A stretch of 57,567 nucleotides of DNA from an uncultured bacterium. GTDB taxonomy: Bacteria > Patescibacteriota > Minisyncoccia > Phycocordibacterales > Zambryskibacteraceae. Below are positions 1 to 57,567 of the stretch, piece by piece. The notes beneath the pieces were generated by a model. It was given only the letters and a program-made list of their open reading frames with translations. It had not been told where the DNA came from and made no database searches. Positions within the stretch are counted from its first letter, which is position 1. Each line of letters opens with the position of its first letter. The translations under genes and the position numbers were made by a program. Location: assembly GCA_963789635.1 (NCBI GenBank), contig CAWBLF010000001.1, positions 1 through 57,567 of the forward strand, in the 5' to 3' direction.

Positions 1-164
1 GCGGTGCGCATCAATGCCGGTCTTCGCCCGCTTGGTCATTCATACAGCAAATTCATAGGCGCACTGAAAAGAAAAATATCTCATTGGACCGCAAAATTCT
101 ATCGCAACTGGCATCAGAAAATCCGGATACCTTTAAACAGGTGGTTGAACAAACTTTCTCTTAA
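1..164 (+). CDS. rplT: 50S ribosomal protein L20, C-terminal fragment (5' end outside window) with one apparent frame switch
   Basis: Frame 1 nt 1-75 reads AVRINAGLRPLGHSYSKFIGALKRK (L20 RINAAAR..ISYSKFI.GLKK block). Frame 3 from nt 75 reads NISLDRKILSQLASENPDTFKQVVEQTFS* (L20 DRKxLAxxA tail). Only 29 nt rather than 30 separate KFI from DRK, and the junction lies in the run gaaaaat at 71-77. Confidence 0.6.
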   Translation, partial: GAHQCRSSPAWSFIQQIHRRTEKKNISLDRKILSQLASENPDTFKQVVEQTFS

Positions 165-241
165 CGTATAAATACTAAAATTCCTCGTTATATTCACGAA
201 TGTCCTGTGATAATCCGGAGAACAAGAAACTTTCAAGAAAA

Positions 242-805
242 TTAGTGAACACCTTGACCGGTCAATTCAGCCACTAGTTGAACCAGCTTATTGATAATTG
301 CTTGAAGTTTTACTGCTATGGATTGTTTTTGAGAGGGACTTAAATTAGAAAGCTCTATGGATGAGCCTGCTTTGGTTGAGACTATATTCAAAACAAGTGG
401 AGTTATTTCAAAACTTTTACTTGTGGCAGTAGTGATAACCGTGCCACTTGGATCTACGAAGTCTACTTCCAGATAATACGTTCCGGGTGGCACTAGTGGC
501 GACCCAAACATGAGAGTGGGATAGGCAAGTGCCGGTTGCCAAGACGCAACGGCACTATAATGGATACCCCGCATCGAACTGTGGTTGCCCAAAACCTGAT
601 CCGGCTTATCTTTTATATACACAAAATAAGAATTACCGGCAGGAAAATTGCCACTTCGACTCCAGGTCATTGTAATTGGAGTTCCAAGCTGATACGAATT
701 GCTGTTTACGGACACACCCGTAATGACTGGCGTTTGGGATGTTTGCGCATTTACATTGATTGCCAGAAATAGTAACGCTGTTAAAAATAAAAGTTTTTTA
801 CTCAT
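242..805 (-). CDS. secreted hypothetical protein (N-terminal signal peptide)
   Basis: 187-aa ORF. N-terminus MSKKLLFLTALLFLAINVNAQ is a classical signal peptide. No family recognised. Confidence 0.6.
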   Translation of the reverse strand: MSKKLLFLTALLFLAINVNAQTSQTPVITGVSVNSNSYQLGTPITMTWSRSGNFPAGNSYFVYIKDKPDQVLGNHSSMRGIHYSAVASWQPALAYPTLMFGSPLVPPGTYYLEVDFVDPSGTVITTATSKSFEITPLVLNIVSTKAGSSIELSNLSPSQKQSIAVKLQAIINKLVQLVAELTGQGVH

Positions 806-885
806 AGGTTTTAATTATTTTATTATATTTGCACATTTCGATTAAAAGCATAAGTCCCTGTAGAAACATTCGTCAGGCAGTAAGT

Positions 886-1581
886 TTAATGTGCCTGCGT
901 CGAAGACGCTTGGGATCGCACGATGTTGGTTATTTCTTGGACACACGCCACGTGCGGATTTGATGGGTCATTAAAATTGGTTGCTTTTGCAATATCATCT
1001 ATCGTGTGAGTCGGTAGCTGTGTCTTCAAATACGATATATACGCGGGAAGGCAGGTAAGAGTGTTGATTATGGCCAATTCCTTTTTGGCTGTTGCAATAT
1101 CCGCGGTCGGATCAATAAGAGTGGCGATAGCCGTAGAATTGGCGTCTATTGTTAGATGAGGATCCTGCCCTGGAATGTATACTGCATATGCCCTGGTCTT
1201 GGAGTTGCCATCTTTTATAATAATGGTGCTAAGTTTGTCTTGAGACACCGGTAAACCAAAAAATGTTCCAAGGGTGTTCACTGTTGATATAGCCAGACCA
1301 TCAGTCGCCGAAAGTCCACTCCCCCCAATTTCGGTTGTGTTGATCTTGCCACTGACAGTTTTAGCAAAAACTTCTGTCGTGGTAGCCAGCTCAGTAGTGG
1401 CCTTGAAAGAATTGTTTGCCTTTACCACATTTGAACTGGTACTCTCGGTCGATGTGGATATTGGCTGCACACTGCTTTGAGGAATCTGAGAAGTGGTGTT
1501 TCTTGATATCAAATAAATACCGCCTATCAGAATAAGAACGGTTATAATCATTAAAAATTTGTTATTTGGGTTGTCTATCAT
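886..1581 (-). CDS. membrane-anchored hypothetical protein
   Basis: 231-aa ORF with a single N-terminal TM helix (FLMIITVLILIGGIYLI) followed by a Ser/Thr-rich linker. No family recognised. Confidence 0.55.
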   Translation of the reverse strand: MIDNPNNKFLMIITVLILIGGIYLISRNTTSQIPQSSVQPISTSTESTSSNVVKANNSFKATTELATTTEVFAKTVSGKINTTEIGGSGLSATDGLAISTVNTLGTFFGLPVSQDKLSTIIIKDGNSKTRAYAVYIPGQDPHLTIDANSTAIATLIDPTADIATAKKELAIINTLTCLPAYISYLKTQLPTHTIDDIAKATNFNDPSNPHVACVQEITNIVRSQASSTQAH

Positions 1582-1667
1582 ACGCTATTTTATTATTTGA
1601 ATCTCTTTTTAAAGTAAAAAGGATACTCCATCTGACGGATGTGTCAACTTGCAAAGTCGGCACGGAT

Positions 1668-3056
1668 TTAGTCTAAATAAATTTGATACTTCTTGCCCAC
1701 TTCCGGAAGAATAGTATTGGCCCCAAGGTTATCACGCATTTTTTGAGAAAGAAAGAGCGAAGATTTTGGTTCGCCCATAACAATAAAAAAAGTCTTTGTC
1801 CGAGGCATGGCGTGCTCGGCAAATTCCATAAGGTGATCGGAATCCTTGTGTCCCGAATAACCTGAAATCATTTCTACGTGAGCCCGCACAGCCACTTTTT
1901 GATCATAAATCACGACCTCTTTCGCCCCCTCTTCCAGTTGCCTGCCTAGCGTGCCTGCCGCCTGATAACCCATAAGAAGAAGTATGTTGTTTGGGTCCGG
2001 TAAATATTCCAGTTCATGGTGAAGAACCCTGCCACCGGATGACATGCCTGAACCGGCAATAATTATCTTTGGACTTGGCACCGAAAGAATGTGCTTGGAG
2101 TCTGCCACTTGAGCCGTTTCTTTTAACTTGGGAAAATTGAAAATATCATCCCCTCCTTTTATGTCACGTTCCACAGAATCTTTATATAAACCGTTAATAT
2201 GCTCATATATGGCAGTAAGTCTTATCGCCAACGGTGAATCAAGAAAAATCGGCACGGACGGAATCTTCTTACCTTCAACAAGTTCATTTAGTTCATATAA
2301 AACATCCTGAGTACGTTCGAGAGAAAAACAAGGTATTACCAAAACACCCTTTTGGGCAATGGCTTGCTTAACTATTCCTTCGAAATGCGCTTCACGTTCA
2401 TCTTTGCTTTCATGATTGCGGTCGCCGTAAACGCTGTCCATCACAACATAGTCGGTATCGGTGACAAATTCGGTGTCACGTAGAAGAAGTGATGGTGAAT
2501 TGCCCAAATCTCCTGTAAATAGAATATTTTTTGACCGTCCGGTGTCATCAGTAAGTGTAAACAAATACATGGCCGATCCGAGAATGTGGCCGGCGTCACG
2601 TAGTTCCACGGAAAGATGCTTGGAAATAATTGTCGGCTTGTGATAATCAATTGTTTTCCAAAGAGTAAATGCTTTGGCGACATCTTCTGGACCGTAGAGT
2701 GACAGCGTTCCATCTTTGCGTGACTCATTATCCCCGATTCGCTCCGCATCATCGAGCATAAGCTCAGAAAGCGCTTTAGTTGCCGGTGTGGAATATATGG
2801 TGCCCTGAAATCCGTCTTTGACAAGCTTCGGGATACGACCAATGTGGTCTGCATGCGCGTGGGTAATAAATAAAAAATCAATACTTTTTGGGTCATACGG
2901 AAAATTTTTGGAATTTTCGTCGGTGGCATCGGACATTCCTTGAAGAATTCCGCAATCAACAAGCGCGCGGAAATCCTTGCCTTCCAAAAGAAAATTGGCG
3001 CCTGTGACGGTGCCTACTCCACTCCAAAATGTAACGCTGAATGGCGATGTATCCAT
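1668..3056 (-). CDS. MBL-fold beta-CASP hydrolase (RNase J / CPSF-like RNA-metabolising family)
   Basis: 462-aa ORF with the HxHxDH motif (ITHAHADHIG) and later D/H motifs (GDLG, DSVYGDR, SGHKDSDHL) typical of beta-CASP metallo-beta-lactamases. Confidence 0.8.
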   Translation of the reverse strand: MDTSPFSVTFWSGVGTVTGANFLLEGKDFRALVDCGILQGMSDATDENSKNFPYDPKSIDFLFITHAHADHIGRIPKLVKDGFQGTIYSTPATKALSELMLDDAERIGDNESRKDGTLSLYGPEDVAKAFTLWKTIDYHKPTIISKHLSVELRDAGHILGSAMYLFTLTDDTGRSKNILFTGDLGNSPSLLLRDTEFVTDTDYVVMDSVYGDRNHESKDEREAHFEGIVKQAIAQKGVLVIPCFSLERTQDVLYELNELVEGKKIPSVPIFLDSPLAIRLTAIYEHINGLYKDSVERDIKGGDDIFNFPKLKETAQVADSKHILSVPSPKIIIAGSGMSSGGRVLHHELEYLPDPNNILLLMGYQAAGTLGRQLEEGAKEVVIYDQKVAVRAHVEMISGYSGHKDSDHLMEFAEHAMPRTKTFFIVMGEPKSSLFLSQKMRDNLGANTILPEVGKKYQIYLD

Positions 3057-3123
3057 CTTGCTTCATTATACCCTAAAAAATGAAAAAACCTGTTTTTAGG
3101 CCTATTTATGAGCTTAAAACGAA

Positions 3124-3155
3124 CGCTCCACCCCCGCAGATGCGGGGGTGGAGCG
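3124..3155 (-). terminator. strong GC hairpin, likely intrinsic terminator on the minus strand
   Basis: Perfect 14-bp stem cgctccacccccgc/gcgggggtggagcg with a 4-nt loop. On the minus strand it is followed by uucguuuu. Confidence 0.55.
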
Positions 3156-3442
3156 AATGTGAAGGGTTACAAGTTTCATTCCCTAGGACTAAAAGCTAGG
3201 TGGGTGTCCCCAATCGGTGCCCCAAGAGGCATGATAATGTCGGACTCCCTGAATATATCTTTGATCTAGAAAAATTACTAATAACCCTACCAACATAATG
3301 CTCGTCACAAGCAAATTCTACAAGGGGATATTGAATTAAGAAACAAAATAAGAAAAAAATATACGGATAAAAATAAAAAATGAAGCGAATCGGCCTTAAA
3401 TAAAACTATAGATAAATAATTAAAGATATGATGTAAATAATT

Positions 3443-4039
3443 CTACTCCAAAATGCCATCGACATTTACATCATACAAAATTTTTTCCTGAATTAACTTG
3501 TAATTTATCAATTCTTCCGGAGAAAACCAAATTGCAATCTCTTTTTTTGCGTCTTCTGGCTTTTCCGAACAATGAATGAGGTTTCGGACCGCTCTTCCAG
3601 CCATATTTGCCGTTTCATAAGAATCAATAGTGAAATCTCCACGAATTGTGCCGACATCGGAGACTGCCGGTTGTGTCACCCCCACCAACTTTTTAACTAC
3701 AGAGACGGCGCTGGCTCCTTCTACCGCGATTGCCACCACAGGACCAAGCGTAATGTAATGAAGCAATACTTCCACAATTCCTCTGCCATATTCCAGCGGA
3801 GTTTTGGTCGGCTTTTCGCCGGCCTTTTTCATATTTTCCATCAAAGTTGTCCCTTTTTCTATACACCATTGGTCATCTTTGCCGTAATGAATCTCAGCCC
3901 GTTTTCGGTCTGGTACAAACATTTTCATAGCCACTATTTTTAACCCAGTCCTTTCAATACGCTTAATGATTTCACCGACGAGTGATCGCTGGACACCGTC
4001 GTGTTTGATGATGATAAAAGTTTGTTCCTTTTGTGGCAT
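3443..4039 (-). CDS. ndk: nucleoside diphosphate kinase (long form with insertion)
   Basis: TFIIIKHDGVQRSLVGEIIKRIERTGLKIVAMK and NLIHCSEKPEDA (active-site His) match NDK. Start moved to the internal ATG at 4039 (MPQKEQTF). Confidence 0.85.
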   Translation of the reverse strand: MPQKEQTFIIIKHDGVQRSLVGEIIKRIERTGLKIVAMKMFVPDRKRAEIHYGKDDQWCIEKGTTLMENMKKAGEKPTKTPLEYGRGIVEVLLHYITLGPVVAIAVEGASAVSVVKKLVGVTQPAVSDVGTIRGDFTIDSYETANMAGRAVRNLIHCSEKPEDAKKEIAIWFSPEELINYKLIQEKILYDVNVDGILE

Positions 4040-4104
4040 ATTTGAAAATTTAAATGATAAAGCGAAAATTAAAGATACATATTTATAATAAAAAAGCAAA
4101 ACTA

Positions 4105-4872
4105 CTACTTTGTCAGAATAACAGGGTCGCCATCGGTAATCAAAATAGTGTGTTCAAAATGGGCGCTGTTTTTGCCGTCTTTTGTTTTATATGTGTAACC
4201 GTCCTTGTCCAAAACGATATCTCCTTTGCCGACACAAAACATCGGCTCAATGGCGATGACCATACCGGGCTCCAATTCTTCTCCCACGCCCTTTGTGCCG
4301 GTGTTTGGCACATAAGGGTCTTCGTGCACCTTATAACCCACGCCGTGCCCGGCAAGACCTTCGGCAACTGAGAAACCCGTACGTTTTGCCACTTGCTCTA
4401 CAGCATAGCCTATATCACCAATATGCTTTCCTCCTTTTGCGGCTTTTATACCGGCATAGAGTGCTTCTTTTGTTGCTTCCAAGAGTTTTTTATTTTCAGG
4501 AGAAATTTTGCCTACACCGATTGTTATTGCACTGTCAGTTATCATCCCATTATGGGTAAGACCCAGATCCAATGTGACAATATCTCCGTCCTTAAGAATT
4601 CTTTCATTTTCATTAGGAATGCCGTGAACGATTTCATCGTTAAGAGAAACGCATAACGCCGCTGGGTATGGCCTACGGGCTCCTTCGGGAGTGTAGTTTA
4701 GAAATGAAGCCTTGTCCCCCTCTTCTTCGAGAAGTTCCATGGCTTTGGCGTTCAGATCAAAAGTGCCGACTTCCACATCTACCATCTTGGCCAATTGCGA
4801 AAGAATAAAAGCGTGGCGTTTGCCACCCTCCTTTAGCGATATAATGTCATCGGAATTCTTGATGGTTATCAT
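4105..4872 (-). CDS. map: type I methionine aminopeptidase
   Basis: 255-aa ORF with MetAP pita-bread motifs (DGDIVTLDLG, GHGVG, AIEPM, HFEHT). Confidence 0.9.
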   Translation of the reverse strand: MITIKNSDDIISLKEGGKRHAFILSQLAKMVDVEVGTFDLNAKAMELLEEEGDKASFLNYTPEGARRPYPAALCVSLNDEIVHGIPNENERILKDGDIVTLDLGLTHNGMITDSAITIGVGKISPENKKLLEATKEALYAGIKAAKGGKHIGDIGYAVEQVAKRTGFSVAEGLAGHGVGYKVHEDPYVPNTGTKGVGEELEPGMVIAIEPMFCVGKGDIVLDKDGYTYKTKDGKNSAHFEHTILITDGDPVILTK

Positions 4873-5465
4873 GCAACAAACGGTGATATTTGATTAATGA
4901 TATCTTTTGAAACTTCTTCTATTGGTCTTTCGCCATTCACAGAAACAAAATGGTATGAAGAATTTTTTAAATATTCGATTGCCGGCATAACATCATTTTC
5001 AAACCAATCAAGTCGTGTTTCTATATCACCCTCACGTTTATCATCGGCTCGTCCACGGGAACGCAAACGCTTTTCCGACCACTCACGGCTAACGTCAAGG
5101 TAGATGACGTGGACGGTATCAAAACCAAAAAAAGACAATGCTGTTTCAAGAAGTTTTGCTTCGTTTAATGATCGGGAGACACCATCAAAAATAATGTGAC
5201 TTTTGCCGTCAAATCCTTCAATTAAAAGTTTGGACCACATATAACAGGCCAAAAAATCTGGCTGACGCGCGGAACTCCCATTGATATCGTTTGACAACTG
5301 CTCACTATAACTCTTTCCCAAGATAAATTGTCTGAATAGTGACCCGGTTTCAACATAAAAAACAGGAATCTTGGTTTTCTCAATAATAAAAGACTTCAAT
5401 AGTTCAGCTTGAGTGCCTTTGCCACAACCGGAACGTCCGATAAAAATAAATGCCTGAGGTTTCAT
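4869..5465 (-). CDS. adk: adenylate kinase family protein
   Basis: P-loop GRSGCGKGTQAELL. Sits between secY and map as in spc operons. Its TGA stop overlaps the map ATG (ATGA). Confidence 0.8.
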   Translation of the reverse strand: MKPQAFIFIGRSGCGKGTQAELLKSFIIEKTKIPVFYVETGSLFRQFILGKSYSEQLSNDINGSSARQPDFLACYMWSKLLIEGFDGKSHIIFDGVSRSLNEAKLLETALSFFGFDTVHVIYLDVSREWSEKRLRSRGRADDKREGDIETRLDWFENDVMPAIEYLKNSSYHFVSVNGERPIEEVSKDIINQISPFVA

Positions 5466-5484
5466 GGAAAATAGTTTACAGACG

Positions 5485-5562
5485 TTAGTAGTTAGATGTT
5501 AGTTAAATACTATACAACATTATATATCCTATGAATTTGTTTATCTAACATCTAACTACTAA
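5485..5562. repeat. 18-bp perfect inverted repeat in the secY-adk spacer
   Basis: ttagtagttagatgttag (5485-5502) is the exact reverse complement of ctaacatctaactactaa (5545-5562). The arms are built from 7-nt periodic words. Confidence 0.85.
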
Positions 5563-5578
5563 TAACTATCTACTATTT

Positions 5579-6850
5579 TTAGTATTCCCTAGCTGATATC
5601 TGAGCGTTAATTTTGTTTATGAGGTCTATAACCACCGAAACCACGATTAGAAGGGCTGTACCGCCAATTGCCAATGTTTGGATACCGGTCAATGAACGCA
5701 TGACTAACGGCAAAACAGCTATGAGACCGAGGAAAATTGCCCCCACAAGGGTAATTCTAGTTAGAATCTTAGCAATATAATCTGAAGTTGATTGACCGGG
5801 ACGAACACCTGGAATAAACGCCCCACTTTTTTGGAGATTAGTGGAAATTTGTTCGGGATCGAAGGTTACCGCAGTGTAAAAATAGGTAAAGACAAAAACC
5901 AGAAGGAAATATGCTCCGGAATATATCCATTGGTTGTTCAAAATGTTTAGAACAAAACCCGATGCGCTTTTCAACAAAATATTTGCCGAATTTGCGAGAA
6001 AACTGGCAATCATCTGTGGAAACAAAAGTATGGAAAGGGCGAAGATTATCGGAATCACGCCCGCTTGGTTTACTCGCAGTGGAAGGTATGTGGACACTCC
6101 ACCGTATACCTTGTCACCGCGCACACGTTTTGCATATGTAACGGGAATAGGACGCTCGGCTTCGGTAATAATAACTACACCAAAAATAATTGCTATAGCA
6201 AAAACTACGAACGCCAAATATAAGGGAATCTGTGATGGATCAAAAGTAAATGCCAACTGGCTTATAGCGCTCGGCAAACGAGCGATAATGCCAGCAAAAA
6301 TTATAAGTGAAGTCCCGTTTCCCACTCCAAACTCCGTGATAAGCTCACCGATCCACATAATAAGAATCGAACCAGCGGTAATGATGAGCAAATTTGTAAT
6401 CATAGAAAAAGGCGTGAGAGGGTCTATTACGCCTTCCCTGGTAAGCAACGTCAGGAAACCAAACGCTTGGATAAGAGAAAGGGGGACTGTGAGCAAACGA
6501 CTGTATTGAGCAAACTTTTTACGTCCTATATCACCTTCGTCTTGGTAGAGCGCTTTAAGTTTGGGGAAAATAATGGTGGCCAACTGCATTATGATGGAAG
6601 AAGTGATGAATGGACTTACTCCAAGCATGACGATAGAAAGAGTTGAAAATCCTCCTCCTGAAAACAGGTTTAGAAGCCCGAGAAATTGGTTGCCATTAAA
6701 AAAACTTGCAAGTCTGGCGGGGTTTACCCCTGGAATCGGAATTGTCGATAGTAGACGAAAGATAACCAAGGCACCAAGTGCAAAAAGAATACGCTTACGA
6801 AGTGTGCTGTCAGCAAAGATAAGGCGTATTTTTTCTAAAAAAGTATTCAT
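5579..6850 (-). CDS. secY: preprotein translocase subunit SecY
   Basis: 423-aa polytopic membrane ORF with SecY signatures (GVSPFITSSIIMQL, GTSLIIF), downstream of rplO. Confidence 0.95.
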   Translation of the reverse strand: MNTFLEKIRLIFADSTLRKRILFALGALVIFRLLSTIPIPGVNPARLASFFNGNQFLGLLNLFSGGGFSTLSIVMLGVSPFITSSIIMQLATIIFPKLKALYQDEGDIGRKKFAQYSRLLTVPLSLIQAFGFLTLLTREGVIDPLTPFSMITNLLIITAGSILIMWIGELITEFGVGNGTSLIIFAGIIARLPSAISQLAFTFDPSQIPLYLAFVVFAIAIIFGVVIITEAERPIPVTYAKRVRGDKVYGGVSTYLPLRVNQAGVIPIIFALSILLFPQMIASFLANSANILLKSASGFVLNILNNQWIYSGAYFLLVFVFTYFYTAVTFDPEQISTNLQKSGAFIPGVRPGQSTSDYIAKILTRITLVGAIFLGLIAVLPLVMRSLTGIQTLAIGGTALLIVVSVVIDLINKINAQISAREY

Positions 6851-6855
6851 TTTTA

Positions 6856-7293
6856 CTATTCAATAATACCATCAAGCGCTTCAATCTTTTTGCGGGCACT
6901 CATCGAAATAGCACAGGATTGAAATTTCAACTTACTGGAAAGTGAACCGTTTCCTAAAATTTTCACTTTTGGTAGCGCGCCGTTAAGCTTCCTAACTATG
7001 CCCTTTTCGACAAGGGTCTTAGGATTAACTGTTTCCCCATTTTTAAAATCTCCAAGGGCTCCGAGATTTACCGCCGTAAACTTCGTCTGAATAGAAAGGT
7101 TGCTGTTTTTCCCCCGTCCTCGCAATTTGGGTAGACGTTTTATAACATCGCGAATTTCGGGATACTTTTTTCGTCCGGCGCGGGCATTTTGTCCCTTTGT
7201 CCCTTTGCCTGAAGTCTTGCCCCTGGTTCCTCCTCTACCGACTTCTATCGAGGTTTTGTTTGGGTGTCTTCTTTTGAGTGAGTGTATTTGCAT
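6856..7293 (-). CDS. rplO: 50S ribosomal protein L15
   Basis: GRGGTRGKTSGKGTKGQNARAG motif. Position between rpsE and secY. Confidence 0.9.
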   Translation of the reverse strand: MQIHSLKRRHPNKTSIEVGRGGTRGKTSGKGTKGQNARAGRKKYPEIRDVIKRLPKLRGRGKNSNLSIQTKFTAVNLGALGDFKNGETVNPKTLVEKGIVRKLNGALPKVKILGNGSLSSKLKFQSCAISMSARKKIEALDGIIE

Positions 7294-7296
7294 AAA

Positions 7297-7938
7297 TTAT
7301 TTCTTATCAGCGCCACGAACTTTTGAAAGTTTTGAAAGGGCCATCACGGCAACCTTGGCATTATTGGCGCGATTCTTGGTTCCTCCAATGAGCTTGGCGT
7401 TAACCGAAGTTAGTCCTGCAAGTTCAAGGACTATACGGACGGAGCTACCGGCAAGAATACCACGACCAGGAGCGGGCATAATGATGACACGAGAACTGCC
7501 GTACTTGGCTTGCACATCATGCGGAATAGACATGTCTTTTGTGGTCTGTATGGTTATCATATTTTTCTTTGCGTCACGAACAGCCTTATCAATGGCTAGC
7601 GGAGTATCTCCGGCTTTTCCTTGGCCGACACCAACACTTCCCTTACGGTTGCCGGCCACCAACGTGACTGAAAAACTAAAACGGCGACCACCCGAAGTCA
7701 CGCGTGTTACCCTTCGAATAGAAACTGTTTTATGGTCAAACTCTGGTTTAATTCTGGCCTCCTTACGACCACCACGTCTGGGGTTTTTCTTGTGTTCTCT
7801 GGGCGGACGCGCTCCACGAAAAGGACGGTCACCTTTTGTTTCAGCCTTTGTGACCGGCGCAGGAGAAACTGCGTCACCAGACGAAACCATTCCCTCCGTA
7901 TCCACTATTTCATTTGTTTGTGTTGTTTCTTCAGTCAT
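7297..7938 (-). CDS. rpsE: 30S ribosomal protein S5 with an ~70-aa basic/acidic N-terminal extension
   Basis: VTRVTSGGRRFSFSVTLVAGNRKGSVGVGQGKA and GLTSVNAKLIGGTKNRANNAKA match S5. Start set at ATG 7938 so it does not overlap the rplR stop at 7946. Confidence 0.9.
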   Translation of the reverse strand: MTEETTQTNEIVDTEGMVSSGDAVSPAPVTKAETKGDRPFRGARPPREHKKNPRRGGRKEARIKPEFDHKTVSIRRVTRVTSGGRRFSFSVTLVAGNRKGSVGVGQGKAGDTPLAIDKAVRDAKKNMITIQTTKDMSIPHDVQAKYGSSRVIIMPAPGRGILAGSSVRIVLELAGLTSVNAKLIGGTKNRANNAKVAVMALSKLSKVRGADKK

Positions 7939-7945
7939 ATAAGTA

Positions 7946-8296
7946 TTAAAAAACCAAGCCGCCCTTACGCGCTCCGTCGGCGATAGCTTTGACATTGCCG
8001 GTATAAATAAATCCACCTCTATCAAATACCGCGTATTTCACTTTTGAAGCAATGGCCTTCTTGGCCAACTCGACACCTACCGCGTGCGCCCTGTCCATTC
8101 CGGTTTTCCCGCTAACTGACTTAGTAGACATGGCGGCAATTGTTTTACCGGTACTATCGTCGATGAGTTGGGCATACAAGGTTGTATTTGACTTAAAAAT
8201 AGAAATCCTTGGCCTATCGCTTGTACCAGAAACCTTCGCTCGGATACGAGTGTGTCTTCGGTCTCTTTTTTCTTTTTTGCTGTTTTTAATTTTCAT
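7946..8296 (-). CDS. rplR: 50S ribosomal protein L18
   Basis: RHTRIRAKVSGTSDRPRISIFKSNTTLYAQLIDD and FDRGGFIYTGNVKAIADGARKGGL match L18. Confidence 0.9.
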   Translation of the reverse strand: MKIKNSKKEKRDRRHTRIRAKVSGTSDRPRISIFKSNTTLYAQLIDDSTGKTIAAMSTKSVSGKTGMDRAHAVGVELAKKAIASKVKYAVFDRGGFIYTGNVKAIADGARKGGLVF

Positions 8297-8316
8297 AATG
8301 CATTGTTACGGTGTTG

Positions 8317-8850
8317 CTATACTGATTTCTTTCCCTGCTTGATTTTTATCACTTCTCCTTCATATCTCATCCCTTTGCCCTTGTATGGTTCGGGTTTCTT
8401 TAACGCTCGCAAATGTGCTGTGAATTCGCCAACTTTATCTTTATCAATCCCGGAAACCGTAATAGTATTTTTCTCCACGGCAACCTTGATTCCTTGTGGA
8501 ATCGACACACTTACAGGGTGCGAAAAGCCCAAAGCCAAGACAACTTTATCCCCTTTCACTTCTACCCTATAACCAATTCCTTCAAGCACAAGCTTTTTTT
8601 CAAAAACTTTATTGACTCCGGAAATCATATTCATAACGTGTGAAGCATAAGTTCCCCACAAAGCCTTTGATTCCAGGGTTTCAACAGTTGGTTTTAATGT
8701 AACCTTGCCATCTTTGGATTCTACCGCCACTTCTTTGCGTACCTGGCGGGAAAGCTCTCCCAATGGTCCTTTGACGGACAACACGCCGTTGGCAAACACT
8801 ACGGTTGTGTTTGCTGGTATGGATATTTCTTTTTTGCCAATGCGTGACAT
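8317..8850 (-). CDS. rplF: 50S ribosomal protein L6
   Basis: MSRIGKKEISIP... and PEPYKGKGMRYEGE match L6. Operon position agrees. Confidence 0.9.
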   Translation of the reverse strand: MSRIGKKEISIPANTTVVFANGVLSVKGPLGELSRQVRKEVAVESKDGKVTLKPTVETLESKALWGTYASHVMNMISGVNKVFEKKLVLEGIGYRVEVKGDKVVLALGFSHPVSVSIPQGIKVAVEKNTITVSGIDKDKVGEFTAHLRALKKPEPYKGKGMRYEGEVIKIKQGKKSV

Positions 8851-8874
8851 TGTATTAATATTGAATTTTGAAAC

Positions 8875-9264
8875 TTACCATATATTGAAAAGCACTTCGC
8901 CACCGACTTTTTCTTTGCGCGCGTCTGCGCCGGTTAGAATACCCTTTGGAGTGGAGATGATGCTGTCGCCGTAGCCGTTTTTAACCTTACGAATATCACT
9001 TACTTGCTGGTATACACGACGAGACGGCTTGGAAACACGTTTTACTCCTGCAATTTTTGGGGTACGACCATCATAAACCAATTCAACTTCAATAAATTTT
9101 GTAACTTTTTTGCCTTTCTTGGTGACAGACTTGATGTATCCGTGATTTTGAAGAATAACGCAAATTTCATATTTAAGTTTGGAATACGGGATGATGACCG
9201 ACTCTTTTTGAGCGGCCGTACCATTCTGTATACGGATAATCATGTCTGAAATTGGATCGGTCAT
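8875..9264 (-). CDS. rpsH: 30S ribosomal protein S8
   Basis: MTDPISDMIIRIQNG... and GGEVLFNIW C-terminus match S8. Confidence 0.9.
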   Translation of the reverse strand: MTDPISDMIIRIQNGTAAQKESVIIPYSKLKYEICVILQNHGYIKSVTKKGKKVTKFIEVELVYDGRTPKIAGVKRVSKPSRRVYQQVSDIRKVKNGYGDSIISTPKGILTGADARKEKVGGEVLFNIW

Positions 9265-9356
9265 TGAATTAGTTTAAAAGTTTGGAAGTTTTTAAGTTTG
9301 GATTCGTTTGTTTGAGTATTTAACTTTCAAACTTACCAACTTTTCAAATTTGAGCT

Positions 9357-9542
9357 TTACCAGCTTGATTTTTTTATGCCGGGAATCTTGCCTTCGTTGG
9401 CAAATTCACGGAAACAAATACGACATAGGTCAAAATCTCGCATATAGCCATGCTTTCGACCACAGCGAAAACAACGATTAACAGCCCGAGTAGAGAACTT
9501 CGGGGTTTTCTTTGATCTTGCGATGACTGATGTTTTTGCCAT
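9357..9542 (-). CDS. rpsZ: 30S ribosomal protein S14, type Z (zinc-binding)
   Basis: 61 aa with CxxC...CxxC (CFRCGRKHG...CRICFRE). Confidence 0.9.
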
Positions 9543-9642
9543 GCGATTGATTTTCTTGAACGGAGCGATTAGAAAATCATCGTCCTAAGCCCGTTGGGGC
9601 GAAGGAGGACTGATTTGCTTTAACCTACTCCTTAGGTTATCT

Positions 9643-9665
9643 AACAAAAAAGCTTCAACGAAGCT
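9643..9665 (-). terminator. terminator-like hairpin plus U-run inside the rplE-rpsZ spacer
   Basis: Minus strand reads agcttc-guu-gaagct followed by uuuuuguu. It lies in a 275-nt spacer that is normally absent from spc operons. Confidence 0.4.
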
Positions 9666-9817
9666 AGGGTCTCATCCTAACAAGACCGTTTGGCATTGTC
9701 AAATATAGATTTTTTACCAAAGCACTTGAAAAAATACCTATAATTTTGGTGTTTTCCGACGTTTATGGCCATCCATTTGCAATCAAGTTAGACAAGACCT
9801 AATGACCTCAAAAACCG

Positions 9818-10381
9818 CTATCTTTTCTTTTTTTCAGTGTCCTCTTTTTTAAACGGAAAACCTAGCTCATCAAGAAACGCCTTGAGCTCATCCTTGGATT
9901 TTGCTGTAGTAACGACGGTAACCGCCAAACCGAATACATCTTTGAGGTCTTCATCCGATGTTTCCGGAAAAATCGTATGCTCACGAATGCCAAGCGTGTA
10001 GTTGCCCATTGAGTCAAAAGAAGTATTGGAAATGCCACGAAAATCTTTGGTGCGTGGTAATGCGATGTTGATCAACTTATCCAAAAAATCATACATGCGT
10101 GCACCGCGAAGAGTGGTCTGAAGACCTACGGGATCACCTTGTCGTACTTTGAAGGCCGCTACGGATTGTTTGGCTCCTTTGCGCGCAGACTTTTGCCCGG
10201 TAATTTTGGCGAGCCTGTCTTCCGCCAAATCAATCTTTTTCTTATCCTTAAACGAACCGACACCGGCCGAAATAACAACCTTTTGAATTTTGGGACTTTG
10301 CATAACATTTTTGTATCCCCTCTTATCCTTGAGAGATTTGTATGCGTCTTTCGCTTTTTCTTTTGTTGATTTGGTTGCCAT
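9818..10381 (-). CDS. rplE: 50S ribosomal protein L5
   Basis: 187-aa ORF with L5 blocks (PKIQKVVISAGVG, GMRGARMYDFLDKLINIALPR). Confidence 0.9.
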   Translation of the reverse strand: MATKSTKEKAKDAYKSLKDKRGYKNVMQSPKIQKVVISAGVGSFKDKKKIDLAEDRLAKITGQKSARKGAKQSVAAFKVRQGDPVGLQTTLRGARMYDFLDKLINIALPRTKDFRGISNTSFDSMGNYTLGIREHTIFPETSDEDLKDVFGLAVTVVTTAKSKDELKAFLDELGFPFKKEDTEKKKR

Positions 10382-10495
10382 CCCGATATAAAAATTTTAT
10401 TAATGAATTGCTGGTCTATCCTACTCGTTTTGAAGCTTTTGTCTACTTATTACACGTGAAATTTGTGCAATCTAACGTTATCCGGAATTAGATTA

Positions 10496-10804
10496 CTATG
10501 AAATTTCTGTTTTACTTTTTACCGCCACGCGGATACTTTTGTTGCCTTTCAATTCATGTCGAACTCTGGTTCCCTTGCCGGTCTTCGGATCAACCAGCTG
10601 GACGTTCGACACGTTAACAGGAAAAGCCTGCTCAAGAATCTGGCCTTTTTCATTGGTCTTGTTCGCCTTCTTGTGAATTTTTTTGATATTAACACTTGCG
10701 ACAACTACACTGTTTTGTTTTGGCAAAGCTCGAATAACCTTACCAGTCTTCCCCCGATCTTTTCCCGAAAGCACTACGACATTATCACCTTTTTTAATAT
10801 ACAT
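10496..10804 (-). CDS. rplX: 50S ribosomal protein L24
   Basis: MYIKKGDNVVVLSGKDRGKTGKV (KOW motif). The upstream part of the 156-aa ORF overlaps rplN and was trimmed to ATG 10804. Confidence 0.9.
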   Translation of the reverse strand: MYIKKGDNVVVLSGKDRGKTGKVIRALPKQNSVVVASVNIKKIHKKANKTNEKGQILEQAFPVNVSNVQLVDPKTGKGTRVRHELKGNKSIRVAVKSKTEIS

Positions 10805-10820
10805 AAATATTGATGAATGA

Positions 10821-11192
10821 CTAAACGACCTCTGGCGCCAAAGAAATAATCGGTTGAAAACCCATTTCACCGAGTTCCCGCGGAATCGGACCAAAGACGC
10901 GCCCGGCGATGGGCTCGTGCTTCGCTTTGTCCACGATAATAACGGCATTCTCATCAAAACGCACATATGAGCCGTCGGCTCTACGAAACGGGAATTTTTG
11001 TCTGGCCACTACGGCGTAAAGAATATCTTTTTTCTTGACCGCTTTTCGTGGTTGGGCCACCTGGACGGAAAGAACCACAATGTCCCCGATTTGGGCATAT
11101 CGTTTTTTGGAACCACCGAGCACTTTGAATATGCGTCCGATTTTTGCTCCGGAATTATCTGCGATTTTTACGATGGAACGTGGTTGAATCAT
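10821..11192 (-). CDS. rplN: 50S ribosomal protein L14
   Basis: MIQPRSIVKIADNSGAK... matches L14. Start trimmed to ATG 11192. Confidence 0.9.
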   Translation of the reverse strand: MIQPRSIVKIADNSGAKIGRIFKVLGGSKKRYAQIGDIVVLSVQVAQPRKAVKKKDILYAVVARQKFPFRRADGSYVRFDENAVIIVDKAKHEPIAGRVFGPIPRELGEMGFQPIISLAPEVV

Positions 11193-11202
11193 AATACGAA
11201 TG

Positions 11203-11502
11203 TTATAAATTGTTTTCGCTTCTGTCTGCGTTAGTTTCGCGTCTGTCTGCGACAACAACGAAGTGCTTGTTTTTTGAAATTGGTTTGGTTTCTCTTATAG
11301 TCACTTTCTCGCCGACGACACGAGCATTGCCAACATCGTGAACTTGATACCGCTTTCGACGTTGAATAAATTTTTTGTATCTTGGGTGCTCAACGAAGCG
11401 CTCGACAGCGACAACGATGGTGTCCTTCATTTTGGTCGAAACCACTACTCCTTTAAGGGTTTTTGATCGTGGAATTTTTTGTTGTGACGCTTTTGTATTC
11501 AT
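11203..11502 (-). CDS. rpsQ: 30S ribosomal protein S17
   Basis: LKGVVVSTKMKDTIVVAVERFVEHPRYKK matches S17. Start trimmed to ATG 11502, just after the rpmC stop at 11507. Confidence 0.9.
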   Translation of the reverse strand: MNTKASQQKIPRSKTLKGVVVSTKMKDTIVVAVERFVEHPRYKKFIQRRKRYQVHDVGNARVVGEKVTIRETKPISKNKHFVVVADRRETNADRSENNL

Positions 11503-11506
11503 ATAA

Positions 11507-11692
11507 TTACTTCTTTCTGCGCGACAACTCCGTTTGAACACGGGCTATCTCGCGACGCAAACCCCTGCCTTCTCTGACATTACGATTTTTACTTCCGGCA
11601 ATTCCAAAACGAAAATTTTTCAAGTTTTCCATTTTTTCAATGAGAAGCTTGTTTAAATCCTTGTCTTCTTTTGTTTGAATATCCTTGGTCAT
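11507..11692 (-). CDS. rpmC: 50S ribosomal protein L29
   Basis: 61-aa helical basic ORF between rplP and rpsQ (NLKNFRFGIAGSKNRNV...). Confidence 0.85.
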   Translation of the reverse strand: MTKDIQTKEDKDLNKLLIEKMENLKNFRFGIAGSKNRNVREGRGLRREIARVQTELSRRKK

Positions 11693-11701
11693 AATGAATT
11701 A

Positions 11702-12121
11702 TTATGTTCGAGCGACCACTTTGGTCTTGACCGGGAGCTTTGTTCCTCCTTTTCGCAAGGCCTCTCTGGCTTCCACTTCCGGTAATCCGTCAACTTCAAA
11801 AATAACTCTGCCCGGAAGAACAGCCGCCACGTAGCCGGCCAAATCTCCTTTACCCTTACCCAATTTAACTTCGGCAGGCTTCTGAGTATACGGCATGTCA
11901 GGAAAAATGCGAATCCAAACTTTGCCGGTCTTTCCGACTGACCTTGATATGGCTTTACGGGCTGCTTCAATCTGATTTGAACGAATGCGTCCGGACGCCA
12001 AGGACTTGAGCCCATACGAACCAAAAGCCACTGTAGTGCCACGAGAAGCCACGCCGACCTTGAGAGGGTTCTTGCGCATGGTTTGCCATTTTCGATATTT
12101 TACTTTTTTGGGTAGCAACAT
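11702..12121 (-). CDS. rplP: 50S ribosomal protein L16
   Basis: MLLPKKVKYRKWQ... and GKGKGDLAGYVAAVLPGRVIFEV match L16. Confidence 0.9.
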   Translation of the reverse strand: MLLPKKVKYRKWQTMRKNPLKVGVASRGTTVAFGSYGLKSLASGRIRSNQIEAARKAISRSVGKTGKVWIRIFPDMPYTQKPAEVKLGKGKGDLAGYVAAVLPGRVIFEVDGLPEVEAREALRKGGTKLPVKTKVVART

Positions 12122-12287
12122 GTTATTGATTTTTAAAAAACGAAGTGATTATAAAAATCATCATCCCTCCCCACATTTAACAATGACCATAAATGACCAT
12201 TGGAAGTTTGCTTTGTCATACTATTCTTTTTTTTAAAATTTGATTTCATGTTTAAAAGTGGAGCGGGATGCTCAATAAAAATAGTCG
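12122..12287 (-). promoter_or_regulatory. structured intergenic element, copy 1 (rpsC-rplP spacer)
   Basis: 166-nt spacer. Hairpin A is 12127-12135/12152-12160. The long-range stem pairs 12162-12180 with 12251-12270. Both ends are homologous to the 12960-13128 spacer. Confidence 0.7.
12133..12249 (-). CDS. candidate 38-codon small ORF inside spacer copy 1
   Basis: ATG 12249..TAA 12133 reads MKSNFKKKNSMTKQTSNGHLWSLLNVGRDDDFYNHFVF. It has the same length, frame position and termini as the ORF at 12971-13087. Confidence 0.3.
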   Translation of the reverse strand: MKSNFKKKNSMTKQTSNGHLWSLLNVGRDDDFYNHFVF

Positions 12288-12959
12288 CTATACTTCTTTT
12301 TTATTGGCAAAAATCTCACCGCGGTAAATCCATACTTTGATACCCAAGTGTCCATATGGAAGTTTGGCTTCGTAGTGAGCATAATCCACGTCGGCTCGAA
12401 ACGTCTGAAGAGGAATCTGTCCCATCTTCCTGGTTTCGCTACGAGCTATGGATGAACCGGCCAATCTCCCTCCTATGAAAATCTTTACTCCTTTGACATC
12501 GCGATTTGCCATAACCTTTTCGACCATCTGTTTGATGACTCTTCTATAGGGCAAACGCTTTTCCAAACCCTCGGCGACCATCTGAGCGACGATTAATGCA
12601 TTTGATTCTGGTGATTTGAGTTCACGAATATCAAGTTTGACTTCCTCTTTTCCGCTGTATACCCCGCGTTTTTTCATCATTCTGACAATTTCATCCTTTA
12701 GTTTTACGGCGCCGTCGCCACTGCGACCAATAATCATACCGGGGCGTGATGTCTCAACGATAATGCGAAGCATTTTTTCATTACGTTCAATTTCAATACT
12801 GCTGACATACATGCCTCGCAATTTCTTTTCCAAAAATGAACGGATAACGAGATCACCACGAAGAAAAGACTTGTACTTATCTTTCGCGCCGAACCAACGA
12901 GATTTCCAATCTCTGATTATGCCTAGTCTATGTGAATATGGGTGGACTGTGTGGGTCAT
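12288..12959 (-). CDS. rpsC: 30S ribosomal protein S3
   Basis: 223-aa ORF with the KH domain and S3 C-terminal blocks (GIIRDWKSRWF, GRLAGSSIARSE). Confidence 0.9.
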   Translation of the reverse strand: MTHTVHPYSHRLGIIRDWKSRWFGAKDKYKSFLRGDLVIRSFLEKKLRGMYVSSIEIERNEKMLRIIVETSRPGMIIGRSGDGAVKLKDEIVRMMKKRGVYSGKEEVKLDIRELKSPESNALIVAQMVAEGLEKRLPYRRVIKQMVEKVMANRDVKGVKIFIGGRLAGSSIARSETRKMGQIPLQTFRADVDYAHYEAKLPYGHLGIKVWIYRGEIFANKKEV

Positions 12960-13128
12960 GTGGCTGATTTTTAACGAGCGGAGCGAGTATTAAAATCGCC
13001 ATCCAGCTCCACTTTTAATGCAAACTTCATGTGATTACTGAAAGTGTGCTGTGCTAGCATATCATTTTTTATAAAATGTGATTTCATGTTTAAAAGTGGG
13101 GCTGGATACTCAAAAAATATATTGTTCA
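12960..13128 (-). promoter_or_regulatory. structured intergenic element, copy 2 (rplV-rpsC spacer)
   Basis: 169-nt spacer. Hairpin A is 12966-12974/12990-12997. The long-range stem pairs 13001-13018 with 13090-13107. It is a paralogue of 12122-12287. Confidence 0.7.
12971..13087 (-). CDS. candidate 38-codon small ORF inside spacer copy 2
   Basis: ATG 13087..TAA 12971 reads MKSHFIKNDMLAQHTFSNHMKFALKVELDGDFNTRSAR. It is a paralogue of the 12133-12249 ORF. Confidence 0.3.
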   Translation of the reverse strand: MKSHFIKNDMLAQHTFSNHMKFALKVELDGDFNTRSAR

Positions 13129-13506
13129 TTATTTTTTGGTAGCTTTTAGTTTTTTTTCTTTCTTTGCTTTTGATTCTTTTGTTTCAAGCACAAGCATAAT
13201 GTGGCTTGTACGCTTGTGAATGGACGGCGCACGGCCACGGGAAGCGGAACGTCGTCGGTATAAAATTGCGCCACCATCAACACGAATTTCCTTAATATAC
13301 AAATTATCGGTTTCAATCGCTTTGTCTTTGGCGTTTGCAATGGCCGAAGCAATAAGCTTGCCTAAAGGGTTGGACGAGCGTTTTGCGATGAAACCCAGTT
13401 TGGTCAAAGCTAGATTGGCGTTTTGTCCACGCAACTCTCTTGCCACAAGTCTCACCTTTCTGGGCGATTGACGATAATCATTGAGTTGTGCGGTTACTGT
13501 AGACAT
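13129..13506 (-). CDS. rplV: 50S ribosomal protein L22 (Lys-rich C-terminal tail)
   Basis: SPRKVRLVARELRGQNANLAL and RRRSASRGRAPSIHKRTSHI match L22. Confidence 0.9.
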   Translation of the reverse strand: MSTVTAQLNDYRQSPRKVRLVARELRGQNANLALTKLGFIAKRSSNPLGKLIASAIANAKDKAIETDNLYIKEIRVDGGAILYRRRSASRGRAPSIHKRTSHIMLVLETKESKAKKEKKLKATKK

Positions 13507-13520
13507 AAAATAATATTAAA

Positions 13521-13880
13521 CTACTTTTTTGGAGCCGCTGTTGTAGACCCTGCGGTGGCAGCTTTGGCCGACTGAGCTGCCGCGATTTCGGATTCTTTCT
13601 TTGCTTGTTCAATTTCCTTTTGCATTTTACCGCCGTGTTTTATGAATTTACGGGTCGGTGAAAATTCTCCCAGTCTGTGACCCACCATGTCTTCGGACAC
13701 AAAAACCTCTATGTGGTCTTTGCCGTTGTGGACACCGAAGGTAAATCCCACCATTTCAGGTGCTATCTGGCTTGCTCGTGACCAAGTCTTAATGACACTT
13801 GAGGTACCGGCTTTCTGCCCCTCAATTTTCTTGAGAAGTCTTTCGTCAACATATGGTCCTTTTTTACTTGATCGTGTCAT
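13521..13880 (-). CDS. rpsS: 30S ribosomal protein S19 (about 27-aa Ala/Lys-rich C-terminal extension)
   Basis: [19 protein letters not shown]... and [13 protein letters not shown] match S19. Confidence 0.9.
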
Positions 13881-14053
13881 TGCCAGACTAAATTTTCTTA
13901 TAAAATCGCTAAACCAATTGGTTCTGCCTATTCTATCCCCTCGTATTTAACTCGGTAAATAAAATTATTTTTGGTTGGTGAACATAAAAAGCCCACGAAG
14001 AGCTTGGCCGAATACTAGCAAAATATCCAGTATTGTCAAATGAGATAGCCTTG

Positions 14054-14911
14054 TTACTTCTTCCCCACCTTCCTTCTTCGAACGATGTAAACGTTTGAAT
14101 ATTTTTTCGGTCGACGAGATTTTTGACCCTTGCCTGTTGGTCGGCCGGTGCGTGTTTTTTGTCGACGGCTGCCACGTCCGCTACGGCCTTCACCTCCACC
14201 GTGCGGATGGTCTACCGGGTTCATCGCTGTTCCTCTCACGGTAGGACGAATACCCAGCCAACGAGAACGGCCGGCTTTACCAAGATTTACCAGACGGTTC
14301 TCATCATTGGAAACTTCACCCAACGTAGCAAAACAATTTTCACTGACTTTACGAATTTCCGACGAAGGCATCTTGAGGTCAACCTTACCCGCGTCTTTGG
14401 CTACAACTTCAATGTAGTTACCTGCAGAGCGTCCGAGCTTACCACCTCCATGGGGTTTGACTTCCACATTGTATACAAATGTTCCCAACGGAATATTTTT
14501 TAATGGCAGACGATTACCCGGTGTTTGCGGAGCGGATTCACCTGTCATCAATACGTCTCCAACTTTAACTCCTTTGGGTAACAACACGTAACGCTTTTCT
14601 CCGTCACGATAAACTGCAAGACCGATAAAACCTGTGCGATTTGGGTCATACTCCACACTTGAAATGGTGTAGGGGATGTTCAATTTGTCATACATAAAAT
14701 CAATTTCACGAAACAAACGCTTGTGTCCTCCCCCTTTGTGCGAAGTGGTGATGCGACCGTGGTGATTGCGTCCCATTTTACGGCTAAAACCTGTCGTTAA
14801 AGACTTGTGAGGATTTTGCTCGGTAACAATCTTCGAATAGTGAATCGAAGTCATGTTGCGTCGCGATTTTGTTGTCGGTTTGTAGTGTTTCATTTTTTTA
14901 TACAAATTCAA
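14054..14911 (-). CDS. rplB: 50S ribosomal protein L2
   Basis: GRNHHGRITTSHKGGGHKR and RGTAMNPVDHPHGGGEGR match L2. Confidence 0.95.
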   Translation of the reverse strand: MNLYKKMKHYKPTTKSRRNMTSIHYSKIVTEQNPHKSLTTGFSRKMGRNHHGRITTSHKGGGHKRLFREIDFMYDKLNIPYTISSVEYDPNRTGFIGLAVYRDGEKRYVLLPKGVKVGDVLMTGESAPQTPGNRLPLKNIPLGTFVYNVEVKPHGGGKLGRSAGNYIEVVAKDAGKVDLKMPSSEIRKVSENCFATLGEVSNDENRLVNLGKAGRSRWLGIRPTVRGTAMNPVDHPHGGGEGRSGRGSRRQKTRTGRPTGKGQKSRRPKKYSNVYIVRRRKVGKK

Positions 14912-15242
14912 TCTTGTCTCCTTTCTTCAAATAGACAAGCGCTTTTTTGCCACCCGCGCGAAATCCTTTTTTGCCACGCGAAATAGTATTCTTCCTTGGT
15001 ATAGTAACGATACTGACCTTTGTCGGAGTAACTTTGTAACTTTCGACCACAGCGTCATGAATTTGTGATTTTGTTGACGATGGTATCACATTGAAAATAT
15101 AAACATTATCATTCATGGCCTTATCCGAAGCTTTTTCGGTAATACGCGGGCTTAAAAGAATGTGAGTAAGGTGATGCATGCCGGGAACTTTTTCGGTTTT
15201 TGAAACTTCTTTTGATTCTTTTGAAACTTTTTTTATAGCCAT
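14898..15242 (-). CDS. rplW: 50S ribosomal protein L23 (N-terminal extension)
   Basis: ILLSPRITEKASD... and KKALVYLKKGDKIE match L23. Located between rplD and rplB. Confidence 0.85.
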   Translation of the reverse strand: MAIKKVSKESKEVSKTEKVPGMHHLTHILLSPRITEKASDKAMNDNVYIFNVIPSSTKSQIHDAVVESYKVTPTKVSIVTIPRKNTISRGKKGFRAGGKKALVYLKKGDKIEFV

Positions 15243-15252
15243 AAAAATATCC

Positions 15253-16047
15253 TTATTTAACGGTCTTTTTTGTCTTACTTGGTTTGGTAGCTTTGGCTTT
15301 TATTTTGACGGAAGCTGTGGCTTTTCTCGTCGCCCGAACCGGCTTGGACGAAACAATCGCATCAGAAGTCTTGTTTTCAAGCGGTGTCTTCACTTTTGAC
15401 TCCAAAAGGGCGATAGCCTCTTTTGATCCGACCAAAACAATACCTTTGTACTGCAAAAGCATTAGTGGATTAAGATTTCTTACCTCATCTACGGTGACAG
15501 TTTCAATATTGCGAAGACTTCGGACAACACTTTCATCGCGAGTAGCGAGAGCAATCAAAAGAGCGTTGCCCTTTTTTTCAAATGAAGGAAAATTCTTTAT
15601 TTCTTTGCTGAGCAAAGAAAGTGTGGAAACCGCCATTTTGGTCTTCGCGTCATTTATGGAAAGCGAATCAATAAAAAATATCTCACCATCGCGAAATTTT
15701 CTGGAAAGGATGGTGTAAAGAGCCTTGGCTTTCATGCCACGACCCACTTTACGGGCATAATTTTTATCGTTGCGTGGGCCGTGAGTTACACCTCCACCTA
15801 CCCATATTGGTGAGCGAGTAGAGCCGTGTCGCGCTCGGCCGGTACCCTTCTGTTGCCAAGGTTTTTTGCCTCCTCCACTCACCTCACCTCTTGTTTTGGC
15901 ATGGGCGATAGTTTGTCTGGCATTCGATGCCATGGACACAGCGACTTGGTGGACCAAATCGGAATTCCAACGTAAACCAAAAACATGTTCTGGAAGTGTG
16001 ATCTTTCCTGTCTCTACTCCTTTTTGGTTGTACACTACTGATTCCAT
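15253..16047 (-). CDS. rplD: 50S ribosomal protein L4 (about 50-aa Lys-rich C-terminal extension)
   Basis: GGGKKPWQQKGTGRARHGSTRSPIWVGGGVTHGP matches L4. Confidence 0.9.
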   Translation of the reverse strand: MESVVYNQKGVETGKITLPEHVFGLRWNSDLVHQVAVSMASNARQTIAHAKTRGEVSGGGKKPWQQKGTGRARHGSTRSPIWVGGGVTHGPRNDKNYARKVGRGMKAKALYTILSRKFRDGEIFFIDSLSINDAKTKMAVSTLSLLSKEIKNFPSFEKKGNALLIALATRDESVVRSLRNIETVTVDEVRNLNPLMLLQYKGIVLVGSKEAIALLESKVKTPLENKTSDAIVSSKPVRATRKATASVKIKAKATKPSKTKKTVK

Positions 16048-16083
16048 GTTTTATTTGAAATTATCAATCGGTTTTCAAGATTC

Positions 16084-16701
16084 TTAATTTTTTCCCCTTA
16101 TTTCCACAAGCGTGCCACGACGACCCGGTACTGCACCAGAAACCAAAATGAGATTGTCTTCAGGATTGATTTGGATCACCTTAAGATTCTTCACCGTGAT
16201 GCGATCACTGCCCATTCGGCCACCCATACGCATTCCTTTTGGCACTTTGTTACGCAAACCTCCTCCAATAGAACCCGGCTCACGTTCGGAGTGCTTTTGA
16301 CCGTGGCTTCTTGGGCCTCCTTTGAAACCGTGACGCTTAACAACACCCTGGAACCCTTTTCCTTTTGAGGTGGCAGAAACAGAAACCACGTCTCCCTCAG
16401 CGAAAGAAGAGACGTCGATAGTACTTCCCAGTTCAGGGGTTGGGTCTTCATTACCGACGCGAAACTCTCTGACGGTGGCAAAAGAACCTTTGCCGGCGAA
16501 ATGCCCCTTTAGAGATTTTGTGAGATTCTTCTCTTTTTTCTTACCAAACCCCAATTGTACGGCTTTGTAGCCATCACGAGCCGGGTCTTTGATTGCAGTA
16601 ACGACCTGTTTGTCTGAGGTTAATACTGTCACAGCAGTAACCCGGCCTTCACTGTCGAAGACCTGAGTCATGCTATGCTTTTTTGCCAAAAGAAATTTCA
16701 T
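16084..16701 (-). CDS. rplC: 50S ribosomal protein L3
   Basis: GKGFQGVVKRHGFKGGPRSHG matches L3. Confidence 0.9.
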   Translation of the reverse strand: MKFLLAKKHSMTQVFDSEGRVTAVTVLTSDKQVVTAIKDPARDGYKAVQLGFGKKKEKNLTKSLKGHFAGKGSFATVREFRVGNEDPTPELGSTIDVSSFAEGDVVSVSATSKGKGFQGVVKRHGFKGGPRSHGQKHSEREPGSIGGGLRNKVPKGMRMGGRMGSDRITVKNLKVIQINPEDNLILVSGAVPGRRGTLVEIRGKN

Positions 16702-16860
16702 CTCGTTACAAAAACTTTAATATATCGAATTGCTTGCCTATCCTAATGATTTTTGACTTTTTGTCTACCCTGACTAGAACAAACCCCCCGTTGAGATTTC
16801 GTACGGGACAAAAAGATTTTCTTCTCTATTCCCTATTCATTATTACCTATTCGTTTCGTA

Positions 16861-17268
16861 TTACATCAACTTCACATCAATATTCACTCCGGACGGAAGA
16901 GAAAGGTTTGTTAGCGACTCGATTAGTTTTGGTGTCGGGTTAACAATGTCAATCAATCGCTTATGAATCCTCATCTCAAACTGCTCTCGCGCATTTTTGT
17001 AGACGAAGGAAGCTCGATTGACCGTATACTTTTTGATTTCTGTAGGCAGAGGAATCGGCCCCAGAACTTGCGCATCATAACGCATAGCTGTATCCATGAT
17101 TTGTTTGACCGAAAGATCAAGAATCTTGTACTCGTAAGCGCGCACACGAATACGCAGACGTGACACGGATATCTCCTTGGAAACTTTTGGCGCTCTGGCG
17201 ACTTTCGCCGTTGCTGTGACTTTGGATTTCTTTGGTGCGCTCTTTTTTGTTGTAGTTTCTTTAGCCAT
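16861..17268 (-). CDS. rpsJ: 30S ribosomal protein S10 (about 35-aa Lys/Ala-rich N-terminal extension)
   Basis: [15 protein letters not shown]... and [18 protein letters not shown] match S10. ATG at 17268 preferred over TTG at 17274. Confidence 0.9.
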
Positions 17269-17332
17269 AATCAATTTGCAATGAACGACTTACAATGGAA
17301 CAAATTTTGTTCTTTATCCTTTATATTTGTGT

Positions 17333-18541
17333 TTATGCGGTAATCTTCGTCACCACTCCTGCGCCAACAGTCTTACCTCCTTCGCGGATGGCAAAACGCT
17401 GTTGGTCTTCAAGAGCAATAGGCGAAACGAGTTTTACTTTAAAGGTAACAGTGTCACCAGGCATTACCATTTCTACCCCCTCTTTGAGAGTAACTTCTCC
17501 GGTCACATCAGTGGTTCGGATATAGAATTGTGGCTTGTAACCGGTGAAGAATGGTGTGTGTCTTCCCCCTTCTTCCTTTTTCAACACATAAACTTCTGAT
17601 TCAAATTCAGTGTGAGGAGTAACTGAACCAGGTTTTGCAAGAACTTGTCCGCGAGTAATGTCTTCTTTTTTAAGACCTCGGACCAAGATACCGGCGTTAT
17701 CTCCGGCCATACCACTGTCGAGAGACTTGTTGAACATTTCAATGCCGGTAACAACTGTCTTGGCCGTAGGCTTTAGACCCACAACCTCGACTTCTTCACC
17801 TACTTTGACGGTGCCTCGTTCAATTCTTCCGGTAACCACAGTCCCTCGTCCTTCGATAGAAAAGATGTCTTCTACCGGCATGAGGAATGGCTTATCAACT
17901 TCGCGGACCGGGTTTGGAATAAAGGTGTCAAGAGTTTTTACAAGCTCCATAACCTTCAGTGCCCACTCATCATCCGCAGATTTTGATTCCAAAGCCTTAA
18001 GACCCGAGCCTCGAATGATAGGGGCGTTTGCACCATCAAAACCCTGCTTGGTGAGAAGTTCGCGTATTTCTTCTTCCACAAGGTCAATAAGTTCCTTGTC
18101 GGGAACCATGTCGCATTTGTTTAGGAAAACAATGACTTTTGGCACACCTACTTGTTTGGCAAGGAGGATGTGTTCACGAGTCTGTGGCATAACACCGTCG
18201 GTAGCAGCCACCACCAACACCGCGCCATCCATTTGTGCGGCTCCGGTAATCATGTTTTTTATGTAGTCAGCGTGTCCTGGAGCGTCGATGTGCGCATAGT
18301 GACGATCGGGAGTCCAGTATTCGGAGTGGTGAAGCGCAATAGTAATTCCACGAGCCTTTTCTTCGGGAGCACTGTCAATCTTGTCGACGGCTTCAACGCG
18401 AGCACCATAACCCTTATCCTTGTTCATATCAAGGACGTGAAGGATGGAGGCTGTCAAAGTCGTTTTGCCGTGGTCAACGTGGCCGATAGTACCCACATTC
18501 ACGTGAGGCTTGGAACGATCAAATTTTGTTTGTTCTGCCAT
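17333..18541 (-). CDS. tuf: elongation factor Tu
   Basis: 402-aa ORF with [18 protein letters not shown] and NKCD G-motifs, intact throughout. Confidence 0.97.
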
Positions 18542-18774
18542 AAATTTGTAAATTAATTACTTGTCTGAGGTCACCGCGCGAGAGGTTGGCAAACTCATCC
18601 AACTAAATACTAATAAAAATTACTATAAAATTACTTGATAACTATTTGCAGACCAAAATTAAAAGGCGCAAAAAGCGTGAGCATCATAATAGCAAAGTGC
18701 TCCTAATAGTCAAGTAAAATGAGCCATTTTATCCATATTATATTCACAAGCTATGCACATGTGCTGAAATGGCC

Positions 18775-18810
18775 AAAAAATGAAAACCCCGCACGTTATT
18801 GCGTACGGGG
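18775..18810 (-). terminator. intrinsic terminator after the 100-aa orphan gene
   Basis: Stem 18787-18795/18802-18810 (one G.U on the minus strand), followed on the minus strand by uuuucauuuuuu. Confidence 0.7.
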
Positions 18811-18825
18811 CGGGGTTTGATTTCC

Positions 18826-19128
18826 TCAAGTTACTGGCGAAAGGCGCTTCAAACAGACTCCACCACTATCAGAATCGGACACCAACATGACCATCATTCC
18901 AACCGCTGACAGTTTCATATTTATACAAAAAATCTCTGCATCAGTGACGTCGAATTCGAGATATTCTTTACCTTCGATGGGGTGATTGCCGTTTTTCCTA
19001 AGGTGTAAGATAATTGCAACCTCATTATTGTCCTTAGTTCTTCCCCGGGTGAGTAGAAATATTATTTCATTCCACTCATCGTCGGTTATTTCGTAGTCAT
19101 CTAATTCTCTGGGTTTCTTGTAATCCAT
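18826..19128 (-). CDS. orphan hypothetical protein (acidic N-terminus, 100 aa)
   Basis: ORF MDYKKPRELDDYEITDDEWNEIIF... is preceded by a canonical SD (uggaggUAGA-AUG) and followed by its own terminator. Confidence 0.6.
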   Translation of the reverse strand: MDYKKPRELDDYEITDDEWNEIIFLLTRGRTKDNNEVAIILHLRKNGNHPIEGKEYLEFDVTDAEIFCINMKLSAVGMMVMLVSDSDSGGVCLKRLSPVT

Positions 19129-19157
19129 TCTACCTCCAGTTTTTTATCTACAGGAAA

Positions 19158-19190
19158 CCCCGATAAATAGGATAGACATATTTATCGGGG
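19158..19190 (-). terminator. hairpin between the orphan genes
   Basis: 12-bp perfect stem ccccgataaata/tatttatcgggg with a 9-nt loop. The minus strand continues uuuccug. Confidence 0.5.
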
Positions 19191-19203
19191 GGTTGATTTT
19201 GTG

Positions 19204-19491
19204 CTATTTTCTGCGTGGCAAATCAACTACAATCTCATACTCTTGATGATCGGCGTTCGTTGCCTGGACATGGCAATTTGATCCGCGGCGGCTCCTCAGT
19301 CCGAAATTGATGCCGTTCAGCATGTCCGGACTAAATCCCGGAACTGCCACTTCGATCATCGACACTGTGACGGGACGCCCGGCATTTCTCATAAACTCAA
19401 GAATTGCCCTGGCCCTTGGGTTCCAATCGCCGGAAAGAGCAACCGTCCAGTCGATCTCCACGACGTTGTCACTGCCACTGTTTGTGGACAT
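19204..19491 (-). CDS. orphan hypothetical protein (95 aa, GC-rich relative to surroundings)
   Basis: ORF MSTNSGSDNVVEIDWTVALSGDWNPRARAILEF... with a strong SD (cuaggaggggacacaca-AUG). Lines 19261-19380 are about 57% GC against about 42% for neighbouring genes by hand count. Confidence 0.6.
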   Translation of the reverse strand: MSTNSGSDNVVEIDWTVALSGDWNPRARAILEFMRNAGRPVTVSMIEVAVPGFSPDMLNGINFGLRSRRGSNCHVQATNADHQEYEIVVDLPRRK

Positions 19492-19572
19492 TGTGTGTCC
19501 CCTCCTAGAGAATGTGCGAGTTCTGTTTCCTAAGTCACATTATTCTTAATATTATTGGGTGTCAATACAAAC

Positions 19573-19614
19573 AAAAAACTTGCGTGATAACTTTGGTTAT
19601 CACGCAAGTTTTTT
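19573..19614. terminator. 19-bp perfect palindromic hairpin with A/T runs on both sides (bidirectional terminator)
   Basis: aaaaaacttgcgtgataac-tttg-gttatcacgcaagtttttt. Confidence 0.8.
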
Positions 19615-19625
19615 GTTAATTATTT

Positions 19626-20018
19626 TTACGACTGAAAAGGACCGTCTCCTGTTAGAATTCTGGAAAAACTACCGGCTAGGAACGGCAAATTATCTGCGTT
19701 GATACCCCTTTCCTCAAGCATTACTATCATTTGTTTATGCGCTTCTGGAGATGCACTGCGTAGTTGCTTATGTAATTCTGTAGCTTGTGTCTGACCTAAT
19801 TCAGCAACTCGATTGTTGGCCGAAATTTGTTCGTCAGTAGACTCCTTAGACAGCACCGACTGCTTATATGACTCTTTAGTAGAAACAAATTCATCAACCC
19901 CGTTCTTAAACCTTAAAACAGCTTTCTCGTCGTCACTCAAACCTTCCCATCTAGTTTCATCTGATTCTTGTGCAGACACAGGCACTTCAGGGGCTGAATT
20001 AAAACTTTCCATTCCCAT
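19626..20018 (-). CDS. orphan acidic hypothetical protein (130 aa) with the MGMExFNxAP N-terminus
   Basis: ORF MGMESFNSAPEVPVSAQESDE... Its first 13 codons and about 50 nt upstream are repeated at 54836-54918. Confidence 0.6.
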   Translation of the reverse strand: MGMESFNSAPEVPVSAQESDETRWEGLSDDEKAVLRFKNGVDEFVSTKESYKQSVLSKESTDEQISANNRVAELGQTQATELHKQLRSASPEAHKQMIVMLEERGINADNLPFLAGSFSRILTGDGPFQS

Positions 20019-20069
20019 ATTTTTTTAATTTAATTGTTAATCCGCGACTTAATTCTACCCCCCCCACCT
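19988..20069 (-). repeat. promoter/leader/N-terminus module, copy 1 (contains a G8 tract)
   Basis: About 80% identical to 54836-54918. Minus strand reads TTGCAA-15 nt (ending in G8)-TAGAAT, then about 34 nt, then ATGGGAATGGAAAGTTTTAAT. Confidence 0.8.
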
Positions 20070-20091
20070 GGATTGCAAGGCTGACTTGGAA

Positions 20092-20127
20092 CATCAAAAA
20101 ACCCCGAATAATGGGCTTTTTTTGATG
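20092..20127. terminator. palindromic hairpin flanked by A/T runs downstream of fusA
   Basis: catcaaaaaacccc-gaataat-gggctttttttgatg. Confidence 0.65.
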
Positions 20128-20142
20128 TATATAGAATTCGGG

Positions 20143-20175
20143 GCTTAGCCTTGGGAATTGAAACTAAGGCTAAGT
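20143..20175 (-). terminator. 10-bp hairpin immediately after the fusA stop
   Basis: gcttagcctt / aaggctaagt with a 13-nt loop. Confidence 0.4.
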
Positions 20176-20192
20176 CCTCGGATACCTTGTAT

Positions 20193-22349
20193 TTATTTCC
20201 TACTCTCAATAATTGTCTGTGCAACATTTGTCGGCACGATGGCATAGTGATCAAATTCCATAGTAGACGACCCGCGACCTTCGGTCATTGAGCGGAGAGA
20301 TGTGACATAACCAAACATTTCAGAAAGAGGAACTTTCGCTGTGATAACTTTGAGTTCTCCACGATCACCCATACCTTCTATTTGCCCGCGTTTAGATGAA
20401 AGATTTCCGGTGATATCACCCATAAATTTTTCCGGTACCACCACCTCTATTTTCATAATTGGTTCGAGGATGACTGGACCGGCTTTCTTGGCGGCTTCTT
20501 GAAATGCTTGTGACGCGGCAATTTTGTAGGCAATTTCAGATGAGTCCACATCGTGGTAACTTCCAAATGTCAGCTCGCAAGAAATATCTGTCATCTTGAA
20601 TCCGGCCACTACTCCGCGGTCCATAGATTCGTGAACTCCTTTTTCAACAGCAGGAATAAATTCTTGTGGAATAACACCTCCTTTGATTGAGTTTATAAAT
20701 TCAAATCCGGGTTCTCGATGCGAATTCTTTGGCACTTTTTCTTCAGGATCATAGTGAGGAAGCGGTTTGATGTTGATGACGACGTGACCGTACTGACCTT
20801 TTCCTCCGGTCTGCTTGATGTATTTGTTTTCCACTTCTGCTGTGCCAGTGATAGTTTCTTTGTAAGCCACCTGCGGTTTGCCCACGTTTGCTTCCACAGA
20901 AAATTCTCGTTTCATTCGGTCAACCAAAATTTCGAGGTGGAGTTCACCCATTCCCATAATGACCGTCTCACCTGTCTCGGGATCTGATTTGATTTTAAAT
21001 GTTGGGTCTTCATCAGAAAGACGCTTGAGCGCCATGCCCATTTTTTCCTGGTCAGCTTTTGTTTTTGGTTCAATGCGCAGACTTATAACCGGTTCTGGAA
21101 ATGTGATTTGATCAAGAATAATCGGATGATTTTCATCACAGAAAGTGTGTGAAGTTTTTGCATCCTTTGAGTCCTACTGCTGCGGCAATTTCTCCCGCGA
21201 AAACTTTTTTGACCTCCTCACGGTCGTTGGCCTGAAGACGCACAATACGGCCAAGGCGTTCTTTTTTGCCGGTGGTTGAATTGTAAATATAGCTTCCTGA
21301 TTCAATAGTTCCGGAGTAGACACGGAAGAATGTCAGCTGACCCACAAACGGGTCTGCTTGTAGTTTGAAAGCCAGTGCTGCAAATGGCTCTGTGTCAGAT
21401 GCGTGACGAATGACTTCTTCACCGGTGTTTGGGTCAATGCCCTGTAACTGGCGGAATATCGAGTGGAGATGGGAGATAATCTACGACACCATCAAGAATG
21501 AGCTGGACTCCTTTGTTCTTGAGAGCAGAACCTGCATACACGGGGAAAATCTTGTTTGCAATAACGGCTTTGCGAAGTGTCGACTTTCAAAGTTTCAAGT
21601 GAAATTTCTTTTCCTTCAAGATATGTTTGGGTCAACTCATCATCACTTTCTGCGATTTTTTCTACAAGTTCGTGTCGGTATTTTTCTGCATCAGCTTTGA
21701 GATTTTCCGGAATTTCTTTTTCAACCACGTCCCTACCGAGTTCGCCTTCAAAGTCATACATTTTCATTTTCAAAAGGTCCACGACACCTTCGTGTTTGTC
21801 TTCTTCTCCGACAGGAATCTGCATTCGCACCGCTTTTTTGGAAAGTCTGTCAAGGATGGATTTGTATGAACGTTCAAACGATGCACCGGTGCGATCAAGT
21901 TTGTTGACAAAGCAAATACGAGGCACGTTTGCGTCTTCGGCATAACGCCAGTTTGTTTCTGACTGTGGCTCCACTCCGGCTACTCCGTCAAAAACGACTA
22001 CAGCGCCATCTAGCACGCGTAGAGATCGTTTCACTTCCACGGTGAAATCAATGTGACCAGGGGTATCAATAATATTGAAACGAACTTTGTTTTCTTTTTT
22101 TGTTCGCTCTTCCTTTGAAAGATATGTTGGAGCCCAAAAACACGTGATGGCCGCCGCTGTGATGGTGATACCGCGTTCGCGCTCTTGTTCCATCCAGTCG
22201 GTGGTGGTTTCTCCTTCATGCACTTCACCGATGCTGTGTTGCGCGCCGGTGTAATACAAAACACGCTCACTTGTGGTGGTTTTACCGGCATCTATGTGCG
22301 CAATGATTCCGAAGTTTCTTACTCGCTCTAAAGGATAGTCCCGTTCCAT
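20193..22349 (-). pseudogene. fusA: elongation factor G, full length but interrupted by three +1 frameshifts
   Basis: ORFs 21492-22349 (G domain, [18 protein letters not shown]), 21136-21345 (domain II) and 20193-21041 (domains III-V) together span 2157 nt, about 719 codons. Frame breaks lie at 21585-21587, 21440-21442 and 21164-21168. Confidence 0.85.
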
Positions 22350-22359
22350 AAATTAGTTT

Positions 22360-22388
22360 TTCTAAAAATAAAAAGCAGAAATCTGCTG
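22360..22388 (-). terminator. hairpin plus U-run 11-35 nt upstream of the fusA start codon
   Basis: Minus strand reads agcag-auuu-cugcu followed by uuuuauuuuuag. Confidence 0.55.
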
Positions 22389-22478
22389 GCTAGAGAATAC
22401 AGGATTGGAGTGGAATAATCAACCCGTAGTCCTGTGTGTTTGCTTGGGGTTTTTTATCATACTTAACTGTAAATCTAA

Positions 22479-22889
22479 CTAGGTAAGTCTTTTTTGGAGC
22501 GAAAGTAAGTAAAGCATAAATAACATACAAAAAACTATGCCTGTGGGATTATTATAAAAAGTAGGTTCGTAAAGATAAGTGGCGGCGCTCAAAATGGAGC
22601 ATAATATAAACACATAGAAACCCCACCTCTTCATTTTCCTCAAACCCAGATAAGCAAAAAAATATAAAATGTAAATTACTAGGGATGAGACTACTCCCCA
22701 AAGCACCATCAGATTGCCTATCGCAAGAGCATAAATAAACACCTCCAAACTAAGTCCGGTAATAACCAGGTTCATTATGACTCCGAGCCCAGTCCCAATT
22801 AAACCCAAAATGGTGATGATGCGAAGAACGAGTGGCGCTTGATTTGTTTGGCCCATAATTTTACTATTATTGTAAATTAAGTATACCAA
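22479..22889 (-). CDS. small polytopic membrane protein inserted between rpsG and fusA
   Basis: 136-aa ORF (or 125 aa from ATG 22856) with about 4 predicted TM helices. No family recognised. Confidence 0.55.
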   Translation of the reverse strand: MVYLIYNNSKIMGQTNQAPLVLRIITILGLIGTGLGVIMNLVITGLSLEVFIYALAIGNLMVLWGVVSSLVIYILYFFAYLGLRKMKRWGFYVFILCSILSAATYLYEPTFYNNPTGIVFCMLFMLYLLSLQKRLT

Positions 22890-22891
22890 AC

Positions 22892-22917
22892 AAAAAACTC
22901 CTAAATGGGAGTTTTTT
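22892..22917 (-). terminator. intrinsic terminator after rpsL-rpsG
   Basis: aaaaaactcc-taaat-g-ggagtttttt; A/T-flanked stem. Confidence 0.7.
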
Positions 22918-22962
22918 GTTTTATTTAAATTTTATCAACTACCCTTCGGCTTGGAGCCTCAG

Positions 22963-22988
22963 GGTAAATCTGCCGAAGCAGATTTACC
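22963..22988 (-). other. 11-bp UUCG-tetraloop hairpin overlapping the rpsG stop codon
   Basis: ggtaaatctgc-cgaa-gcagatttacc. The minus-strand loop is UUCG and the stop codon at 22984-22986 lies inside the stem. Confidence 0.7.
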
Positions 22989-23454
22989 AGGCAAAGTGAG
23001 CGAAAGCCTTATTTGCTTCTGCCATCTTGTGAGTGTTTTCGCGCTTGCGGACTGCTTCACCTTCGTTCTTTGCGGCCAGCATGATTTCTTCTGCGAGCTT
23101 GGCAGCCATTGGCTTGCCCTTCTTTCCACGAGCGCCTTCAATAATCCACTTCATAGAAAGTGCGAGACGTCGCTCTGGACGTACTTCACGAGGAATCTGG
23201 TAGTTGGCACCACCGACACGTCGTGAGCGCACTTCCATGGTAGGACCGGTATTCTTAAGAGCCGTTTCTAGGGTATCTAAAACTGCATCATCACCAACTT
23301 CTTTTTTGATGATATCAAGCGCGCCATAAACCACCATACGTGCAGTGTTCTTTTTGCCTGACTCCATGCAGTAATTGATAAACTTACCAACTTTCGGAGA
23401 ATTATATATTGAATCCGGCGCAGCTATATTTCTATTATTAACTTTTCTTCGCAT
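22984..23454 (-). CDS. rpsG: 30S ribosomal protein S7
   Basis: 156-aa ORF with VRSRRVGGANYQIP and the MAEANKAFAHFAW C-terminus typical of S7. Confidence 0.95.
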   Translation of the reverse strand: MRRKVNNRNIAAPDSIYNSPKVGKFINYCMESGKKNTARMVVYGALDIIKKEVGDDAVLDTLETALKNTGPTMEVRSRRVGGANYQIPREVRPERRLALSMKWIIEGARGKKGKPMAAKLAEEIMLAAKNEGEAVRKRENTHKMAEANKAFAHFAW

Positions 23455-23483
23455 TTTTTGTAAGAGTTATTTGTAGGTGTCGG

Positions 23484-23897
23484 CTATTTGGCTTTTGGAC
23501 GTTTGGTTCCGTACTGACTTCTGCCCTTTCGGCGATTTTCAACTCCGGTGGCATCCAATACTCCGCGGACAATGGAATAACGAAGTCCTACATCTTTTAC
23601 ACGACCTCCTTTGACCATTACCACCGAGTGTTCCTGCAAACTGTGCATCATGCCAGGGATATAAGCTGTGATTTCCATGCCATTTGTAAGACGGACACGG
23701 GCAATCTTTCGGATAGCCGAGTTCGGTTTCTTTGGAGTTTTTGTGGTCACCTTTGTACATACTCCCCGTTTGAAAGGAGCGTTGAAGAATACGGGGCGAT
23801 TTTTAATTGAGTTGAAACTGCGCGTCAAAGCCACCGATTTTGATTTTCGGGCTGTGTGGGTGCGTTTTCGTTTTACCAGTTGATTAATTGTGGACAT
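23484..23897 (-). CDS. rpsL: 30S ribosomal protein S12
   Basis: [12 protein letters not shown]... and [20 protein letters not shown] match S12. Start trimmed to ATG 23897. Confidence 0.95.
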
Positions 23898-24039
23898 ATT
23901 ACAAACATTCCGAATGTAATTGAATAAAAACAAAAAGGTGACTCAACTACATAGAATGAGCAATACTCTAATATAGAGTGACGTTTTTTGCAAATTTCTT
24001 ATTCGTGACATTCGATTCTGTTCGTAATAGTTCGTGGTC

Positions 24040-24642
24040 TTAATAAAGTCCCGTAAAGACGTGGAAAATGTAGCCAACTACCGGTTCTATAAATTGCCAA
24101 AAGAAAAAGATGAAAATAAGAGCCAAAATAAGGGCGTAACGCTCAAAAAAGACTCGAGCGGAAGCAAAACTGTTTGGAAAAAAAGAAAAAAGTATTCTGG
24201 AACCATCCAGAGGAGGAATTGGCACGAGATTAAAAACAGCCAAAAGAATATTGATAAACACTATCAGTGATGAGACCTGGATGAATGAAACTGGAAGCGA
24301 TGAAGCGCCAAAACGGATAATCAAAGAAAATATAGCCGCAATACAGATATTGGACAGGGGCCCTGCAATGGCAACCATGGCTTCTCCCCATCTGCGGTTA
24401 CGAAGATTATACGGATTGAAAGGTACTGGTTTGGCCCAACCTATTATGAAACCACCCAAAAGGTATGACATCAGAGGGACAACAAACGAGCCCAAAGGAT
24501 CCAGATGTTTAAATGGATTGAGAGTCAATCGGCCTTGATATTCGGCCGTATGATCTCCTTGCAAAAGGGCCGCGTATCCATGCGACACCTCGTGCACTAC
24601 CACGGAAAATATAAGGATAATGAGTTGAAAAGCTAAATCCAT
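24040..24642 (-). CDS. site-2 protease family (M50-like) membrane metalloprotease
   Basis: HEVSHG (HExxH) in TM1 and NLVPIPPLDGSRIL (NxxPxxxLDG) motif. Confidence 0.85.
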   Translation of the reverse strand: MDLAFQLIILIFSVVVHEVSHGYAALLQGDHTAEYQGRLTLNPFKHLDPLGSFVVPLMSYLLGGFIIGWAKPVPFNPYNLRNRRWGEAMVAIAGPLSNICIAAIFSLIIRFGASSLPVSFIQVSSLIVFINILLAVFNLVPIPPLDGSRILFSFFPNSFASARVFFERYALILALIFIFFFWQFIEPVVGYIFHVFTGLY

Positions 24643-24781
24643 AAATAAAAGGTTATTTGTATTGGTAAGAAATGCGGACTTGATTATTTAGACTCCTATG
24701 ATAGCATGTTGGTTCACGAATTAGGAGACGGTTTTGGACCAAGCCATCGATCGTTATCCCTGTTCACTATTTACAATTCCA

Positions 24782-25024
24782 ATGGCCAAAATTTGCGCAG
24801 TTACAAAAAAAGGTTCACGTATGAGTGGGGGCTACAGCAACCGTACCCGCGCTACCCAATTCAATCCTACGGGAAATGTTAGAAAATATCCCAATCTCCA
24901 AAAAAAGAGACTGTATATTCCTGAACTCAAAAAAACTATCACCATCACTCTATCTGCTCGCGGAATCAAAACTATCAATAAAAACGGCGCCTACCGAACA
25001 CTAAAAAAGGCCGGAGTGATATAG
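24782..25024 (+). CDS. rpmB: 50S ribosomal protein L28
   Basis: MAKICAVTKKGSRMSGGYSNRTRATQFNP... matches L28. Start set at ATG 24782. Confidence 0.85.
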   Translation: MAKICAVTKKGSRMSGGYSNRTRATQFNPTGNVRKYPNLQKKRLYIPELKKTITITLSARGIKTINKNGAYRTLKKAGVI

Positions 25025-25059
25025 AAAGCATCTAAAAAGTCCCGCATTGTCGGGATTTT

Positions 25060-25923
25060 TTATTTCAAAAATACGTTTGTCCCGTCGGACACGAAAGTTA
25101 TTGTGCCGTACCCGGCTGTTGTAATGACGGTAGAACTGGCGGTAGCGAGTCTATCTGTTACCACTTTTTTAGGATAGCCATAGGTATTATTTTGCGCCAC
25201 AGAAATAACCGAGTACTCGGGCGACACCGCCTGTACAAAACTCTCACCAGTAGAAGTATCAGCTCCCTGATGTGCCACTTTTAGCACTTGGCAATGCAAA
25301 TTTGCGCCATAGAGTGTAACTAAATAATTTTCAATGTTTAGAGGAGCGTCTGCCATGAAGAGAAAACAAGTTTTGCCAAAGACATACTGAGCGACAATGG
25401 ACGCGGTGTTTGGGTCAACACCGGAAAGTTTTCGATCTGGGAATAGAATCCTCAAAAAGGAACCATCGTGCAAGTCGATGGTCGTGCCGAGTTGTGCAGT
25501 AACTACGGGAATATTTTTTTCGATCACGAGTCGAGCAATCTCATCTTCTGTTCCGTTATTTTTTTCTACGCCGGAATTAAAAAACTTGCCGACACTGTAG
25601 TGAGCGAGAGCAAACGGTAGTCCGCCGGAAGAAGAAACCGCAGGGTGTGTCTCAACCACCACATCGATAAAACGAGCAAACAAAGGAAGAGTGCGATTGA
25701 GCTCGGTCAATACCGTTTTGTCCGGACCGCCATCTATAAGAATACGGTTTCCCATTCTTCCTTGGATCAGGATGGCGTCGCCGTTTCCGACGTTTAGAAA
25801 CGATACGCTCACGATATTGCGCGGTTTCAATTGATTCACTACAAGCCAAGTAACAACACAGGAAACGGCCAAAAATATGGCCAAATATAGTTGCCAACGA
25901 CCAAGGTGTTTTTTCCAATCCAT
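25060..25923 (-). CDS. ComEC-type metallo-beta-lactamase domain protein (stand-alone, N-terminal TM anchor)
   Basis: VSFLNVGNGDAILIQG...LIDGGP matches the C-terminal MBL domain of ComEC/Rec2. Start set at ATG 25923. Confidence 0.75.
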   Translation of the reverse strand: MDWKKHLGRWQLYLAIFLAVSCVVTWLVVNQLKPRNIVSVSFLNVGNGDAILIQGRMGNRILIDGGPDKTVLTELNRTLPLFARFIDVVVETHPAVSSSGGLPFALAHYSVGKFFNSGVEKNNGTEDEIARLVIEKNIPVVTAQLGTTIDLHDGSFLRILFPDRKLSGVDPNTASIVAQYVFGKTCFLFMADAPLNIENYLVTLYGANLHCQVLKVAHQGADTSTGESFVQAVSPEYSVISVAQNNTYGYPKKVVTDRLATASSTVITTAGYGTITFVSDGTNVFLK

Positions 25924-25994
25924 GATGTTTGTATTATCACACAGTATTGGTGGCTCGTGTATAATGTACAGATTACCAACAAACAATTCTAAAT

Positions 25995-26603
25995 ATGGAA
26001 AAATTTGAAGAACAAAAATTCAACATCGGCACTCTTACCGGTATCAGCGCCAAAAACATTGAGGAACATTTGAAACTTTATAATGGCTATGTGAAAAACG
26101 CCAATGCGGTGATTGAAAAAATAAGCTTATTAAGCGCTGAATTTTTTGGAAAAAATATTGACAATTCATATCTCATCGGAGAACTCTTTCGACGTTTCAG
26201 TTTTGAGTATAACGGCATGAGAAATCACGAAATTTATTTTTCTTCGCTTTCAGACGGTCCAAAAGAATTGGATCCCGAAAGCAAATTGGCAAAAAAAATT
26301 GTGGAAACGTGTAACTCTGTAGACAATTTCCTCATGGGTTTTAAAAACATTGCTCTGACTAGGGGGGTGGGCTGGGCAGTGCTTTGGTATGACAAAAAGG
26401 ACAAAAGACTTCTGACTTCATGGGTAGACGAGCAACATCTTGGCCAATTAAACGGCTGTGAAATGATATTGGGGTTGGATATGTGGGAACACTCTTATGT
26501 GTATGATTACCAACCATCCGGAAAGAAAAAATATATTGAAGATTTTTTTCTAAATCTAAATTGGTCTGTGATTGAAAAAAATTTTACTGAAGCGACAAAG
26601 TAA
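25995..26603 (+). CDS. Fe/Mn superoxide dismutase family protein
   Basis: IEEHLKLYNGYV, GMRNHEIYF and LGLDMWEHSYVYDYQ align with the SOD metal-ligand blocks (H, H, D..H). Confidence 0.7.
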   Translation: MEKFEEQKFNIGTLTGISAKNIEEHLKLYNGYVKNANAVIEKISLLSAEFFGKNIDNSYLIGELFRRFSFEYNGMRNHEIYFSSLSDGPKELDPESKLAKKIVETCNSVDNFLMGFKNIALTRGVGWAVLWYDKKDKRLLTSWVDEQHLGQLNGCEMILGLDMWEHSYVYDYQPSGKKKYIEDFFLNLNWSVIEKNFTEATK

Positions 26604-26627
26604 CGAGACAAATAATTTTCCGGATTT

Positions 26628-28145
26628 TTAACTTGTGGTGGTTATCGCTTGCGGTTCAGACACCAACGGCTTTTTTGTATTTTTAATATAAAAAAATCCT
26701 AAAACAAAAATTGTATAACAAACAAACGGTACGAGTGGCGAAACTGCGGACAGAGATAAGTAGGAACCGGGAATTTGGGAAACGTGTTCCGCAATCCAAA
26801 TAATATAAACGAGAATAAAATAAGTAATCATCGCCGGTATGAATGCCACGTAATATCCGAGAAAACCCAAAAGACCGGTAAAAAAGCCTATGCCCATCAA
26901 CATCGGCACTATTGGAAGCACAATTAGATTCACAAAAAATCCCGAAATGGATACGATCCCGCTGGCATAGATAAGAAGTGGCATCACAAATATTTGTGTG
27001 GCCAGAGTAGCGCTGGCAATTTCACGCAAACCCCATTTTTCCGTAATCCATTTCAAATAAGGACTCAGTAACGGTGAAAACCAAATGAGGGCGACGGTGG
27101 CCAAGAATGAAAGCTGAAAACCCAAATCATATACCAAAATCCAAGGATTGAGCGCCACCATAATCAATGCCGCCAGTACAAGTCCGCGACCGACATCATA
27201 TTTTCTGCGCAAAACTTGCGCGCTGATGGCAAGTAGCGCCATAAAAGCCGCACGAATGACAGATGACCCTCCTCCGACCATGATGGTAAACAGGATGATA
27301 GCGATTGCGCCAAAACTAAATGAGTATAATCTTCCAAAGCGGGAAAAAATTTTACGCGTTGATTCAGCTACAATCATTATATTGTAGCCGGAAAGAACGA
27401 TGATGTGGATGATGCCCACCTTGCGAAATGCATCGGTCAAACCTTTAGTCATACCGTCGCTTACCCCAAGAATAATCCCCGCAAGAAGACCTGATTGAGG
27501 ATAAGGAATAACTCTTTCCAATGACGAAACAAAATTATTTTTGACTTTGAATAATTCCTTTGAAATAAATGACACTTGACCATCGCCAAGCTTTGTTAGG
27601 GTGGCGTGTGAAATTATAAAAGTGATGCCGTCTTTCAACAGATACGATTGATAATCAAAGGTTCTGCCGTTACCAGTCTCAAACGACTTTGGTAAATCCA
27701 AACCGCCATACACAGAAACAATATCACCATAAGAAAAAATGGGGAACATTGGTCCGCGAATTAATATTTTAGTTTTCGAATCCGTCTCAACTACATATTG
27801 GCGATATGTACCCTTCTCTTGTGGTTCATCTACGATTGTCCCTTGAACCTCCACGCTTTTCCCCACTTGTGAGAGCAGACTATTGTCGCTGTGCGGTGTA
27901 GCCAAAGCAAAACGTACCAAACCAAGCGAGACACAAAACAGGAAAAGGGTGACAAAAAATAAATGATAACGCAAAGGCCTCTCATTTACAAAATAAAAAA
28001 TATAAATACCTACAATCACCGCACACGAAAAGAGAAAACCGGCCAAAGAATAAAGTGGCAAACCAAATGACGCGACAAATACCCCGGAAAGAAAGCCGGC
28101 CGTAACGACATAAACTCCCGAAGCTGTTAACTTTTGACGCTCCAC
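26628..28145 (-). CDS. comEC: ComEC/Rec2 DNA-uptake channel (DUF4131 plus competence membrane domains, no MBL domain)
   Basis: 505-aa polytopic ORF with the ComEC core (HIIVLSGYNI, GGGSSVIRAAFMA). Confidence 0.8.
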   Translation of the reverse strand: MERQKLTASGVYVVTAGFLSGVFVASFGLPLYSLAGFLFSCAVIVGIYIFYFVNERPLRYHLFFVTLFLFCVSLGLVRFALATPHSDNSLLSQVGKSVEVQGTIVDEPQEKGTYRQYVVETDSKTKILIRGPMFPIFSYGDIVSVYGGLDLPKSFETGNGRTFDYQSYLLKDGITFIISHATLTKLGDGQVSFISKELFKVKNNFVSSLERVIPYPQSGLLAGIILGVSDGMTKGLTDAFRKVGIIHIIVLSGYNIMIVAESTRKIFSRFGRLYSFSFGAIAIILFTIMVGGGSSVIRAAFMALLAISAQVLRRKYDVGRGLVLAALIMVALNPWILVYDLGFQLSFLATVALIWFSPLLSPYLKWITEKWGLREIASATLATQIFVMPLLIYASGIVSISGFFVNLIVLPIVPMLMGIGFFTGLLGFLGYYVAFIPAMITYFILVYIIWIAEHVSQIPGSYLSLSAVSPLVPFVCYTIFVLGFFYIKNTKKPLVSEPQAITTTS

Positions 28146-28855
28146 AATTTTATAATGGCTTGCTCGTCGTCCTTTGAAAAAGATTTTTTGAACTTGGCTC
28201 CGGAAACTCCTTTGACGCGCTTTTCACACTCCGCCCACGTGGCGTGTGTTTTGACGATACCATTTACACTGCTGACGTAGGAATATGGCTTGCCAGAGCT
28301 TTTAGCTTTTGGCTTATAGCTTTTAGCTTTAGTTGCGGAAATACTTTTCAAATCAATTGAGTATTTCTCAAGCGAGCCGGAATATAATTTTGGCTTCATT
28401 CCATCCGCAAAAGATGTGGCAATCACATCGCACCTCTCGTTGCCGGCAGTCCCCGTGTGTCCCTTTACCAGTTTCCATTCAGTTTGTAACCTTTGCAATA
28501 AATTGGATAACTTTTTCCACAAGTCCTGATTCAAAACTGCTTTCTTGGTTTTCGTCTTCCAATTATTTCTCTGCCAATCGTGCACCCAGATAGTCGCCCC
28601 GTTCAAAACGTAGCTTGAGTCTGTGTAGATAACCATTTTTGGCGCTGGTTTTGCGCCGAGGTTAAGCCTCAGTGATTTATAAACAAAATTAAAAGCTTCT
28701 ATAACGGCGGTTAGTTCCATTCTGTTGTTGGTGGTATTACTTTCACCACCGCCAAATTCTGTGACTTTTTCACCAATCGAAACGATACTACCCCATCCGC
28801 CAGGACCGGGGTTCCCTCTTGCCGCGCCATCGGTAAATATAATTATAGGTTTCAT
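28127..28855 (-). CDS. rnhA: ribonuclease HI with a C-terminal hybrid-binding-like extension
   Basis: DGAARGNPGPGGWG, TNNRMEL, YTDSSYV and VKGHTGTAGNERCD match RNase HI. The C-terminal 50 aa (YSYVSSVNGIVKTHATWAECEKRVKGVSGAKFKKF) resemble the HBD/viroplasmin-type domain. Confidence 0.8.
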   Translation of the reverse strand: MKPIIIFTDGAARGNPGPGGWGSIVSIGEKVTEFGGGESNTTNNRMELTAVIEAFNFVYKSLRLNLGAKPAPKMVIYTDSSYVLNGATIWVHDWQRNNWKTKTKKAVLNQDLWKKLSNLLQRLQTEWKLVKGHTGTAGNERCDVIATSFADGMKPKLYSGSLEKYSIDLKSISATKAKSYKPKAKSSGKPYSYVSSVNGIVKTHATWAECEKRVKGVSGAKFKKSFSKDDEQAIIKLWSVKS

Positions 28856-30570
28856 GATTCAATGATATCAACGATTCTTAATCTTAGCTCCGGATAATTC
28901 CTAAAATTTGATTTCTCAAGAGTGCCAATAATGTTTATCGGCTTACCCACTTCCGGCACCGCGCTGAAATCGATCGGCGTGGAGAAAAAACTTATGGCTT
29001 TAATAATCTTGTTGTCCGATCCATATACTACTTCCAAATGATTGCGTTCTTTGCCAAATTGTTTTATCGCCGACACGATTCCACCAGTAACAAGAAAAAG
29101 TGGTTTTGAATTGCCCACGCCAAACGGTGACAATCGTTCAATGTGCCGATAAATATCCCACGTGATTTCAGGCACCGTCAATTTTTCATCAAGAAAAATT
29201 TGACTGAATGAATCTTTTGCCGGCAGAGACTCCCAAGCTTTGTTCAAAGCGCTTTCCAGCGTGTGAACTTGTTCATTGTTTAACGAAAAACCTCCAGCCA
29301 TTGTATGGCCACCATATTGAGTAAATGCGTCTTTTGCTCCTTCCATAAGAGCCATAAGATCCGTCACTCCGTCGGAACGACACGAACCCTTGATAACGGA
29401 ATCGCCGTTGCGTCCCCAAAGAAATACCGGTCTGGAAATGTCATCGGCAATACTGTTTGCCACAAGACCGAGAAGCGACGGTTTCCATATTGGATTGCCA
29501 AATACCAAAACCTTTGGCAAATCGCCTTCCGTTTCTCTGGCTCGCAGATGTTTTTTAATTTCTTTTACAAGAGAAGCCACCACCCCTTTGCGTTCATCGT
29601 TTATTGAATTTAGATGAGCGGATAGTCTCCCCGCCTCAACCAAGTCTTCGGTGTTCAAAAGATCGAATGCGTCTTTCGGGTGACCCATTCGCGAGGCCGC
29701 ATTGATTCTTGGCGCCAGTGAAAATCCAATATCATCTTCCGATACCATCCTCTGGTCAACACCGAGTGTTGACCAGATGGCCTGAAGACCAGGGCGCGGG
29801 GATTTACGCAAAACTTTGAGACCAAAATAGGCAAGTGCTCTATTTTCTCCAACCAACGGCACCATATCAGAGAGCGTGGCCATACCGACGAGATCCAGAT
29901 ACCATTTTTCTTTTCCTTCCATTAGTCCAAAACGATTTTTTAATAAAATTCCTTGAATTAATTTGTAAACAACACCCGAACCGCAAAGTATCCGTTCCGG
30001 ATAAATCGAATCTGTCAATTTTGGATTAATAATGGCAAAAGCATTTGACGCTACGGCTCCGGGCTCATGATGGTCGGTAATAATGACATCGATTCCAAGC
30101 TCTTGGGCACGCGCAACCTGCTCTATATCGGCGATCCCGCAATCAACAGTGATTATGAGGTTAATTCCTTTTTCTTTAAAAGCCTCTACCGCCTCCAAAT
30201 GCAATCCGTATCCCTCTTCTTGGCGGTGTGGAATATAATTTTCTACATTTTTGTATCCAATTTGGTCAAAAAACTGTTTGAGGACCACTCCTCCGGGAAT
30301 TCCGTCCGCGTCGTAATCACTATAAATAATTATTTTTTCATCGTCCTTTATGGCTCGGAGAATCCTCTCCACAGCACGTTCCATTCCAGAAAAAAGATAT
30401 GGGTCATGAAGGTGGGTCACATAATCGGGGTTTAGGAAGCCTTCCGCCTCTACCGCCGTCAAAATACTCCTAGAATAAAGGAGTTTTTGGAGTATCGGGT
30501 GATAGGCAGCCAGTTCTTTGCGAACATCTTCCGGGACTTCCGGTCTGACTGTATATGTTTTTGAAGGCAT
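28852..30570 (-). CDS. recJ: single-stranded-DNA-specific exonuclease RecJ
   Basis: DHH family motifs (IIYSDYDADG, VITDHH). 572 aa. Its TGA stop overlaps the rnhA ATG. Confidence 0.9.
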   Translation of the reverse strand: MPSKTYTVRPEVPEDVRKELAAYHPILQKLLYSRSILTAVEAEGFLNPDYVTHLHDPYLFSGMERAVERILRAIKDDEKIIIYSDYDADGIPGGVVLKQFFDQIGYKNVENYIPHRQEEGYGLHLEAVEAFKEKGINLIITVDCGIADIEQVARAQELGIDVIITDHHEPGAVASNAFAIINPKLTDSIYPERILCGSGVVYKLIQGILLKNRFGLMEGKEKWYLDLVGMATLSDMVPLVGENRALAYFGLKVLRKSPRPGLQAIWSTLGVDQRMVSEDDIGFSLAPRINAASRMGHPKDAFDLLNTEDLVEAGRLSAHLNSINDERKGVVASLVKEIKKHLRARETEGDLPKVLVFGNPIWKPSLLGLVANSIADDISRPVFLWGRNGDSVIKGSCRSDGVTDLMALMEGAKDAFTQYGGHTMAGGFSLNNEQVHTLESALNKAWESLPAKDSFSQIFLDEKLTVPEITWDIYRHIERLSPFGVGNSKPLFLVTGGIVSAIKQFGKERNHLEVVYGSDNKIIKAISFFSTPIDFSAVPEVGKPINIIGTLEKSNFRNYPELRLRIVDIIES

Positions 30571-30590
30571 TTTGCTATTATACTGTAATC

Positions 30591-30989
30591 ATGAACGATT
30601 GTATTTTTTGCAAAATCGCCAAAGGAGAAATCCCCTCCGAGAAAATCGACGAAGACAAAGATTCTTTTTCAATTTTGGATATAAATCCGGTGCACGAAGG
30701 GCATGTGCTCGTCATGCCCAAAAAACATTACCCCAGTATGGCCGAAACTCCGGACGAAATGATTGATGTCCTGTTTAGAAAAGCAAAATTTTTAATGCCG
30801 GCTATCAAAAAAGCGATGGGTGCCGATTTCGTGGTATTGACTATTGTCGGCACCGACGTTCCACATTTTCACATCCATCTGATACCAAGGCTTCATGGTG
30901 ATGGTCTAGCCGGTTTTTGGCCGGCAAAAAAATACGAGAGCGCAGATAAGATGAAAGAAGTCGGGAAAAAAATCCGCCAAAATTTGTAA
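30591..30989 (+). CDS. HIT family protein
   Basis: CIFCKI... and histidine triad VPHFHIHLIPR. Start at ATG 30591. Confidence 0.85.
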   Translation: MNDCIFCKIAKGEIPSEKIDEDKDSFSILDINPVHEGHVLVMPKKHYPSMAETPDEMIDVLFRKAKFLMPAIKKAMGADFVVLTIVGTDVPHFHIHLIPRLHGDGLAGFWPAKKYESADKMKEVGKKIRQNL

Positions 30990-31028
30990 TTGGAATAAAT
31001 TTTTTACCCGATTACTTACTGCTGACTA

Positions 31029-32147
31029 CTATTTACTTTCATTAAGTGCTTCTAATCCCGGCAATGTTTCGTTTGCCAAAAAATCAAGCATCGCACCACC
31101 GCCGGTTGAAATAAAACTAAATTTGTCCGTCAAATTGAGTTCAGCGATAGAGGCAATGGTATCTCCGCCACCTACTATTGTTTCAGATTTGGATTGAGCG
31201 ATTACCTTAGCCAAGGCTTCGGTCCCTTCTTTGAATCCTTTTTCATAATTACCCAGTGGTCCATTCCAAAGAATAAAACGGGATTCATTTATCGTAGAAC
31301 GTAGAGCTTCAATAGATTTTGGGCCAACATCATAAATAATGTCCGTAGACAAAACTTCTTCTACTTTTTTTATCTCTTTACCGTTGGCGCTCTGTACGAC
31401 TACATCTGATGGAAGGATCAATTTATCTGTCAAAAATTTTTCCAAATGAAAGGTGCCATCGGAGACCACCGATTTTCCTGAGTCCAATCCGCGAGCTTTG
31501 AAAAAATCATTGGCCAACGCGCCCCCGACAAAAATCTTGTCAGCAACGGCAAAAAACTTTTCGAATAAAGGAAACTTGGTTTCAAATTTAGCCCCACCTA
31601 TAACAAAAAGAAACGGGTGCATGGGATGAAAAGCGCGGGATAACTCTTTTATTTCTTCTTCAAAAATTAGGCCGGCAAAACCGGGAATATACTTGGGAAT
31701 TCCCACAATAGAAGCGTGCGTGCGGTGGGAACTGGGAAACGCTTCGTTGACATATAAATCGGCAAAACCTGCCAAATGCTTGGCAAAAGCTTCGTCATTA
31801 CTTTTTTCGCCGGAATATTTTCTCAAGTTTTCCAAAAGGAAAATGGAGCCGTTTTCGGTCGCGCTTTCCAACTCCTTGGGAAGATTTGGAAAATAGTCAT
31901 GGATAAATGTTATTTTGTATTTCTTTTTTAAATATTCCGCTACCGGCGCCAGCGTATCCACAGAACCTTCGATGTGGCTTGCCAATACAAGCCTGGCTCC
32001 TTTTGCCATTAGCGCATCAATCGTTTTGAAAGATTTTTGAATCCGAAAATCATCACCCACCGCTCCATCAACGATTGGCACATTGAAGTCCGTGCGGACA
32101 AAAATAGTTTTGCCGGAAACATCCGAAAGATCGTTGAGTGTTCTCAT
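31029..32147 (-). CDS. pgk: phosphoglycerate kinase
   Basis: RTDFNVP, ASHIEGS and STGGGAMLDFL motifs. Confidence 0.9.
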   Translation of the reverse strand: MRTLNDLSDVSGKTIFVRTDFNVPIVDGAVGDDFRIQKSFKTIDALMAKGARLVLASHIEGSVDTLAPVAEYLKKKYKITFIHDYFPNLPKELESATENGSIFLLENLRKYSGEKSNDEAFAKHLAGFADLYVNEAFPSSHRTHASIVGIPKYIPGFAGLIFEEEIKELSRAFHPMHPFLFVIGGAKFETKFPLFEKFFAVADKIFVGGALANDFFKARGLDSGKSVVSDGTFHLEKFLTDKLILPSDVVVQSANGKEIKKVEEVLSTDIIYDVGPKSIEALRSTINESRFILWNGPLGNYEKGFKEGTEALAKVIAQSKSETIVGGGDTIASIAELNLTDKFSFISTGGGAMLDFLANETLPGLEALNESK

Positions 32148-32151
32148 ATTG

Positions 32152-32907
32152 TTAAAATGAGTCTACTGCTTTGAGGATGGGCCCGAATGTTTCTGACGAC
32201 AGGCTTGCCCGACCGACAAGAAATCCCACCACGTTGCCGTGCTCAATCAGGTCACCTGCATTCCCACCATCGACCGACCCGCCATACAAAATCTTCGGCA
32301 TGATAAGATTTTTCTGTCCATACATTTCAACCAAAATCTTTTTGATAAACAAGACTGTCTCGTGAAGTATGCGCGAATCCATAGCTCCGCGAGCTTCAGT
32401 ACCTATGGCCCAAATGGGCTCATACGCGATAATTAATTTTGCAATATCGGCACGAGAAAGACCAAGAAGAGCTTCACGAATCTGTTCACGCAAAAATGAA
32501 AGGTAATCACCATGATGGTCATGATCTTTTTCACCGATGCACAAAACCGGAATCATTTTTGCGCCGAGGATGACTTTGATTTTTTTGTTGACTACGTTAT
32601 TTGTCTCGCCCATCGCTCTGCGTTCCGAATGACCGACAATGACATACCTGACACCGAGAGCAGCAAGCATTCGGGGGCTAATCTCACCGGTAAAAGCACC
32701 TCCTTCTTCAAAGAAGGCGTTTTGGGCTCCTAAGAAAAACTTTTTGGATTTTGACTTGAAAAGAGAAAGATAAATGGCTGGTGGCGCCACAACAACACTA
32801 ACTTTTTTTAATTTTGCGGAAAGACTGGCGACACTATTGAATAATTTTTTAGCCTCTACTTGGTTCACCGGATTCATCTTCCAGTTGCCGATTACAATAT
32901 ATTTCAT
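32152..32907 (-). CDS. tpiA: triosephosphate isomerase
   Basis: GNWKMN, VGHSERR, AYEPIWAIGT and YGGSV motifs. Start at ATG 32907. Confidence 0.9.
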   Translation of the reverse strand: MKYIVIGNWKMNPVNQVEAKKLFNSVASLSAKLKKVSVVVAPPAIYLSLFKSKSKKFFLGAQNAFFEEGGAFTGEISPRMLAALGVRYVIVGHSERRAMGETNNVVNKKIKVILGAKMIPVLCIGEKDHDHHGDYLSFLREQIREALLGLSRADIAKLIIAYEPIWAIGTEARGAMDSRILHETVLFIKKILVEMYGQKNLIMPKILYGGSVDGGNAGDLIEHGNVVGFLVGRASLSSETFGPILKAVDSF

Positions 32908-32931
32908 ACCACCATTATACCCTACCAATTA

Positions 32932-34380
32932 TTATTTCACTTCTTGCCATGACAAAATTTGGTACTGAGAAGACGTAAGAGGAAAAGACGGTGGTGGAGC
33001 ATAAAGAAGGTTGGCATCATAAGTAATGTTGCGGGTCGTATATCCATTGCCATCAGTATAAGCAAATCCATAACGAAGATTTGTTGCAATCATGCCAAAA
33101 AGAGTGATTGTTGAAAGAGTGTTGTATGGAGAACAAGAATTTCCCCCGCCACCAGGGTAATAAAATCGTCCCACACGACCATTTTGCGCAACCAAAGCCC
33201 CATCAATGACCAAATTAGTCGGGCTAACCATCCCCACAGTAATATTTCCCTGTGAAATGAGTGCTATTGAGTCTGTGCCGTCAAAATTTGTGTAATTTAA
33301 ATTATTATTAACCATAATATTGGGAGTTGTGGCGGCATTATAAGGAAATTTCCCAGAAGCTATTGTGACTCGCGACTTATTGATGGTTCCGTCTACCCAT
33401 ACATTGTCTTCAACAAAAACGATGCCATTGGCTGGAATAGTATAATTCGCCAAAAATGTCTGATTTTTTATACTCCACGTTCCCCAACCGGTGGCCCCAA
33501 GAACATTCGTGCAGGAATTACCTGGCGTTATCTGTGCCGTAACTTTGTAAATATCAAAAGTGTTGTTGGTTTTCAAAATAATGTGATACCCCTGAGAACC
33601 TGAAGGTGCAAAATATCTACCGGCAGATTGGGCGTCACTTTTCATTTGAGCCAAATTGGCGGTGATGCCTGTGAAGTCGGTTGCCGGAACAGGAAATTGC
33701 CTGCCCGCTTGAAAAATGTCTGTGCGTGTAGGTACCGCCGCCGGAGGAGTGGGGTCAGCCGGTGAGACACAAGTGTGTACACCGAAAGCAGTCGTTGTGC
33801 AGGCATCACTATCGGTGTCGGTGTATGTGGCCACAGCGCTAGTCACCAAATTGTGAGCGACTCCATCAAATCTTATACCTTGGTTTGATTGTATCGGACC
33901 AAACACCTCCGTACCCACACCAAAACGCATATTGCTATTTGCTACTACGGCGTATTTTGCCAACGACGGTATCGCAAGTTGCTCCTCTATGGTTCTCTTT
34001 ATATTCTGGTTTCCCGCTGGAATTCCGGTTGAATCGATTATCACTTTTGTTGAACCGACAGGGGGAGGGGTAATGATCAGAGAAAATTGCCCCGAAACGT
34101 TTCCACTTTTGTCCACAACCGTATGTACATACGGTCCGGGAGTGTTAGTGCCATCCTGAAAATCTTGAGAGGCGTGGGCCAGATGCCAACGATAATAATC
34201 TACCCCAGCTTCCGCCAATTGAATTGATTGCTCGCTGTAAATGGCGTTGCGGGAAGCTTGAATATTTACTCCGGCCCACCCCACCAAAGCTCCCACCATC
34301 ACCATAGCAATAGCGGAAAAAACAATTACAGGGATAAGAACTTGGCCAGACGTTGACAATGTAAAGCGTTGTTTTTGCAT
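32932..34380 (-). CDS. pilus-associated protein with a PilX-like N-terminal TM segment
   Basis: 482 aa. N-terminal hydrophobic helix (GQVLIPVIVFSAIAMVMVGALVGWAG). Abuts two prepilin-type genes with no gap. Confidence 0.45.
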   Translation of the reverse strand: MQKQRFTLSTSGQVLIPVIVFSAIAMVMVGALVGWAGVNIQASRNAIYSEQSIQLAEAGVDYYRWHLAHASQDFQDGTNTPGPYVHTVVDKSGNVSGQFSLIITPPPVGSTKVIIDSTGIPAGNQNIKRTIEEQLAIPSLAKYAVVANSNMRFGVGTEVFGPIQSNQGIRFDGVAHNLVTSAVATYTDTDSDACTTTAFGVHTCVSPADPTPPAAVPTRTDIFQAGRQFPVPATDFTGITANLAQMKSDAQSAGRYFAPSGSQGYHIILKTNNTFDIYKVTAQITPGNSCTNVLGATGWGTWSIKNQTFLANYTIPANGIVFVEDNVWVDGTINKSRVTIASGKFPYNAATTPNIMVNNNLNYTNFDGTDSIALISQGNITVGMVSPTNLVIDGALVAQNGRVGRFYYPGGGGNSCSPYNTLSTITLFGMIATNLRYGFAYTDGNGYTTRNITYDANLLYAPPPSFPLTSSQYQILSWQEVK

Positions 34381-35037
34381 TTAAAAATTATCTTTAAGAT
34401 TACGCAGAGTCCCTAGCGAAGTGACCGTGATTGGGCCCGGTGGTTTATTCGGGTCTGCGTCGATAATCACGGTTACGCGGATCAGACGCACTGCCGCAAT
34501 ATTTACGGGCTGGGTAAGAGGACTGGAAGTACCGGCATAATTGGTATCAAAATAATCAAAGATTGGTGTAGACGTGGGATTGCTGACATTGGTTATTACC
34601 GTTTCGGTCGTTTCATTTGCGCTTGGGTAAGTGGGCGGGTTGCCCGAAGGCTCTGTTTGCCCTCTCATGAGAGTGGCGCCATTTAAATAATAACGCAATT
34701 GTTCTTTGGTTCCATCGCCGGTAACATCGCTAAAAAAAGTTAGACTTGATGTGCCTGCCAACGCGATTGGATAGGCGCCGGCGGCGGACGGTGAAGCGCT
34801 CCTAAATTCTGTGACCATTTTTCTGAGAACGTTTCTCCCGTTAAGCTGGGCACTCAGATTGTTTTGAATCATAGTGTTGTATAAAAAAATATTTGCCCCA
34901 AAATTGGCTATTGCCAATCCAATCATGACGACAATAGCCGTTGTAACCAACATTTCAACCAACGTAAACCCTGTATTACTTTTTTTGTAAATTGATGCGT
35001 TAATATTTTTCCTAAAATTTAAAATAATATTGCTCAT
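34381..35037 (-). CDS. prepilin-type N-terminal cleavage/methylation domain protein (pseudopilin)
   Basis: NTGFTLVEMLVTTAIVVMIGLA matches the G-F-T-L-x-E class III signal. Confidence 0.8.
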   Translation of the reverse strand: MSNIILNFRKNINASIYKKSNTGFTLVEMLVTTAIVVMIGLAIANFGANIFLYNTMIQNNLSAQLNGRNVLRKMVTEFRSASPSAAGAYPIALAGTSSLTFFSDVTGDGTKEQLRYYLNGATLMRGQTEPSGNPPTYPSANETTETVITNVSNPTSTPIFDYFDTNYAGTSSPLTQPVNIAAVRLIRVTVIIDADPNKPPGPITVTSLGTLRNLKDNF

Positions 35038-35044
35038 ACGGTTG

Positions 35045-36808
35045 TTATGGACCCAAATTTATTTGTGTTTGTTGCCACGAACTGCCCACCGAGACGGAAC
35101 CCGTGTATGTGGTGTAACCAGTTTTTGAAACTGAAATGGAATATGTTCCGGCAGGCAATTCGGTAAATACCACTTGACCGGGTGGAATACAACCGGAGGT
35201 GAAGGTCAGAGCCACATCGGAAATATCAGGCGAATACGTGGTGCTTGCGGTGTTGAGAAAAACTTTGTACCTGAAGTATCGCGTATTGGCGTTGGCTGAA
35301 CCGATATTGTTGTTGGTCGTGTTGTAATATGTTCCTGAAGTACCGTCCGGACCGACAAAATTCCAGGTGGTGTTGTCATTATTTGATGCGACTTGAAATT
35401 GGACATTTGGACTACCCGTCTGCACCGGTTGAGAAAGAGGGTCCCATGTTATTTGACTAAAATTACTTGTAGTTCCGGTATCAAAAGTTGACGAGGTGAG
35501 ATTGCCACTTGGTGCATATGAACCCAAAATATTATTTAGAGTGAGATCTCCGACTGGAGAATTTACCGATACATTGCCATCGGAAGAATAGTAGGCCGAT
35601 GGATTACCAACACTGCCTTGCCCCGCCCCGCCCGACCAGTCGGTTTGAGAAATTGAACCCAACCCTGTGATAAAGGTGTTGGAATATCCGTTGCCCGTCA
35701 GTGAAACAGTCGCTCCGGAGAGTGGCAGGCCTGAATTTCCGTCATTGACAGTTACCAAAAGAATGTCAGGGGTATCGGCAGTAACAACCAGTTGAACATT
35801 TTGTATCGAATTCGGCAAAACTGCAAACGGTAAAATAGGGTTGGTGCCCGCCAACCAATAACTCGAACCGTTTAGCGTCAAAGAGTAAGTATCCCATTCA
35901 AAATTTGGAATGGTAATCTGCCCGTTACCATCCAAAGAAAGGTTTTGATTGTATTTATAAATGTTTGGCGAGGTACCAATAAGTTTGGTACCGGTGAGAG
36001 TGAAAGAAAGATTTGGCACCGGAGTACAGGTCGAGGTGACTGCAGAGATATTTAGAGTACTGACTTTGTCAATGGAAAAACTGACTTGAGTCACCTGTTG
36101 TACGGCAACAGTGGCGTCTGGCGTGCTTGGATTGGGATTACTTATAGTGACGGGATAAGTCTGATCGCTGGTGTATCCGGATTTAGTGACGACAATATGA
36201 TAGGAGTTGTTGGAAGGGGGAGCATCTACAATCTCAAGCATTCCGTTGATGTCGGTAACATCGTTTATTGAAACGTTTGGAGTAATGGCGATGTTTGTAA
36301 CATTGACATTGGCTCCTACCACCGGCTGACCGTTTCCATCAAATACTTTAATAAACAATGCTCCGTTGGTAGAAGCAGTTTCTAGGCCCAGCGGGCTGAC
36401 CCTTGTGGTAACATCCATCTCTGAAAAATTTTTACACGTAGGACAACCAATATCGATTTCTACCATTTTATAATCCGCATCAGTACCCCCGTCAAAAGGA
36501 TCAATAATATTGCGAATGGTGGTCGTGGCATAAAATGTGACTCCGTTGCGGACATACACATTGACCGGGTTGAGAACGCCGGCAGGAATACCGCCTACCA
36601 ATCCCACCTGAGCGTAAGGAAGATTGCGCACAATTTCCAGTTGCTCGTTTACCAAATCTGTCGCGGTCAATTTGGTTTGGGCACTGCTTACCAGCGACAT
36701 AAGTGTGGCGTAACTTTGATATAGGGTTATCGCCACAAGAGAAAAGACTGCTACCGCCACCAACACTTCGACTAGTGTAAATCCATTGTTGCCTCTATTG
36801 TGCATCAT
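35045..36808 (-). CDS. large prepilin-type N-terminal domain protein (587 aa)
   Basis: NNGFTLVEVLVAVAVFSLVAITL class III signal followed by a beta-rich Thr/Asn-rich region. Confidence 0.75.
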   Translation of the reverse strand: MMHNRGNNGFTLVEVLVAVAVFSLVAITLYQSYATLMSLVSSAQTKLTATDLVNEQLEIVRNLPYAQVGLVGGIPAGVLNPVNVYVRNGVTFYATTTIRNIIDPFDGGTDADYKMVEIDIGCPTCKNFSEMDVTTRVSPLGLETASTNGALFIKVFDGNGQPVVGANVNVTNIAITPNVSINDVTDINGMLEIVDAPPSNNSYHIVVTKSGYTSDQTYPVTISNPNPSTPDATVAVQQVTQVSFSIDKVSTLNISAVTSTCTPVPNLSFTLTGTKLIGTSPNIYKYNQNLSLDGNGQITIPNFEWDTYSLTLNGSSYWLAGTNPILPFAVLPNSIQNVQLVVTADTPDILLVTVNDGNSGLPLSGATVSLTGNGYSNTFITGLGSISQTDWSGGAGQGSVGNPSAYYSSDGNVSVNSPVGDLTLNNILGSYAPSGNLTSSTFDTGTTSNFSQITWDPLSQPVQTGSPNVQFQVASNNDNTTWNFVGPDGTSGTYYNTTNNNIGSANANTRYFRYKVFLNTASTTYSPDISDVALTFTSGCIPPGQVVFTELPAGTYSISVSKTGYTTYTGSVSVGSSWQQTQINLGP

Positions 36809-36814
36809 ATGCGT

Positions 36815-38035
36815 TTATTGTATGACGTTAACCAAAGAATACATTGGTGAAAGCATCGAAACGGCAAAAAATCCTACTCCAATACCCATCACCACCATCA
36901 GTAGTGGCTCGATGATTGTGGACATATCTTTTGTCTTTTGATCCACGTCTTCTTCGTAGTAAACAGCCACTCCGAGGAGCATTTCTGCCATTTTGCCAGT
37001 TTCCTCACCGACGTTAATCATTTCTCCGACAAAAACCGGATATAATTTTTCATTTGCTATAAAAATATCAGACATTGGTTCACCCTTTTGAATAGTTTTC
37101 TGAGCCATCTCCAACACTTCTTTGTAATACGAATTTTGCAGGACGTCGCGTGTCACTTCAATCGCCACCACAATGTCCACTCCGGAAGAAAGAAGGGAAG
37201 ACAGTGTGCGTGTGGTACGCGCTGAATTTATTTCTTTGGTAATCGGACCGACAATGGGAGAGTGGAGAATCAGATAATCCGCAATTCTTTTGCCACTTTT
37301 GCTCTTTCCTCCGAAAAAGATAAATAGGGCTACAAAGAGCACCGCCACCAATGTCGCTATGTAGTGGTTTTTTAAAAAATTGCTCAGATTGATGATAAAC
37401 ATCGTGCTGGCCGGCAGTTGGGCGCCAAGACCAGCAAAAGTGGATGATAATGTCGGCACCACATAAAGGAGCATCAGTATCCCGATGGCCACCATAATGG
37501 TCAAAACCACGCCAGGGTAGATGAGTGCTCCGCGGATTTTCTTTGTCAATTGGTTAGATTTATCCATTTGCGAGGAGACGACCTTGAGCGACCCTGCGAG
37601 GTTACCACTCTCCTCTCCCGCCTTTACCATCGAAATAAAAAGTGAAGAAAAAACATCGCCCATGCTTCTCATTGAATCGGAAAGAGTTTTTCCTTTGCTT
37701 ACATCATTGTTTAAATTATTTAAAACTTTTTTTAGTTTATTATTTTTGGTTTGCTTCTCCATTACCGACAGCGAACGTGTTACGGAAAGTCCGGCTTCGA
37801 TCATAGAAGCGAGATTTCGGGCAAAAATAATTTTTTCCTGTGTGCTGATTCTTGAAATAAGAGATTCAAAGGATTGGAGTGTCTTTGCGGAACCGCTCTT
37901 TTTTTCGGACACGGAAATGACAACCCCCCCGCTTTCTTTTACAATTTTATACACCGCAAAACGGTCTGCGGCGTCTGTTTCGCTCTCGTACATCTTCCCT
38001 TCCTTGTCTTGCGCTTTATATGAAAAAATCGGCAT
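36815..38035 (-). CDS. pilC: type IV pilus platform protein PilC (GspF family)
   Basis: Two GspF repeats with 3 TM segments. Start set at ATG 38035 (MPIFSYKAQDKEGK), 4 nt after the pilB stop. Confidence 0.85.
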   Translation of the reverse strand: MPIFSYKAQDKEGKMYESETDAADRFAVYKIVKESGGVVISVSEKKSGSAKTLQSFESLISRISTQEKIIFARNLASMIEAGLSVTRSLSVMEKQTKNNKLKKVLNNLNNDVSKGKTLSDSMRSMGDVFSSLFISMVKAGEESGNLAGSLKVVSSQMDKSNQLTKKIRGALIYPGVVLTIMVAIGILMLLYVVPTLSSTFAGLGAQLPASTMFIINLSNFLKNHYIATLVAVLFVALFIFFGGKSKSGKRIADYLILHSPIVGPITKEINSARTTRTLSSLLSSGVDIVVAIEVTRDVLQNSYYKEVLEMAQKTIQKGEPMSDIFIANEKLYPVFVGEMINVGEETGKMAEMLLGVAVYYEEDVDQKTKDMSTIIEPLLMVVMGIGVGFFAVSMLSPMYSLVNVIQ

Positions 38036-38039
38036 AGTA

Positions 38040-39797
38040 TTAATCTTCGGACACCACTCTAAGCACCTCTTCCACCGTCGTAATGCCCTGGACAGCCTTA
38101 AATACTCCGTCTTCAAGCATAGTGAGCATTCCCTCTTTTTTGGCTTGTTCTTCGATATCCTCCGTGGTCACGCCTTTCATAATCAAATCTTTGATTGAAG
38201 TCGTCACCTTTAGCACTTCGTGAATACCTATGCGACTTTTGTATCCATCTTCCGTGTCTGCTCCGGGTTTTGGTTTGTACATTGGCATGCCTTCCCATTT
38301 GGCGTCCTTATCCACTATTTTTTCCAATTTTAATGCATCCATCACTCTGTCCAGGTCTACAATTTTTTGCAGTTGTTCTATTTCCACTTTGGTTAAAAGA
38401 TATTTTTCTTTGGTTTCGGCAAGTTGTCGGATGAGACGTTGGGCAATAATGACGGAGAGAGTCGAAGTGAGAAGGAACGGTTCAATTTTCATATCAATCA
38501 GACGAGCAATGGTGCCGGCCGCAGAGTTTGTGTGAAGTGTAGACAGCACCAAGTGTCCTGTCAGCGCCGCGTTCACAGCCAGCGAAGCTGTCTCCCCGTC
38601 GCGAATTTCTCCGACCATGATTACGTCGGGGTCTTGTCGCACCAATGTGCGTAAACCTGAAGCAAAAGTAAAACCTATCTCCGGTTTCACCTGCGTTTGG
38701 TTGATACGCTTCATTTGATATTCAATCGGGTCTTCGATGGTGGAAATATTAACGTCCGGAGTGTTTAAAATATCAAGAATGGTATAAAGCGTGGTCGTTT
38801 TTCCGGAACCGGTCGGTCCGGTGGTCAGTATCATACCGGTAGCAAGCTTGCTTGCTTTATGAAGTTTTTCCAACCCTTCGCCATGAAAACCCAATCCTTC
38901 CAAGGTAAAACCTGAAACATTTTCACGCAAAAGACGCATCACGGTTTTTTCGCCATAGTAAACGGGTAAAGTGGAGACACGAAAAGAAACTTTTTCTCCA
39001 TTCATATCTATCTTAAATCGTCCATCTTGAGGAATGCGTTTTTCATCAAGCTTCAGATTGGAAAGCACTTTGATACGCGCCGTGATGCCGTTGGCGACAT
39101 TTTTTGGCAGGACCATCGCATCGTGAAGAATTCCGTCAATGCGATATCTCACTATCACCTGCGTCTCCGCCGGCTCAATATGAATGTCTGAAGCGTCTTG
39201 AAGGATTGCGTGTTTTAAAAGTGTATCCACTATACGCACCACGGGCACATCGTCGGCCAGTTTTTTCAAATCTTCTTCACTTACTTCTTCTTCACCGTTT
39301 TTTTCCGAAATGGCTTTCAGATTTGTCGCTTCTTTTTGAATGATATCGCCGAACTCCGCTTTCAAACTCTTTTGGTAATTGAGCAGAGCATGTTTCATGC
39401 TATCGTCATCGGTCAATCTGGGTAAAATTTTTAATCCCGTCTTTTTGCGGACAAAATCGATGGCCGTGAGGTCTTCGGTATCAAGCATCGCTACTTCCAA
39501 ATTATCGCCCACCTTGCGAAAGGCCACGATGTTGTGATTTCTGGCTATTGGCTCGGGAATGAGCGAGAGTACTTCCATCTCAAGGTGTTGTTCTTTGAGG
39601 TCCACAAATGGAATACCGAGGATATAAGCTTGCATTCGGCGCAAATCATCTTCGGTCAAACTGCCTTTATTGACCAAAATTTTTCCCACGCTTGTTCCGC
39701 TTTCTTCGGATTCTTTTTCCGCTTTTGTAAGGTCGGAACGGGAAACAAGTCCGGAGTCAAGAATAAATTCTTTTAGTTGTTTTTCTTCAATGTGCAT
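38040..39797 (-). CDS. pilB: type IV pilus assembly ATPase PilB (GspE family)
   Basis: Walker A TGPTGSGKTT, Asp box, MVGEIRD (Walker B) and a His box. Confidence 0.9.
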   Translation of the reverse strand: MHIEEKQLKEFILDSGLVSRSDLTKAEKESEESGTSVGKILVNKGSLTEDDLRRMQAYILGIPFVDLKEQHLEMEVLSLIPEPIARNHNIVAFRKVGDNLEVAMLDTEDLTAIDFVRKKTGLKILPRLTDDDSMKHALLNYQKSLKAEFGDIIQKEATNLKAISEKNGEEEVSEEDLKKLADDVPVVRIVDTLLKHAILQDASDIHIEPAETQVIVRYRIDGILHDAMVLPKNVANGITARIKVLSNLKLDEKRIPQDGRFKIDMNGEKVSFRVSTLPVYYGEKTVMRLLRENVSGFTLEGLGFHGEGLEKLHKASKLATGMILTTGPTGSGKTTTLYTILDILNTPDVNISTIEDPIEYQMKRINQTQVKPEIGFTFASGLRTLVRQDPDVIMVGEIRDGETASLAVNAALTGHLVLSTLHTNSAAGTIARLIDMKIEPFLLTSTLSVIIAQRLIRQLAETKEKYLLTKVEIEQLQKIVDLDRVMDALKLEKIVDKDAKWEGMPMYKPKPGADTEDGYKSRIGIHEVLKVTTSIKDLIMKGVTTEDIEEQAKKEGMLTMLEDGVFKAVQGITTVEEVLRVVSED

Positions 39798-39968
39798 ATA
39801 AAGAGTGAATAGTGAGGAACGAATGACGAATAACGATTATTCTGAGCTCATCTTGCTTCACATATTGTAACAGAAATTTTTTTACGGTGTACACAACACC
39901 GCGCTTCGCCTTGCAAAACGCGGTGTTTCTTTCTTATTCCTACTTCGTAATTCGTAATTCCCTTTGGT

Positions 39969-42900
39969 CTAGAACTCCTTAAACGCTGGGTTAATCACGA
40001 CCTGCACCGAAGCCGAAGCGCTACCGGTATTACCCAGACTGTCTTTGACGGTGCATGTCGCGGTCTTCGTCCCTACCGTCTGATATGTGATGCTAAATGA
40101 TCCTGACGCAGGTGGCGGACTGGGGAAATCAGTGCCCGAACAAGTATAAGTGTATGGACCAGTCCCTCCTGTCACTATAAATTGCCACGACACCGAATTA
40201 CCCACGTATGCGGTCGGAGAAACGGAAGGAGTGACAGTCAAGCTAGTCGGGGCCGTCACATTGAGATTGAAGCTCGTGCTTTTGTTAACTCCACCACTTG
40301 TTCCATTCACTGTAATTGGGTAATTGCCGGTAGCCACACTAGATGGGGCAGTTATGTTGATAAATATATTACATGTCGGATTGCAACCGTTGTTTGCATA
40401 ATTGTATGCCAAGTTTGCGGGAGCTCCAGATATGGATAATATCACCCCTTGAGTGGAACCGCTGTTTAGAGTAACCGCGATTGTTTCCTGCTGTTGCGAT
40501 CCGCCTTGAGCAACAACCAATGTCCCTTGATTTGGCGAAAGACTATAACTGTAGGTGGAACAACTTATGCCATTCCAACTGCTTCCCGATGCGCAACTTG
40601 TGGTGACATTAGTTTGAGCAAGCAATAAGCTGTTGTTATAGAGGAAAAAGTTCACACCTGAAGAGTTGTAAGGAACGGTGAAGTTTTGTGAACCATTATT
40701 TCCATTCGAAGGACTTGGCGTCCCAGTCGGACTGGTGACCGCCGAAGTGGCCACTGGGTTGGTCGTTGTCCACGTGAGACTTTGTGTACAACTACTTGCA
40801 CCGGAGGCGATAGTGCAGGTCGGGTTCAATGGGGTCAGAGTACCTGCCATTGTGCCACCGGCGGTACAAGCGCTACCGCTCCACGCTGTACCAGAAACGC
40901 AAACAGTACTGACATTTGTTTGGGCAAGAATAGTGCCGTTGTTATACAAATAAAAATTAACTCCAGATGGGTTATAAGGAGCACTGAAACTCTGCGAACC
41001 GTTGTTACTAGTTATCGGACTTGGCGTTCCGCTTGGGCTGGTAACTTGTGAAGTTCCTATTGGGTTAGTAGTTGTCCAAGTCAAAGTCTGAGCGCAACTG
41101 TTTGCACCTGATGCGATAGTACAAGTTGGATTAAGTGGAGTGAGTGTTCCCGTCGGAAGAGCGGTTGTCGTAAATGTTGCAGTTGGAGAATACCCTGTTC
41201 CAGCGCTGTTTGTGGCATACCCGCGATAATAATACAGAGTGCCTGGAGTCATACCCGTTCTGGATTGTGAATATGTTCCTGTAACTGTACCTCCTTCTGG
41301 TACGCAATTTGTCGTTGGTGAAGTCGTGGTTCCCCAGCACGTACCACGGGCCGATATAACAGCCGGACTACCCAAAGACGTGACGTTTGCCCCCAACAAA
41401 GCGCTCGTCGTTGTAATGGTTGTGGCAGTAGGAGTCGTGACAGTCGGTACAGCATTGGCTACGCAACTTGTGCCATTCCATGTACTTCCAGACGCGCAAG
41501 TGACATTTAGAGTAAATGACGTTGAATGAGTAATAGTCGTAGCAGGACTGTATGTAATAACAATCACACCTGAAGCACCGTTGCCACCCTTTGTACTGAA
41601 ACCAGAATTAGAACCGCTACCTCCACCACCATAAAGCCCTCCATTAGATCCGTTGTTATAAGCGCCTGTACCATTATTATTACTCCCTGGACCACTGGCA
41701 CCACTTCCCGAGCCAGCTGTTCCCCATTCGGTACCGTTGTTACCAATGGCACCAACACAATAGCCACTGAAATTAATGACGGAGGACACTGTGGCGCCTC
41801 CCGAACCCGCATCTCCTGCGCCACCAGCACCACAAGCCTGACCAGCTGGCGCGCCTCCAGCCTGACCGGGTCCGTTGGGTCCTGCGGCTCCTCCACCTCC
41901 ACCGGCATCAGTATAGTTGGTATTAATAGAATCTGAATTTCCACCATTTCCGCCAGAATAACCTGTGCCATATAACACAGTTCCTCCTGTGCCTCCGACC
42001 AGATTTCCACCACTAAAGCTATTCAATCCTGGTTGACCACCACCTGCACCTACTGTTGTATTGTTAAATGTGGTGTTTCCCCCCGCGGTTGCGTTTACAC
42101 TTGACGACTGTCCGCCCGTACCACCAGCACCTATAGTTATTGGAATATAACCTCCGGGGGAAAGCGTCACATTGGATACTTTGGCATATGCACCACCTCC
42201 ACCACCCACATCTGAATAGTAAGAAAAGTCAGATCCACCACCACCACCACCAATAACCTCAATTTTATTACTGGAATTATTCCAATCAGACGGGACTGTC
42301 CAGCCTGTTCCACTAGTCAAAATAATTGTTTTCGCCGCGCCTGCGGAATTTGCTGTTCCCGTCACGGTAATCGGATAAGTGCCATATGTCGCGCTAGCTC
42401 CCACTGTAAAGTTGACAAGAGAATTGCAAGCCGGTGAGCATCCCTGATTTGTGTAAGTAAATGTGACATTGGCGGGTGCGCCGCTGGCTGTTATCGTCAC
42501 CGGCTGAGATGTCCCAGAAAGGACAGTAAGCGGAATAGTCTCCGAGCCGGATGAACCTTGGGCAATACTTATTGTTCCGCTGTTGGAAATACCGAAGTCA
42601 AAACCGCCTCCGCTTGCTGTCACTGTCACAGTGCCTGAACCGGAACCATTGCCGTTGGCGTTTGAACAAACTTTTGTATAGGTCGTTGTTGAACCAGGAT
42701 AAACAGTGACCGAGCCAGACAGGGCGGTTGACCCACTCCACGCATCGGTGGAACATGATGTCGCTCCGCTGGAACTCCATGTGATAGTCGTTGAACCGCC
42801 GGAAGTGACGCTTGATGGCGAAGCGGAAACAGTAACTGTCGGGACACTGCCCGCCGTCACCGTTAGCATAGCCGAGCCGGAATTACTGCCGTTGGCGTTT

Positions 42901-43868
42901 GAACAAACTTCCGTATAAGTCGTTGTGGAACCGGGATTGACCACGACTGACCCCGACAGAGCGGTTGAACCGCCGTTCCAAGAATTACTGCTACACGATG
43001 TCGCTCCGCTGGAACTCCACGAAATTGTGGACGAACCGCCGGAGGTGACGCTCGAAGGAGAAGCGGTAACTGTCACAGTCGGGACACTGCCGGAACACGA
43101 GCCTCCCACCGCGTCGGAAGCGGAAACTGAAACTGATGCACTACCTGTCTTTCCACTACTACTATTTGTACAGGTTATTGAATAACTTAAAGGACTGGTG
43201 GCAGGATGAACAAGTTGGCTTCCCGACACCGCTGTAGAAGCGGTCCACGGAGCGGAACAGGAAGTGGCATTACTTGAAGACCACGTCAGAGTGGTGCCCG
43301 CACTGCATGAAAATGGGTTTGGTGAAGCGGAAAGAGTTGCAGTGACGTTAGGAGATGTAGGTAGTAAGTACCAATTAATCATGTAGTTGTCGCTATCCCC
43401 TGGAAAAACAATTAATGATGTTGGCGTTACGGTTGTCCCAGTCACCTGATACCCGCTGGGGGCGGTCAGTGGATTAATACACTCGGATATTCCGCTGGAG
43501 GTCGGATATAACGTATAAGGTGAAGTCGTATGACCTGTGCAAGATTGCCAAGTTCCTCCCATGGGGTTTTGAGTCACGGATACAGAAGCCGAAGCCGTAA
43601 AAGTCACGGTCTGGCTGGCTACCGCTATCTGGCTTGGGGCTGATGGTGGATATTGTGGACAACCAAGTGTCCCCGGCCATGCGTCGTTTGTTGAATATAC
43701 TGTGATACCGCCATCACAGCTAAGCTGATAAACAGTAAGCGTGTATGATTCGCTGTCGGAGGAGGCAGTGGTGCTCCAAGTTCCACTCAGTGTTCCGGGA
43801 GTATAAGTGCCTCCTTGCGTATTGCTCAATGAAGCCATGGGACAACCACTACTAAATGACCATGCCAC
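39969..43868 (-). CDS. giant Thr/Ser/Gly-rich repeat surface protein, main reading frame (1299 aa)
   Basis: Ig-like tandem repeats (..TVTASPSSVTSGGS.TI.WSSSGATSCS..), a central glycine-rich block (IEVIGGGGGGSDF...GGNGASGVIVITY) and further repeats. Continues upstream into 43894-44269 after a frame break. Confidence 0.8.
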   Translation of the reverse strand: MAWSFSSGCPMASLSNTQGGTYTPGTLSGTWSTTASSDSESYTLTVYQLSCDGGITVYSTNDAWPGTLGCPQYPPSAPSQIAVASQTVTFTASASVSVTQNPMGGTWQSCTGHTTSPYTLYPTSSGISECINPLTAPSGYQVTGTTVTPTSLIVFPGDSDNYMINWYLLPTSPNVTATLSASPNPFSCSAGTTLTWSSSNATSCSAPWTASTAVSGSQLVHPATSPLSYSITCTNSSSGKTGSASVSVSASDAVGGSCSGSVPTVTVTASPSSVTSGGSSTISWSSSGATSCSSNSWNGGSTALSGSVVVNPGSTTTYTEVCSNANGSNSGSAMLTVTAGSVPTVTVSASPSSVTSGGSTTITWSSSGATSCSTDAWSGSTALSGSVTVYPGSTTTYTKVCSNANGNGSGSGTVTVTASGGGFDFGISNSGTISIAQGSSGSETIPLTVLSGTSQPVTITASGAPANVTFTYTNQGCSPACNSLVNFTVGASATYGTYPITVTGTANSAGAAKTIILTSGTGWTVPSDWNNSSNKIEVIGGGGGGSDFSYYSDVGGGGGAYAKVSNVTLSPGGYIPITIGAGGTGGQSSSVNATAGGNTTFNNTTVGAGGGQPGLNSFSGGNLVGGTGGTVLYGTGYSGGNGGNSDSINTNYTDAGGGGGAAGPNGPGQAGGAPAGQACGAGGAGDAGSGGATVSSVINFSGYCVGAIGNNGTEWGTAGSGSGASGPGSNNNGTGAYNNGSNGGLYGGGGSGSNSGFSTKGGNGASGVIVITYSPATTITHSTSFTLNVTCASGSTWNGTSCVANAVPTVTTPTATTITTTSALLGANVTSLGSPAVISARGTCWGTTTSPTTNCVPEGGTVTGTYSQSRTGMTPGTLYYYRGYATNSAGTGYSPTATFTTTALPTGTLTPLNPTCTIASGANSCAQTLTWTTTNPIGTSQVTSPSGTPSPITSNNGSQSFSAPYNPSGVNFYLYNNGTILAQTNVSTVCVSGTAWSGSACTAGGTMAGTLTPLNPTCTIASGASSCTQSLTWTTTNPVATSAVTSPTGTPSPSNGNNGSQNFTVPYNSSGVNFFLYNNSLLLAQTNVTTSCASGSSWNGISCSTYSYSLSPNQGTLVVAQGGSQQQETIAVTLNSGSTQGVILSISGAPANLAYNYANNGCNPTCNIFINITAPSSVATGNYPITVNGTSGGVNKSTSFNLNVTAPTSLTVTPSVSPTAYVGNSVSWQFIVTGGTGPYTYTCSGTDFPSPPPASGSFSITYQTVGTKTATCTVKDSLGNTGSASASVQVVINPAFKEF
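40555..41165 (-). repeat. two ~300-nt tandem coding repeats (GTLTPLNPTCTIASGA... modules)
   Basis: Protein segments TLTPLNPTCTIASGANSCAQTLTWTTTNP... and TLTPLNPTCTIASGASSCTQSLTWTTTNP... are consecutive. Coordinates approximate. Confidence 0.6.
41560..42310 (-). other. glycine-rich domain region of the giant protein
   Basis: WTVPSDW..IEVIGGGGGG..GGGGAY..VTLSPGGYIPITIGAGGTGG..AGGGGGAAGPNG..GASGVIVITY pattern. Coordinates approximate. Confidence 0.6.
42600..43090 (-). repeat. two ~243-nt tandem coding repeats (Ig-like SSVTSGGS.TI.WSSSGATSCS modules)
   Basis: Near-identical DNA blocks, e.g. cgatgtcgctccgctggaactcca...gaaccgccggaagtgacgct at about 42758 and about 43000. Coordinates approximate. 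Confidence 0.6.
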
Positions 43869-43893
43869 CGAAACATTGGTGGGAATTGACCCG

Positions 43894-44269
43894 CTACTTG
43901 GGAGTTACGGAAAGACTGTTTATAACACAGGATGGCGGGGCAGGTGCAGATACTGTCACCGAAACACTGCTCAAAACTGGGTCACCTGAGGTGTCCATGC
44001 ATGTCATTCTGTAGGTTGTAGTGGAAGGAGGTTGAACAGATTGACTCCCCGATGTTGCAGTAGAACCCGTCCAGCTGGCCGAACATGAGGATGCCTGAAG
44101 ATTAGTTCCGGACCATGTGATGGTGGATGACCCGCCGTTTGTACTTATGGTATTGGGACTTGCCGTCAGATTTAAGGTTCCTGTAGCGGCAAACACGTTA
44201 TTTGATGCCATTGTCAAAAATCCCAAAACAGCAATCAAAACAAAAAGGGTCCAAAGTAGTTTTTTTCAT
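43894..44269 (-). CDS. N-terminal fragment of the giant surface protein (signal peptide plus first Ig-like module), frame-broken at both ends
   Basis: ATG 44269 followed by A7. With A6 it would read MKKLLWTLFVLIAVLGFLTMASNNVFA (a signal peptide). The ORF ends at TAG 43894, and the +1 frame continues SSGSIPTNVSVAWSF into the 1299-aa ORF. Confidence 0.65.
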
Positions 44270-44349
44270 ATTAAGTTTAGAGTTAATTATTGTTCCCACT
44301 ATTATATCCCCTTTGTCTTGTTTAAATATCAAAATTATCCCCACATATA

Positions 44350-44388
44350 CATCAAAAAGAAAAGGCCCGACACTTATTGTGTCGGGCC
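44350..44388 (-). terminator. intrinsic terminator upstream of the surface-protein promoter region
   Basis: 10-bp stem ggcccgacac/gtgtcgggcc, with the minus strand followed by cuuuucuuuuugau. Confidence 0.75.
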
Positions 44389-44635
44389 GTGCCTGCGTAG
44401 CAGGCCATATATCATTCACACGAATCTTTACTACGGATTGAGGAGGTTACCCTGCTGGTCCGTCAAAACCACCCTTATTTTGGGCTTTCCTTGACTAATC
44501 ATCTCTCCCAAATGGTCATAGCCTAGACTGAAGCGAGTGTTGTTTTGACGCTCCAGGTCCCGAACCCTCCACAAAAGAAGTAGGTATGCCACATCTCTGG
44601 GTACTATTACTAATTGGGAAGTGAGATACGTGCAA

Positions 44636-45820
44636 CTAAGTTGCATTATGCTCACCCAAGCACATGTTTGCCCTCCACCCAGGGTGTGTATGGTCTCCGC
44701 CGATACGAACGTCGTCCCAAAAATGGACCATATGCGAATCGGGCACTACGATATTTACATACCCGTTACAAAAGTCCGGGGTTTCTTGCCAAGTACCGCC
44801 GGAGCCAAGGTTGGTTGGGCTATAATTAATCAGCGTTCCACAACCCCTGCTCAAGGTGACACTATCCGTAAGAGTGAAGAGCTTGAGTCCAAAAACGGTC
44901 TCCATAGAAGCAAGTGCCACCTCAAAATGCGAGGAATCCAGAGCTGTTGTGACACCGCTCAGGGCTACCGGAACCGGTAAGGTCTTCCAATCACCCACAG
45001 CATAAACGTATGAATCGTCTGGTAACTGGTCACGTCCATAGAATGAAAGATGTGTGTCGTTCGGTATCAACTGATACGCGCTGTCCAGGTGAATGGGAAT
45101 TACCTGACCAGTGTATGTACCTGTCGGGATTGTAACTTCGTTTGGAACGAGAATGGGGTTAAAGTTGGCATCATACGTTTTGGGGACATCCGCTGCGAAC
45201 CACTTGAGGTTCGGATCTCCACGAAGAATAATGGGAACCGTATCCATGATGGCAAACTTGGGGTTTTTAAAATTAGCACTTCCATCGCTACCCACAAGTA
45301 TGGAATCTGTGGCTACCAAAAAGGTGGAATCAACAATCACTGCATATTCATGTTGAAATGTATGTGCTCCACCATCTAGGTCGGCCACCCACACATGAAG
45401 GTTCATTGAGGCCGGCACTACAGTGAAGGTAGTACAAACTTGCGATGACTTAATTCCTGAGGAAGTTGAGATTGCAACCACACACAGTGTGTGAGAACCA
45501 AGCGGAAACAACATTGACAGACTGTCTGTAGTGGCGGAAATCTCTGCGCCATCTGCCGTCCAAGCAAAGCTAAATGTATCACCCCCCCGGTTGGGAGAAC
45601 TTGCCGAAGCGGTGATGGAGACCAAGGCATTTGGATATCCAGTCGCCGTCTGTGACAACGTTGACCCTGAAGTTGGGGCGACGATGCTTGCCGTAACAAC
45701 TTCCAGTGGAGGCGTTTGCTTATTACTTGTGCCAGGCGCAGTAGAACTACTGCAACCGACGATGAGGAGAGTGGCCGCGCACGCGGCCGCAATCGCGCGG
45801 AGCCGAATCATGTACGACAT
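44636..45820 (-). CDS. lipoprotein of unknown function (GC-rich, canonical SD)
   Basis: Lipobox MSYMIRLRAIAAACAATLLIVGC. Upstream aaaggaggaagu-AUG. N-terminal region about 55-60% GC by hand count. Confidence 0.7.
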   Translation of the reverse strand: MSYMIRLRAIAAACAATLLIVGCSSSTAPGTSNKQTPPLEVVTASIVAPTSGSTLSQTATGYPNALVSITASASSPNRGGDTFSFAWTADGAEISATTDSLSMLFPLGSHTLCVVAISTSSGIKSSQVCTTFTVVPASMNLHVWVADLDGGAHTFQHEYAVIVDSTFLVATDSILVGSDGSANFKNPKFAIMDTVPIILRGDPNLKWFAADVPKTYDANFNPILVPNEVTIPTGTYTGQVIPIHLDSAYQLIPNDTHLSFYGRDQLPDDSYVYAVGDWKTLPVPVALSGVTTALDSSHFEVALASMETVFGLKLFTLTDSVTLSRGCGTLINYSPTNLGSGGTWQETPDFCNGYVNIVVPDSHMVHFWDDVRIGGDHTHPGWRANMCLGEHNAT

Positions 45821-46014
45821 ACTTCCTCCTTTTGCTCATTGAGCAGACTAAAGATTCTTAATGAATGATGACAAAGAACTGTTTTTTGTTGAGATTATAC
45901 TTCTCTCTGTCTGTCTTCCACTATACTCCAAACAATAGATTTGTCGACTGTCAAGATTTGGTCTTCAAAAAAGCCGTGTTTGGATTGATAAACATGGCTT
46001 TTTTGAGTTATGAA

Positions 46015-46560
46015 CTATTGACTCTGAATTATATCTATATGAACCGTTGCTCCGCCAGATTCGGCTAATGGGAAAATATTTATACTTATATTCTCATTAC
46101 CTTTGGATGTGTTATAAGACATTTGGTGGGTGTTTTTTGATTGTTCCGAGATTGTGAAGCCGTTTGATTTGAAATACGAACCGTACACTGAATAAATTTG
46201 TTCCATCTTGAGAGCGCTGTTGTAAGTGAGAGAATAGAGAGTCGTTTTGTGTTCAGGATAATATGATTCGTTTTGCGCGGTGATGTTGTTGAGTTCTACC
46301 GGTAGATTTGCCGGGAACCATGACGGAGGATTGGTTTTATCGGAAAGAAGTTGGGCGAGATTGATTTGTGTTATTTGAACATTTTGTGACGAAAAGTTAT
46401 TGGAAGCTGTGGGTTGTCCTGTTTTATTCAGCAACATAAGGAAATAAATGACAACGAACAAAACAACTATCACTAAAAGTAGTTTCGTTCCGGGACTTTT
46501 AAATATCTTTGAGTTTTTTGGCCACTTGCCATCGTCCGACATTATTATATTTGGTTCCAT
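46015..46560 (-). CDS. membrane-anchored hypothetical protein
   Basis: 181-aa ORF with one TM helix (LLLVIVVLFVVIYFLMLL). Confidence 0.55.
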   Translation of the reverse strand: MEPNIIMSDDGKWPKNSKIFKSPGTKLLLVIVVLFVVIYFLMLLNKTGQPTASNNFSSQNVQITQINLAQLLSDKTNPPSWFPANLPVELNNITAQNESYYPEHKTTLYSLTYNSALKMEQIYSVYGSYFKSNGFTISEQSKNTHQMSYNTSKGNENISINIFPLAESGGATVHIDIIQSQ

Positions 46561-46716
46561 AATTTTAATTAGTAGCTAACTTACTTGTATATTATAGCAC
46601 TTTCATGTTTGCAAATATGTCAGTTGTTATCCACAAATCAATCACACCAACTTGGAAGCTCGATTCCAAGTTTAACCAGATTGATTGAATGGAATGACAG
46701 TTCGCTTCGCGCGAAC

Positions 46717-46750
46717 AAAAGAGCCTTCGCATTCCAGCGACGGCTCTTTT
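46717..46750 (-). terminator. hairpin with flanking A/T runs after the DsbA-like gene
   Basis: aaaagagcc / ggctctttt with a 16-nt loop. Confidence 0.5.
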
Positions 46751-46772
46751 TTCTTGCGTTAAACACCTAATA

Positions 46773-47540
46773 TTACTTCGTTGCAAGGGCTTGCTCGATG
46801 GTTTGCCTCAATGTTGCGTAGGAAACCGCCCCTTGTAACGGGAATTTCTGTCCGTTGCTTGCTACTACAATAGTCCAGGGTGTGCCTTGACCACCTGTAT
46901 CAGCCGCGTTTTGTATTTCGTCTGCAATTTTCTGCGCATACCTTTGGCTGACAAGACAAGCGTTAAACTTCGTCACATCAAGTCCCAAATTTTGAGCAAT
47001 AATCGGAAGTTCTGCCGGGTCAAGGCTGTTGTTTGAGTTTGTCAGTTGAAATACTTGGTCAATATATTTCCAAAACACGTCGTTGCCACCGAGCTCATTT
47101 GCGCATTCACTGGCTTCGGCCTCGTTTGGCGCTTTGGAATGCAAAGAAGCTATTGGAAACTGCCTGTAAATCCAAGCGACTTGTCCGCTTGCTCCAAATT
47201 CATTCATAGCTTGGTGTAATGTCGCGTGAAATTGTTTACAAAACGGACATTCAAGGTCTGAGTATTCCACAATCTTAACTGGCGCGTTTGGATTGCCCAA
47301 AATATGATCGGAAGACGATATCGGTGTCATATTATTGAGGGCGTTTTGGTTATTAGCATTATTTTGACCACTCAACATATCGGCAATGAGATTGGTGTGT
47401 GTTGTGACAGCAGACGGTTGTGGAGGCACCTGCGTTGGCGCTATATTTCCCCTACCGGTAAAAACGACAGCCAGAGCGACAAGCAAACCGGCGACAACAA
47501 TAGCACTTGAAATAGAAATCGGTTTTTCTTTGTGTTCCAT
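46773..47540 (-). CDS. DsbA-family thiol:disulfide oxidoreductase (membrane-anchored)
   Basis: Thioredoxin-fold CxxC (DLECPFCKQFH) and an N-terminal TM helix. Confidence 0.8.
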   Translation of the reverse strand: MEHKEKPISISSAIVVAGLLVALAVVFTGRGNIAPTQVPPQPSAVTTHTNLIADMLSGQNNANNQNALNNMTPISSSDHILGNPNAPVKIVEYSDLECPFCKQFHATLHQAMNEFGASGQVAWIYRQFPIASLHSKAPNEAEASECANELGGNDVFWKYIDQVFQLTNSNNSLDPAELPIIAQNLGLDVTKFNACLVSQRYAQKIADEIQNAADTGGQGTPWTIVVASNGQKFPLQGAVSYATLRQTIEQALATK

Positions 47541-47612
47541 TTAACTTTTGATTAAGTCCGCGTAATAAAAGCATTGTAACACAGTGGACGAACATTGTTA
47601 CATTCAAAAAAC

Positions 47613-47641
47613 TTGACAACCTCTACGACTTTGACTATAAT
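47613..47641 (+). promoter_or_regulatory. consensus sigma-70-type promoter
   Basis: TTGACA (47613-47618), 17-nt spacer, TATAAT (47636-47641). Confidence 0.75.
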
Positions 47642-47647
47642 GGGATA

Positions 47648-47900
47648 GTTATGAGTAATGGTTCGCCTTCACGGGCGGGCCATTATTCTTAAGTTTAGAA
47701 AAATAAGGAGCTTGGCGACCATATTTTTGTTAACCCAGCACCAATTTTGCTAAATAGATAATGTGCGCAGTACGTGGCTGAATAAGCCCTCCGATTATGG
47801 GCGAAGTGCTGCGCCATTAGAGGTTTGTGGCTATTCGCCACTCGCGCTTCGCGTGGTATTGTAAATGCAAAATTGGTGCTTGGGTGCTGAATTTTATTAT
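47648..47900 (+). ncRNA. unclassified structured RNA / long 5' leader upstream of nusA
   Basis: 11-bp hairpin 47657-47667/47674-47684. 18-bp closing stem 47733-47750/47867-47885 (one bulge) enclosing about 115 nt with several sub-hairpins. No credible ORF. Confidence 0.5.
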
Positions 47901-47924
47901 TCATTAATATTCATAAAAATTCGT

Positions 47925-49157
47925 ATGTTTGATTTAAAAGTTATAAATTCCGTTCTTGAACAACTCGAACAAGAACGTGGAATACCGAAAGAAAAAATTA
48001 TAGAAGCCATTGAGATGGCTCTGGCTACCGCGTATAAAAAAGAATACGGCAAACGTGGCCAGATTGTCCGTGCCAAATTTGACCTAAATACAGGCAAAAC
48101 CGAATTTTACCAGGTAAAAATCGTCGTTGACGACAGCCGAGTCATCATTACCGATGATGATGAGGCATTCGAACGTGTCGAGGGAGATGAGCGAATTTTC
48201 TACAATCCGGAACATCACATCCTTATTGATGACGCCCGTAAAATGAAACGTGACGTCGCTCTTGATGAAGAAATTTCTTTCCCTCTGGAAAGCAAAGGTG
48301 ACTTCGGACGCATCGCCTCTCAAACGGCAAAACAAGTCATTATGCAAAAAATTCGTGAAGCGGAAAAGACCAGTGTAATGGGCGAATACGGTTCTCGCGA
48401 AGGAGAGATAGTCACCGGCACGGTGCAGAGGATAGAACGTGGAAATATTTTTATTGATATGCACAGAGCACCTGGCATCTTGCCATATGAAGAACAAATT
48501 CCAGGTGAACATTTTGCTCAAGGCGAAAGAGTGCGCGCCTACTTGTACAGAGTGGAGGAAACTCCTCGCGGAATCTTTTTGCGACTTTCGCGTTCTCACC
48601 CAAAATTTCTGGAAAAATTGTTCGCCCAAGAGGCTCCTGAGGTGGCAAACGGCCTGGTAGAAATCAAAGCTATCGCTCGTGAAGCCGGTTACCGTTCAAA
48701 AGTGGCGGCGTTCTCAAAAGACGAGCATGTTGATCCGGTGGGATCTATGGTCGGCCAACGTGGCGTGCGAGTTTCTACCATTACCAGTGAACTTGGTGGT
48801 GAAAAAATAGATATCATCGAATGGTCTCCCGATCCGAAGAAATTTATTGAAGACGCCCTATCCCCTGCCAAAATTCTTTCAGTTATTACAAACGACGAAA
48901 TGCACGAGGCTAGAGTGGAGGTTTCTGAAGACCAGCAATCGTTAGCTATCGGCCGTGGAGGACAAAATGTCCGCCTAGCCGCCAAACTGACCGGGTGGAA
49001 AATTGATATTCAATCGGTCAAAGGCGAAAACTTGGCCGAAGCCAGTCCCGATGAGACTCCGTCTTCACCGGAAACGAAAATCCGTACCGAAAACGACAAC
49101 GAAGCCCAAACAGCGGACATTTCTGACGCTATTCCTTCCACTGAAAACACCGGTTAA
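47925..49157 (+). CDS. nusA: transcription termination/antitermination factor NusA
   Basis: N-terminal domain, S1 and two KH domains (GTVQRIERGNIFIDM, DPVGSMVGQRGVRV, AIGRGGQNVRLAAKLTGWKIDI). Start at ATG 47925. Confidence 0.9.
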   Translation: MFDLKVINSVLEQLEQERGIPKEKIIEAIEMALATAYKKEYGKRGQIVRAKFDLNTGKTEFYQVKIVVDDSRVIITDDDEAFERVEGDERIFYNPEHHILIDDARKMKRDVALDEEISFPLESKGDFGRIASQTAKQVIMQKIREAEKTSVMGEYGSREGEIVTGTVQRIERGNIFIDMHRAPGILPYEEQIPGEHFAQGERVRAYLYRVEETPRGIFLRLSRSHPKFLEKLFAQEAPEVANGLVEIKAIAREAGYRSKVAAFSKDEHVDPVGSMVGQRGVRVSTITSELGGEKIDIIEWSPDPKKFIEDALSPAKILSVITNDEMHEARVEVSEDQQSLAIGRGGQNVRLAAKLTGWKIDIQSVKGENLAEASPDETPSSPETKIRTENDNEAQTADISDAIPSTENTG

Positions 49158-49252
49158 ACCCAATATTTTTGAATCAAAAAAGTTTTCCCTGTATTTTGTG
49201 TTATTGATTTAAACAGCGTAAAATAGAGAATTATCGGTATCATCTCTAAACT

Positions 49253-49456
49253 ATGGAGCCAAACAACTTGAACAAACCAGCGCAAGATCCGTTTGCCACA
49301 GCGACCCCAAACGAAGACAAATCTGTGGGACCGACCATAGGCGTCATACTTATTGTGTTGGTCATAGTCCTCGGCGGATTATATTTTTGGGGACAAAGAA
49401 TAAGTCATCAACAGCAAACACAAAACTCTCAAACTGCCAGTACGACCGGATACTAA
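49253..49456 (+). CDS. small single-TM protein (67 aa)
   Basis: MEPNNLNKPAQ..., TM helix GPTIGVILIVLVIVLGGLYFWG, Gln-rich tail. Confidence 0.45.
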   Translation: MEPNNLNKPAQDPFATATPNEDKSVGPTIGVILIVLVIVLGGLYFWGQRISHQQQTQNSQTASTTGY

Positions 49457-49628
49457 TCTTTGAACAAAGGTCCAGCTCGTTCTTTATCATTTCTCTAGCA
49501 AAAAGTGGTGATTGATTGCTTTTTTCTCTTCCCTTATATAAATTAAAAAACCCTTACGACAGATTTGTCCAAAATGAATTTCATTTAGAATTACCAAATA
49601 TTTTATAAAATTAAAATTTCGTACCGAG

Positions 49629-50687
49629 ATGAAAAAACACACAATTACAAAAGTAGAAAAACTCCCAGAATCATTGGTACAAATCACCGGCTCCATAGAC
49701 AATGAGTTTGTGCAAGAGCATCGTGCACACGCCATAAAGAGATTCCAGGAGAACACCGAAATGCCCGGGTTTAGAAAGGGCAAAGTACCCGAAGCAATCA
49801 TAGTCGAACGCATGGGTGAAATGACCGTTCTCGGTGACGCCGCCGAAGAAGCTCTCAATGAAGAATACCCAAAAATTATTGAGGGAGAAAAACTTTTTGT
49901 CCTTGGCAAACCGGAAATCAAAATCACCAAACTCGCTCCGGGTAACCCTCTTGAATTTACCATCACCGTCGCAGTGCTACCCGAATTCAAACTCACGGAT
50001 TACGAATCCATTGCCAAAAAAGAAATGGCTGTGGAAGATGATGACTCTATTACCAATAAAGAGATAGACGATGTGGTGGAAGAAATCCGTAAAAATTTCG
50101 CTCACGCCGAATTTCATAAAAAGGGTTTGACTCACGACCATGCGACGCCCGAGTTCAAACCGGAAGATTTGCCGGAAGTGACAGATGAGTTTGTCAAAAC
50201 CATTGGCGACTTCAAAGACATTGCCGATTTCAAATCAAAAATCAAAGAAAATCTGAAAAATGAAAAACAGATTCGCAACCGCGACAAAAAACGAATGGCT
50301 GTGCTGGAAAAAATAATGGACAAGACAGAGATTGTTGTCCCAAAAGTTCTTCTGGAAAATGAGTTGGAAAAAATGTTGGCACAGTTTAAAGACGATCTGG
50401 CCCGCGCCGGAGCAATATATGAGGATTACTTGAAATACATCAAAAAGACGGAAGAAGATATCAAAGCTGAGTGGAAAGAAACCGCCCTCAAAAAAGCCAA
50501 AGCCCAGTTGATAATCAACAAAATATCGGAGGACAAAAAAATCTCACCCGATGCCGAAAAAGTACGGACCGAAACAGAGAAAATAATGATTCTTCATCCT
50601 GAAGCCGATCCCGTTCGCGCTCGTATGTATGTCGCTCAAATGCTACTCAATGAGGAGGTGATGCAATTTTTGGATGAGCAAAAATAA
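49629..50687 (+). CDS. tig: trigger factor lacking the PPIase domain
   Basis: N-terminal ribosome-binding signature GFRKGKVP and a C-terminal arm domain. 352 aa against about 430 typical, with no FKBP-like block. Confidence 0.8.
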   Translation: MKKHTITKVEKLPESLVQITGSIDNEFVQEHRAHAIKRFQENTEMPGFRKGKVPEAIIVERMGEMTVLGDAAEEALNEEYPKIIEGEKLFVLGKPEIKITKLAPGNPLEFTITVAVLPEFKLTDYESIAKKEMAVEDDDSITNKEIDDVVEEIRKNFAHAEFHKKGLTHDHATPEFKPEDLPEVTDEFVKTIGDFKDIADFKSKIKENLKNEKQIRNRDKKRMAVLEKIMDKTEIVVPKVLLENELEKMLAQFKDDLARAGAIYEDYLKYIKKTEEDIKAEWKETALKKAKAQLIINKISEDKKISPDAEKVRTETEKIMILHPEADPVRARMYVAQMLLNEEVMQFLDEQK

Positions 50688-50688
50688 T

Positions 50689-51384
50689 TTACTGAAGTAA
50701 AATCAGACTTGAGATGGCTACCGCGGCGGTCTCGGCGCGCAACACTTGAGCGCCAAGCGAGTAGATCTTTATGTTGTGTTTCTTAAAAAGAAAAATCTCC
50801 CTTTCGGTCCAACCACCTTCGGGCCCGATGAAAATACCGAGTGGCGATATTTTCCCTGCGTGTTCGACGGTAAACGTATCACCCTTAGGATGAAATGCGA
50901 AACAGGGAAAATCCGTGGCCAGAGCGTCTTCAAAATTCATAATCGGGGCTATCATTGGCACCATCGTTCTACCCGATTGTTCGGCCGCTTCAACCAAAAT
51001 TTTTTGTGCGCGCTCTATGTTTAAATCCTTTTTTTCACTGCGATCAGAAAGTAGTGGAACAAACCGTGAAACACCAAGCTCTGTTCCCTTCTCCAAAATC
51101 CATTCAAATTTATCTTTCTTAATAAGTGAACAGAACAAATGCAATTCGCGCGAAGGTTCGCCTTTCGATGTCTTCTTTGAAACAATTGAGCAGACCACGT
51201 CTCCCTTTTCCATCGAAGCAATCAACGCGTGGTATTCATATCCAGAATTATCAAAAATAATTATCTGCCCGCCGGTTGTGAAACGGAATACATTTTTTAT
51301 TTGATGAAAAAAGTCCGGGTCGTGTATAACGACCGTGTCTTTGTCGCCTATTTCTTGATCCACAAAAAAACGGTGAAATCTCAT
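50689..51384 (-). CDS. rsmE: 16S rRNA (uracil1498-N3)-methyltransferase RsmE
   Basis: MRFHRFFV N-terminus and the GPEGGWTEREI C-terminal motif. Start at ATG 51384. Confidence 0.85.
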   Translation of the reverse strand: MRFHRFFVDQEIGDKDTVVIHDPDFFHQIKNVFRFTTGGQIIIFDNSGYEYHALIASMEKGDVVCSIVSKKTSKGEPSRELHLFCSLIKKDKFEWILEKGTELGVSRFVPLLSDRSEKKDLNIERAQKILVEAAEQSGRTMVPMIAPIMNFEDALATDFPCFAFHPKGDTFTVEHAGKISPLGIFIGPEGGWTEREIFLFKKHNIKIYSLGAQVLRAETAAVAISSLILLQ

Positions 51385-51494
51385 GATTAGATACTGATGG
51401 GCAGAAGTAAAACGTTGGTAAATCCCATTCACAATAGTATAGAGCAGATAATTTTACAATTTTCTAATTTTCAGGTAGTATGCCCGTGTGCTCG

Positions 51495-51542
51495 TTACTC
51501 ATCCACTAACTTCTAAAATCTAACAACTAACCACTATTTCCA
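51495..51542 (+). promoter_or_regulatory. 48-nt G-free, heptad-periodic 5' leader of clpP
   Basis: ttactcatccactaacttctaaaatctaacaactaaccactatttcca contains no G and has a CTAAC-type word every 7 nt. Homologous to the adk leader. Confidence 0.6.
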
Positions 51543-52124
51543 ATGTTAATTCCTACCGTTATAGAAAAATCCCAGTTTGGTGAACGCGCGTATGATATTT
51601 ACTCGCGTCTTTTGCGTGAGCGCATTGTTTTTCTGGCTGGGCCGATCGACGACGACACCGCCAGCATAGTCATTGCTCAACTTTTGTTTCTTGAATCAGA
51701 AGATTCAAAAAAAGATATTCATTTGTATATAAATTCTCCCGGAGGATCGGTAACAGCCGGACTGGCGATTATTGATGCCATGAACCACATCAAACCGCCA
51801 GTCTCCACAATCTGCGTGGGCATGGCCGCCTCTATGGCCGCCACTATTCTTTCGGCGGGAGAAAAGGGCAAGCGTTTTGCATTGCCCAACGCCGAGGTAA
51901 TGATTCATCAACCTCACGGTGGTGTGGAAGGTCAGGCATCCGACATTGAAATCACGGCAAAAAGAATCATTAAAAACAGAGAAAATTTGAGTAAAATGCT
52001 TGCCAAAAATACCGGCAAATCACTGGCTCAAATAGAAAAAGACGTGGACAGAGACTTCTTTATGGACGCGGAAGAGTCCGTAAAGTACGGCATAGTCGAT
52101 AAGGTACTAAGATCCAAAATTTAA
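51543..52124 (+). CDS. clpP: ATP-dependent Clp protease proteolytic subunit
   Basis: Ser-His-Asp catalytic context ([12 protein letters not shown]). 193 aa. Confidence 0.95.
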
Positions 52125-52148
52125 AAAACAGCCCTCGGTCTGTTTTTT
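52123..52148 (+). terminator. intrinsic terminator after clpP
   Basis: aaaaaacag-ccctcggt-ctgtttttt. Confidence 0.75.
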
Positions 52149-52356
52149 AAACTATCTAAAACTAGACAAAAATTGATATTTCTTATAGAGTGTGGATGTT
52201 ATTCCTTTAATTTTGATAGCTTTCCAATTTGTTTCTTTTGATTTCCCTACCGACACGTCCGGACAACATCGCATCGTGTTTCAATAGATATACTATGCAG
52301 TACATACCAACAATAAAAGGATTCTGAAGAAACTTTAGGCGGGCTATTCCCGCACC

Positions 52357-53886
52357 ATGTCATTAAAAATAGTATTTTTGCTCCTGGCGCTCGCGGCGTC
52401 AGCAGGCATCGCATTCGGATATTTTCTGCGATGGATTATCACGCTAGGTCAAAAGGGTTCCATGGAATTGGATATCAAGCAGACTATGCTTGAAGCCAAA
52501 GAACAGGCGACAAAAATTACCACCGAAGCTGAAGCCAAAGCCGAAGAAGTCCTTCGTGAAGCCCGTTTAGAAAGCAAAGAAAAAGAAGAAAAAAATAAAA
52601 AAACAGAAGAACGTCTTATAAAAAAAGAGGATTTTCTTGATAAACGTCAAACCGATATAGACAAAGAAGTGGAAGACCTCAAAGTTCGTGTGGCCGAAAT
52701 CCGCACTATCAAAGAACGCGCCGACGCTATGGCTATCGAACGCGAACAATCTCTGCAAAAGGTTGCTCAGATGAACAAAGAAGAGGCACACAAGGAACTT
52801 ATTTCCATTGTAGAAAAGGAGTCCGCAGAAGACCTCCTGATTAGGATTCAAAAAATGGAGCGAACAGGTCAAGAACAAATGGAAGACAAGGCTCGAGATA
52901 TTTTGGCCACCACAATCCAGCGCCTTGCCACGGCGGTGCCTTCCGAAATTATGACAACTACCGTTACTATTCCTTCAGACGAAGTCAAAGGGAAAATCAT
53001 CGGCAAGGAAGGCCGTAATATCAAGGCCTTTGAGCGGGCGACTGGTGTTGAAGTCATCGTAGACGATACTCCGGGGGCCATTACCCTTTCATCTTTCGAC
53101 CCAGTCAGAAGACAAGTTGCCAGAGTGGCTCTGGAGAATCTTGTTGCCGATGGACGTATCCAACCGGCGAAGATTGAGGAAGCCGTTGAAAAGGCCAAAC
53201 AGGAAATCAGTAAAATAATCAAAGAGAAGGGCGAAGCCGCCGCATACGAATGCGGAGTCTACAACCTTGATCCCCGCATTATCGCTATTCTGGGACGACT
53301 ACACTTCCGCACAAGTTATGGACAGAATGTTCTTCAACATTCGGTTGAGATGACTCACATTGCCCGAATGCTCGCCGAAGAACTTGGCGCTGATGTCGCC
53401 GTAGCCAAAGCTGGGGCACTTCTCCACGACATAGGCAAAGCGATGGATCACGAAGTTGTCGGCACTCACGTGGAAATCGGCAGAAGGATATTGCAAAAAT
53501 TTGGCGCCAGTGAGGAAATCATCAAAGCGATGCAGGCTCATCACGGAGAATATCCTTATGAAACTATCGAATCCGTAATTGTGCAAACAGCCGATGCGAT
53601 TTCTGGCGGCCGCCCTGGCGCCCGTCGTGATACGGTGGAGAATTATCTCAAGCGTCTCAAAGAGCTTGAAGCGATTGCCTCGGGTTTTCCTGGTGTCGAA
53701 AAATCTTTTGCTCTGCAAGCCGGACGAGAGATACGCGTATTTGTCACTCCGACAGAAGTATCCGATCTGGAAGCACGAACGATGGCCAGAGATATTGCCA
53801 ATCGTATTGAGAATGAGCTCAAATACCCCGGGGAAATCAAAGTTAATGTCATTCGTGAATCTAGGGTGATTGAGTTTGCAAGATAA
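52357..53886 (+). CDS. rny: ribonuclease Y
   Basis: N-terminal TM helix, coiled coil, KH domain (GKIIGKEGRNIK) and HD domain (LLHDIGKA). Confidence 0.95.
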   Translation: MSLKIVFLLLALAASAGIAFGYFLRWIITLGQKGSMELDIKQTMLEAKEQATKITTEAEAKAEEVLREARLESKEKEEKNKKTEERLIKKEDFLDKRQTDIDKEVEDLKVRVAEIRTIKERADAMAIEREQSLQKVAQMNKEEAHKELISIVEKESAEDLLIRIQKMERTGQEQMEDKARDILATTIQRLATAVPSEIMTTTVTIPSDEVKGKIIGKEGRNIKAFERATGVEVIVDDTPGAITLSSFDPVRRQVARVALENLVADGRIQPAKIEEAVEKAKQEISKIIKEKGEAAAYECGVYNLDPRIIAILGRLHFRTSYGQNVLQHSVEMTHIARMLAEELGADVAVAKAGALLHDIGKAMDHEVVGTHVEIGRRILQKFGASEEIIKAMQAHHGEYPYETIESVIVQTADAISGGRPGARRDTVENYLKRLKELEAIASGFPGVEKSFALQAGREIRVFVTPTEVSDLEARTMARDIANRIENELKYPGEIKVNVIRESRVIEFAR

Positions 53887-54185
53887 AATCGCAATACGTG
53901 GAGTGTAAAACGTAAAGCGTTAAAATAACCATATTTCTAGGTCTATTTTTGCCTCATTCCCACGCCACACATTCTTGCTTTACGCTCTGCGTTCAACTCC
54001 TTGCACAGAATATGGCCTACTATATAATGTTCTCATACCTTATGAGTCAATGAATGAAGCCTGCCGACCCCGGCCAAACGATCATTTCGTTCTAGCGCCG
54101 AGAAGAAATTGTCGCTCCAGGCGGGGTTTGCTCATTGAGGGCACAAAGCGTCGACATTATCATTATCAATTTTGCAAATCATATT

Positions 54186-54458
54186 ATGAATAAACTAGCA
54201 ATTGTAGAGGCAGTTCACGAGAAAATCGGCGGAACCAAAGTTCAAGCTGAACTCGCAGTAGAAACCATGATTGAAAGCATTGTTTCTACACTCAAAAAAG
54301 GAGGTGAAATGTCTATCGCTGGCCTTGGAATATTTTCCACCAAGAATCGCGCTGCTAGACAGGCACGCAATCCTCGCACTGGCGAAACTATCCAGGTAGC
54401 CGCTATGCGGGTACCGAAGTTTCGTGCAGCAAAGGCTCTCAAAGACGCGGTTAAATAA
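54186..54458 (+). CDS. hup: HU family DNA-binding protein
   Basis: MNKLAIVEAV... and RNPRTGETIQVAAMRVPKFRAAKALKDAV match HU. Confidence 0.9.
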   Translation: MNKLAIVEAVHEKIGGTKVQAELAVETMIESIVSTLKKGGEMSIAGLGIFSTKNRAARQARNPRTGETIQVAAMRVPKFRAAKALKDAVK

Positions 54459-54482
54459 TTTTTCTTTACGGCTCTCATCAAA

Positions 54483-54504
54483 AAAACCGCTCATCGCGGT
54501 TTTT
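54483..54504 (+). terminator. intrinsic terminator after hup
   Basis: aaaaccgc-tcatc-gcggtttt followed by T-rich sequence. Confidence 0.75.
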
Positions 54505-54644
54505 GTTTACTATTTGATATACGACTAAGCTCACTTATCTTTTTTCAACCATTTCTCCTCCCACAATTTTTTACTTTCTTTCTCTTCATCATCATGTCTT
54601 TGCCGCCAGATTTTCCCCAACCTCTGCACCCGCCTCCGCTTCAC

Positions 54645-54866
54645 TCAACTCCCGTTCTTCGACAACAGAATCTCCCAAGGCAACACCATGCTCAAACCGG
54701 GCTTTGGGCGGCTCTCTCCCTTCTCTTTCGCTCTTATTATTGCCGCCGCAGTATGCTCTGCATCGGAGTAACGTGCCATTGCCTCGGCCTTCGAAGGGTC
54801 GTCGACTCGTTTTGATTCGTCTTCTGTTGGTGGCACAGGGGCTGCGTTAAAGTTTTCCATTCCCAT
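54645..54866 (-). CDS. small hypothetical protein with the MGMExFNxAP N-terminus (73 aa as read)
   Basis: MGMENFNAAPVPPTEDESK... The N-terminus and upstream region are paralogous to the 19626-20018 gene. Confidence 0.45.
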   Translation of the reverse strand: MGMENFNAAPVPPTEDESKRVDDPSKAEAMARYSDAEHTAAAIIRAKEKGESRPKPGLSMVLPWEILLSKNGS

Positions 54867-54918
54867 ATTTTTAGAATTAAATTGTTAAACTCAACAATCC
54901 AATTCTACCCCCCCCACT
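54836..54918 (-). repeat. promoter/leader/N-terminus module, copy 2 (contains a G8 tract)
   Basis: Minus strand reads TTGTAT-15 nt (ending in G8)-TAGAAT ... ATGGGAATGGAAAACTTTAAC. About 80% identical to 19988-20069. Confidence 0.8.
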
Positions 54919-54929
54919 GAAAATACAAG

Positions 54930-54953
54930 TGGTACGGGTAGGGAGAATCGGTC
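54930..54953 (-). repeat. duplicated 3' end of tRNA-Gly (att-like fragment)
   Basis: tggtacgggtagggagaatcg compared with tggtgcgggtagggagaatcg at 55076-55096 (20/21), including the CCA. Confidence 0.75.
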
Positions 54954-55035
54954 ACGCATCATTTTCCGCTGAAAATGTGCGCTACCCCGCCTCGCGCCGT
55001 CGCGCTCCGGCCTTCGATTCTCCTGCCCCACCGCG

Positions 55036-55076
55036 ATAACAAAAATACCAGACAGAAAGTCTGGCATTTTTGTTAT
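55036..55076. terminator. 18-bp palindromic hairpin directly after tRNA-Gly
   Basis: ataacaaaaataccagac-agaaa-gtctggcatttttgttat (one mismatch). Confidence 0.7.
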
Positions 55077-55149
55077 GGTGCGGGTAGGGAGAATCGAACT
55101 CCCGTCATTTGATTGGCAACCAAATGTTCTACCATTGAACCATACCCGC
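55076..55149 (-). tRNA. tRNA-Gly (GCC), CCA encoded
   Basis: Hand-folded cloverleaf: GCGGGUA/UACCCGC acceptor, GUUC-AAUGGUA-GAAC D arm, UUUGG-UUGCCAA-UCAAA anticodon arm, GGGAG-UUCGAUU-CUCCC T arm, A-CCA. Confidence 0.9.
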
Positions 55150-55153
55150 AAAT

Positions 55154-55816
55154 TTAATTCCTCGATAACTCCTCTGCCATTAAACGTATCCAAACTAACA
55201 TCTTTTCTTTCAAAAATCTACTTGAAAAAACGAGACTGCACACTCCATGTTGTACTTTACGTTTTTTGTGCTTTCCTATAATCGTCGTACTTTTTGTAAA
55301 ATTGTTTGCTTGCAAACCACCATTTTGTATCCAAAATTCTTTACACTCTTCTTCAATTAGGTCTGGGTAAATTAATAGTGATGCCCTAATTCTTTTTTGA
55401 TCAACGTTGCATACATCAACTAAAAACTTTCGAAAAACTCTTATCATTGATGGATCTGAATTGGAAATCCGGAATCCTGAAGTGCTTACCTTGTCGCCTT
55501 CTCCCCAATATATTGCGACGCCAACAACAAATAGCGGGTGGTTCTTTAGAAGTTGAAACTCTTGTCTCGCCTCATCTCTCGCCTCCTGATATAGTCTCGA
55601 CAGGTTCTCTCCTCGAATTTTATCGAGTCGAACAATTCTAGCTTTATTGGAAGCTAAATATTTGTCATTCAATCTTTTCGAAAGCGTGTGGGACCAGTCT
55701 TGACCATGAAACCAATCGGACAACGTAGCAACAGAAACACCGAGTTCTGCTCGGATTTCTGTATAGCTTTTTCCATTCTTTCGTAAGCTGATAGCTTTAT
55801 TTTTATCTTTTCTCAC
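55154..55816 (-). CDS. HTH-domain protein with a possible LAGLIDADG-like endonuclease core
   Basis: N-terminal resolvase-type HTH (GKSYTEIRAELGVSVATLSDW). Central FVVGVAIYWGEGDK resembles a LAGLIDADG motif. GTG start. Adjacent to tRNA-Gly. Confidence 0.4.
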   Translation of the reverse strand: MRKDKNKAISLRKNGKSYTEIRAELGVSVATLSDWFHGQDWSHTLSKRLNDKYLASNKARIVRLDKIRGENLSRLYQEARDEARQEFQLLKNHPLFVVGVAIYWGEGDKVSTSGFRISNSDPSMIRVFRKFLVDVCNVDQKRIRASLLIYPDLIEEECKEFWIQNGGLQANNFTKSTTIIGKHKKRKVQHGVCSLVFSSRFLKEKMLVWIRLMAEELSRN

Positions 55817-55858
55817 GTGTGCTATATAAGTATAGCACAGGTATTCGGAAAAGCATGT

Positions 55859-56158
55859 TTATAACTCTTTTTTCTTGCTTATCGAAAGTATCTCCTCAAA
55901 GTTATCTTCTTTGGTAACCGGTGCCCATCTTTCAAAACCACACTTCTGGCATCTTTGCTTTACTCGATATTCCTTATTCCTGATTTCGACTTCCACTGGC
56001 TCCATCATTCCACCACACGTCTCCTTTCTATCGCCTGGATCAATATCCACGTGTTTGCTCCATAAGCACTTACGACAATGATTTGTAAATCCATTGCCCA
56101 CATTGGCTTCACCACATTTTTCACAGACAAAATTTTCTACGTTTTTTTTGAATGTCAT
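55859..56158 (-). CDS. RNHCP domain-containing zinc-finger protein
   Basis: CEKCG...TNHCRKCLWSKHVD...CQKCG pattern. Start trimmed to ATG 56158 to avoid overlapping the tRNA. Confidence 0.7.
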   Translation of the reverse strand: MTFKKNVENFVCEKCGEANVGNGFTNHCRKCLWSKHVDIDPGDRKETCGGMMEPVEVEIRNKEYRVKQRCQKCGFERWAPVTKEDNFEEILSISKKKEL

Positions 56159-56182
56159 AAATTGCGATTGTAAACAAGATTG

Positions 56183-56253
56183 TCGGGCTACCCGGTAACG
56201 CTCCGGGGCCTCATGCACCCCATGCATGTATACTGCTTTTATACTATAGCCCG
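56183..56253 (-). tRNA. tRNA-Pro (GGG) with non-canonical D and T loops
   Basis: CGGGCUA/UAGCCCG acceptor. Anticodon loop AUGGGGU. D loop AAAAGCA has no GG. T arm is CCCGG-AGCGUUA-CCGGG with no UUCRA. No CCA. Confidence 0.65.
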
Positions 56254-56268
56254 TCTACAACTCACCTG

Positions 56269-56399
56269 TCGGGGTGCCGAGAATCTTTCCTTACAGGAAC
56301 TGTGCAGGTTTCATATTTTTTCAAAGCCGAGCTTTTCGAAAATATACTCAACCTTTTCGATTCTCGGACGAGAGCAAAACTGTTTGCTCTCTCACCCCG
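56269..56399 (-). ncRNA. tRNA-Pro-derived tRNA-like element (acceptor ends retained, interior replaced by ~110 nt of hairpins)
   Basis: 5' CGGGGUG (56393-56399) and 3' GAUUCUCGGCACCCCGA (56269-56285, identical to the tRNA-Pro(CGG) 3' end) can pair. The interior holds the hairpins GAGAGCAAA/UUUGCUCUC and CCGAG..UCGAAAA/UUUUCGA..CUCGG. Confidence 0.4.
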
Positions 56400-56416
56400 A
56401 ATTCGCTTCGCTTCAA

Positions 56417-56487
56417 TCGGGGTGCCGAGAATCGAACTCGGTTCTCACGAACCCGAATCGTGAATACTACCGGTGTACTACACCCCG
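56417..56487 (-). tRNA. tRNA-Pro (CGG), no encoded CCA
   Basis: Hand-folded: CGGGGUG/CACCCCG acceptor, anticodon arm CACGA-UUCGGGU-UCGUG, T arm CCGAG-UUCGAUU-CUCGG. Confidence 0.9.
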
Positions 56488-56515
56488 TAAAATCTAAAAA
56501 CCAACATTAATCCTT

Positions 56516-56586
56516 TCGGGGCGCCGAGAATCGAACTCGGCCCTCATGCTCCCAAAGCATGCATACTACCGATATACTACGCCCCG
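56516..56586 (-). tRNA. tRNA-Pro (UGG), no encoded CCA
   Basis: Hand-folded: CGGGGCG/CGCCCCG acceptor, anticodon arm CAUGC-UUUGGGA-GCAUG, T arm CCGAG-UUCGAUU-CUCGG. Confidence 0.9.
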
Positions 56587-56616
56587 TCACTTACTACAAT
56601 CAGACACATTACTCTC

Positions 56617-56673
56617 TCGGGCCAATGCCCTCTTGCTCACAATGCATGCATACTACCGATATACTACGCCCCG
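56617..56673 (-). pseudogene. truncated tRNA-Pro(UGG)-like copy (5' two-thirds only, loop AUUGUGA, no T arm or 3' acceptor)
   Basis: First 30 nt identical to the 56516-56586 tRNA, then ATTGTGAGCAAGAGGGCATTGGCCCGA. Confidence 0.6.
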
Positions 56674-56706
56674 TAGTTTTGTTTAACACCAATCAAAAAT
56701 CTTTGC

Positions 56707-56770
56707 TTGGGCCGATGCCCCCATGCTCACAATCTTCCTAACGGCATACATACTACCAATATACTATCGC
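56707..56770 (-). pseudogene. second degenerate tRNA-like copy with a 10-nt insertion before the AUUGUGA loop
   Basis: GCGATAGTATATTGGTAGTATGTATGC-CGTTAGGAAG-ATTGTGAGCATGGGGGCATCGGCCCAAG. It shares the ATTGTGAGCA.G.GGGCAT.GGCCC block with 56617-56673. Confidence 0.5.
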
Positions 56771-56830
56771 ATATTTAGTGACTACCAATACTATCACACG
56801 GCTTAATAAAGTTCTATTTTTGGCTATTTT

Positions 56831-57223
56831 CTATAAAACAATATTTTCCATGAAAATTACTTTTGCTTTCTTTTTATCAGCGTTTATACGAACAATAACG
56901 GCATCAATCGCCACTTTGTCATAGTCTATCCCCTTTTCGGTACAATATGTTTGAACCGCTTTATGCATCCTTTCTAATTTTTTGTGGTGAATGTTGTCTT
57001 CAGGACGAAAAGACGTTTCATGGGTAACTTTTTGCTCAAAAAGATCACTCTTGGAAGTTTTGACTTCAACAAAATGATAAACATTTTTATATTTTGCAAT
57101 GACATCAATTTCTCCCCAGGGCTTCAAATAGTTTCTTTCAACGACAGTAAATCCTCGTTTCTCAAGAAACTTCACAGCAATTGACTCTCCAAAATCACCA
57201 AATTGTCTCTTTTTAGTTATCAA
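56831..57223 (-). CDS. YraN family (UPF0102) endonuclease-like protein
   Basis: GESIAVKFLEKRGFTVVERNY...GEIDVIAK...HFVEVKT matches the YraN signature. Confidence 0.8.
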   Translation of the reverse strand: MITKKRQFGDFGESIAVKFLEKRGFTVVERNYLKPWGEIDVIAKYKNVYHFVEVKTSKSDLFEQKVTHETSFRPEDNIHHKKLERMHKAVQTYCTEKGIDYDKVAIDAVIVRINADKKKAKVIFMENIVL

Positions 57224-57536
57224 ATTGATTAGTTATAGTTGTTACTTATGAAACAGTTCAAATAGTTTCACATGAAACGATAGTCTGATAGCATTTCATT
57301 GAAGAATGCATACGCTATATGGATATATCGCTGACACGCGGTTTCATTAGGACAAGAATTGTCCTGTCCTTTATACACTTGTCCCCGTTGTTATCCACAG
57401 TTTCTTACAATTTTTCTTAAATATGGTGCAATAAACCTTATTTTGAAACGTTTTTTACAAAAATTGGTTTGTGTATCAGAAAGTCAAAAGGACTTTATAT
57501 TAAATTACATGGACAATTGTACCAAAGAACGTATTC

Positions 57537-57567
57537 TGGTGCGGGATGGGAGAATCGAACTCCCACC
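57537..57567 (-). tRNA. 3' part of a tRNA (CCA encoded), truncated by the window end; identity undetermined
   Basis: tggt-gcgggat-gggag-aatcgaa-ctccc is the reverse complement of T arm GGGAG-UUCGAUU-CUCCC plus acceptor AUCCCGC plus A-CCA. Confidence 0.7.

Follow-up and report, generated by a model that had tools for sequence, protein, structure and literature searches.

Why would a ribosomal protein gene in the middle of the S10-spc operon be bordered by a long spacer on either side? Few gene arrays known are as conserved as this operon, whose cistrons usually follow one another with hardly a gap. Here, we analyzed a 57,567-nt stretch of DNA from an uncultured member of the Patescibacteria (hereafter, the window), in which rpsC, encoding S3, is separated from rplV by 169 nt and from rplP by 166 nt. 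These gap sizes, given in the original prediction, are borne out by the gene coordinates (Table 1), and so is the proposed homology of the two spacers, hereafter copies A and B. They are colinear paralogs, ~73% identical, that align end to end without indels at an offset of 838; their repeat blocks are 74-78% identical, blastn gives 72.6% identity over 157 nt, and nhmmer gives E values of 5e-51 and 9e-48. A 35-nt block at the 5' end is matched within the window by copies A and B only, against a chance expectation of 0. Neither spacer is an assembly artefact, as a stretch of 5868 nt that includes both is 100% identical in a Logan assembly made independently (L021). The view that they resemble no recognised r-protein leader agrees with Rfam, in which no match was found: cmscan at E <= 1 over positions 7000-19000 returned a spurious Xist match only, and a scan of the whole window at the gathering threshold returned three tRNAs only. 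Literature searches brought up nothing on such elements in Patescibacteria. A short ORF inside the copies and a further full copy in the nusA leader (47712-47927), both described below, were absent from the original prediction.

Table 1. Positions in the window of the genes, the element copies and their parts.
Feature	Position	Strand	Remark
rplV	13129-13506	minus	
Family-1 cassette, copy A	12960..13128	minus	entire rplV-rpsC spacer; covariance model R1, 191.9 bits
Copy A, P1 5' arm	13090..13107	minus	AUCCAGCCCCACUUUUAA; covariation
Copy A, P1 3' arm	13001..13018	minus	UUAAAAGUGGAGCUGGAU
Copy A, P2 5' strand	13053..13060	minus	partner 13018-13025
Copy A, P3	12962..13000	minus	outer covarying pairs, bulged A, GAUUUU/AAAAUC, tandem-YUCRYU loop
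Copy A, short ORF	12971..13087	minus	38 codons + stop, MKSHFIKNDMLAQHTFSNHMKFALKVELDGDFNTRSAR
rpsC (S3)	12288..12959	minus	copies A and B on either side
Family-1 cassette, copy B	12122..12287	minus	entire rpsC-rplP spacer; covariance model R1, 172.4 bits
Copy B, P1 5' arm	12251..12270	minus	
Copy B, P1 3' arm	12162..12180	minus	
Copy B, P3 hairpin	12124..12162	minus	
Copy B, short ORF	12133..12249	minus	38 codons + stop, MKSNFKKKNSMTKQTSNGHLWSLLNVGRDDDFYNHFVF
rplP	11702-12121	minus	
P3-only copy	9540..9588	minus	directly before rpsZ (S14) ATG
nusA-type copy	about 47705..47924	plus	216 nt, nusA 5' UTR
nusA	47925..49157	plus	downstream of nusA-type copy

RNA fold and covariation of the copies

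Copies A and B share one architecture: helix P1, 17-18 bp long, closes the fold, helix P2 lies inside it, and hairpin P3 is adjacent to the next start codon. The conserved 5' and 3' blocks of each spacer had been predicted to pair with each other, and they do: the P1 arms of copy A are 18 nt long and 94% complementary, and an equivalent helix exists in copy B. The compensatory changes between the two copies are found as quoted (A-U versus C-G, and G-C versus G.A). Folding of the RNA gives a z-score of -3.6 in copy A and of -1.9 in copy B. The start-adjacent 3' hairpins, with the pattern GATTTT..AAAATC, are located at 12128-12159, 12966-12997, and 9549-9578, and this pattern has six matches in the window versus 0.68 expected. 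The partial copy claimed to sit before rpsZ was recovered with a hairpin-only covariance model at 55.8 bits (E = 2e-9).

The covariation check was run with the added copies described below, and the helices stay paired through compensatory changes. The alignment used was produced by MAFFT and was not fitted to the structure; in it, 88% of the cells pair, versus 37-52% when the partners are slid. Pairs changed on both sides number 12, versus 3-5 in the slid controls and 5.7 +/- 1.6 in shuffles, none of 500 of which reached 12. The outer pairs of P3 covary, and P2 is the weakest helix with 77% of its cells paired. On the sense strand, G.U pairs outnumber A.C pairs 16 to 4; P2 is asymmetric in this respect (11 G.U versus 1 A.C) and P1 is balanced (4 versus 3). 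The summed energy of P1 is -199 kcal/mol in sense versus -177 kcal/mol in antisense. P1, which is almost all Watson-Crick, and P2 (8 bp) stack into ~25 bp along one continuous 3' strand. Please note that the covariation and ORF statistics come from ~10 full or near-full copies in three genomes, all of them metagenome assemblies, and rest on few, related sequences because only three genomes carry full copies.

It had also been suggested that the stem sequesters a GGAGG-like tract in its 3' arm, although the native genes lack Shine-Dalgarno (SD) sequences. The second half of this statement is correct: of 55 long ORFs, 5 are preceded by SD-like 4-mers, which is no enrichment over the background of 8.5%, and native junctions are short ('..ACC ATG'). 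The GGAGG-like stretch reads GGAGCUGG, GGGGAGGG, GGGGCUGG or GGUGCUUGG across copies and covaries as a helix strand. As the tract is not conserved between copies and the organism does not use SD sequences, we reject SD sequestration. The lack of SD enrichment together with the native spacing of 1-31 nt indicates that the operon genes are probably translated by termination-reinitiation.

Copies and empty sites among relatives

The rpsC junctions of all 20 GTDB relatives (57-87% S3 identity) measure 1-30 nt on both sides, and those of a sister genome with 94% S3 identity (L022) measure 5 and 31 nt. The S3 relatives P0004, P0005, P0008, and P0013 likewise have compact junctions and no element. 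Homologous spacers were found in relatives, but at other junctions and in the nusA leader. L022 carries a homolog at L14|L24 (nhmmer, 3e-23), and a third genome, represented by L025 and L157 from the same sample, has copies at S17|L14, upstream of S3, at S8|L6, and at L6|L18. The genes preceded by copies encode S3, L16, L14, L24, L6, L18, S14, S19, and NusA. Since the copies occupy differing operon junctions as well as the nusA leader, and all relatives examined have 1-31 nt at both rpsC junctions, the idea of a conserved rpsC-specific leader or regulator does not stand.

The nusA-type copy shares the 5' block, P1 (47734-47750 with 47867-47883), and P3 with the operon copies. Its core is 112 nt long, richer in G+C and covarying, without a conserved ORF, and a consensus promoter TTGACA-N17-TATAAT lies upstream near 47613-47641. 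This copy is orthologous, in the same place, in all three carrier genomes. In L152, however, whose NusA is 98% identical, the element is cleanly absent from the nusA leader, while the promoter and flank are otherwise conserved. Two further candidates were discarded. In the 'mini copy' of L013 the P1 alignment is spurious and only P3 is real, as a hairpin downstream of a GIY-YIG ORF; a solo P1-like hairpin (L153:7493-7530) turned out to be an orthologous terminator, that of the gene following nusA, and not a scar of the element.

Each of the 12 copies has the sense orientation, and between its end and the following ATG there are 2-6 nt. There are three to five copies per genome in the loci examined, all of them in the operon or the nusA leader; no further copy was found elsewhere in the window, nor in ~245 kb of other relatives' loci. 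A metagenome scan with the invariant 18-mer CCACTTTTAAACATGAAA gave, among the matches listed, chance matches except L086 (= L023 contig); copies in other contexts, beyond these listed matches, may have been missed. A two-arm pattern had 0 hits in viral contigs. When filled and empty sites are compared, the whole native spacer proves to be replaced and not interrupted, with no flanking direct repeat, and neither a transposase nor a target-site duplication nor another sign of movement was seen in the loci examined. An insert at L2|S19 of L022 holds unknown ORFs without a Pfam domain and without a transposase. The inverted repeat, P1, does not reach the ends of the element: conserved sequence continues for 20-40 nt on its 5' side (the GCGACUAUAUUUUU block) and for ~50 nt, i.e., P3, on its 3' side.

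The short open frame and competing readings

A frame of 38-45 codons with an AUG-AAA start is open in all seven ribosomal-operon copies (0 stops), and the other two frames have mostly 2-5 stops. It starts just past the P1 5' arm and then runs through P2, the P1 3' arm, and most of P3; in each of the seven copies its stop is located 5-11 nt before the next ATG or overlaps it as TGA; the distance is 11 nt before rpsC in copy A and before rplP in copy B. In copy A, the frame can be followed back to an ATG at 13129, which shares bases with the rplV stop (TAATG), and is then 52 aa long. The AUG-AAA is kept even in the divergent L6|L18 copy. The probability of all copies staying open by chance is ~0.001-0.004 in a crude star-tree neutral simulation, which overstates independence. 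The peptide itself evolves neutrally, with dN/dS of 0.4-1.6 (about 1) and third codon positions that are the least variable. The unpaired probability of the AUG is 0.48-0.59 versus a mean of 0.44-0.47, and the region just upstream is paired in P1; the idea that the fold exposes this AUG was set aside as weakly supported, the predicted accessibility being only slightly above average.

We tentatively favor, at somewhat less than an even chance, the reading that these spacers are lineage-restricted, evolutionarily mobile intercistronic cassettes in which the fold and a relay ORF sustain translation of the next gene. Briefly, a small family of ~170-nt cassettes in one narrow clade of Paceibacteria (Patescibacteria) would have been acquired and lost at the S10-spc operon's stop-to-start junctions, each cassette replacing the native 1-31-nt spacer and being co-transcribed in the sense orientation. 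Its RNA is predicted to fold with P1 (17-18 bp) closing, P2 inside, and P3 as a weak A/U hairpin at the next start. The relay ORF would carry ribosomes across the insert and deliver them to the downstream start, and the fold would keep the insert compact and tolerated. The cassette is seemingly dispensable to the host and would behave like a low-copy selfish or neutral element, by whatever mechanism it may move. P1 and P3 are retained in the nusA-type copy, which has no conserved ORF; therefore, the fold must matter beyond the relay. We also note that the helices are maintained though ribosomes would constantly read through P1 and P3, which is a point against a relay.

We consider it highly improbable that the spacers encode a functional micro-protein of 38-45 aa. 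The frame open in seven of seven copies and its conserved AUG-AAA would fit such a gene, and gene callers in public data called the ORF twice (P0241 and P0242; 38 aa and 52 aa). However, this idea was dropped on the dN/dS of about 1 and on codon position 3 being the least, not the most, variable. Copies A and B share ~32% of their peptide residues (12/38, hand count) at ~73% nucleotide identity, the conserved residues LKVG and DF fall on strands of the P1 and P3 helices, and a profile search of 5.8 billion proteins returned the window's own ORF and one other copy only. A further reading is a cis-regulatory RNA: a shared trans-acting factor (e.g., NusA or an r-protein) would bind the P3 loop or the P1/P3 junction and control the abutting start, making up a small translation/transcription regulon. 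Every copy precedes a translation or transcription gene, the hairpin is always 2-6 nt from the AUG, the P3 loop has a conserved tandem YUCRYU motif, and third codon positions in this loop are more conserved than first and second ones, indicating RNA-level constraint; the nusA-leader copy with its covarying core, at the same place in three genomes, also fits. Such a regulator is nonetheless unlikely in our estimate, though worth keeping in mind: the closest relative's nusA leader and the same junctions in sister genomes lack the element, the sets of preceded genes differ between genomes, which is unexpected for a regulon, the element is absent beyond the small clade bar one P3-only copy in L013, and the open ORF is left unexplained.

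Decidedly unlikely, we think, is an RNA-processing or stability element resembling the RNase III-cut intervening sequences of rRNA, in which a cut in the long helix P1 splits the polycistronic mRNA and P3 is the protective 5' hairpin of the downstream part. The stack of P1 on P2 gives the ~25 bp mentioned above, but RNase III substrates typically span about two helical turns, a length that P1 does not reach by itself. The sporadic distribution is as with rRNA intervening sequences, RNase Y is encoded near nusA in relatives, and other operon spacers also form long hairpins (the secY|adk helix has ~45 bp and z = -8, and family 2 has closing stems). Processing does not explain the preserved frame and the conserved AUG-AAA, because cleavage would part the start of the ORF from its end. 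Still less probable to us is a DNA-level element with no role for the RNA fold, i.e., an internal promoter/operator cassette or a MITE-like repeat with protein-binding inverted repeats. The P3 5' half reads TATAAT, TATATT or TATACT in several copies, the core has TGnTATGCT-like extended -10 motifs, the other two spacer families have promoter-like blocks (TAGACA-N16-TAGGAT and TAGGAT/TATAAT), and leaderless-type promoters occur in the genome; the inverted repeat formed by P1 is nearly perfect, and its G.U and A.C counts are balanced. However, no hexamer resembling a -35 box is placed at the right distance, a consensus scan finds no coding-strand promoter in either spacer, and promoter-like counts are not above those of shuffles (20 versus 14 +/- 4.7). 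The sense-strand asymmetry of P2, the single orientation of all copies, the subterminal position of the inverted repeats, and the lack of target-site duplications also stand against a DNA-level element.

On the favored reading of a mobile intercistronic cassette, junctions of this operon gain or lose structured inserts between strains at 98% NusA or 94% S3 identity, and the inserts look shaped for harmlessness, with a closing helix, a neutral relay ORF, and a hairpin abutting the start. They offer a natural experiment on how distal cistrons are translated without SD pairing in Patescibacteria, which are not yet growable alone. Such spacers are easily mistaken for r-protein leaders or tiny hypothetical genes in annotation, and their presence or absence could mark strains within the clade. 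A wider proposal, which is speculative and which we hold to be rather unlikely, would make them a new class of mobile element for SD-less operons, a self-contained 'coupling cassette' that targets stop-to-start junctions of highly expressed translation genes and brings its own relay ORF and start-proximal entry hairpin, so that insertion is translationally silent; with at least two other stem-closed spacer families, this most conserved of bacterial operons would then be a habitat for structured selfish RNAs/DNAs in Patescibacteria.

Likeness to known elements

Among mobile repeats, the TIR-type MITE is defined by terminal inverted repeats and a target-site duplication; here, P1 is internal and no such duplication is found. 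The comparison with ERIC of enterobacteria, Correia/NEMIS of Neisseria, and RUP/BOX of pneumococci is closer, as drawn from general knowledge and not from sequence tests: all are 100-200 nt long, and their paired ends form a long stem in the mRNA. ERIC and Correia-type repeats are, like the cassettes, transcribed intergenic imperfect palindromes that vary between close strains and do not code for a transposase. In contrast to these repeats, the cassettes have very low copy number and one orientation (12/12) and are not spread over many unrelated loci; they always abut a start codon, are confined to operon stop-to-start junctions and the nusA leader, and have a subterminal inverted repeat, no target-site duplication, a conserved open frame, and no Rfam similarity. 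Rickettsia palindromic elements (RPEs), again from general knowledge, are palindromes of ~100-150 nt in small reduced genomes, with one frame open for harmless translation. RPEs, however, sit in-frame within protein genes, whereas the cassettes, with a start and stop of their own, are intergenic or part of a 5' UTR, and the profile search of 5.8 billion proteins turned up no longer protein with the ORF peptide inside it.

The cassettes resemble r-protein autoregulatory leaders (S10/L4, spc/S8, L10, L20, and S15) in being structured, covarying RNA before r-protein cistrons with a helix near the start, but they differ in having no Rfam match, no conserved position, paralogs before many genes, and nearest relatives that dispense with them. 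Patescibacteria are known for rRNA insertions, and the RNase III-processed intervening sequences of 16S/23S rRNA are likewise sporadic inserts of 100-200 nt with a long closing helix in highly expressed operons of the translation apparatus; the cassettes instead lie in mRNA spacers and carry an ORF and a start-adjacent hairpin, and their cleavage is putative. As opposed to the fixed relay ORFs of single operons, the ORF here, whose translation we infer, is part of a duplicated, movable, structured cassette; with relay or upstream-ORF coupling it shares its shortness, a peptide of no importance, a stop near or overlapping the next start (AUGA, UAAUG), and an SD-less context.

Paralogous structured spacers on both sides of rpsC

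Both rpsC junctions in the window's ribosomal-protein cluster are filled by spacers, copy A and copy B (Table), whose sizes and paralogy were recognized correctly in the original prediction. A repeat finder returned two blocks (74-78% identity), each offset by 838 nt, so the colinear copies differ by no net indel; blastn aligned them at 72.6% identity over 157 nt, and nhmmer matched them at E = 5e-51 and 9e-48. The 35-nt 5' block was found only at copies A and B, with 0 chance matches expected. Folding reproduced in both copies the predicted pairing of the 5' block with the 3' block and the 3' hairpin, and an independent Logan assembly agrees at every position of a 5.9-kb stretch across both copies. 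Given the paralogy, the shared fold and the identical independent assembly, the paired spacers are genuine and not an assembly artefact. Neither copy has an Rfam match at any threshold, in agreement with the earlier view that this is not a known r-protein leader.

Every copy of the cassette opens with the 5' block (..GCGACUAUAUUUUU..), followed by a closing helix P1 (17-18 bp), a core, which in the operon type (the ORF-carrying form in the S10-spc operon) contains an inner helix P2, and a hairpin P3 that ends 2-6 nt before the next gene's ATG. In P3, 3-4 outer pairs and a bulged A lead into an invariant GAUUUU/AAAAUC stem, which is capped by a 16-24-nt loop holding two YUCRYU motifs. Pairs were counted after aligning the seven operon copies with MAFFT, without fitting to any structure. 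Standard pairs fill 88% of the cells, versus 37-52% with the partners slid by 1-3 columns, and 12 pairs (five in P1, five in P2 and two in P3) change on both sides, versus 3-5 in the slid controls; shuffles gave 5.7 +/- 1.6, and 0 of 500 reached 12. The helix covariation expected by the original prediction is thus present, and the two compensatory changes it named are correct on the alignment, but its "GGAGG-like" tract lacks conservation and is just a part of the 3' arm, which covaries. Three outer P3 pairs also covary in a hairpin-only alignment to which two P3-only copies were added.

Features of the ribosomal-protein cluster and copies of the cassette
Feature	Location	Window position and length	Strand
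S10-spc ribosomal-protein cluster	window		minus
rplV	window	13129-13506	minus
rpsC	window	12288-12959	minus
rplP	window	11702-12121	minus
Copy A	window, rplV-rpsC gap	12960-13128, 169 nt	minus
Copy B	window, rpsC-rplP gap	12122-12287, 166 nt	minus
nusA-type copy	window, nusA 5' UTR, downstream of a consensus TTGACA-N17-TATAAT promoter	47712-47927
P3-only copy	window, precedes rpsZ	9540-9588
Cassette homolog	L022 (sister genome, 94% S3 identity), rplN|rplX
Cassette homolog	L025 (third genome), rpsQ|rplN
Cassette homolog, clipped by contig end	L025, upstream of rpsC
Cassette homolog	L157 (third genome, from the L025 sample), rpsH|rplF
Cassette homolog	L157, rplF|rplR
P3-only copy	L013 (a relative), precedes rpsS, directly 3' of a GIY-YIG-domain ORF

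Copies and other inserts at gene junctions

Homologous spacers are absent from the same rpsC junctions in relatives. In 20 of 20 species-representative genomes with a related S3 (57-87% identity), rplV and rpsC lie 1-26 nt apart and rpsC and rplP 5-30 nt apart; the gaps are 5 and 31 nt for P0002, the 94% identical S3 from a large protein collection, and both junctions are also compact for the close S3 relatives P0004, P0005, P0008 and P0013. Native operon junctions are short, typically "..ACC ATG", and show no Shine-Dalgarno (SD) motif. Searches with an HMM and with R1, a covariance model based on the first five copies, did find homologs in two further genomes, at other junctions, and the partial hairpin reported earlier before rpsZ is indeed a P3-only copy. 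The remaining ~46 kb of the window and the loci from other relatives yielded no further copies. Between filled and empty sites the entire spacer is exchanged, with no target-site duplication. Please note that the whole case rests on three metagenome-derived genomes.

The nusA type is longer, at 216 nt; its core measures 112-113 nt, versus exactly 67 nt in the operon type, and covaries as well, e.g., GUGGC/GCCAC versus GCACC/GGUGC. It occurs at the equivalent position in L153/L154 and L155/L156. In L152, where NusA is 98% identical, the promoter and first leader hairpin are common with the window and 21 unrelated nucleotides take the place of the window's ~220 nt, so the two differ by clean presence/absence.

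The same operon carries at least two further stem-closed spacer families and a hypervariable rplB|rpsS junction; therefore, the cassette is one case of a broader junction-insert pattern in the lineage. One family (minus strand, 10382-10495 at rplX|rplE and 16702-16860 at rpsJ|rplC) has a common promoter-like block TAGACA-N16-TAGGAT, a 3' end "..GGG ATG", closing stems that covary (UAUGAAA/UUUCAUA versus UAGGAAA/UUUCCUA) and homologs at rplP|rpmC (L022, L025), at rpsE|rplO (L157) and upstream of tig (L153, L155). The full 113 nt of the secY|adk spacer (5466-5578, minus) form one ~45-bp hairpin (-38.4 kcal/mol, z = -8.0) with TAGGAT..TATAAT at its apex; it is homologous in L022, and the junction has 27 nt only in L157. 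The rplB|rpsS junction (13881-14053; equivalents in L001-L026) spans 86-2937 nt in all relatives and holds unrelated ORFs: L022 and L003 encode a 512-514-aa protein there that lacks any Pfam domain, and L013 has an ORF with a GIY-YIG nuclease domain. The window's own junction has TTGACA-N16-TAGTAT with an upstream TG, then a terminator-like hairpin. The 275-nt rplE|rpsZ spacer (9543-9817, minus) has a promoter-like TTGACA-N17-TAGGAT (9702-9674), then a hairpin and U run (9665-9651); since part of it is conserved in many relatives, it may be an rpsZ leader or attenuator, distinct from the P3 copy at its 3' end.

Elsewhere in the window, two direct-repeat pairs (42616-43091; 115-119 nt, 76-80% identical, 237-240 nt apart) are probably a repeated domain within a gene, and a 53-nt repeat (19988-20040 and 54836-54888, 87% identical; CAGGGGCTG..TTCCATTCCCAT..) may mark two genes with a common 5' end or upstream region. 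A tRNA gene cluster (54927-57564) has Rfam tRNAs at 55079-55149, 56417-56487 and 56516-56586, and tRNA-like repeats reach the window's end. The short ENA contig L150 is probably chimeric, as its positions 1-258, upstream of rpsC, are rich in G+C and bear no relation to rplV.

The short open frame and its possible role

A conserved open frame had been overlooked originally. It starts from a conserved AUG-AAA directly 3' of the P1 5' arm and is stop-free in 7 of 7 operon copies (the contig-clipped one counted as open to its cut end), and in those that are complete it spans 38, 38, 38, 45, 38 and 40 codons; the remaining two frames mostly have 2-5 stops. In copy A it runs upstream to an ATG overlapping the rplV stop (TAATG), giving a 52-aa ORF predicted by gene callers. 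From its stop to the next ATG there are 11 nt in copies A, B and L157 S8|L6 and 5-6 nt in L022 and L157 L6|L18; in both L025 copies the stop is a TGA overlapping the ATG. A crude star-tree simulation, which overstates independence, puts the chance of all copies remaining open at ~0.001-0.004, in agreement with the conserved AUG-AAA and fixed stop position.

SD-like 4-mers precede 5 of 55 long window ORFs, equal to the 8.5% background, which bears out the by-eye impression that native genes lack them. In several genes a TATAAT box of leaderless type lies 6-8 nt upstream of the ATG, suggesting that mRNAs are often leaderless or nearly so; with no SD enrichment, distal operon cistrons probably rely on close stop-start coupling.

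We consider it possible, somewhat short of an even chance, that the family is a cassette of low copy number at stop-to-start junctions, mobile in evolution and dispensable, with a ribosome relay across the insert. Ribosomes would translate across it and be released at the next start, so that a 170-nt insertion would leave coupling unbroken; P1 would hold both ends together and P3 would shape the initiation region. Two observations fit this reading less well: accessibility of the relay AUG is only modest in predicted ensembles, and a relay does not explain why the nusA-type copy, which has no ORF, keeps P1 and P3. A micro-protein gene is an unlikely alternative for the open frame: its dN/dS is 0.4-1.6, third codon positions are its least variable, the conserved P3-loop positions are third codon positions and conserved peptide residues fall on helix strands, all of which argue that the peptide is under no purifying selection. 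The relay seems the most economical account of an ORF that is open yet neutral.

The other rivals, each less likely than the relay, are an operator for a shared trans-acting factor, an RNase III-type processing site, and a DNA-level element such as an internal promoter or a simple repeat. In the helices G.U outnumbers A.C by 16 to 4 overall and 11 to 1 in P2 (P1 is balanced, 4 to 3), and the summed P1 energy is -199 kcal/mol sense versus -177 antisense, an asymmetry of G.U versus A.C that favours the transcribed strand. Neither the operator nor the processing site accounts for the frame that the operon copies keep open.

Comparison with known elements

The cassette belongs to no Rfam leader family, and literature searches for comparable elements in Patescibacteria found nothing. 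Behaviourally closest are the ERIC and Correia transcribed palindromic repeats and the Rickettsia palindromic elements, the last of which also keep a frame open. The cassette nevertheless misses defining features of all of these: it has neither terminal repeats nor target-site duplication, is not scattered over many unrelated loci, and never occurs in both orientations or inside genes.

Follow-up and report, generated by a model that had tools for sequence, protein, structure and literature searches.

Palindromic elements with a putative bridging mini-cistron at two ribosomal-protein gene junctions of an uncultured Zambryskibacteraceae bacterium

In this work, we analyzed the two spacers that flank rpsC in an uncultured bacterium of the Zambryskibacteraceae (GCA_963789635.1; the window is the whole stretch of 57,567 nt from contig CAWBLF010000001.1). 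Two diverged copies of a palindromic element have been inserted into the rplV-rpsC and rpsC-rplP junctions, which are normally very short, and each copy carries an ORF of 38 codons. The element belongs to a family scattered through one patescibacterial order (Paceibacteria/Nomurabacteria-type MAGs), and its two helices, P1 and P2, are supported by covariation. Across the copies of this subtype, the 38-codon frames appear to be kept open by selection, judging from their sequences, and the encoded peptide drifts freely. The explanation that we favor, and to which we give an even chance of being right, is that the putative ORF acts as a bridging mini-cistron, whose translation opens P1 and P2 and delivers ribosomes to the following gene.

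Insertion of two related elements around rpsC

The genes, ORFs and structural modules of the locus are as follows, in the direction of transcription.

13129..13506, minus strand: rplV (L22), upstream of spacer A; from the ORF list, Pfam Ribosomal_L22, E 6.8e-28
12960..13128, minus strand: spacer A (169 nt), the inserted P1-P2 element between rplV and rpsC; paralogue of spacer B, R1 model 168 bits
13090..13107, minus strand: 5' arm of P1, copy A; from the minimum free energy fold, consensus structure and pair counts
12971..13087, minus strand: ORF A, 38 codons (ATG 13087..TAA 12971); from the ORF list and translation
13001..13018, minus strand: 3' arm of P1, copy A, within ORF A; from the minimum free energy fold, consensus structure and pair counts
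12962..13000, minus strand: start-proximal hairpin P2, copy A; R2 model 65.8 bits, E 6e-14, and covariation in 70 sequences
12971-12973, minus strand: stop codon TAA of ORF A, inside P2 copy A
12288..12959, minus strand: rpsC (S3), with an element on both sides; Pfam Ribosomal_S3_C and KH_2
12122..12287, minus strand: spacer B (166 nt), the inserted P1-P2 element between rpsC and rplP; paralogue of spacer A, R1 model 163 bits
12252..12269, minus strand: 5' arm of P1, copy B; from the fold, consensus structure and pair counts
12133..12249, minus strand: ORF B, 38 codons (ATG 12249..TAA 12133); from the ORF list and translation
12163..12180, minus strand: 3' arm of P1, copy B, within ORF B; from the fold, consensus structure and pair counts
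12124..12162, minus strand: start-proximal hairpin P2, copy B; R2 model 60 bits, E 2e-12, and covariation
12133-12135, minus strand: stop codon TAA of ORF B, inside P2 copy B
11702..12121, minus strand: rplP (L16), downstream of spacer B; Pfam Ribosomal_L16, E 4e-44

An initial annotation of this DNA had described both ORFs with their peptides, had listed T15, H19, L24, V26 and D29-x-D31-F32 as residues common to the two, and had placed each stop codon in the 3' arm of a hairpin about 10 nt before the AUG of a ribosomal-protein gene. All of this is correct for 12249..12133 and 13087..12971, the gap to the next start (rplP ATG at 12121, rpsC ATG at 12959) being 11 nt in both cases. The identical length and placement of the ORFs, on which that annotation laid weight, are likewise real, but they are not independent observations because the two spacers are paralogues, with 118 of 169 aligned columns identical (~70%; 74% over 157 nt by BLAST). 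The ATG of ORF B stands at the very start of the P1 loop, 38 nt past the rpsC stop codon. ORF A also exists in a longer in-frame version of 52 codons, which starts at ATG 13129 and overlaps the rplV stop codon as TAATG; this 52-aa form is a called protein (P0001) in the representative protein library.

The rplV-rpsC junction measures -4 to 36 nt in 16 relatives from the same family, and the rpsC-rplP junction measures 5-30 nt in 14 of them, with an extra gene in one genome (G014). A single relative among the 16 (G016) has a related element, of 168 nt, at rpsC-rplP, with a 40-codon ORF in the same layout. In four relatives of the same genus, the spacers at these junctions are 6-30 nt long and the element is absent. 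Since both junctions are -4 to 36 nt long and free of the element in 15 of the 16 family relatives, the spacers are insertions.

Structure and distribution of the element family

The element is ~165 nt long and palindromic. It begins directly after the upstream stop codon with a degenerate, inverted, P2-like 5' box, continues with the stem P1 (17-19 bp), which closes a variable loop, and ends with the irregular hairpin P2, which is rooted 2-4 nt from the next AUG. The 38-codon ORF begins at the loop entry, which is A/U-rich and free of conserved pairing, and runs through the loop, the 3' arm of P1 and all of P2 to a UAA in the 3' arm of P2, 9-11 nt before the next AUG. Over eight copies, the share of paired cells is 93.4% and both sides have changed in 13 of 32 pairs; when the 3' partners were slid by 1-3 columns as a control, pairing fell to 39-50%. 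Considered alone, P2 is paired in 93.8% of cells over 70 sequences, and two-sided changes occupy 117 cells vs. 42 in shuffles, with none of 500 shuffles reaching the observed covariation score.

Of 151 genomes sampled within the order, 46 have P2, with 1-16 copies per genome; in a sample of 151 genomes from across the phylum, 3 have it. A search with the R2 model gives 8-9 copies in the present genome. The hairpin adjoins the ATG of many unrelated genes, non-ribosomal ones included, and its orientation to the downstream gene is constant. The gap from the P2 stop codon to the ATG is 9 nt in 63 of 91 elements and 11 nt in 16 of 91. Orthologous genes that bear the element in many genera include those for YebC, Fpg, L20, L35, S7 and PilC, as named from their N-termini. 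At several sites the R1 RNA model matches both strands. Wobble counts on the mRNA strand are contradictory between the helices (G-U 18 vs. A-C 12 in P1; G-U 7 vs. A-C 28 in P2), so that they do not establish the mRNA strand as the one that folds.

A search of Rfam with positions 9000-18000 at E values up to 1 returned only a chance lncRNA match and no relevant family. A scan of positions 11600-13600 for sigma-70 promoters and intrinsic terminators found none within the spacers, and regional counts were no higher than in shuffles. A terminator-promoter cassette was rejected accordingly, as the spacers hold neither a G+C-rich hairpin with a U run behind it nor properly spaced sigma-70 hexamers. 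A switch in which the 5' box pairs with the P2 of its own element was likewise discarded, the boxes resembling the family consensus rather than the complement of their own partner. None of 123 P2 sites showed a convincing P1 stem around more than 260 nt. In the literature, we found no description of the motif, nor of Shine-Dalgarno (SD) or leaderless usage in Patescibacteria.

Retention of the frame and drift of the peptide

Nine copies of the 38-codon subtype were assembled, six by DNA and RNA-model searches that are blind to the frame and three from the protein library. All nine have exactly 38 codons from a conserved ATG, which is invariant at the loop entry, and start, stop, frame and length are kept in the copies from other genera and other loci. 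The six frame-blind copies are all open for exactly 38 codons, whereas a shuffled loop is open in the ORF frame with a probability of 0.08-0.16 per copy; in a simulation of neutral divergence, the joint probability that five copies all remain open was ~1e-3. The other two frames hold 0-4 stop codons in every copy. Six of the nine copies lie in junctions of the S10/spc operons, namely rplV-rpsC, rpsC-rplP (twice), rpsH-rplF (twice) and rpsQ-rplN, and the genes downstream of the subtype encode L16, S3, L6, L14, L20, an amidotransferase and a pilus protein. Two copies have an in-frame ATG that overlaps the stop codon of the upstream gene. The eight DNA copies are all 157 nt long, despite ~48% divergence in the loop. 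A second subtype, of ~200 nt, has ORFs of 42-51 codons, or longer ones when counted from upstream in-frame ATGs; it precedes rplP, rplF, rplX and dnaK.

The frame is enriched beyond this subtype as well. An ATG-started frame that spans the loop and ends at the TAA of P2 is present in 21 of 53 medium-sized elements, as against 3 and 1 for the other two frames, and per sequence cluster the count is 11 of 40, with 3 and 1 in the other frames (Fisher p ~9e-4). This test, which requires an ATG, is the stricter one and took the place of a comparison of stop-free loops with no start required, in which the difference per cluster was not significant (8 of 32 vs. 3 and 4, p = 0.13).

The amino acid sequence, on the other hand, is under no constraint. 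Mean pN/pS for the ORF frame is 0.94, vs. 0.82-0.83 in control frames, and variation in the loop is spread equally over codon positions 1, 2 and 3 (0.477/0.477/0.468), so the purifying selection for which the initial annotation had proposed a check is not seen. Neither the 38-aa nor the 52-aa product has a Pfam profile match above the cut-off, which agrees with the earlier remark that the peptides resemble no known small ribosomal protein, and an exhaustive profile search of 1.84 billion representative proteins matched only about five clusters. M1, K2, K7, L24 and D31 recur across copies, and a near-constant C-terminus, G-D-F-Y-x-R..., adjoins the stop codon. Other subtypes of the element encode unrelated peptides of 28-51 residues that have only the structure-encoded tail in common.

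Possible roles of the ORF and origin of the element

The host is almost devoid of SD sites, and the first genes of its operons appear to be leaderless. Few SD-like tetramers were found ahead of 244 long ORFs, which bears out the earlier statement that the ORFs lack an SD as the native genes do. For 72 of 452 genes, the end of a -10-like hexamer lies 7-9 nt ahead of the ATG, a sign of leaderless first cistrons. The 16S rRNA gene, with its anti-SD tail, was not found in this assembly, which is 82% complete. In such a host, ribosomes that translate the putative mini-cistron would unwind P1 and P2, and their termination on top of the next start codon would allow reinitiation there, so that rpsC and rplP would stay translationally coupled despite the structured insert. 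Selection would then act on the act of translation, that is, on start, frame, stop and length, and not on the peptide. The ORF does span the 3' arm of P1 and the whole of P2, with its stop 9-11 nt from the AUG; its translation and the subsequent reinitiation are inferred. Termination-reinitiation coupling and the engineered two-cistron ('bicistronic design') leaders use a small first cistron that passes through folded RNA and terminates no more than ~10 nt from the following AUG, such that terminating ribosomes can unfold the site and then restart. The likeness is a short cistron through structure with a stop close to the following start; the difference is that the putative mini-cistron lies inside a dispersed repeat, in a host without SD sites.

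Some observations count against such a relay. About 60% of the medium-sized elements and all short-loop elements lack the ORF and yet precede intact genes, so the ORF is not required for the element or for downstream expression. A close upstream gene on the same strand is found for 12 of 14 ORF-bearing and 25 of 36 ORF-less elements, which is not a significant difference. The distance from the upstream stop codon to the ATG, 38 nt in spacer B and up to 76 nt in other copies, is far for simple reinitiation. Finally, a length of exactly 38 codons is stricter than preservation of a frame needs and hints at a structural ruler.

That last point leads to the reading in which the element is simply a repeat that folds as RNA or DNA, with a frame that arose by chance from its conserved ends and a fixed-length, A-rich loop and is not translated. 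We consider this reading rather unlikely. It accounts well for the end of the ORF, where the final ~15 codons and the TAA follow from the sequence of the 3' arm of P1 and of P2, both of which are conserved even in copies that lack the ORF; to this extent the initial annotation, which offered the conserved RNA ends as its alternative, was right. It also fits the equal variation of codon positions, the pN/pS of ~1, the absence of a significant excess of stop-free loops per cluster, and the uniform 157 nt of the DNA copies, a length constraint that goes beyond keeping a frame. The conserved ends leave unexplained, however, why the loop is open and starts with an ATG: the excess of the P2-TAA frame is significant once a start is required, every frame-blind copy is open when few shuffled loops are, stop codons do fall in the other two frames, and the ATG at the loop entry does not vary. 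A regulatory leader peptide would explain the retained start, stop, frame and exact length in all nine copies. Here, the progress or stalling of a ribosome on the ORF would switch the folding of P1 and P2 and so tune rpsC and rplP; as a variant, the C-terminal G-D-F-Y-x-R, or a length of 38 codons, about that of the exit tunnel, might affect the ribosome in cis. Because the ORF extends over both structured modules, its translation must remodel them, and the conserved C-terminal motif adjoins the stop codon. We nevertheless hold this to be improbable. Pairing fully explains the C-terminal conservation, because the same nucleotides covary as P1 and P2; the genes downstream of the subtype are unrelated, so no common regulatory signal is evident; and we found no covarying alternative pairing, the 5' box showing no covariation with the P2 of its own element. 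Autoregulatory leaders of ribosomal-protein operons (S10/L4, spc/S8, L20) share the location and a structured RNA by the start codon, but the elements have no match in Rfam and the same module precedes non-ribosomal genes.

Least probable of all, and only barely credible to us, is a genuine microprotein, in which the 38-residue peptide would itself be functional, perhaps as a factor associated with the ribosome. In favor of it, several genera keep the frame, for the most part within ribosomal-protein operons, and some residues are found repeatedly among the copies. L36 and other small ribosomal proteins are comparable in size and operon location, but the peptides match no Pfam family. The evidence against this reading is already strong: the codon positions vary equally at a pN/pS near 1, the ORF is absent at the same junctions in four of four same-genus relatives, only about five protein clusters match, and the other subtypes share nothing with these peptides except the tail imposed by the structure. 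The proposal in the initial annotation that the ORFs are unannotated microproteins of the core ribosomal operon is thus not upheld, the more so as the spacers themselves are missing from these junctions in all but one of the 16 family relatives.

Compatible with every one of these readings is an origin of the elements as non-autonomous repeats of the REPIN or MITE kind, which would fold as single-stranded DNA and be mobilized by a Y1 transposase (IS200/RAYT-type); the position at the start codon would then reflect a choice of target rather than a function. We put this forward tentatively, as a possibility that falls clearly short of even. The palindromic build with its inverted P2-like 5' box, the matches of the RNA model to both strands, the presence or absence of copies at the same junction among relatives and the patchy copy number (0-16 per genome) all point this way, as does the excess of A-C mismatches over G-U on the mRNA strand of P2. 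Genes with a Y1_Tnp domain occur in 37 of 46 genomes with P2 vs. 54 of 105 without it (odds ratio 3.9, p = 0.001, a comparison not corrected for relatedness), and the present genome has one (C1:69438-70094). On the other hand, the Y1 genes are not flanked by elements, the nearest copies being 1-10 kb away where both were located, and a genome with 16 copies of P2 (G356) gave no Y1 match. No target-site duplication was recognised: comparison of filled and empty sites by eye gave none that was consistent, and the element takes up all of the space between stop and start codon. In addition, the same orthologous genes bear the element across genera, which looks more like retention than random landing.

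Several known repeats resemble these elements in part. The Correia repeats of Neisseria (CREE/NEMIS) and the ERIC/IRU repeats of enterobacteria are intergenic, ~100-170 nt long and bounded by long inverted ends; they are co-transcribed with adjacent genes, form long hairpins, come in several size classes and vary in presence between relatives. Size, inverted ends, hairpins, size classes and sporadic presence among relatives are all shared with the elements described here, which differ in having a separate, covarying, irregular 3' hairpin locked 2-4 nt from the start codon, a low copy number (1-16 per genome), no visible TA target-site duplication and, in a subset, a conserved pass-through ORF. 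Palindromic elements of Rickettsia (RPE) are repeats of a reduced genome that are tolerated because they are in frame and translated. The palindromic build, the reduced genome and the preserved frame are common to both, but RPEs lie within genes of the host and are incorporated into its proteins, whereas the present elements are intergenic and have their own start and stop. REPINs, associated with RAYTs, consist of two inverted repeat units that form a hairpin, are vertically inherited and persist in few copies (Bertels and Rainey, 2011, PMC3116915; PMC3337134). The likeness lies in the inverted, hairpin-forming units, in the Y1 transposase-like gene of this genome and in the statistical association, uncorrected for relatedness, of such genes with the repeat across the order. 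Unlike those systems, the Y1 genes here are unflanked by repeats and a many-copy genome lacks a Y1 match, no GTAG or CGTC tag was recognised in the elements, and for REPINs no tie to start codons and no internal ORFs are known.

Taking origin and function together, it is plausible, although we would put it somewhat below an even chance, that the element is a palindromic and possibly selfish repeat that carries its own relay ORF, and that P2 is an undescribed, order-wide module of translation initiation. If so, the relay ORF would let the repeat settle in the most tightly coupled operon of a host that lacks SD sites and has leaderless first cistrons. A relay of this kind would be a case of selection for translation itself and not for its product, and would show that repeats can enter essential, coupled operons harmlessly. 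For annotation, the called frames of 38-66 codons in these elements, such as the 52-aa product, should not be named conserved hypothetical proteins. For the ultra-small CPR/Patescibacteria, this locus offers testable objects for two little-understood questions, how translation starts in the absence of SD sites and how the internal genes of long operons are expressed, in the form of a covarying, start-locked hairpin found in about a third of the sampled genomes of one order, and of natural insertions in the S10/spc operon with or without a pass-through frame.

The two spacers flanking rpsC

On the minus strand, rpsC is separated from its neighbors by two spacers, each of which carries one 38-codon ORF.

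Features of the rplV-rpsC-rplP region (ribosomal protein genes confirmed by Pfam)
13506..13129, minus: rplV (L22)
between 13129 and 12959, minus: spacer A, rplV-rpsC, 169 nt
ATG 13087..TAA 12971, minus: ORF A, 38 codons
12959..12288, minus: rpsC (S3)
between 12288 and 12121, minus: spacer B, rpsC-rplP, 166 nt
ATG 12249..TAA 12133, minus: ORF B, 38 codons
12121..11702, minus: rplP (L16)

The initial annotation had pointed out both ORFs, and we recovered them together with the peptides it quoted. Both stop codons lie 11 nt upstream of the next AUG, and ORF A also has an in-frame 52-codon version, in which the ATG (13129) and the stop codon of rplV overlap as TAATG. Since spacers A and B are paralogues (118 of 169 aligned columns identical; 74% over 157 nt by BLAST), the equal length and placement of their ORFs stem from one ancestor rather than from two independent events. 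In the folds of both spacers, a 17-19-bp stem (P1) encloses a loop of ~70 nt and leads straight into a start-proximal hairpin (P2); the folding energies are -33.1 and -39.2 kcal/mol, with z-scores of -2.2 and -4.2. The P2 helix consists of a GAUUUUUA/UAAAAAUC core with three covarying pairs at its foot and ends 2-4 nt 5′ of the AUG, and an inverted, degenerate P2-like box lies immediately 3′ of the upstream stop codon. Each ORF begins at the very start of the P1 loop, reads across it and continues through the P1 3′ arm into P2, where a UAA in the 3′ arm is its stop codon. The spacers had no match in Rfam, and a pattern scan for sigma-70-like promoters and intrinsic terminators found none in spacer A or B.

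Among 70 P2 sequences, 93.8% of cells were paired and 117 were changed on both sides vs. 42 in shuffles, none of 500 shuffles reaching the observed value. The five variable pairs in this test are not fixed by the search pattern, and controls in which the 3′ partners were slid by 1-3 columns were 36-55% paired. In the 38-codon subtype, with eight full-length copies aligned, pairing reached 94% in P1 and 92.5% in P2, with two-sided changes at 6 and 7 pairs, respectively. As indicators of which strand folds, the wobble counts contradict each other, with 18 G-U vs. 12 A-C in P1 and 7 G-U vs. 28 A-C in P2 (12 of these 28 at the apical pair).

In 16 same-family relatives the rplV-rpsC junction measures -4 to 36 nt, and the rpsC-rplP junction measures 5-30 nt in 14 of the 16. 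Four same-genus genomes have 6-30 nt at both, and the element with its ORF is absent from both junctions in the closest relatives. Judged from these comparisons, spacers A and B are insertions. The rpsC-rplP junction of one relative (G016) holds a 168-nt element of the same design with a 40-codon ORF. In another relative (G014, locus L022; contig 7, about 43718-44226), rpsC and rplP are separated by an additional ORF, about 122 codons long and beginning with MSERFQGYRFEK, which is another break in this normally tight junction. The "empty" rpsC-rplP junction of a third (G018, locus L027) reads TAA-AAATCAACC-ATG, identical to the P2 3′ arm and tail; the P2 3′ arm may derive from, or imitate, a native short coupling spacer.

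Retention of the frame and drift of the peptide

DNA and model searches gave six copies of the 38-codon subtype, all open and exactly 38 codons long: the two in the window, and single copies in relatives before an amidotransferase gene (G003), before rplT (G018), before a pilC-like gene (G014) and between rpsH and rplF (G363). When 1.84 billion representative proteins were searched exhaustively with a profile, only five relevant clusters were found. Two are known copies (the window product and the G014 copy); the three new ones, encoded at rpsC-rplP, at rpsQ-rplN and before rplF, contain the same 38 residues, counted from the conserved Met. Eight DNA copies align gap-free over 157 nt with loops that differ at about 48% of positions, and the other two frames contain 0-4 stop codons in every copy. 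Shuffled loops are open with a probability of 0.08-0.16, and a star-tree neutral simulation gave about 1e-3 for five copies all remaining open.

The frame was also examined family-wide in 53 elements with loops of 45-120 nt, scored for an ATG at most 30 nt from loop entry followed by a stop-free stretch as far as the P1 3′ arm. Such an open loop was present in the P2-TAA frame in 21 of the 53, vs. 3 and 1 in the other two frames; clustered by loop similarity, the counts were 11 of 40 clusters vs. 3 and 1 (Fisher p = 9e-4). Peptides of the different subtypes have 28-51 residues, and only their tail, which the P1 3′ arm and P2 encode, is common to them.

Pairwise differences are even over codon positions, with loop values of 0.477/0.477/0.468 for the eight copies. 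Mean pN/pS was 0.94 in the ORF frame vs. 0.82-0.83 in shifted control frames, values in a 50-codon subtype ranged over 0.77-1.51, and Pfam gave no match for the ORF peptides. By these measures the peptide of the 38-codon ORFs is unconstrained.

Dispersal and possible origin of the element

Segments of the spacers have matches elsewhere in the genomes of relatives. Searching 86 family genomes with a covariance model for the full element (R1) gave 64 places in 23 of them, 65-205 nt long, with matches to both strands at several sites. The P1 loop varies from 3 to about 250 nt across the family, with a peak at 60-69 nt; loops of a second class, at 110-119 nt, contain a nested G+C-rich palindrome. 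Among 123 P2 sites, no support emerged for full-length forms that carry a nuclease gene. In a subtype of ~200 nt (loci L048, L053, L061, L090, L109, and L140), such a palindrome of about 45 nt is found in the P1 loop in either orientation, and the frame is open both ways (ORFs of 49-51 codons). A P2-only model (R2) detected 8-9 copies in the host genome, including two in the window beyond the spacer pair. Of 151 genomes sampled from the whole order, 46 gave R2 matches (1-16 copies each), as against only 3 of 151 in a phylum-wide sample. A pattern scan for the P2 motif with one genome per species found it in MAGs labelled Nomurabacteria, Paceibacterota, Tagabacteria, Taylorbacteria, Campbellbacteria, Yonathbacteria, and Adlerbacteria. 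P2 stands directly 5′ of the ATG of many unrelated genes, Pfam-confirmed for L16, S3, L6, L20, an amidotransferase and a T2SS-F/PilC-like protein; from their N-termini, others appear to encode YebC, Fpg, GroEL, DnaK, S19, S7, L35, and further proteins. The P2 TAA lies 9 nt from the ATG in 63 of 91 elements and 11 nt in 16.

Further element copies in the window and a transposase-domain gene
9542-9586, minus: third P2 copy (R2, 31 bits, E 7e-5), directly 5′ of the ATG at 9541
47700-47930, plus: degenerate full element with 5′ box, 19-bp P1, 114-nt loop with nested G+C-rich palindromes and weak P2 (24 bits)
host contig 1, outside the window, 69438-70094 within 69378-70094, plus: Y1_Tnp (IS200/RAYT-like) domain gene, 238-codon open frame

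The P2 copy at 9542-9586 sits in the 275-nt rplE-rpsZ spacer, pointed out in the initial annotation; it has a variant stem (GAUUUUCU/AAGAAAAUC) without TAA and a short G+C-rich hairpin on its 5′ side. The element at 47700-47930, which no ORF spans, precedes a gene with a product starting MFDLKVINSVLEQL, and orthologues of this gene bear the element in at least five other genomes. On host contig 3, P2 copies at 127358-127404 (minus) and 127436-127477 (plus) are oppositely oriented about 30 nt apart, as if one palindromic element served two divergent genes. Ahead of the Y1_Tnp gene are a hairpin, GGTGGTG and a TATAAT box, resembling the P1/P2 junction.

With its inverted P2-like 5′ box and R1 matches on both strands, the element resembles a REPIN or MITE in design (PMC3116915; PMC3337134), and it may have been moved by a Y1 transposase. 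Of the 151 genomes of the order, 91 have Y1-domain genes (up to 13 copies), which are more frequent in genomes with P2 (37/46 vs. 54/105; odds ratio 3.9, p = 0.001, uncorrected for relatedness). However, elements do not flank the Y1 genes, no Y1 match was found in a genome that has 16 P2 copies, and no target-site duplication was recognized. In addition, the same orthologous genes bear the element in many genera, which suggests long retention.

Translation context and a proposed role of the ORFs

Few SD-like tetramers precede 244 long ORFs of the host genome. In 72 of 452 genes (long ORFs), a -10-like TAnnnT hexamer has its end exactly 7-9 nt 5′ of the A in the ATG, and the positions peak sharply at -7. 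We read this hexamer by the leaderless-promoter signature of Actinobacteria and Deinococcus; operon-first genes of the host probably have leaderless mRNAs. Internal cistrons lie close together, at -4 to 36 nt, which fits reinitiation-type coupling.

With middling confidence, we propose a structured palindromic element, probably mobile, of which one loop subtype carries a bridging, putatively translated mini-cistron. Ribosomes translating it would unfold P1 and P2 and terminate 9-11 nt short of the next AUG, thereby restoring a coupling that the 165-nt structured insert would otherwise break. Such a mini-cistron would explain why start, frame and stop are kept while residues drift, why several unrelated loop types converge on one frame, why the 38-codon subtype occurs mainly in S10/spc junctions, and why an in-frame ATG overlaps the upstream stop codon in two copies. 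It leaves unexplained that about 60% of comparable elements have no ORF, that the main ATG can lie 38-76 nt past the upstream stop codon, and that the length is exactly 38 codons.

An untranslated by-product, which the initial annotation had ascribed to the conserved RNA ends, is in our judgment unlikely; by cluster, a weaker frame test in which start codons were disregarded gave no significant result (p = 0.13), and the test requiring an ATG favored the P2-TAA frame. The same annotation had offered unannotated microproteins. Its open frames stand, and are most likely selected, but its microprotein reading finds no support, given the lack of residue constraint and the empty junctions of the closest relatives. 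A true microprotein is scarcely credible, and a regulatory leader peptide, which would likewise be translated, is improbable. No description of the motif was found in the published literature. Judged by sequence comparison, the frames most likely belong to an inserted structured repeat as a feature that is translated and under selection, and the element with its ORF may be viewed as a variation on known co-transcribed palindromic repeats and coupling mini-cistrons.

Follow-up and report, generated by a model that had tools for sequence, protein, structure and literature searches.

Paralogous genes that have a promoter, a leader and an N-terminal block in common are known from Mycoplasma hyorhinis, in which the vlp genes carry a poly-A of ~17 nt in the promoter spacer, have divergent bodies and code for surface lipoproteins that share a signal peptide and contain repeats. 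Duplicated or "mobile" promoters are likewise known, i.e., promoter regions that stand upstream of non-homologous genes. In Neisseria meningitidis, the porA promoter has a poly-G tract between its -35 and -10 hexamers, and expression is high with 11 G, 2-fold lower with 10 G and 13-fold lower with 9 G (PMC3639595). Poly-G between the -35 and -10 hexamers is also found in Treponema pallidum tp0126, for which transcription is best at 17 nt and 7-11 G vary in vivo; the paralogs tprE/G/J/L of this bacterium share poly-G promoters (PMC7864442).

Here, we describe two copies of a module with eight consecutive G (G8) in a predicted promoter spacer. Both lie within a 57,567-nt stretch of DNA, hereafter the window, from an uncultured bacterium whose EF-Tu and RNase Y have their closest homologs among proteins labelled Patescibacteria, Parcubacteria, Paceibacterota or Zambryskibacteria. 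The window contains the str, S10 and spc ribosomal operons, type IV pilus genes, comEC, recJ, clpP and rny.

As in porA, homopolymeric G stands in a sigma-70-type spacer and each G would shift the distance between -35 and -10, the hexamers being predicted in the present case. The porA tracts have 9-11 G and vary within strains, whereas ours has eight and was seen at a single length; porA encodes a surface antigen, whereas the genes here would encode a small, acidic, cytoplasmic-looking protein; and the host here is an environmental Patescibacterium, either free-living or episymbiotic. The likeness to T. pallidum lies in the small genome, the poly-G in the spacer (tp0126) and the paralogs with poly-G promoters. 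In that species, measurements cover both the length variation and how it affects transcription, whereas the comparison made here is one of sequence anatomy. Furthermore, the tpr tracts immediately precede the transcription start and are not always in the spacer, in contrast to the tracts of the window. Compared with vlp, the module has no signal peptide, only two copies and a tract of G8. As with mobile promoters, a block of ~95 nt containing the promoter is present at two unlinked loci of one genome; the genes downstream are, however, most likely paralogs, which points to a duplicated gene that diverged fast and not to mobility of the promoter only.

Two copies of a predicted promoter and gene start

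The minus strand of the window carries the module twice, each time with a TTGCAA or TTGTAT hexamer. A spacer of 15 nt, the last eight of them G, connects this hexamer to TAGAATT, and an AU-rich leader that lacks a Shine-Dalgarno sequence then leads to ATGGGAATGGAAA. Both copies read as the first-pass annotation had described them, including the exact 15-nt spacing of which G8 is a part. Copy 1 consists, on the minus strand, of the -35-like hexamer TTGCAA (20073-20078; 4/6 against TTGACA), a 15-nt spacer made up of tccaggt and G8 (20058-20072) with the tract at its 3' end (20058-20065), the -10-like hexamer TAGAAT (20052-20057; 5/6), a leader of 33 nt that includes TTAACAATTAAATT (20019-20051) and an ATG at 20018. 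In copy 2, also on the minus strand, TTGTAT (54923-54928; 3/6) is followed by a 15-nt spacer of tttcagt and G8 (54908-54922; tract at the 3' end, 54908-54915), TAGAAT (54902-54907), a leader of 35 nt (54867-54901) and an ATG at 54866. Both hexamers of copy 2 are the same in L010, a contig from a relative, and the TTG lies at an equal distance in copy 1, copy 2 and L010.

Between the copies, the leader and N-terminal block extends over 53 nt with 87% identity (blastn E = 6e-9), and an exact 17-mer, GTGGGGGGGGTAGAATT, is common to both (E = 3.5e-4); the repeat exceeds chance well. The block had been recognized earlier but drawn too short, as similarity runs upstream, past the limits it had been given, to the -35-like hexamer. 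Copy-to-copy similarity drops steeply past about codon 19.

The TTG and TAGAAT boxes look like a sigma-70-type promoter, being near the consensus hexamers, and promoter activity is predicted on that likeness. The reading draws on the arrangement at both loci, where a terminator directly precedes the boxes and an ORF comes after them, and on the orthologous tRNA-Gly locus of the relative, which keeps the promoter stretch. In L010, the promoter and leader stretch is 82.7% identical over 81 nt, with the adjoining genes at 77-79%, and this conservation of hexamers and leader is the best evidence that the predicted promoter is real. The proposal of a duplicated unit of promoter, leader and N-terminus was thereby borne out, the two loci being alike and the unit being kept in the relative, with the promoter as a prediction. 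The spacers of both copies, at 15 nt, fall outside the 16-18 nt usual for sigma-70, the L010 spacer having 16 nt; for this reason neither copy was listed in our consensus promoter scan. The strongest intergenic promoter-like sites of the clade, i.e., those of tuf, of the fusA-tuf slot in the relative L006 and others, have spacers of 16-18 nt. A spacer of 15 nt would therefore mean either that the promoter is weak or that the TTG hexamer is not the true -35. The consensuses of sigma-54, sigma-B, sigma-H and sigma-28 promoters gave no convincing fit.

Since conservation spans the leader into the first codons and the leader has no Shine-Dalgarno sequence, we also considered an RNA-level element (a riboswitch, thermosensor or small RNA) in place of a promoter and coding start. 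This is very improbable. Rfam finds nothing at either locus up to E 5, and leader folding is no better than that of shuffled sequences (z = +1.0 for copy 1 and +0.3 for copy 2, with a further value of -0.16). Moreover, copy 1 lacks a small hairpin that the leader of copy 2 can form, and the N-terminal peptide is kept at the protein level in distant homologs.

A search for additional copies of the module, which the first-pass annotation had suggested, yielded none beyond these two in the sequence searched: a third copy is absent both from the window and from contig L003, which extends the genome by 10 kb to the left. Pattern scans returned only an unrelated Kiritimatiellia promoter (L001) from the genome collection, one chance match inside a coding region (L002) from the metagenomes and no module match from the viral collections. 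Contig look-ups with ORF1, ORF2 (both start versions), S7, RNase Y and the UPF0102-like ORF at 56831-57223 recovered no contig. We also rejected the idea that the copies, as direct repeats 34.8 kb apart, form the ends of an island, for the interval holds rpsL, rpsG, fusA, type IV pilus genes, recJ and comEC.

The fusA-tuf slot and the tRNA-Gly locus

Copy 1 lies between fusA and tuf, in the order fusA, a conserved hairpin, a terminator, the predicted promoter, ORF1 and a terminator hairpin. After fusA, a hairpin that resembles a terminator and has a T-run (AAAAAAAGCCC...GGGGTTTTTT; 20095-20124, minus strand) adjoins copy 1 upstream, and a strong bidirectional terminator hairpin with a 20-bp stem (19572-19615) closes the ORF1 cassette. 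Past it lie ORFs of 95 and 100 aa with a TTGACA-17-TAATGT promoter of their own, a terminator and the tuf promoter (TTGACT-16-TATTAT).

Comparison with relatives showed that copy 1 belongs to a segment that is present or absent as a whole. In L005, which is ~87% identical to the window at the DNA level and has a near-identical EF-Tu, only 200 nt separate an intact 717-aa fusA from the 95-aa ORF, and the ~0.5 kb with the copy 1 promoter and ORF1 is missing. The missing cassette of ~0.49-0.5 kb comprises the terminator stem, promoter, leader and ORF1, with approximate bounds at 19629-20116 on the minus strand; either loss from L005 or gain in the window may account for it. In other relatives (L006-L008), the slot holds different cargo, preceded by a canonical TTGACT-17-TATTAT promoter. 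The fusA terminator and the GATGTT after it are common to these relatives and the window; in L006, for instance, a homologous terminator is followed by GATGTT. As the cargo differs between relatives, the fusA-tuf slot appears to be a hot spot of cargo turnover. The fusA gene of the window has three frameshifts, all of them single-base insertions that the relatives lack, which casts some doubt on the local base-level accuracy of the assembly. An alternative genetic code was discarded as an explanation of the broken gene, the breaks being frameshifts and not in-frame stops.

The locus of copy 2 is marked by a tRNA-Gly(GCC) gene (55076-55149, minus strand). A GC-rich element of ~100 nt (54930-55035, minus strand), with the same arrangement in L010, separates the tRNA-Gly terminator from the promoter of copy 2. 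The element ends by repeating the 3' end of the tRNA-Gly, CGATTCTCCCTACCCGTACCA; the copy 2 promoter is directly next to it, and ORF2 converges on the HU gene. In the relatives L009 and L010, which have ~77% DNA identity to the window and a 95% identical RNase Y, the tRNA-Gly gene and its terminator are followed by an analogous element that ends in their own tRNA 3' end. Downstream of it, L010 reads CTTGTAT-tttcggtGGTGGAGGG-TAGAATTGAATTGTTAATTTAACAAC...ATG. Its tract, GGTGGAGGG, is interrupted and stands in the 16-nt spacer; relative to it, the G8 of the window has one T deleted and one A/G change. The conserved property would thus be G-richness and not a pure, slippery homopolymer. The L010 gene behind this promoter has 232 aa, and its first codons align with those of the module (ATGACAATAGAA vs ATGGGAATGGAA).

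The protein family of ORF1 and ORF2

ORF1 (19626-20018, minus strand; MGMESFNSAPEVP...) has 130 aa, and ORF2 (54645-54866, minus strand) has 73 aa before it meets an in-frame TGA (54645-54647). We infer that both are translated into protein. Beyond this TGA, the frame of ORF2 continues for 37 codons (54531-54644, minus strand) and ends ...KKLWEEKWLKKDK. The continuation resembles the C-terminus of the homolog P0246, so that ORF2 is probably truncated or a pseudogene, if the TGA is not a base error.

Searches of 5.8 billion proteins returned no close homolog of ORF1, only ORF1 itself. For ORF2, HMMER searches of 1.84 billion cluster representatives found four homologs of 87-126 aa (P0243-P0246), with ~52% identity to ORF2 over residues 1-50 (E = 3e-5 to 4e-4). 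These define a family with the short motif MG(M/F/A)E(S/N)FN...DESERVED..KA.AMAR.SD..H, which is present in other metagenomes, and with an N-terminal consensus of ~50 residues, MG(M/F/A)E(S/N)FN..P..P(D/E)ES(E/K)R(V/I)(E/D)D..KA.AMAR.SD..H..AA..R. ORF2 scored 99.8 bits against the family HMM, in the building of which it had itself been used, whereas the match of ORF1 to the HMM was weak (local search, E = 1.5e-4) and lay mainly in residues 1-20. Between ORF1 and P0244, identity was 27% over 123 aa. By BLASTP, ORF1 and ORF2 are identical at 12 of 19 positions up to residue 19, with an in-frame one-codon gap and a synonymous change in the DNA.

ORF1 and ORF2 are thus most likely diverged paralogs, with statistics that are weak past the first 20 residues. 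The two proteins had been called unrelated after codon 13; this does not hold, as similarity reaches residue 19 and both match one family profile. With ORF1 as a divergent paralog, the module would be the start of a gene that was duplicated, rather than a tag attached to unrelated cargo. The earlier suggestion of a targeting or secretion tag for variable cargo is not supported, the N-terminus being the conserved start of the family and the supposed cargoes diverged paralogs. By inspection, the N-termini, MGMESFNSAPEVPVSAQESDE and MGMENFNAAPVPPTEDESKR, are acidic and proline-rich, and they have neither a hydrophobic stretch nor the character of a Sec, Tat or lipoprotein signal peptide. An AlphaFold2 model from a five-sequence alignment, of poor quality (pLDDT 59), has a single helix at residues 24-48 and coil elsewhere, including the N-terminal 20 residues (pLDDT ~60). 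Searches for a family function gave no Pfam, NCBIfam, PHROG or PADLOC match and no sequence match in the PDB.

The shared 5' block might instead act as a recombination handle that exchanges or captures different downstream bodies, i.e., ORF1, ORF2 and the 232-aa gene of L010. The last of these would fit, as the same promoter, leader and first codons precede a protein in which the family profile finds no match; the position of copy 1 in a slot whose cargo varies among relatives and the steep fall in similarity after about codon 19 would fit too. We nevertheless consider such a handle improbable. The copies share only ~95 nt at 80-87% identity, which makes them a poor substrate for homologous recombination, no recombinase adjoins either copy, and the collections scanned contained neither silent cassettes nor more copies. 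In addition, the weak full-length similarity between ORF1 and P0244 is what fast divergence of a disordered acidic protein would produce.

The G8 tract and promoter spacing

The two tracts, C8 on the plus strand, are the only G/C homopolymers of at least 8 nt in the 57.5 kb, where ~0.4-0.5 such runs are expected, as estimated from the base frequencies of the window. Because the copies are paralogous and share ancestry, the tracts count as one event; the presence of the tract is unremarkable by itself, and its position is what stands out. Two C7 runs (37924-37930 and 45582-45588) both lie within coding regions. Neither the 10-kb extension (L003) nor the loci of the relatives (L005-L010) contained a G/C run of at least 7 nt, and the 67 kb examined, which are a part of the genome, showed no excess of long G/C tracts such as a set of contingency loci would give.

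Tract length was observed three times, in copy 1, in copy 2 and in one unitig of run X1, an estuary metagenome, and was G8 each time at the level of the consensus, which masks minority length variants. The unitig (151 nt, depth 2) spans 54860-55010 and matches the window exactly, C8 included. The sole independent assembly of the copy 1 locus, contig L004, ends 33 nt before the tract, within the A7 stretch of the leader. Around the tracts, about 13-20% of positions differ between the paralogs, yet both have G8. An assembly or sequencing artefact (a poly-G error or a miscalled homopolymer length) might be suspected from the three single-base insertions in fusA and from a T4/T5 difference, the one found between the window and the Logan contig L003. 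It is, however, exceedingly unlikely to explain G8, given that the tract is identical at two separate loci in conserved context, that a unitig from another run repeats copy 2 exactly, that the ortholog is G-rich at the equivalent place and that the near-identical-strain Logan contigs L003 and L004 (run ERR12035936) match the window at 99.93-99.98%.

Building on the anatomy of the copies, their paralogy, the sequence kept by the ortholog and the indel of the cassette, all of them shown by the sequences compared, we consider it somewhat probable that the module represents the conserved 5' part of two small-protein genes that are paralogs, with G8 as a fixed element of their predicted promoter. 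The paralogs would encode a small, acidic and mostly disordered protein. Each copy would combine a weak -35, a G-rich spacer, a good -10 and an unstructured AU-rich leader with the N-terminal sequence MGME(S/N)FN. Copy 2 would occupy a locus conserved in the relative, just past tRNA-Gly, and copy 1 a self-contained promoter-ORF-terminator cassette of ~0.5 kb in the variable fusA-tuf slot, absent in a close relative. In this lineage, the G-rich spacer may have turned into a pure G8, giving the 15-nt spacing, and slippage could potentially retune that spacing, to 16 nt with G9 and to 17 nt with G10. On present evidence, the tract behaves as a fixed feature of a moderately weak predicted promoter, its fixity being suggested by the single length seen. 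If so, the finding would be an ordinary one, a small gene that was duplicated and evolves fast behind a conserved G-rich promoter, and it would mainly show that translation-gene operons are here interrupted by variable small cassettes.

Alternatively, the promoter may be phase-variable or serve "volume control", with slipped-strand changes from G8 to G9 or G10 that lengthen the spacer from 15 to 16-17 nt and switch expression stochastically from low to high. The anatomy is like that of the proven cases porA and tp0126, and the window's only G/C runs of at least 8 nt occupy the same promoter position in both copies. Furthermore, the clade's strongest promoter-like sites have spacings that the longer tracts would reach, and the ortholog spacer is 1 nt longer, which indicates that an indel did occur in the tract during evolution. 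We nevertheless regard phase variation as unlikely. Both paralogs and the X1 unitig have G8 alone, as far as consensus goes, and G8 is near the lower limit of the lengths that switch at useful rates. The tract of the ortholog is interrupted, so that purity is not conserved, and an upstream translation from a third lineage suggests that 15 nt may be the norm of the family. No wider set of tracts is present in the 67 kb examined, the target proteins are not recognizable as surface or restriction-modification genes, and our literature search found no report of phase variation in Patescibacteria. The common length of G8 and the interrupted ortholog tract lean against obligatory hypervariability.

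It is a doubtful proposition that the G8 tracts are true slippage switches, in which case a single hypermutable promoter block would set the expression of a small acidic protein family of this lineage stochastically and would have been copied, as a self-contained promoter-ORF-terminator cassette, into the str operon between fusA and tuf. This would be the first phase variation by simple sequence repeats described in Patescibacteria. If the tract does slip, tiny uncultivated episymbiotic bacteria would also use contingency loci, and the small-protein family would be something that the cell must switch, perhaps in its dealings with a host.

The upstream translation comes from P0247, a gene call extended upstream in the cluster of P0244, which translates as ...SCNLRGGGKLDVYQLNTKI-MGMESFN. 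Back-translated from the protein, its upstream region would read TTGTAA, a G-rich spacer of 15 nt, TAAATT and a homologous leader. If this is true, a G-rich spacer of 15-16 nt would be the usual state of this promoter family.

Long guanine runs in the window and in an unrelated genome

A pattern scan of a genome collection for the promoter module returned a site at positions 3519-3536 of the Kiritimatiellia MAG contig JBJFGP010000245.1, which reads TTGACA-tca-G18-TAGAAT. This promoter-like site lies upstream of a gene for a 740-aa protein that starts MGMEIIKRARLVW and has a signal-peptide-like N-terminus. It is an environmental instance, unrelated to the window, of a long poly-G tract within a promoter spacer, and the case for possible phase variation is more convincing for this G18 tract than for the G8 tracts of the window. 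Besides the two G8 tracts, the sole other long G/C runs in the window are two plus-strand C7 runs, which read as G7 in the coding direction. One (37924-37930) lies inside a pilC-like T2SSF gene and the other (45582-45588) inside a 394-aa ORF for which Pfam gave no match, and the assembled sequence keeps both in frame.

At copy 1 of the module, an independent Logan contig from the same strain begins at window position 20025, with A6 inside the A7 run of the leader. The G8 tract lies 33 nt upstream of this start, and the ATG of ORF1, the 130-aa cassette ORF between fusA and tuf, follows 7 nt downstream of it. The position of the start could be due to low coverage or to a polymorphism just upstream.

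Interrupted reading frames in ORF2 and fusA

ORF2, the 73-aa paralog of ORF1 downstream of tRNA-Gly(GCC), ends at an in-frame TGA (54645-54647). The 37 codons past this TGA are still similar to the C-terminus of the ORF2 homolog P0246, which implies that ORF2 is truncated, read through or mis-sequenced. The fusA gene (20193-22349, minus strand) loses its reading frame through three single-base insertions, all inside a stretch of approximately 450 nt: at junctions near 21585, 21440 and 21165 the frame shifts from 0 to 1, then to 2 and back to 0. Two of the three insertions lie outside homopolymers, and fusA is intact at 717 aa in the four related loci compared (L005-L008). Either the assembly is wrong here or fusA, an essential gene, is a genuine pseudogene.

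Partial tRNA copies and a GC-rich element upstream of ORF2

Between tRNA-Gly and the copy 2 promoter lies a GC-rich element of approximately 100 nt (54930-55035, minus strand; 12955-13085 in the relative L010), which terminates in a second copy of the same species' own tRNA-Gly 3' end and whose 5' GGAGAATCG is able to pair with its 3' CGATTCTCC. The core of the element (54950-55011) had 80-90% matches in many contigs from unrelated metagenomes, with a depth of up to 469 in the metagenome run X4, and yet it differs in L010 despite the close relationship. The element, for which there was no Rfam match, may represent the remnant of an att site or else a tRNA-like RNA. The partial tRNA-Gly copy has a parallel at tRNA-Pro: beside the two intact tRNA-Pro genes lie incomplete copies of the 5' portion of this tRNA (56207-56254 and 56627-56674), with 75-94% identity to the tRNA-Pro(TGG) gene.

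Inserts and repeats in the ribosomal and str operons and a large ORF

In this clade, both the ribosomal and the str operons hold variable small inserts. The slot between S7 and fusA is occupied in the window by a membrane-like ORF of 136 aa (22479-22889), in L005 by a 23S_rRNA_IVP (PF05635) protein (818-1177) and in L006 by a 128-aa ORF (5877-6263). L006 has, in addition, an insert of approximately 2.7 kb with three ORFs between L2 and S19 (14654-17335), which is absent from the window. A 90-nt intergenic element is repeated in the S10 operon (12194-12283 and 13032-13121; 78% identity between copies), just past the L22-like and S3 stop codons, in spacers of approximately 166-169 nt that are unusually long for a ribosomal operon. 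A related copy was found between L14 and L24 in L006 (20377-20547).

Elsewhere in the window, a 1299-aa ORF (39969-43868) with no Pfam hit has a raised GC content (approximately 50% vs 43%) and contains internal repeats with a period of approximately 237-240 nt (42616-43091).
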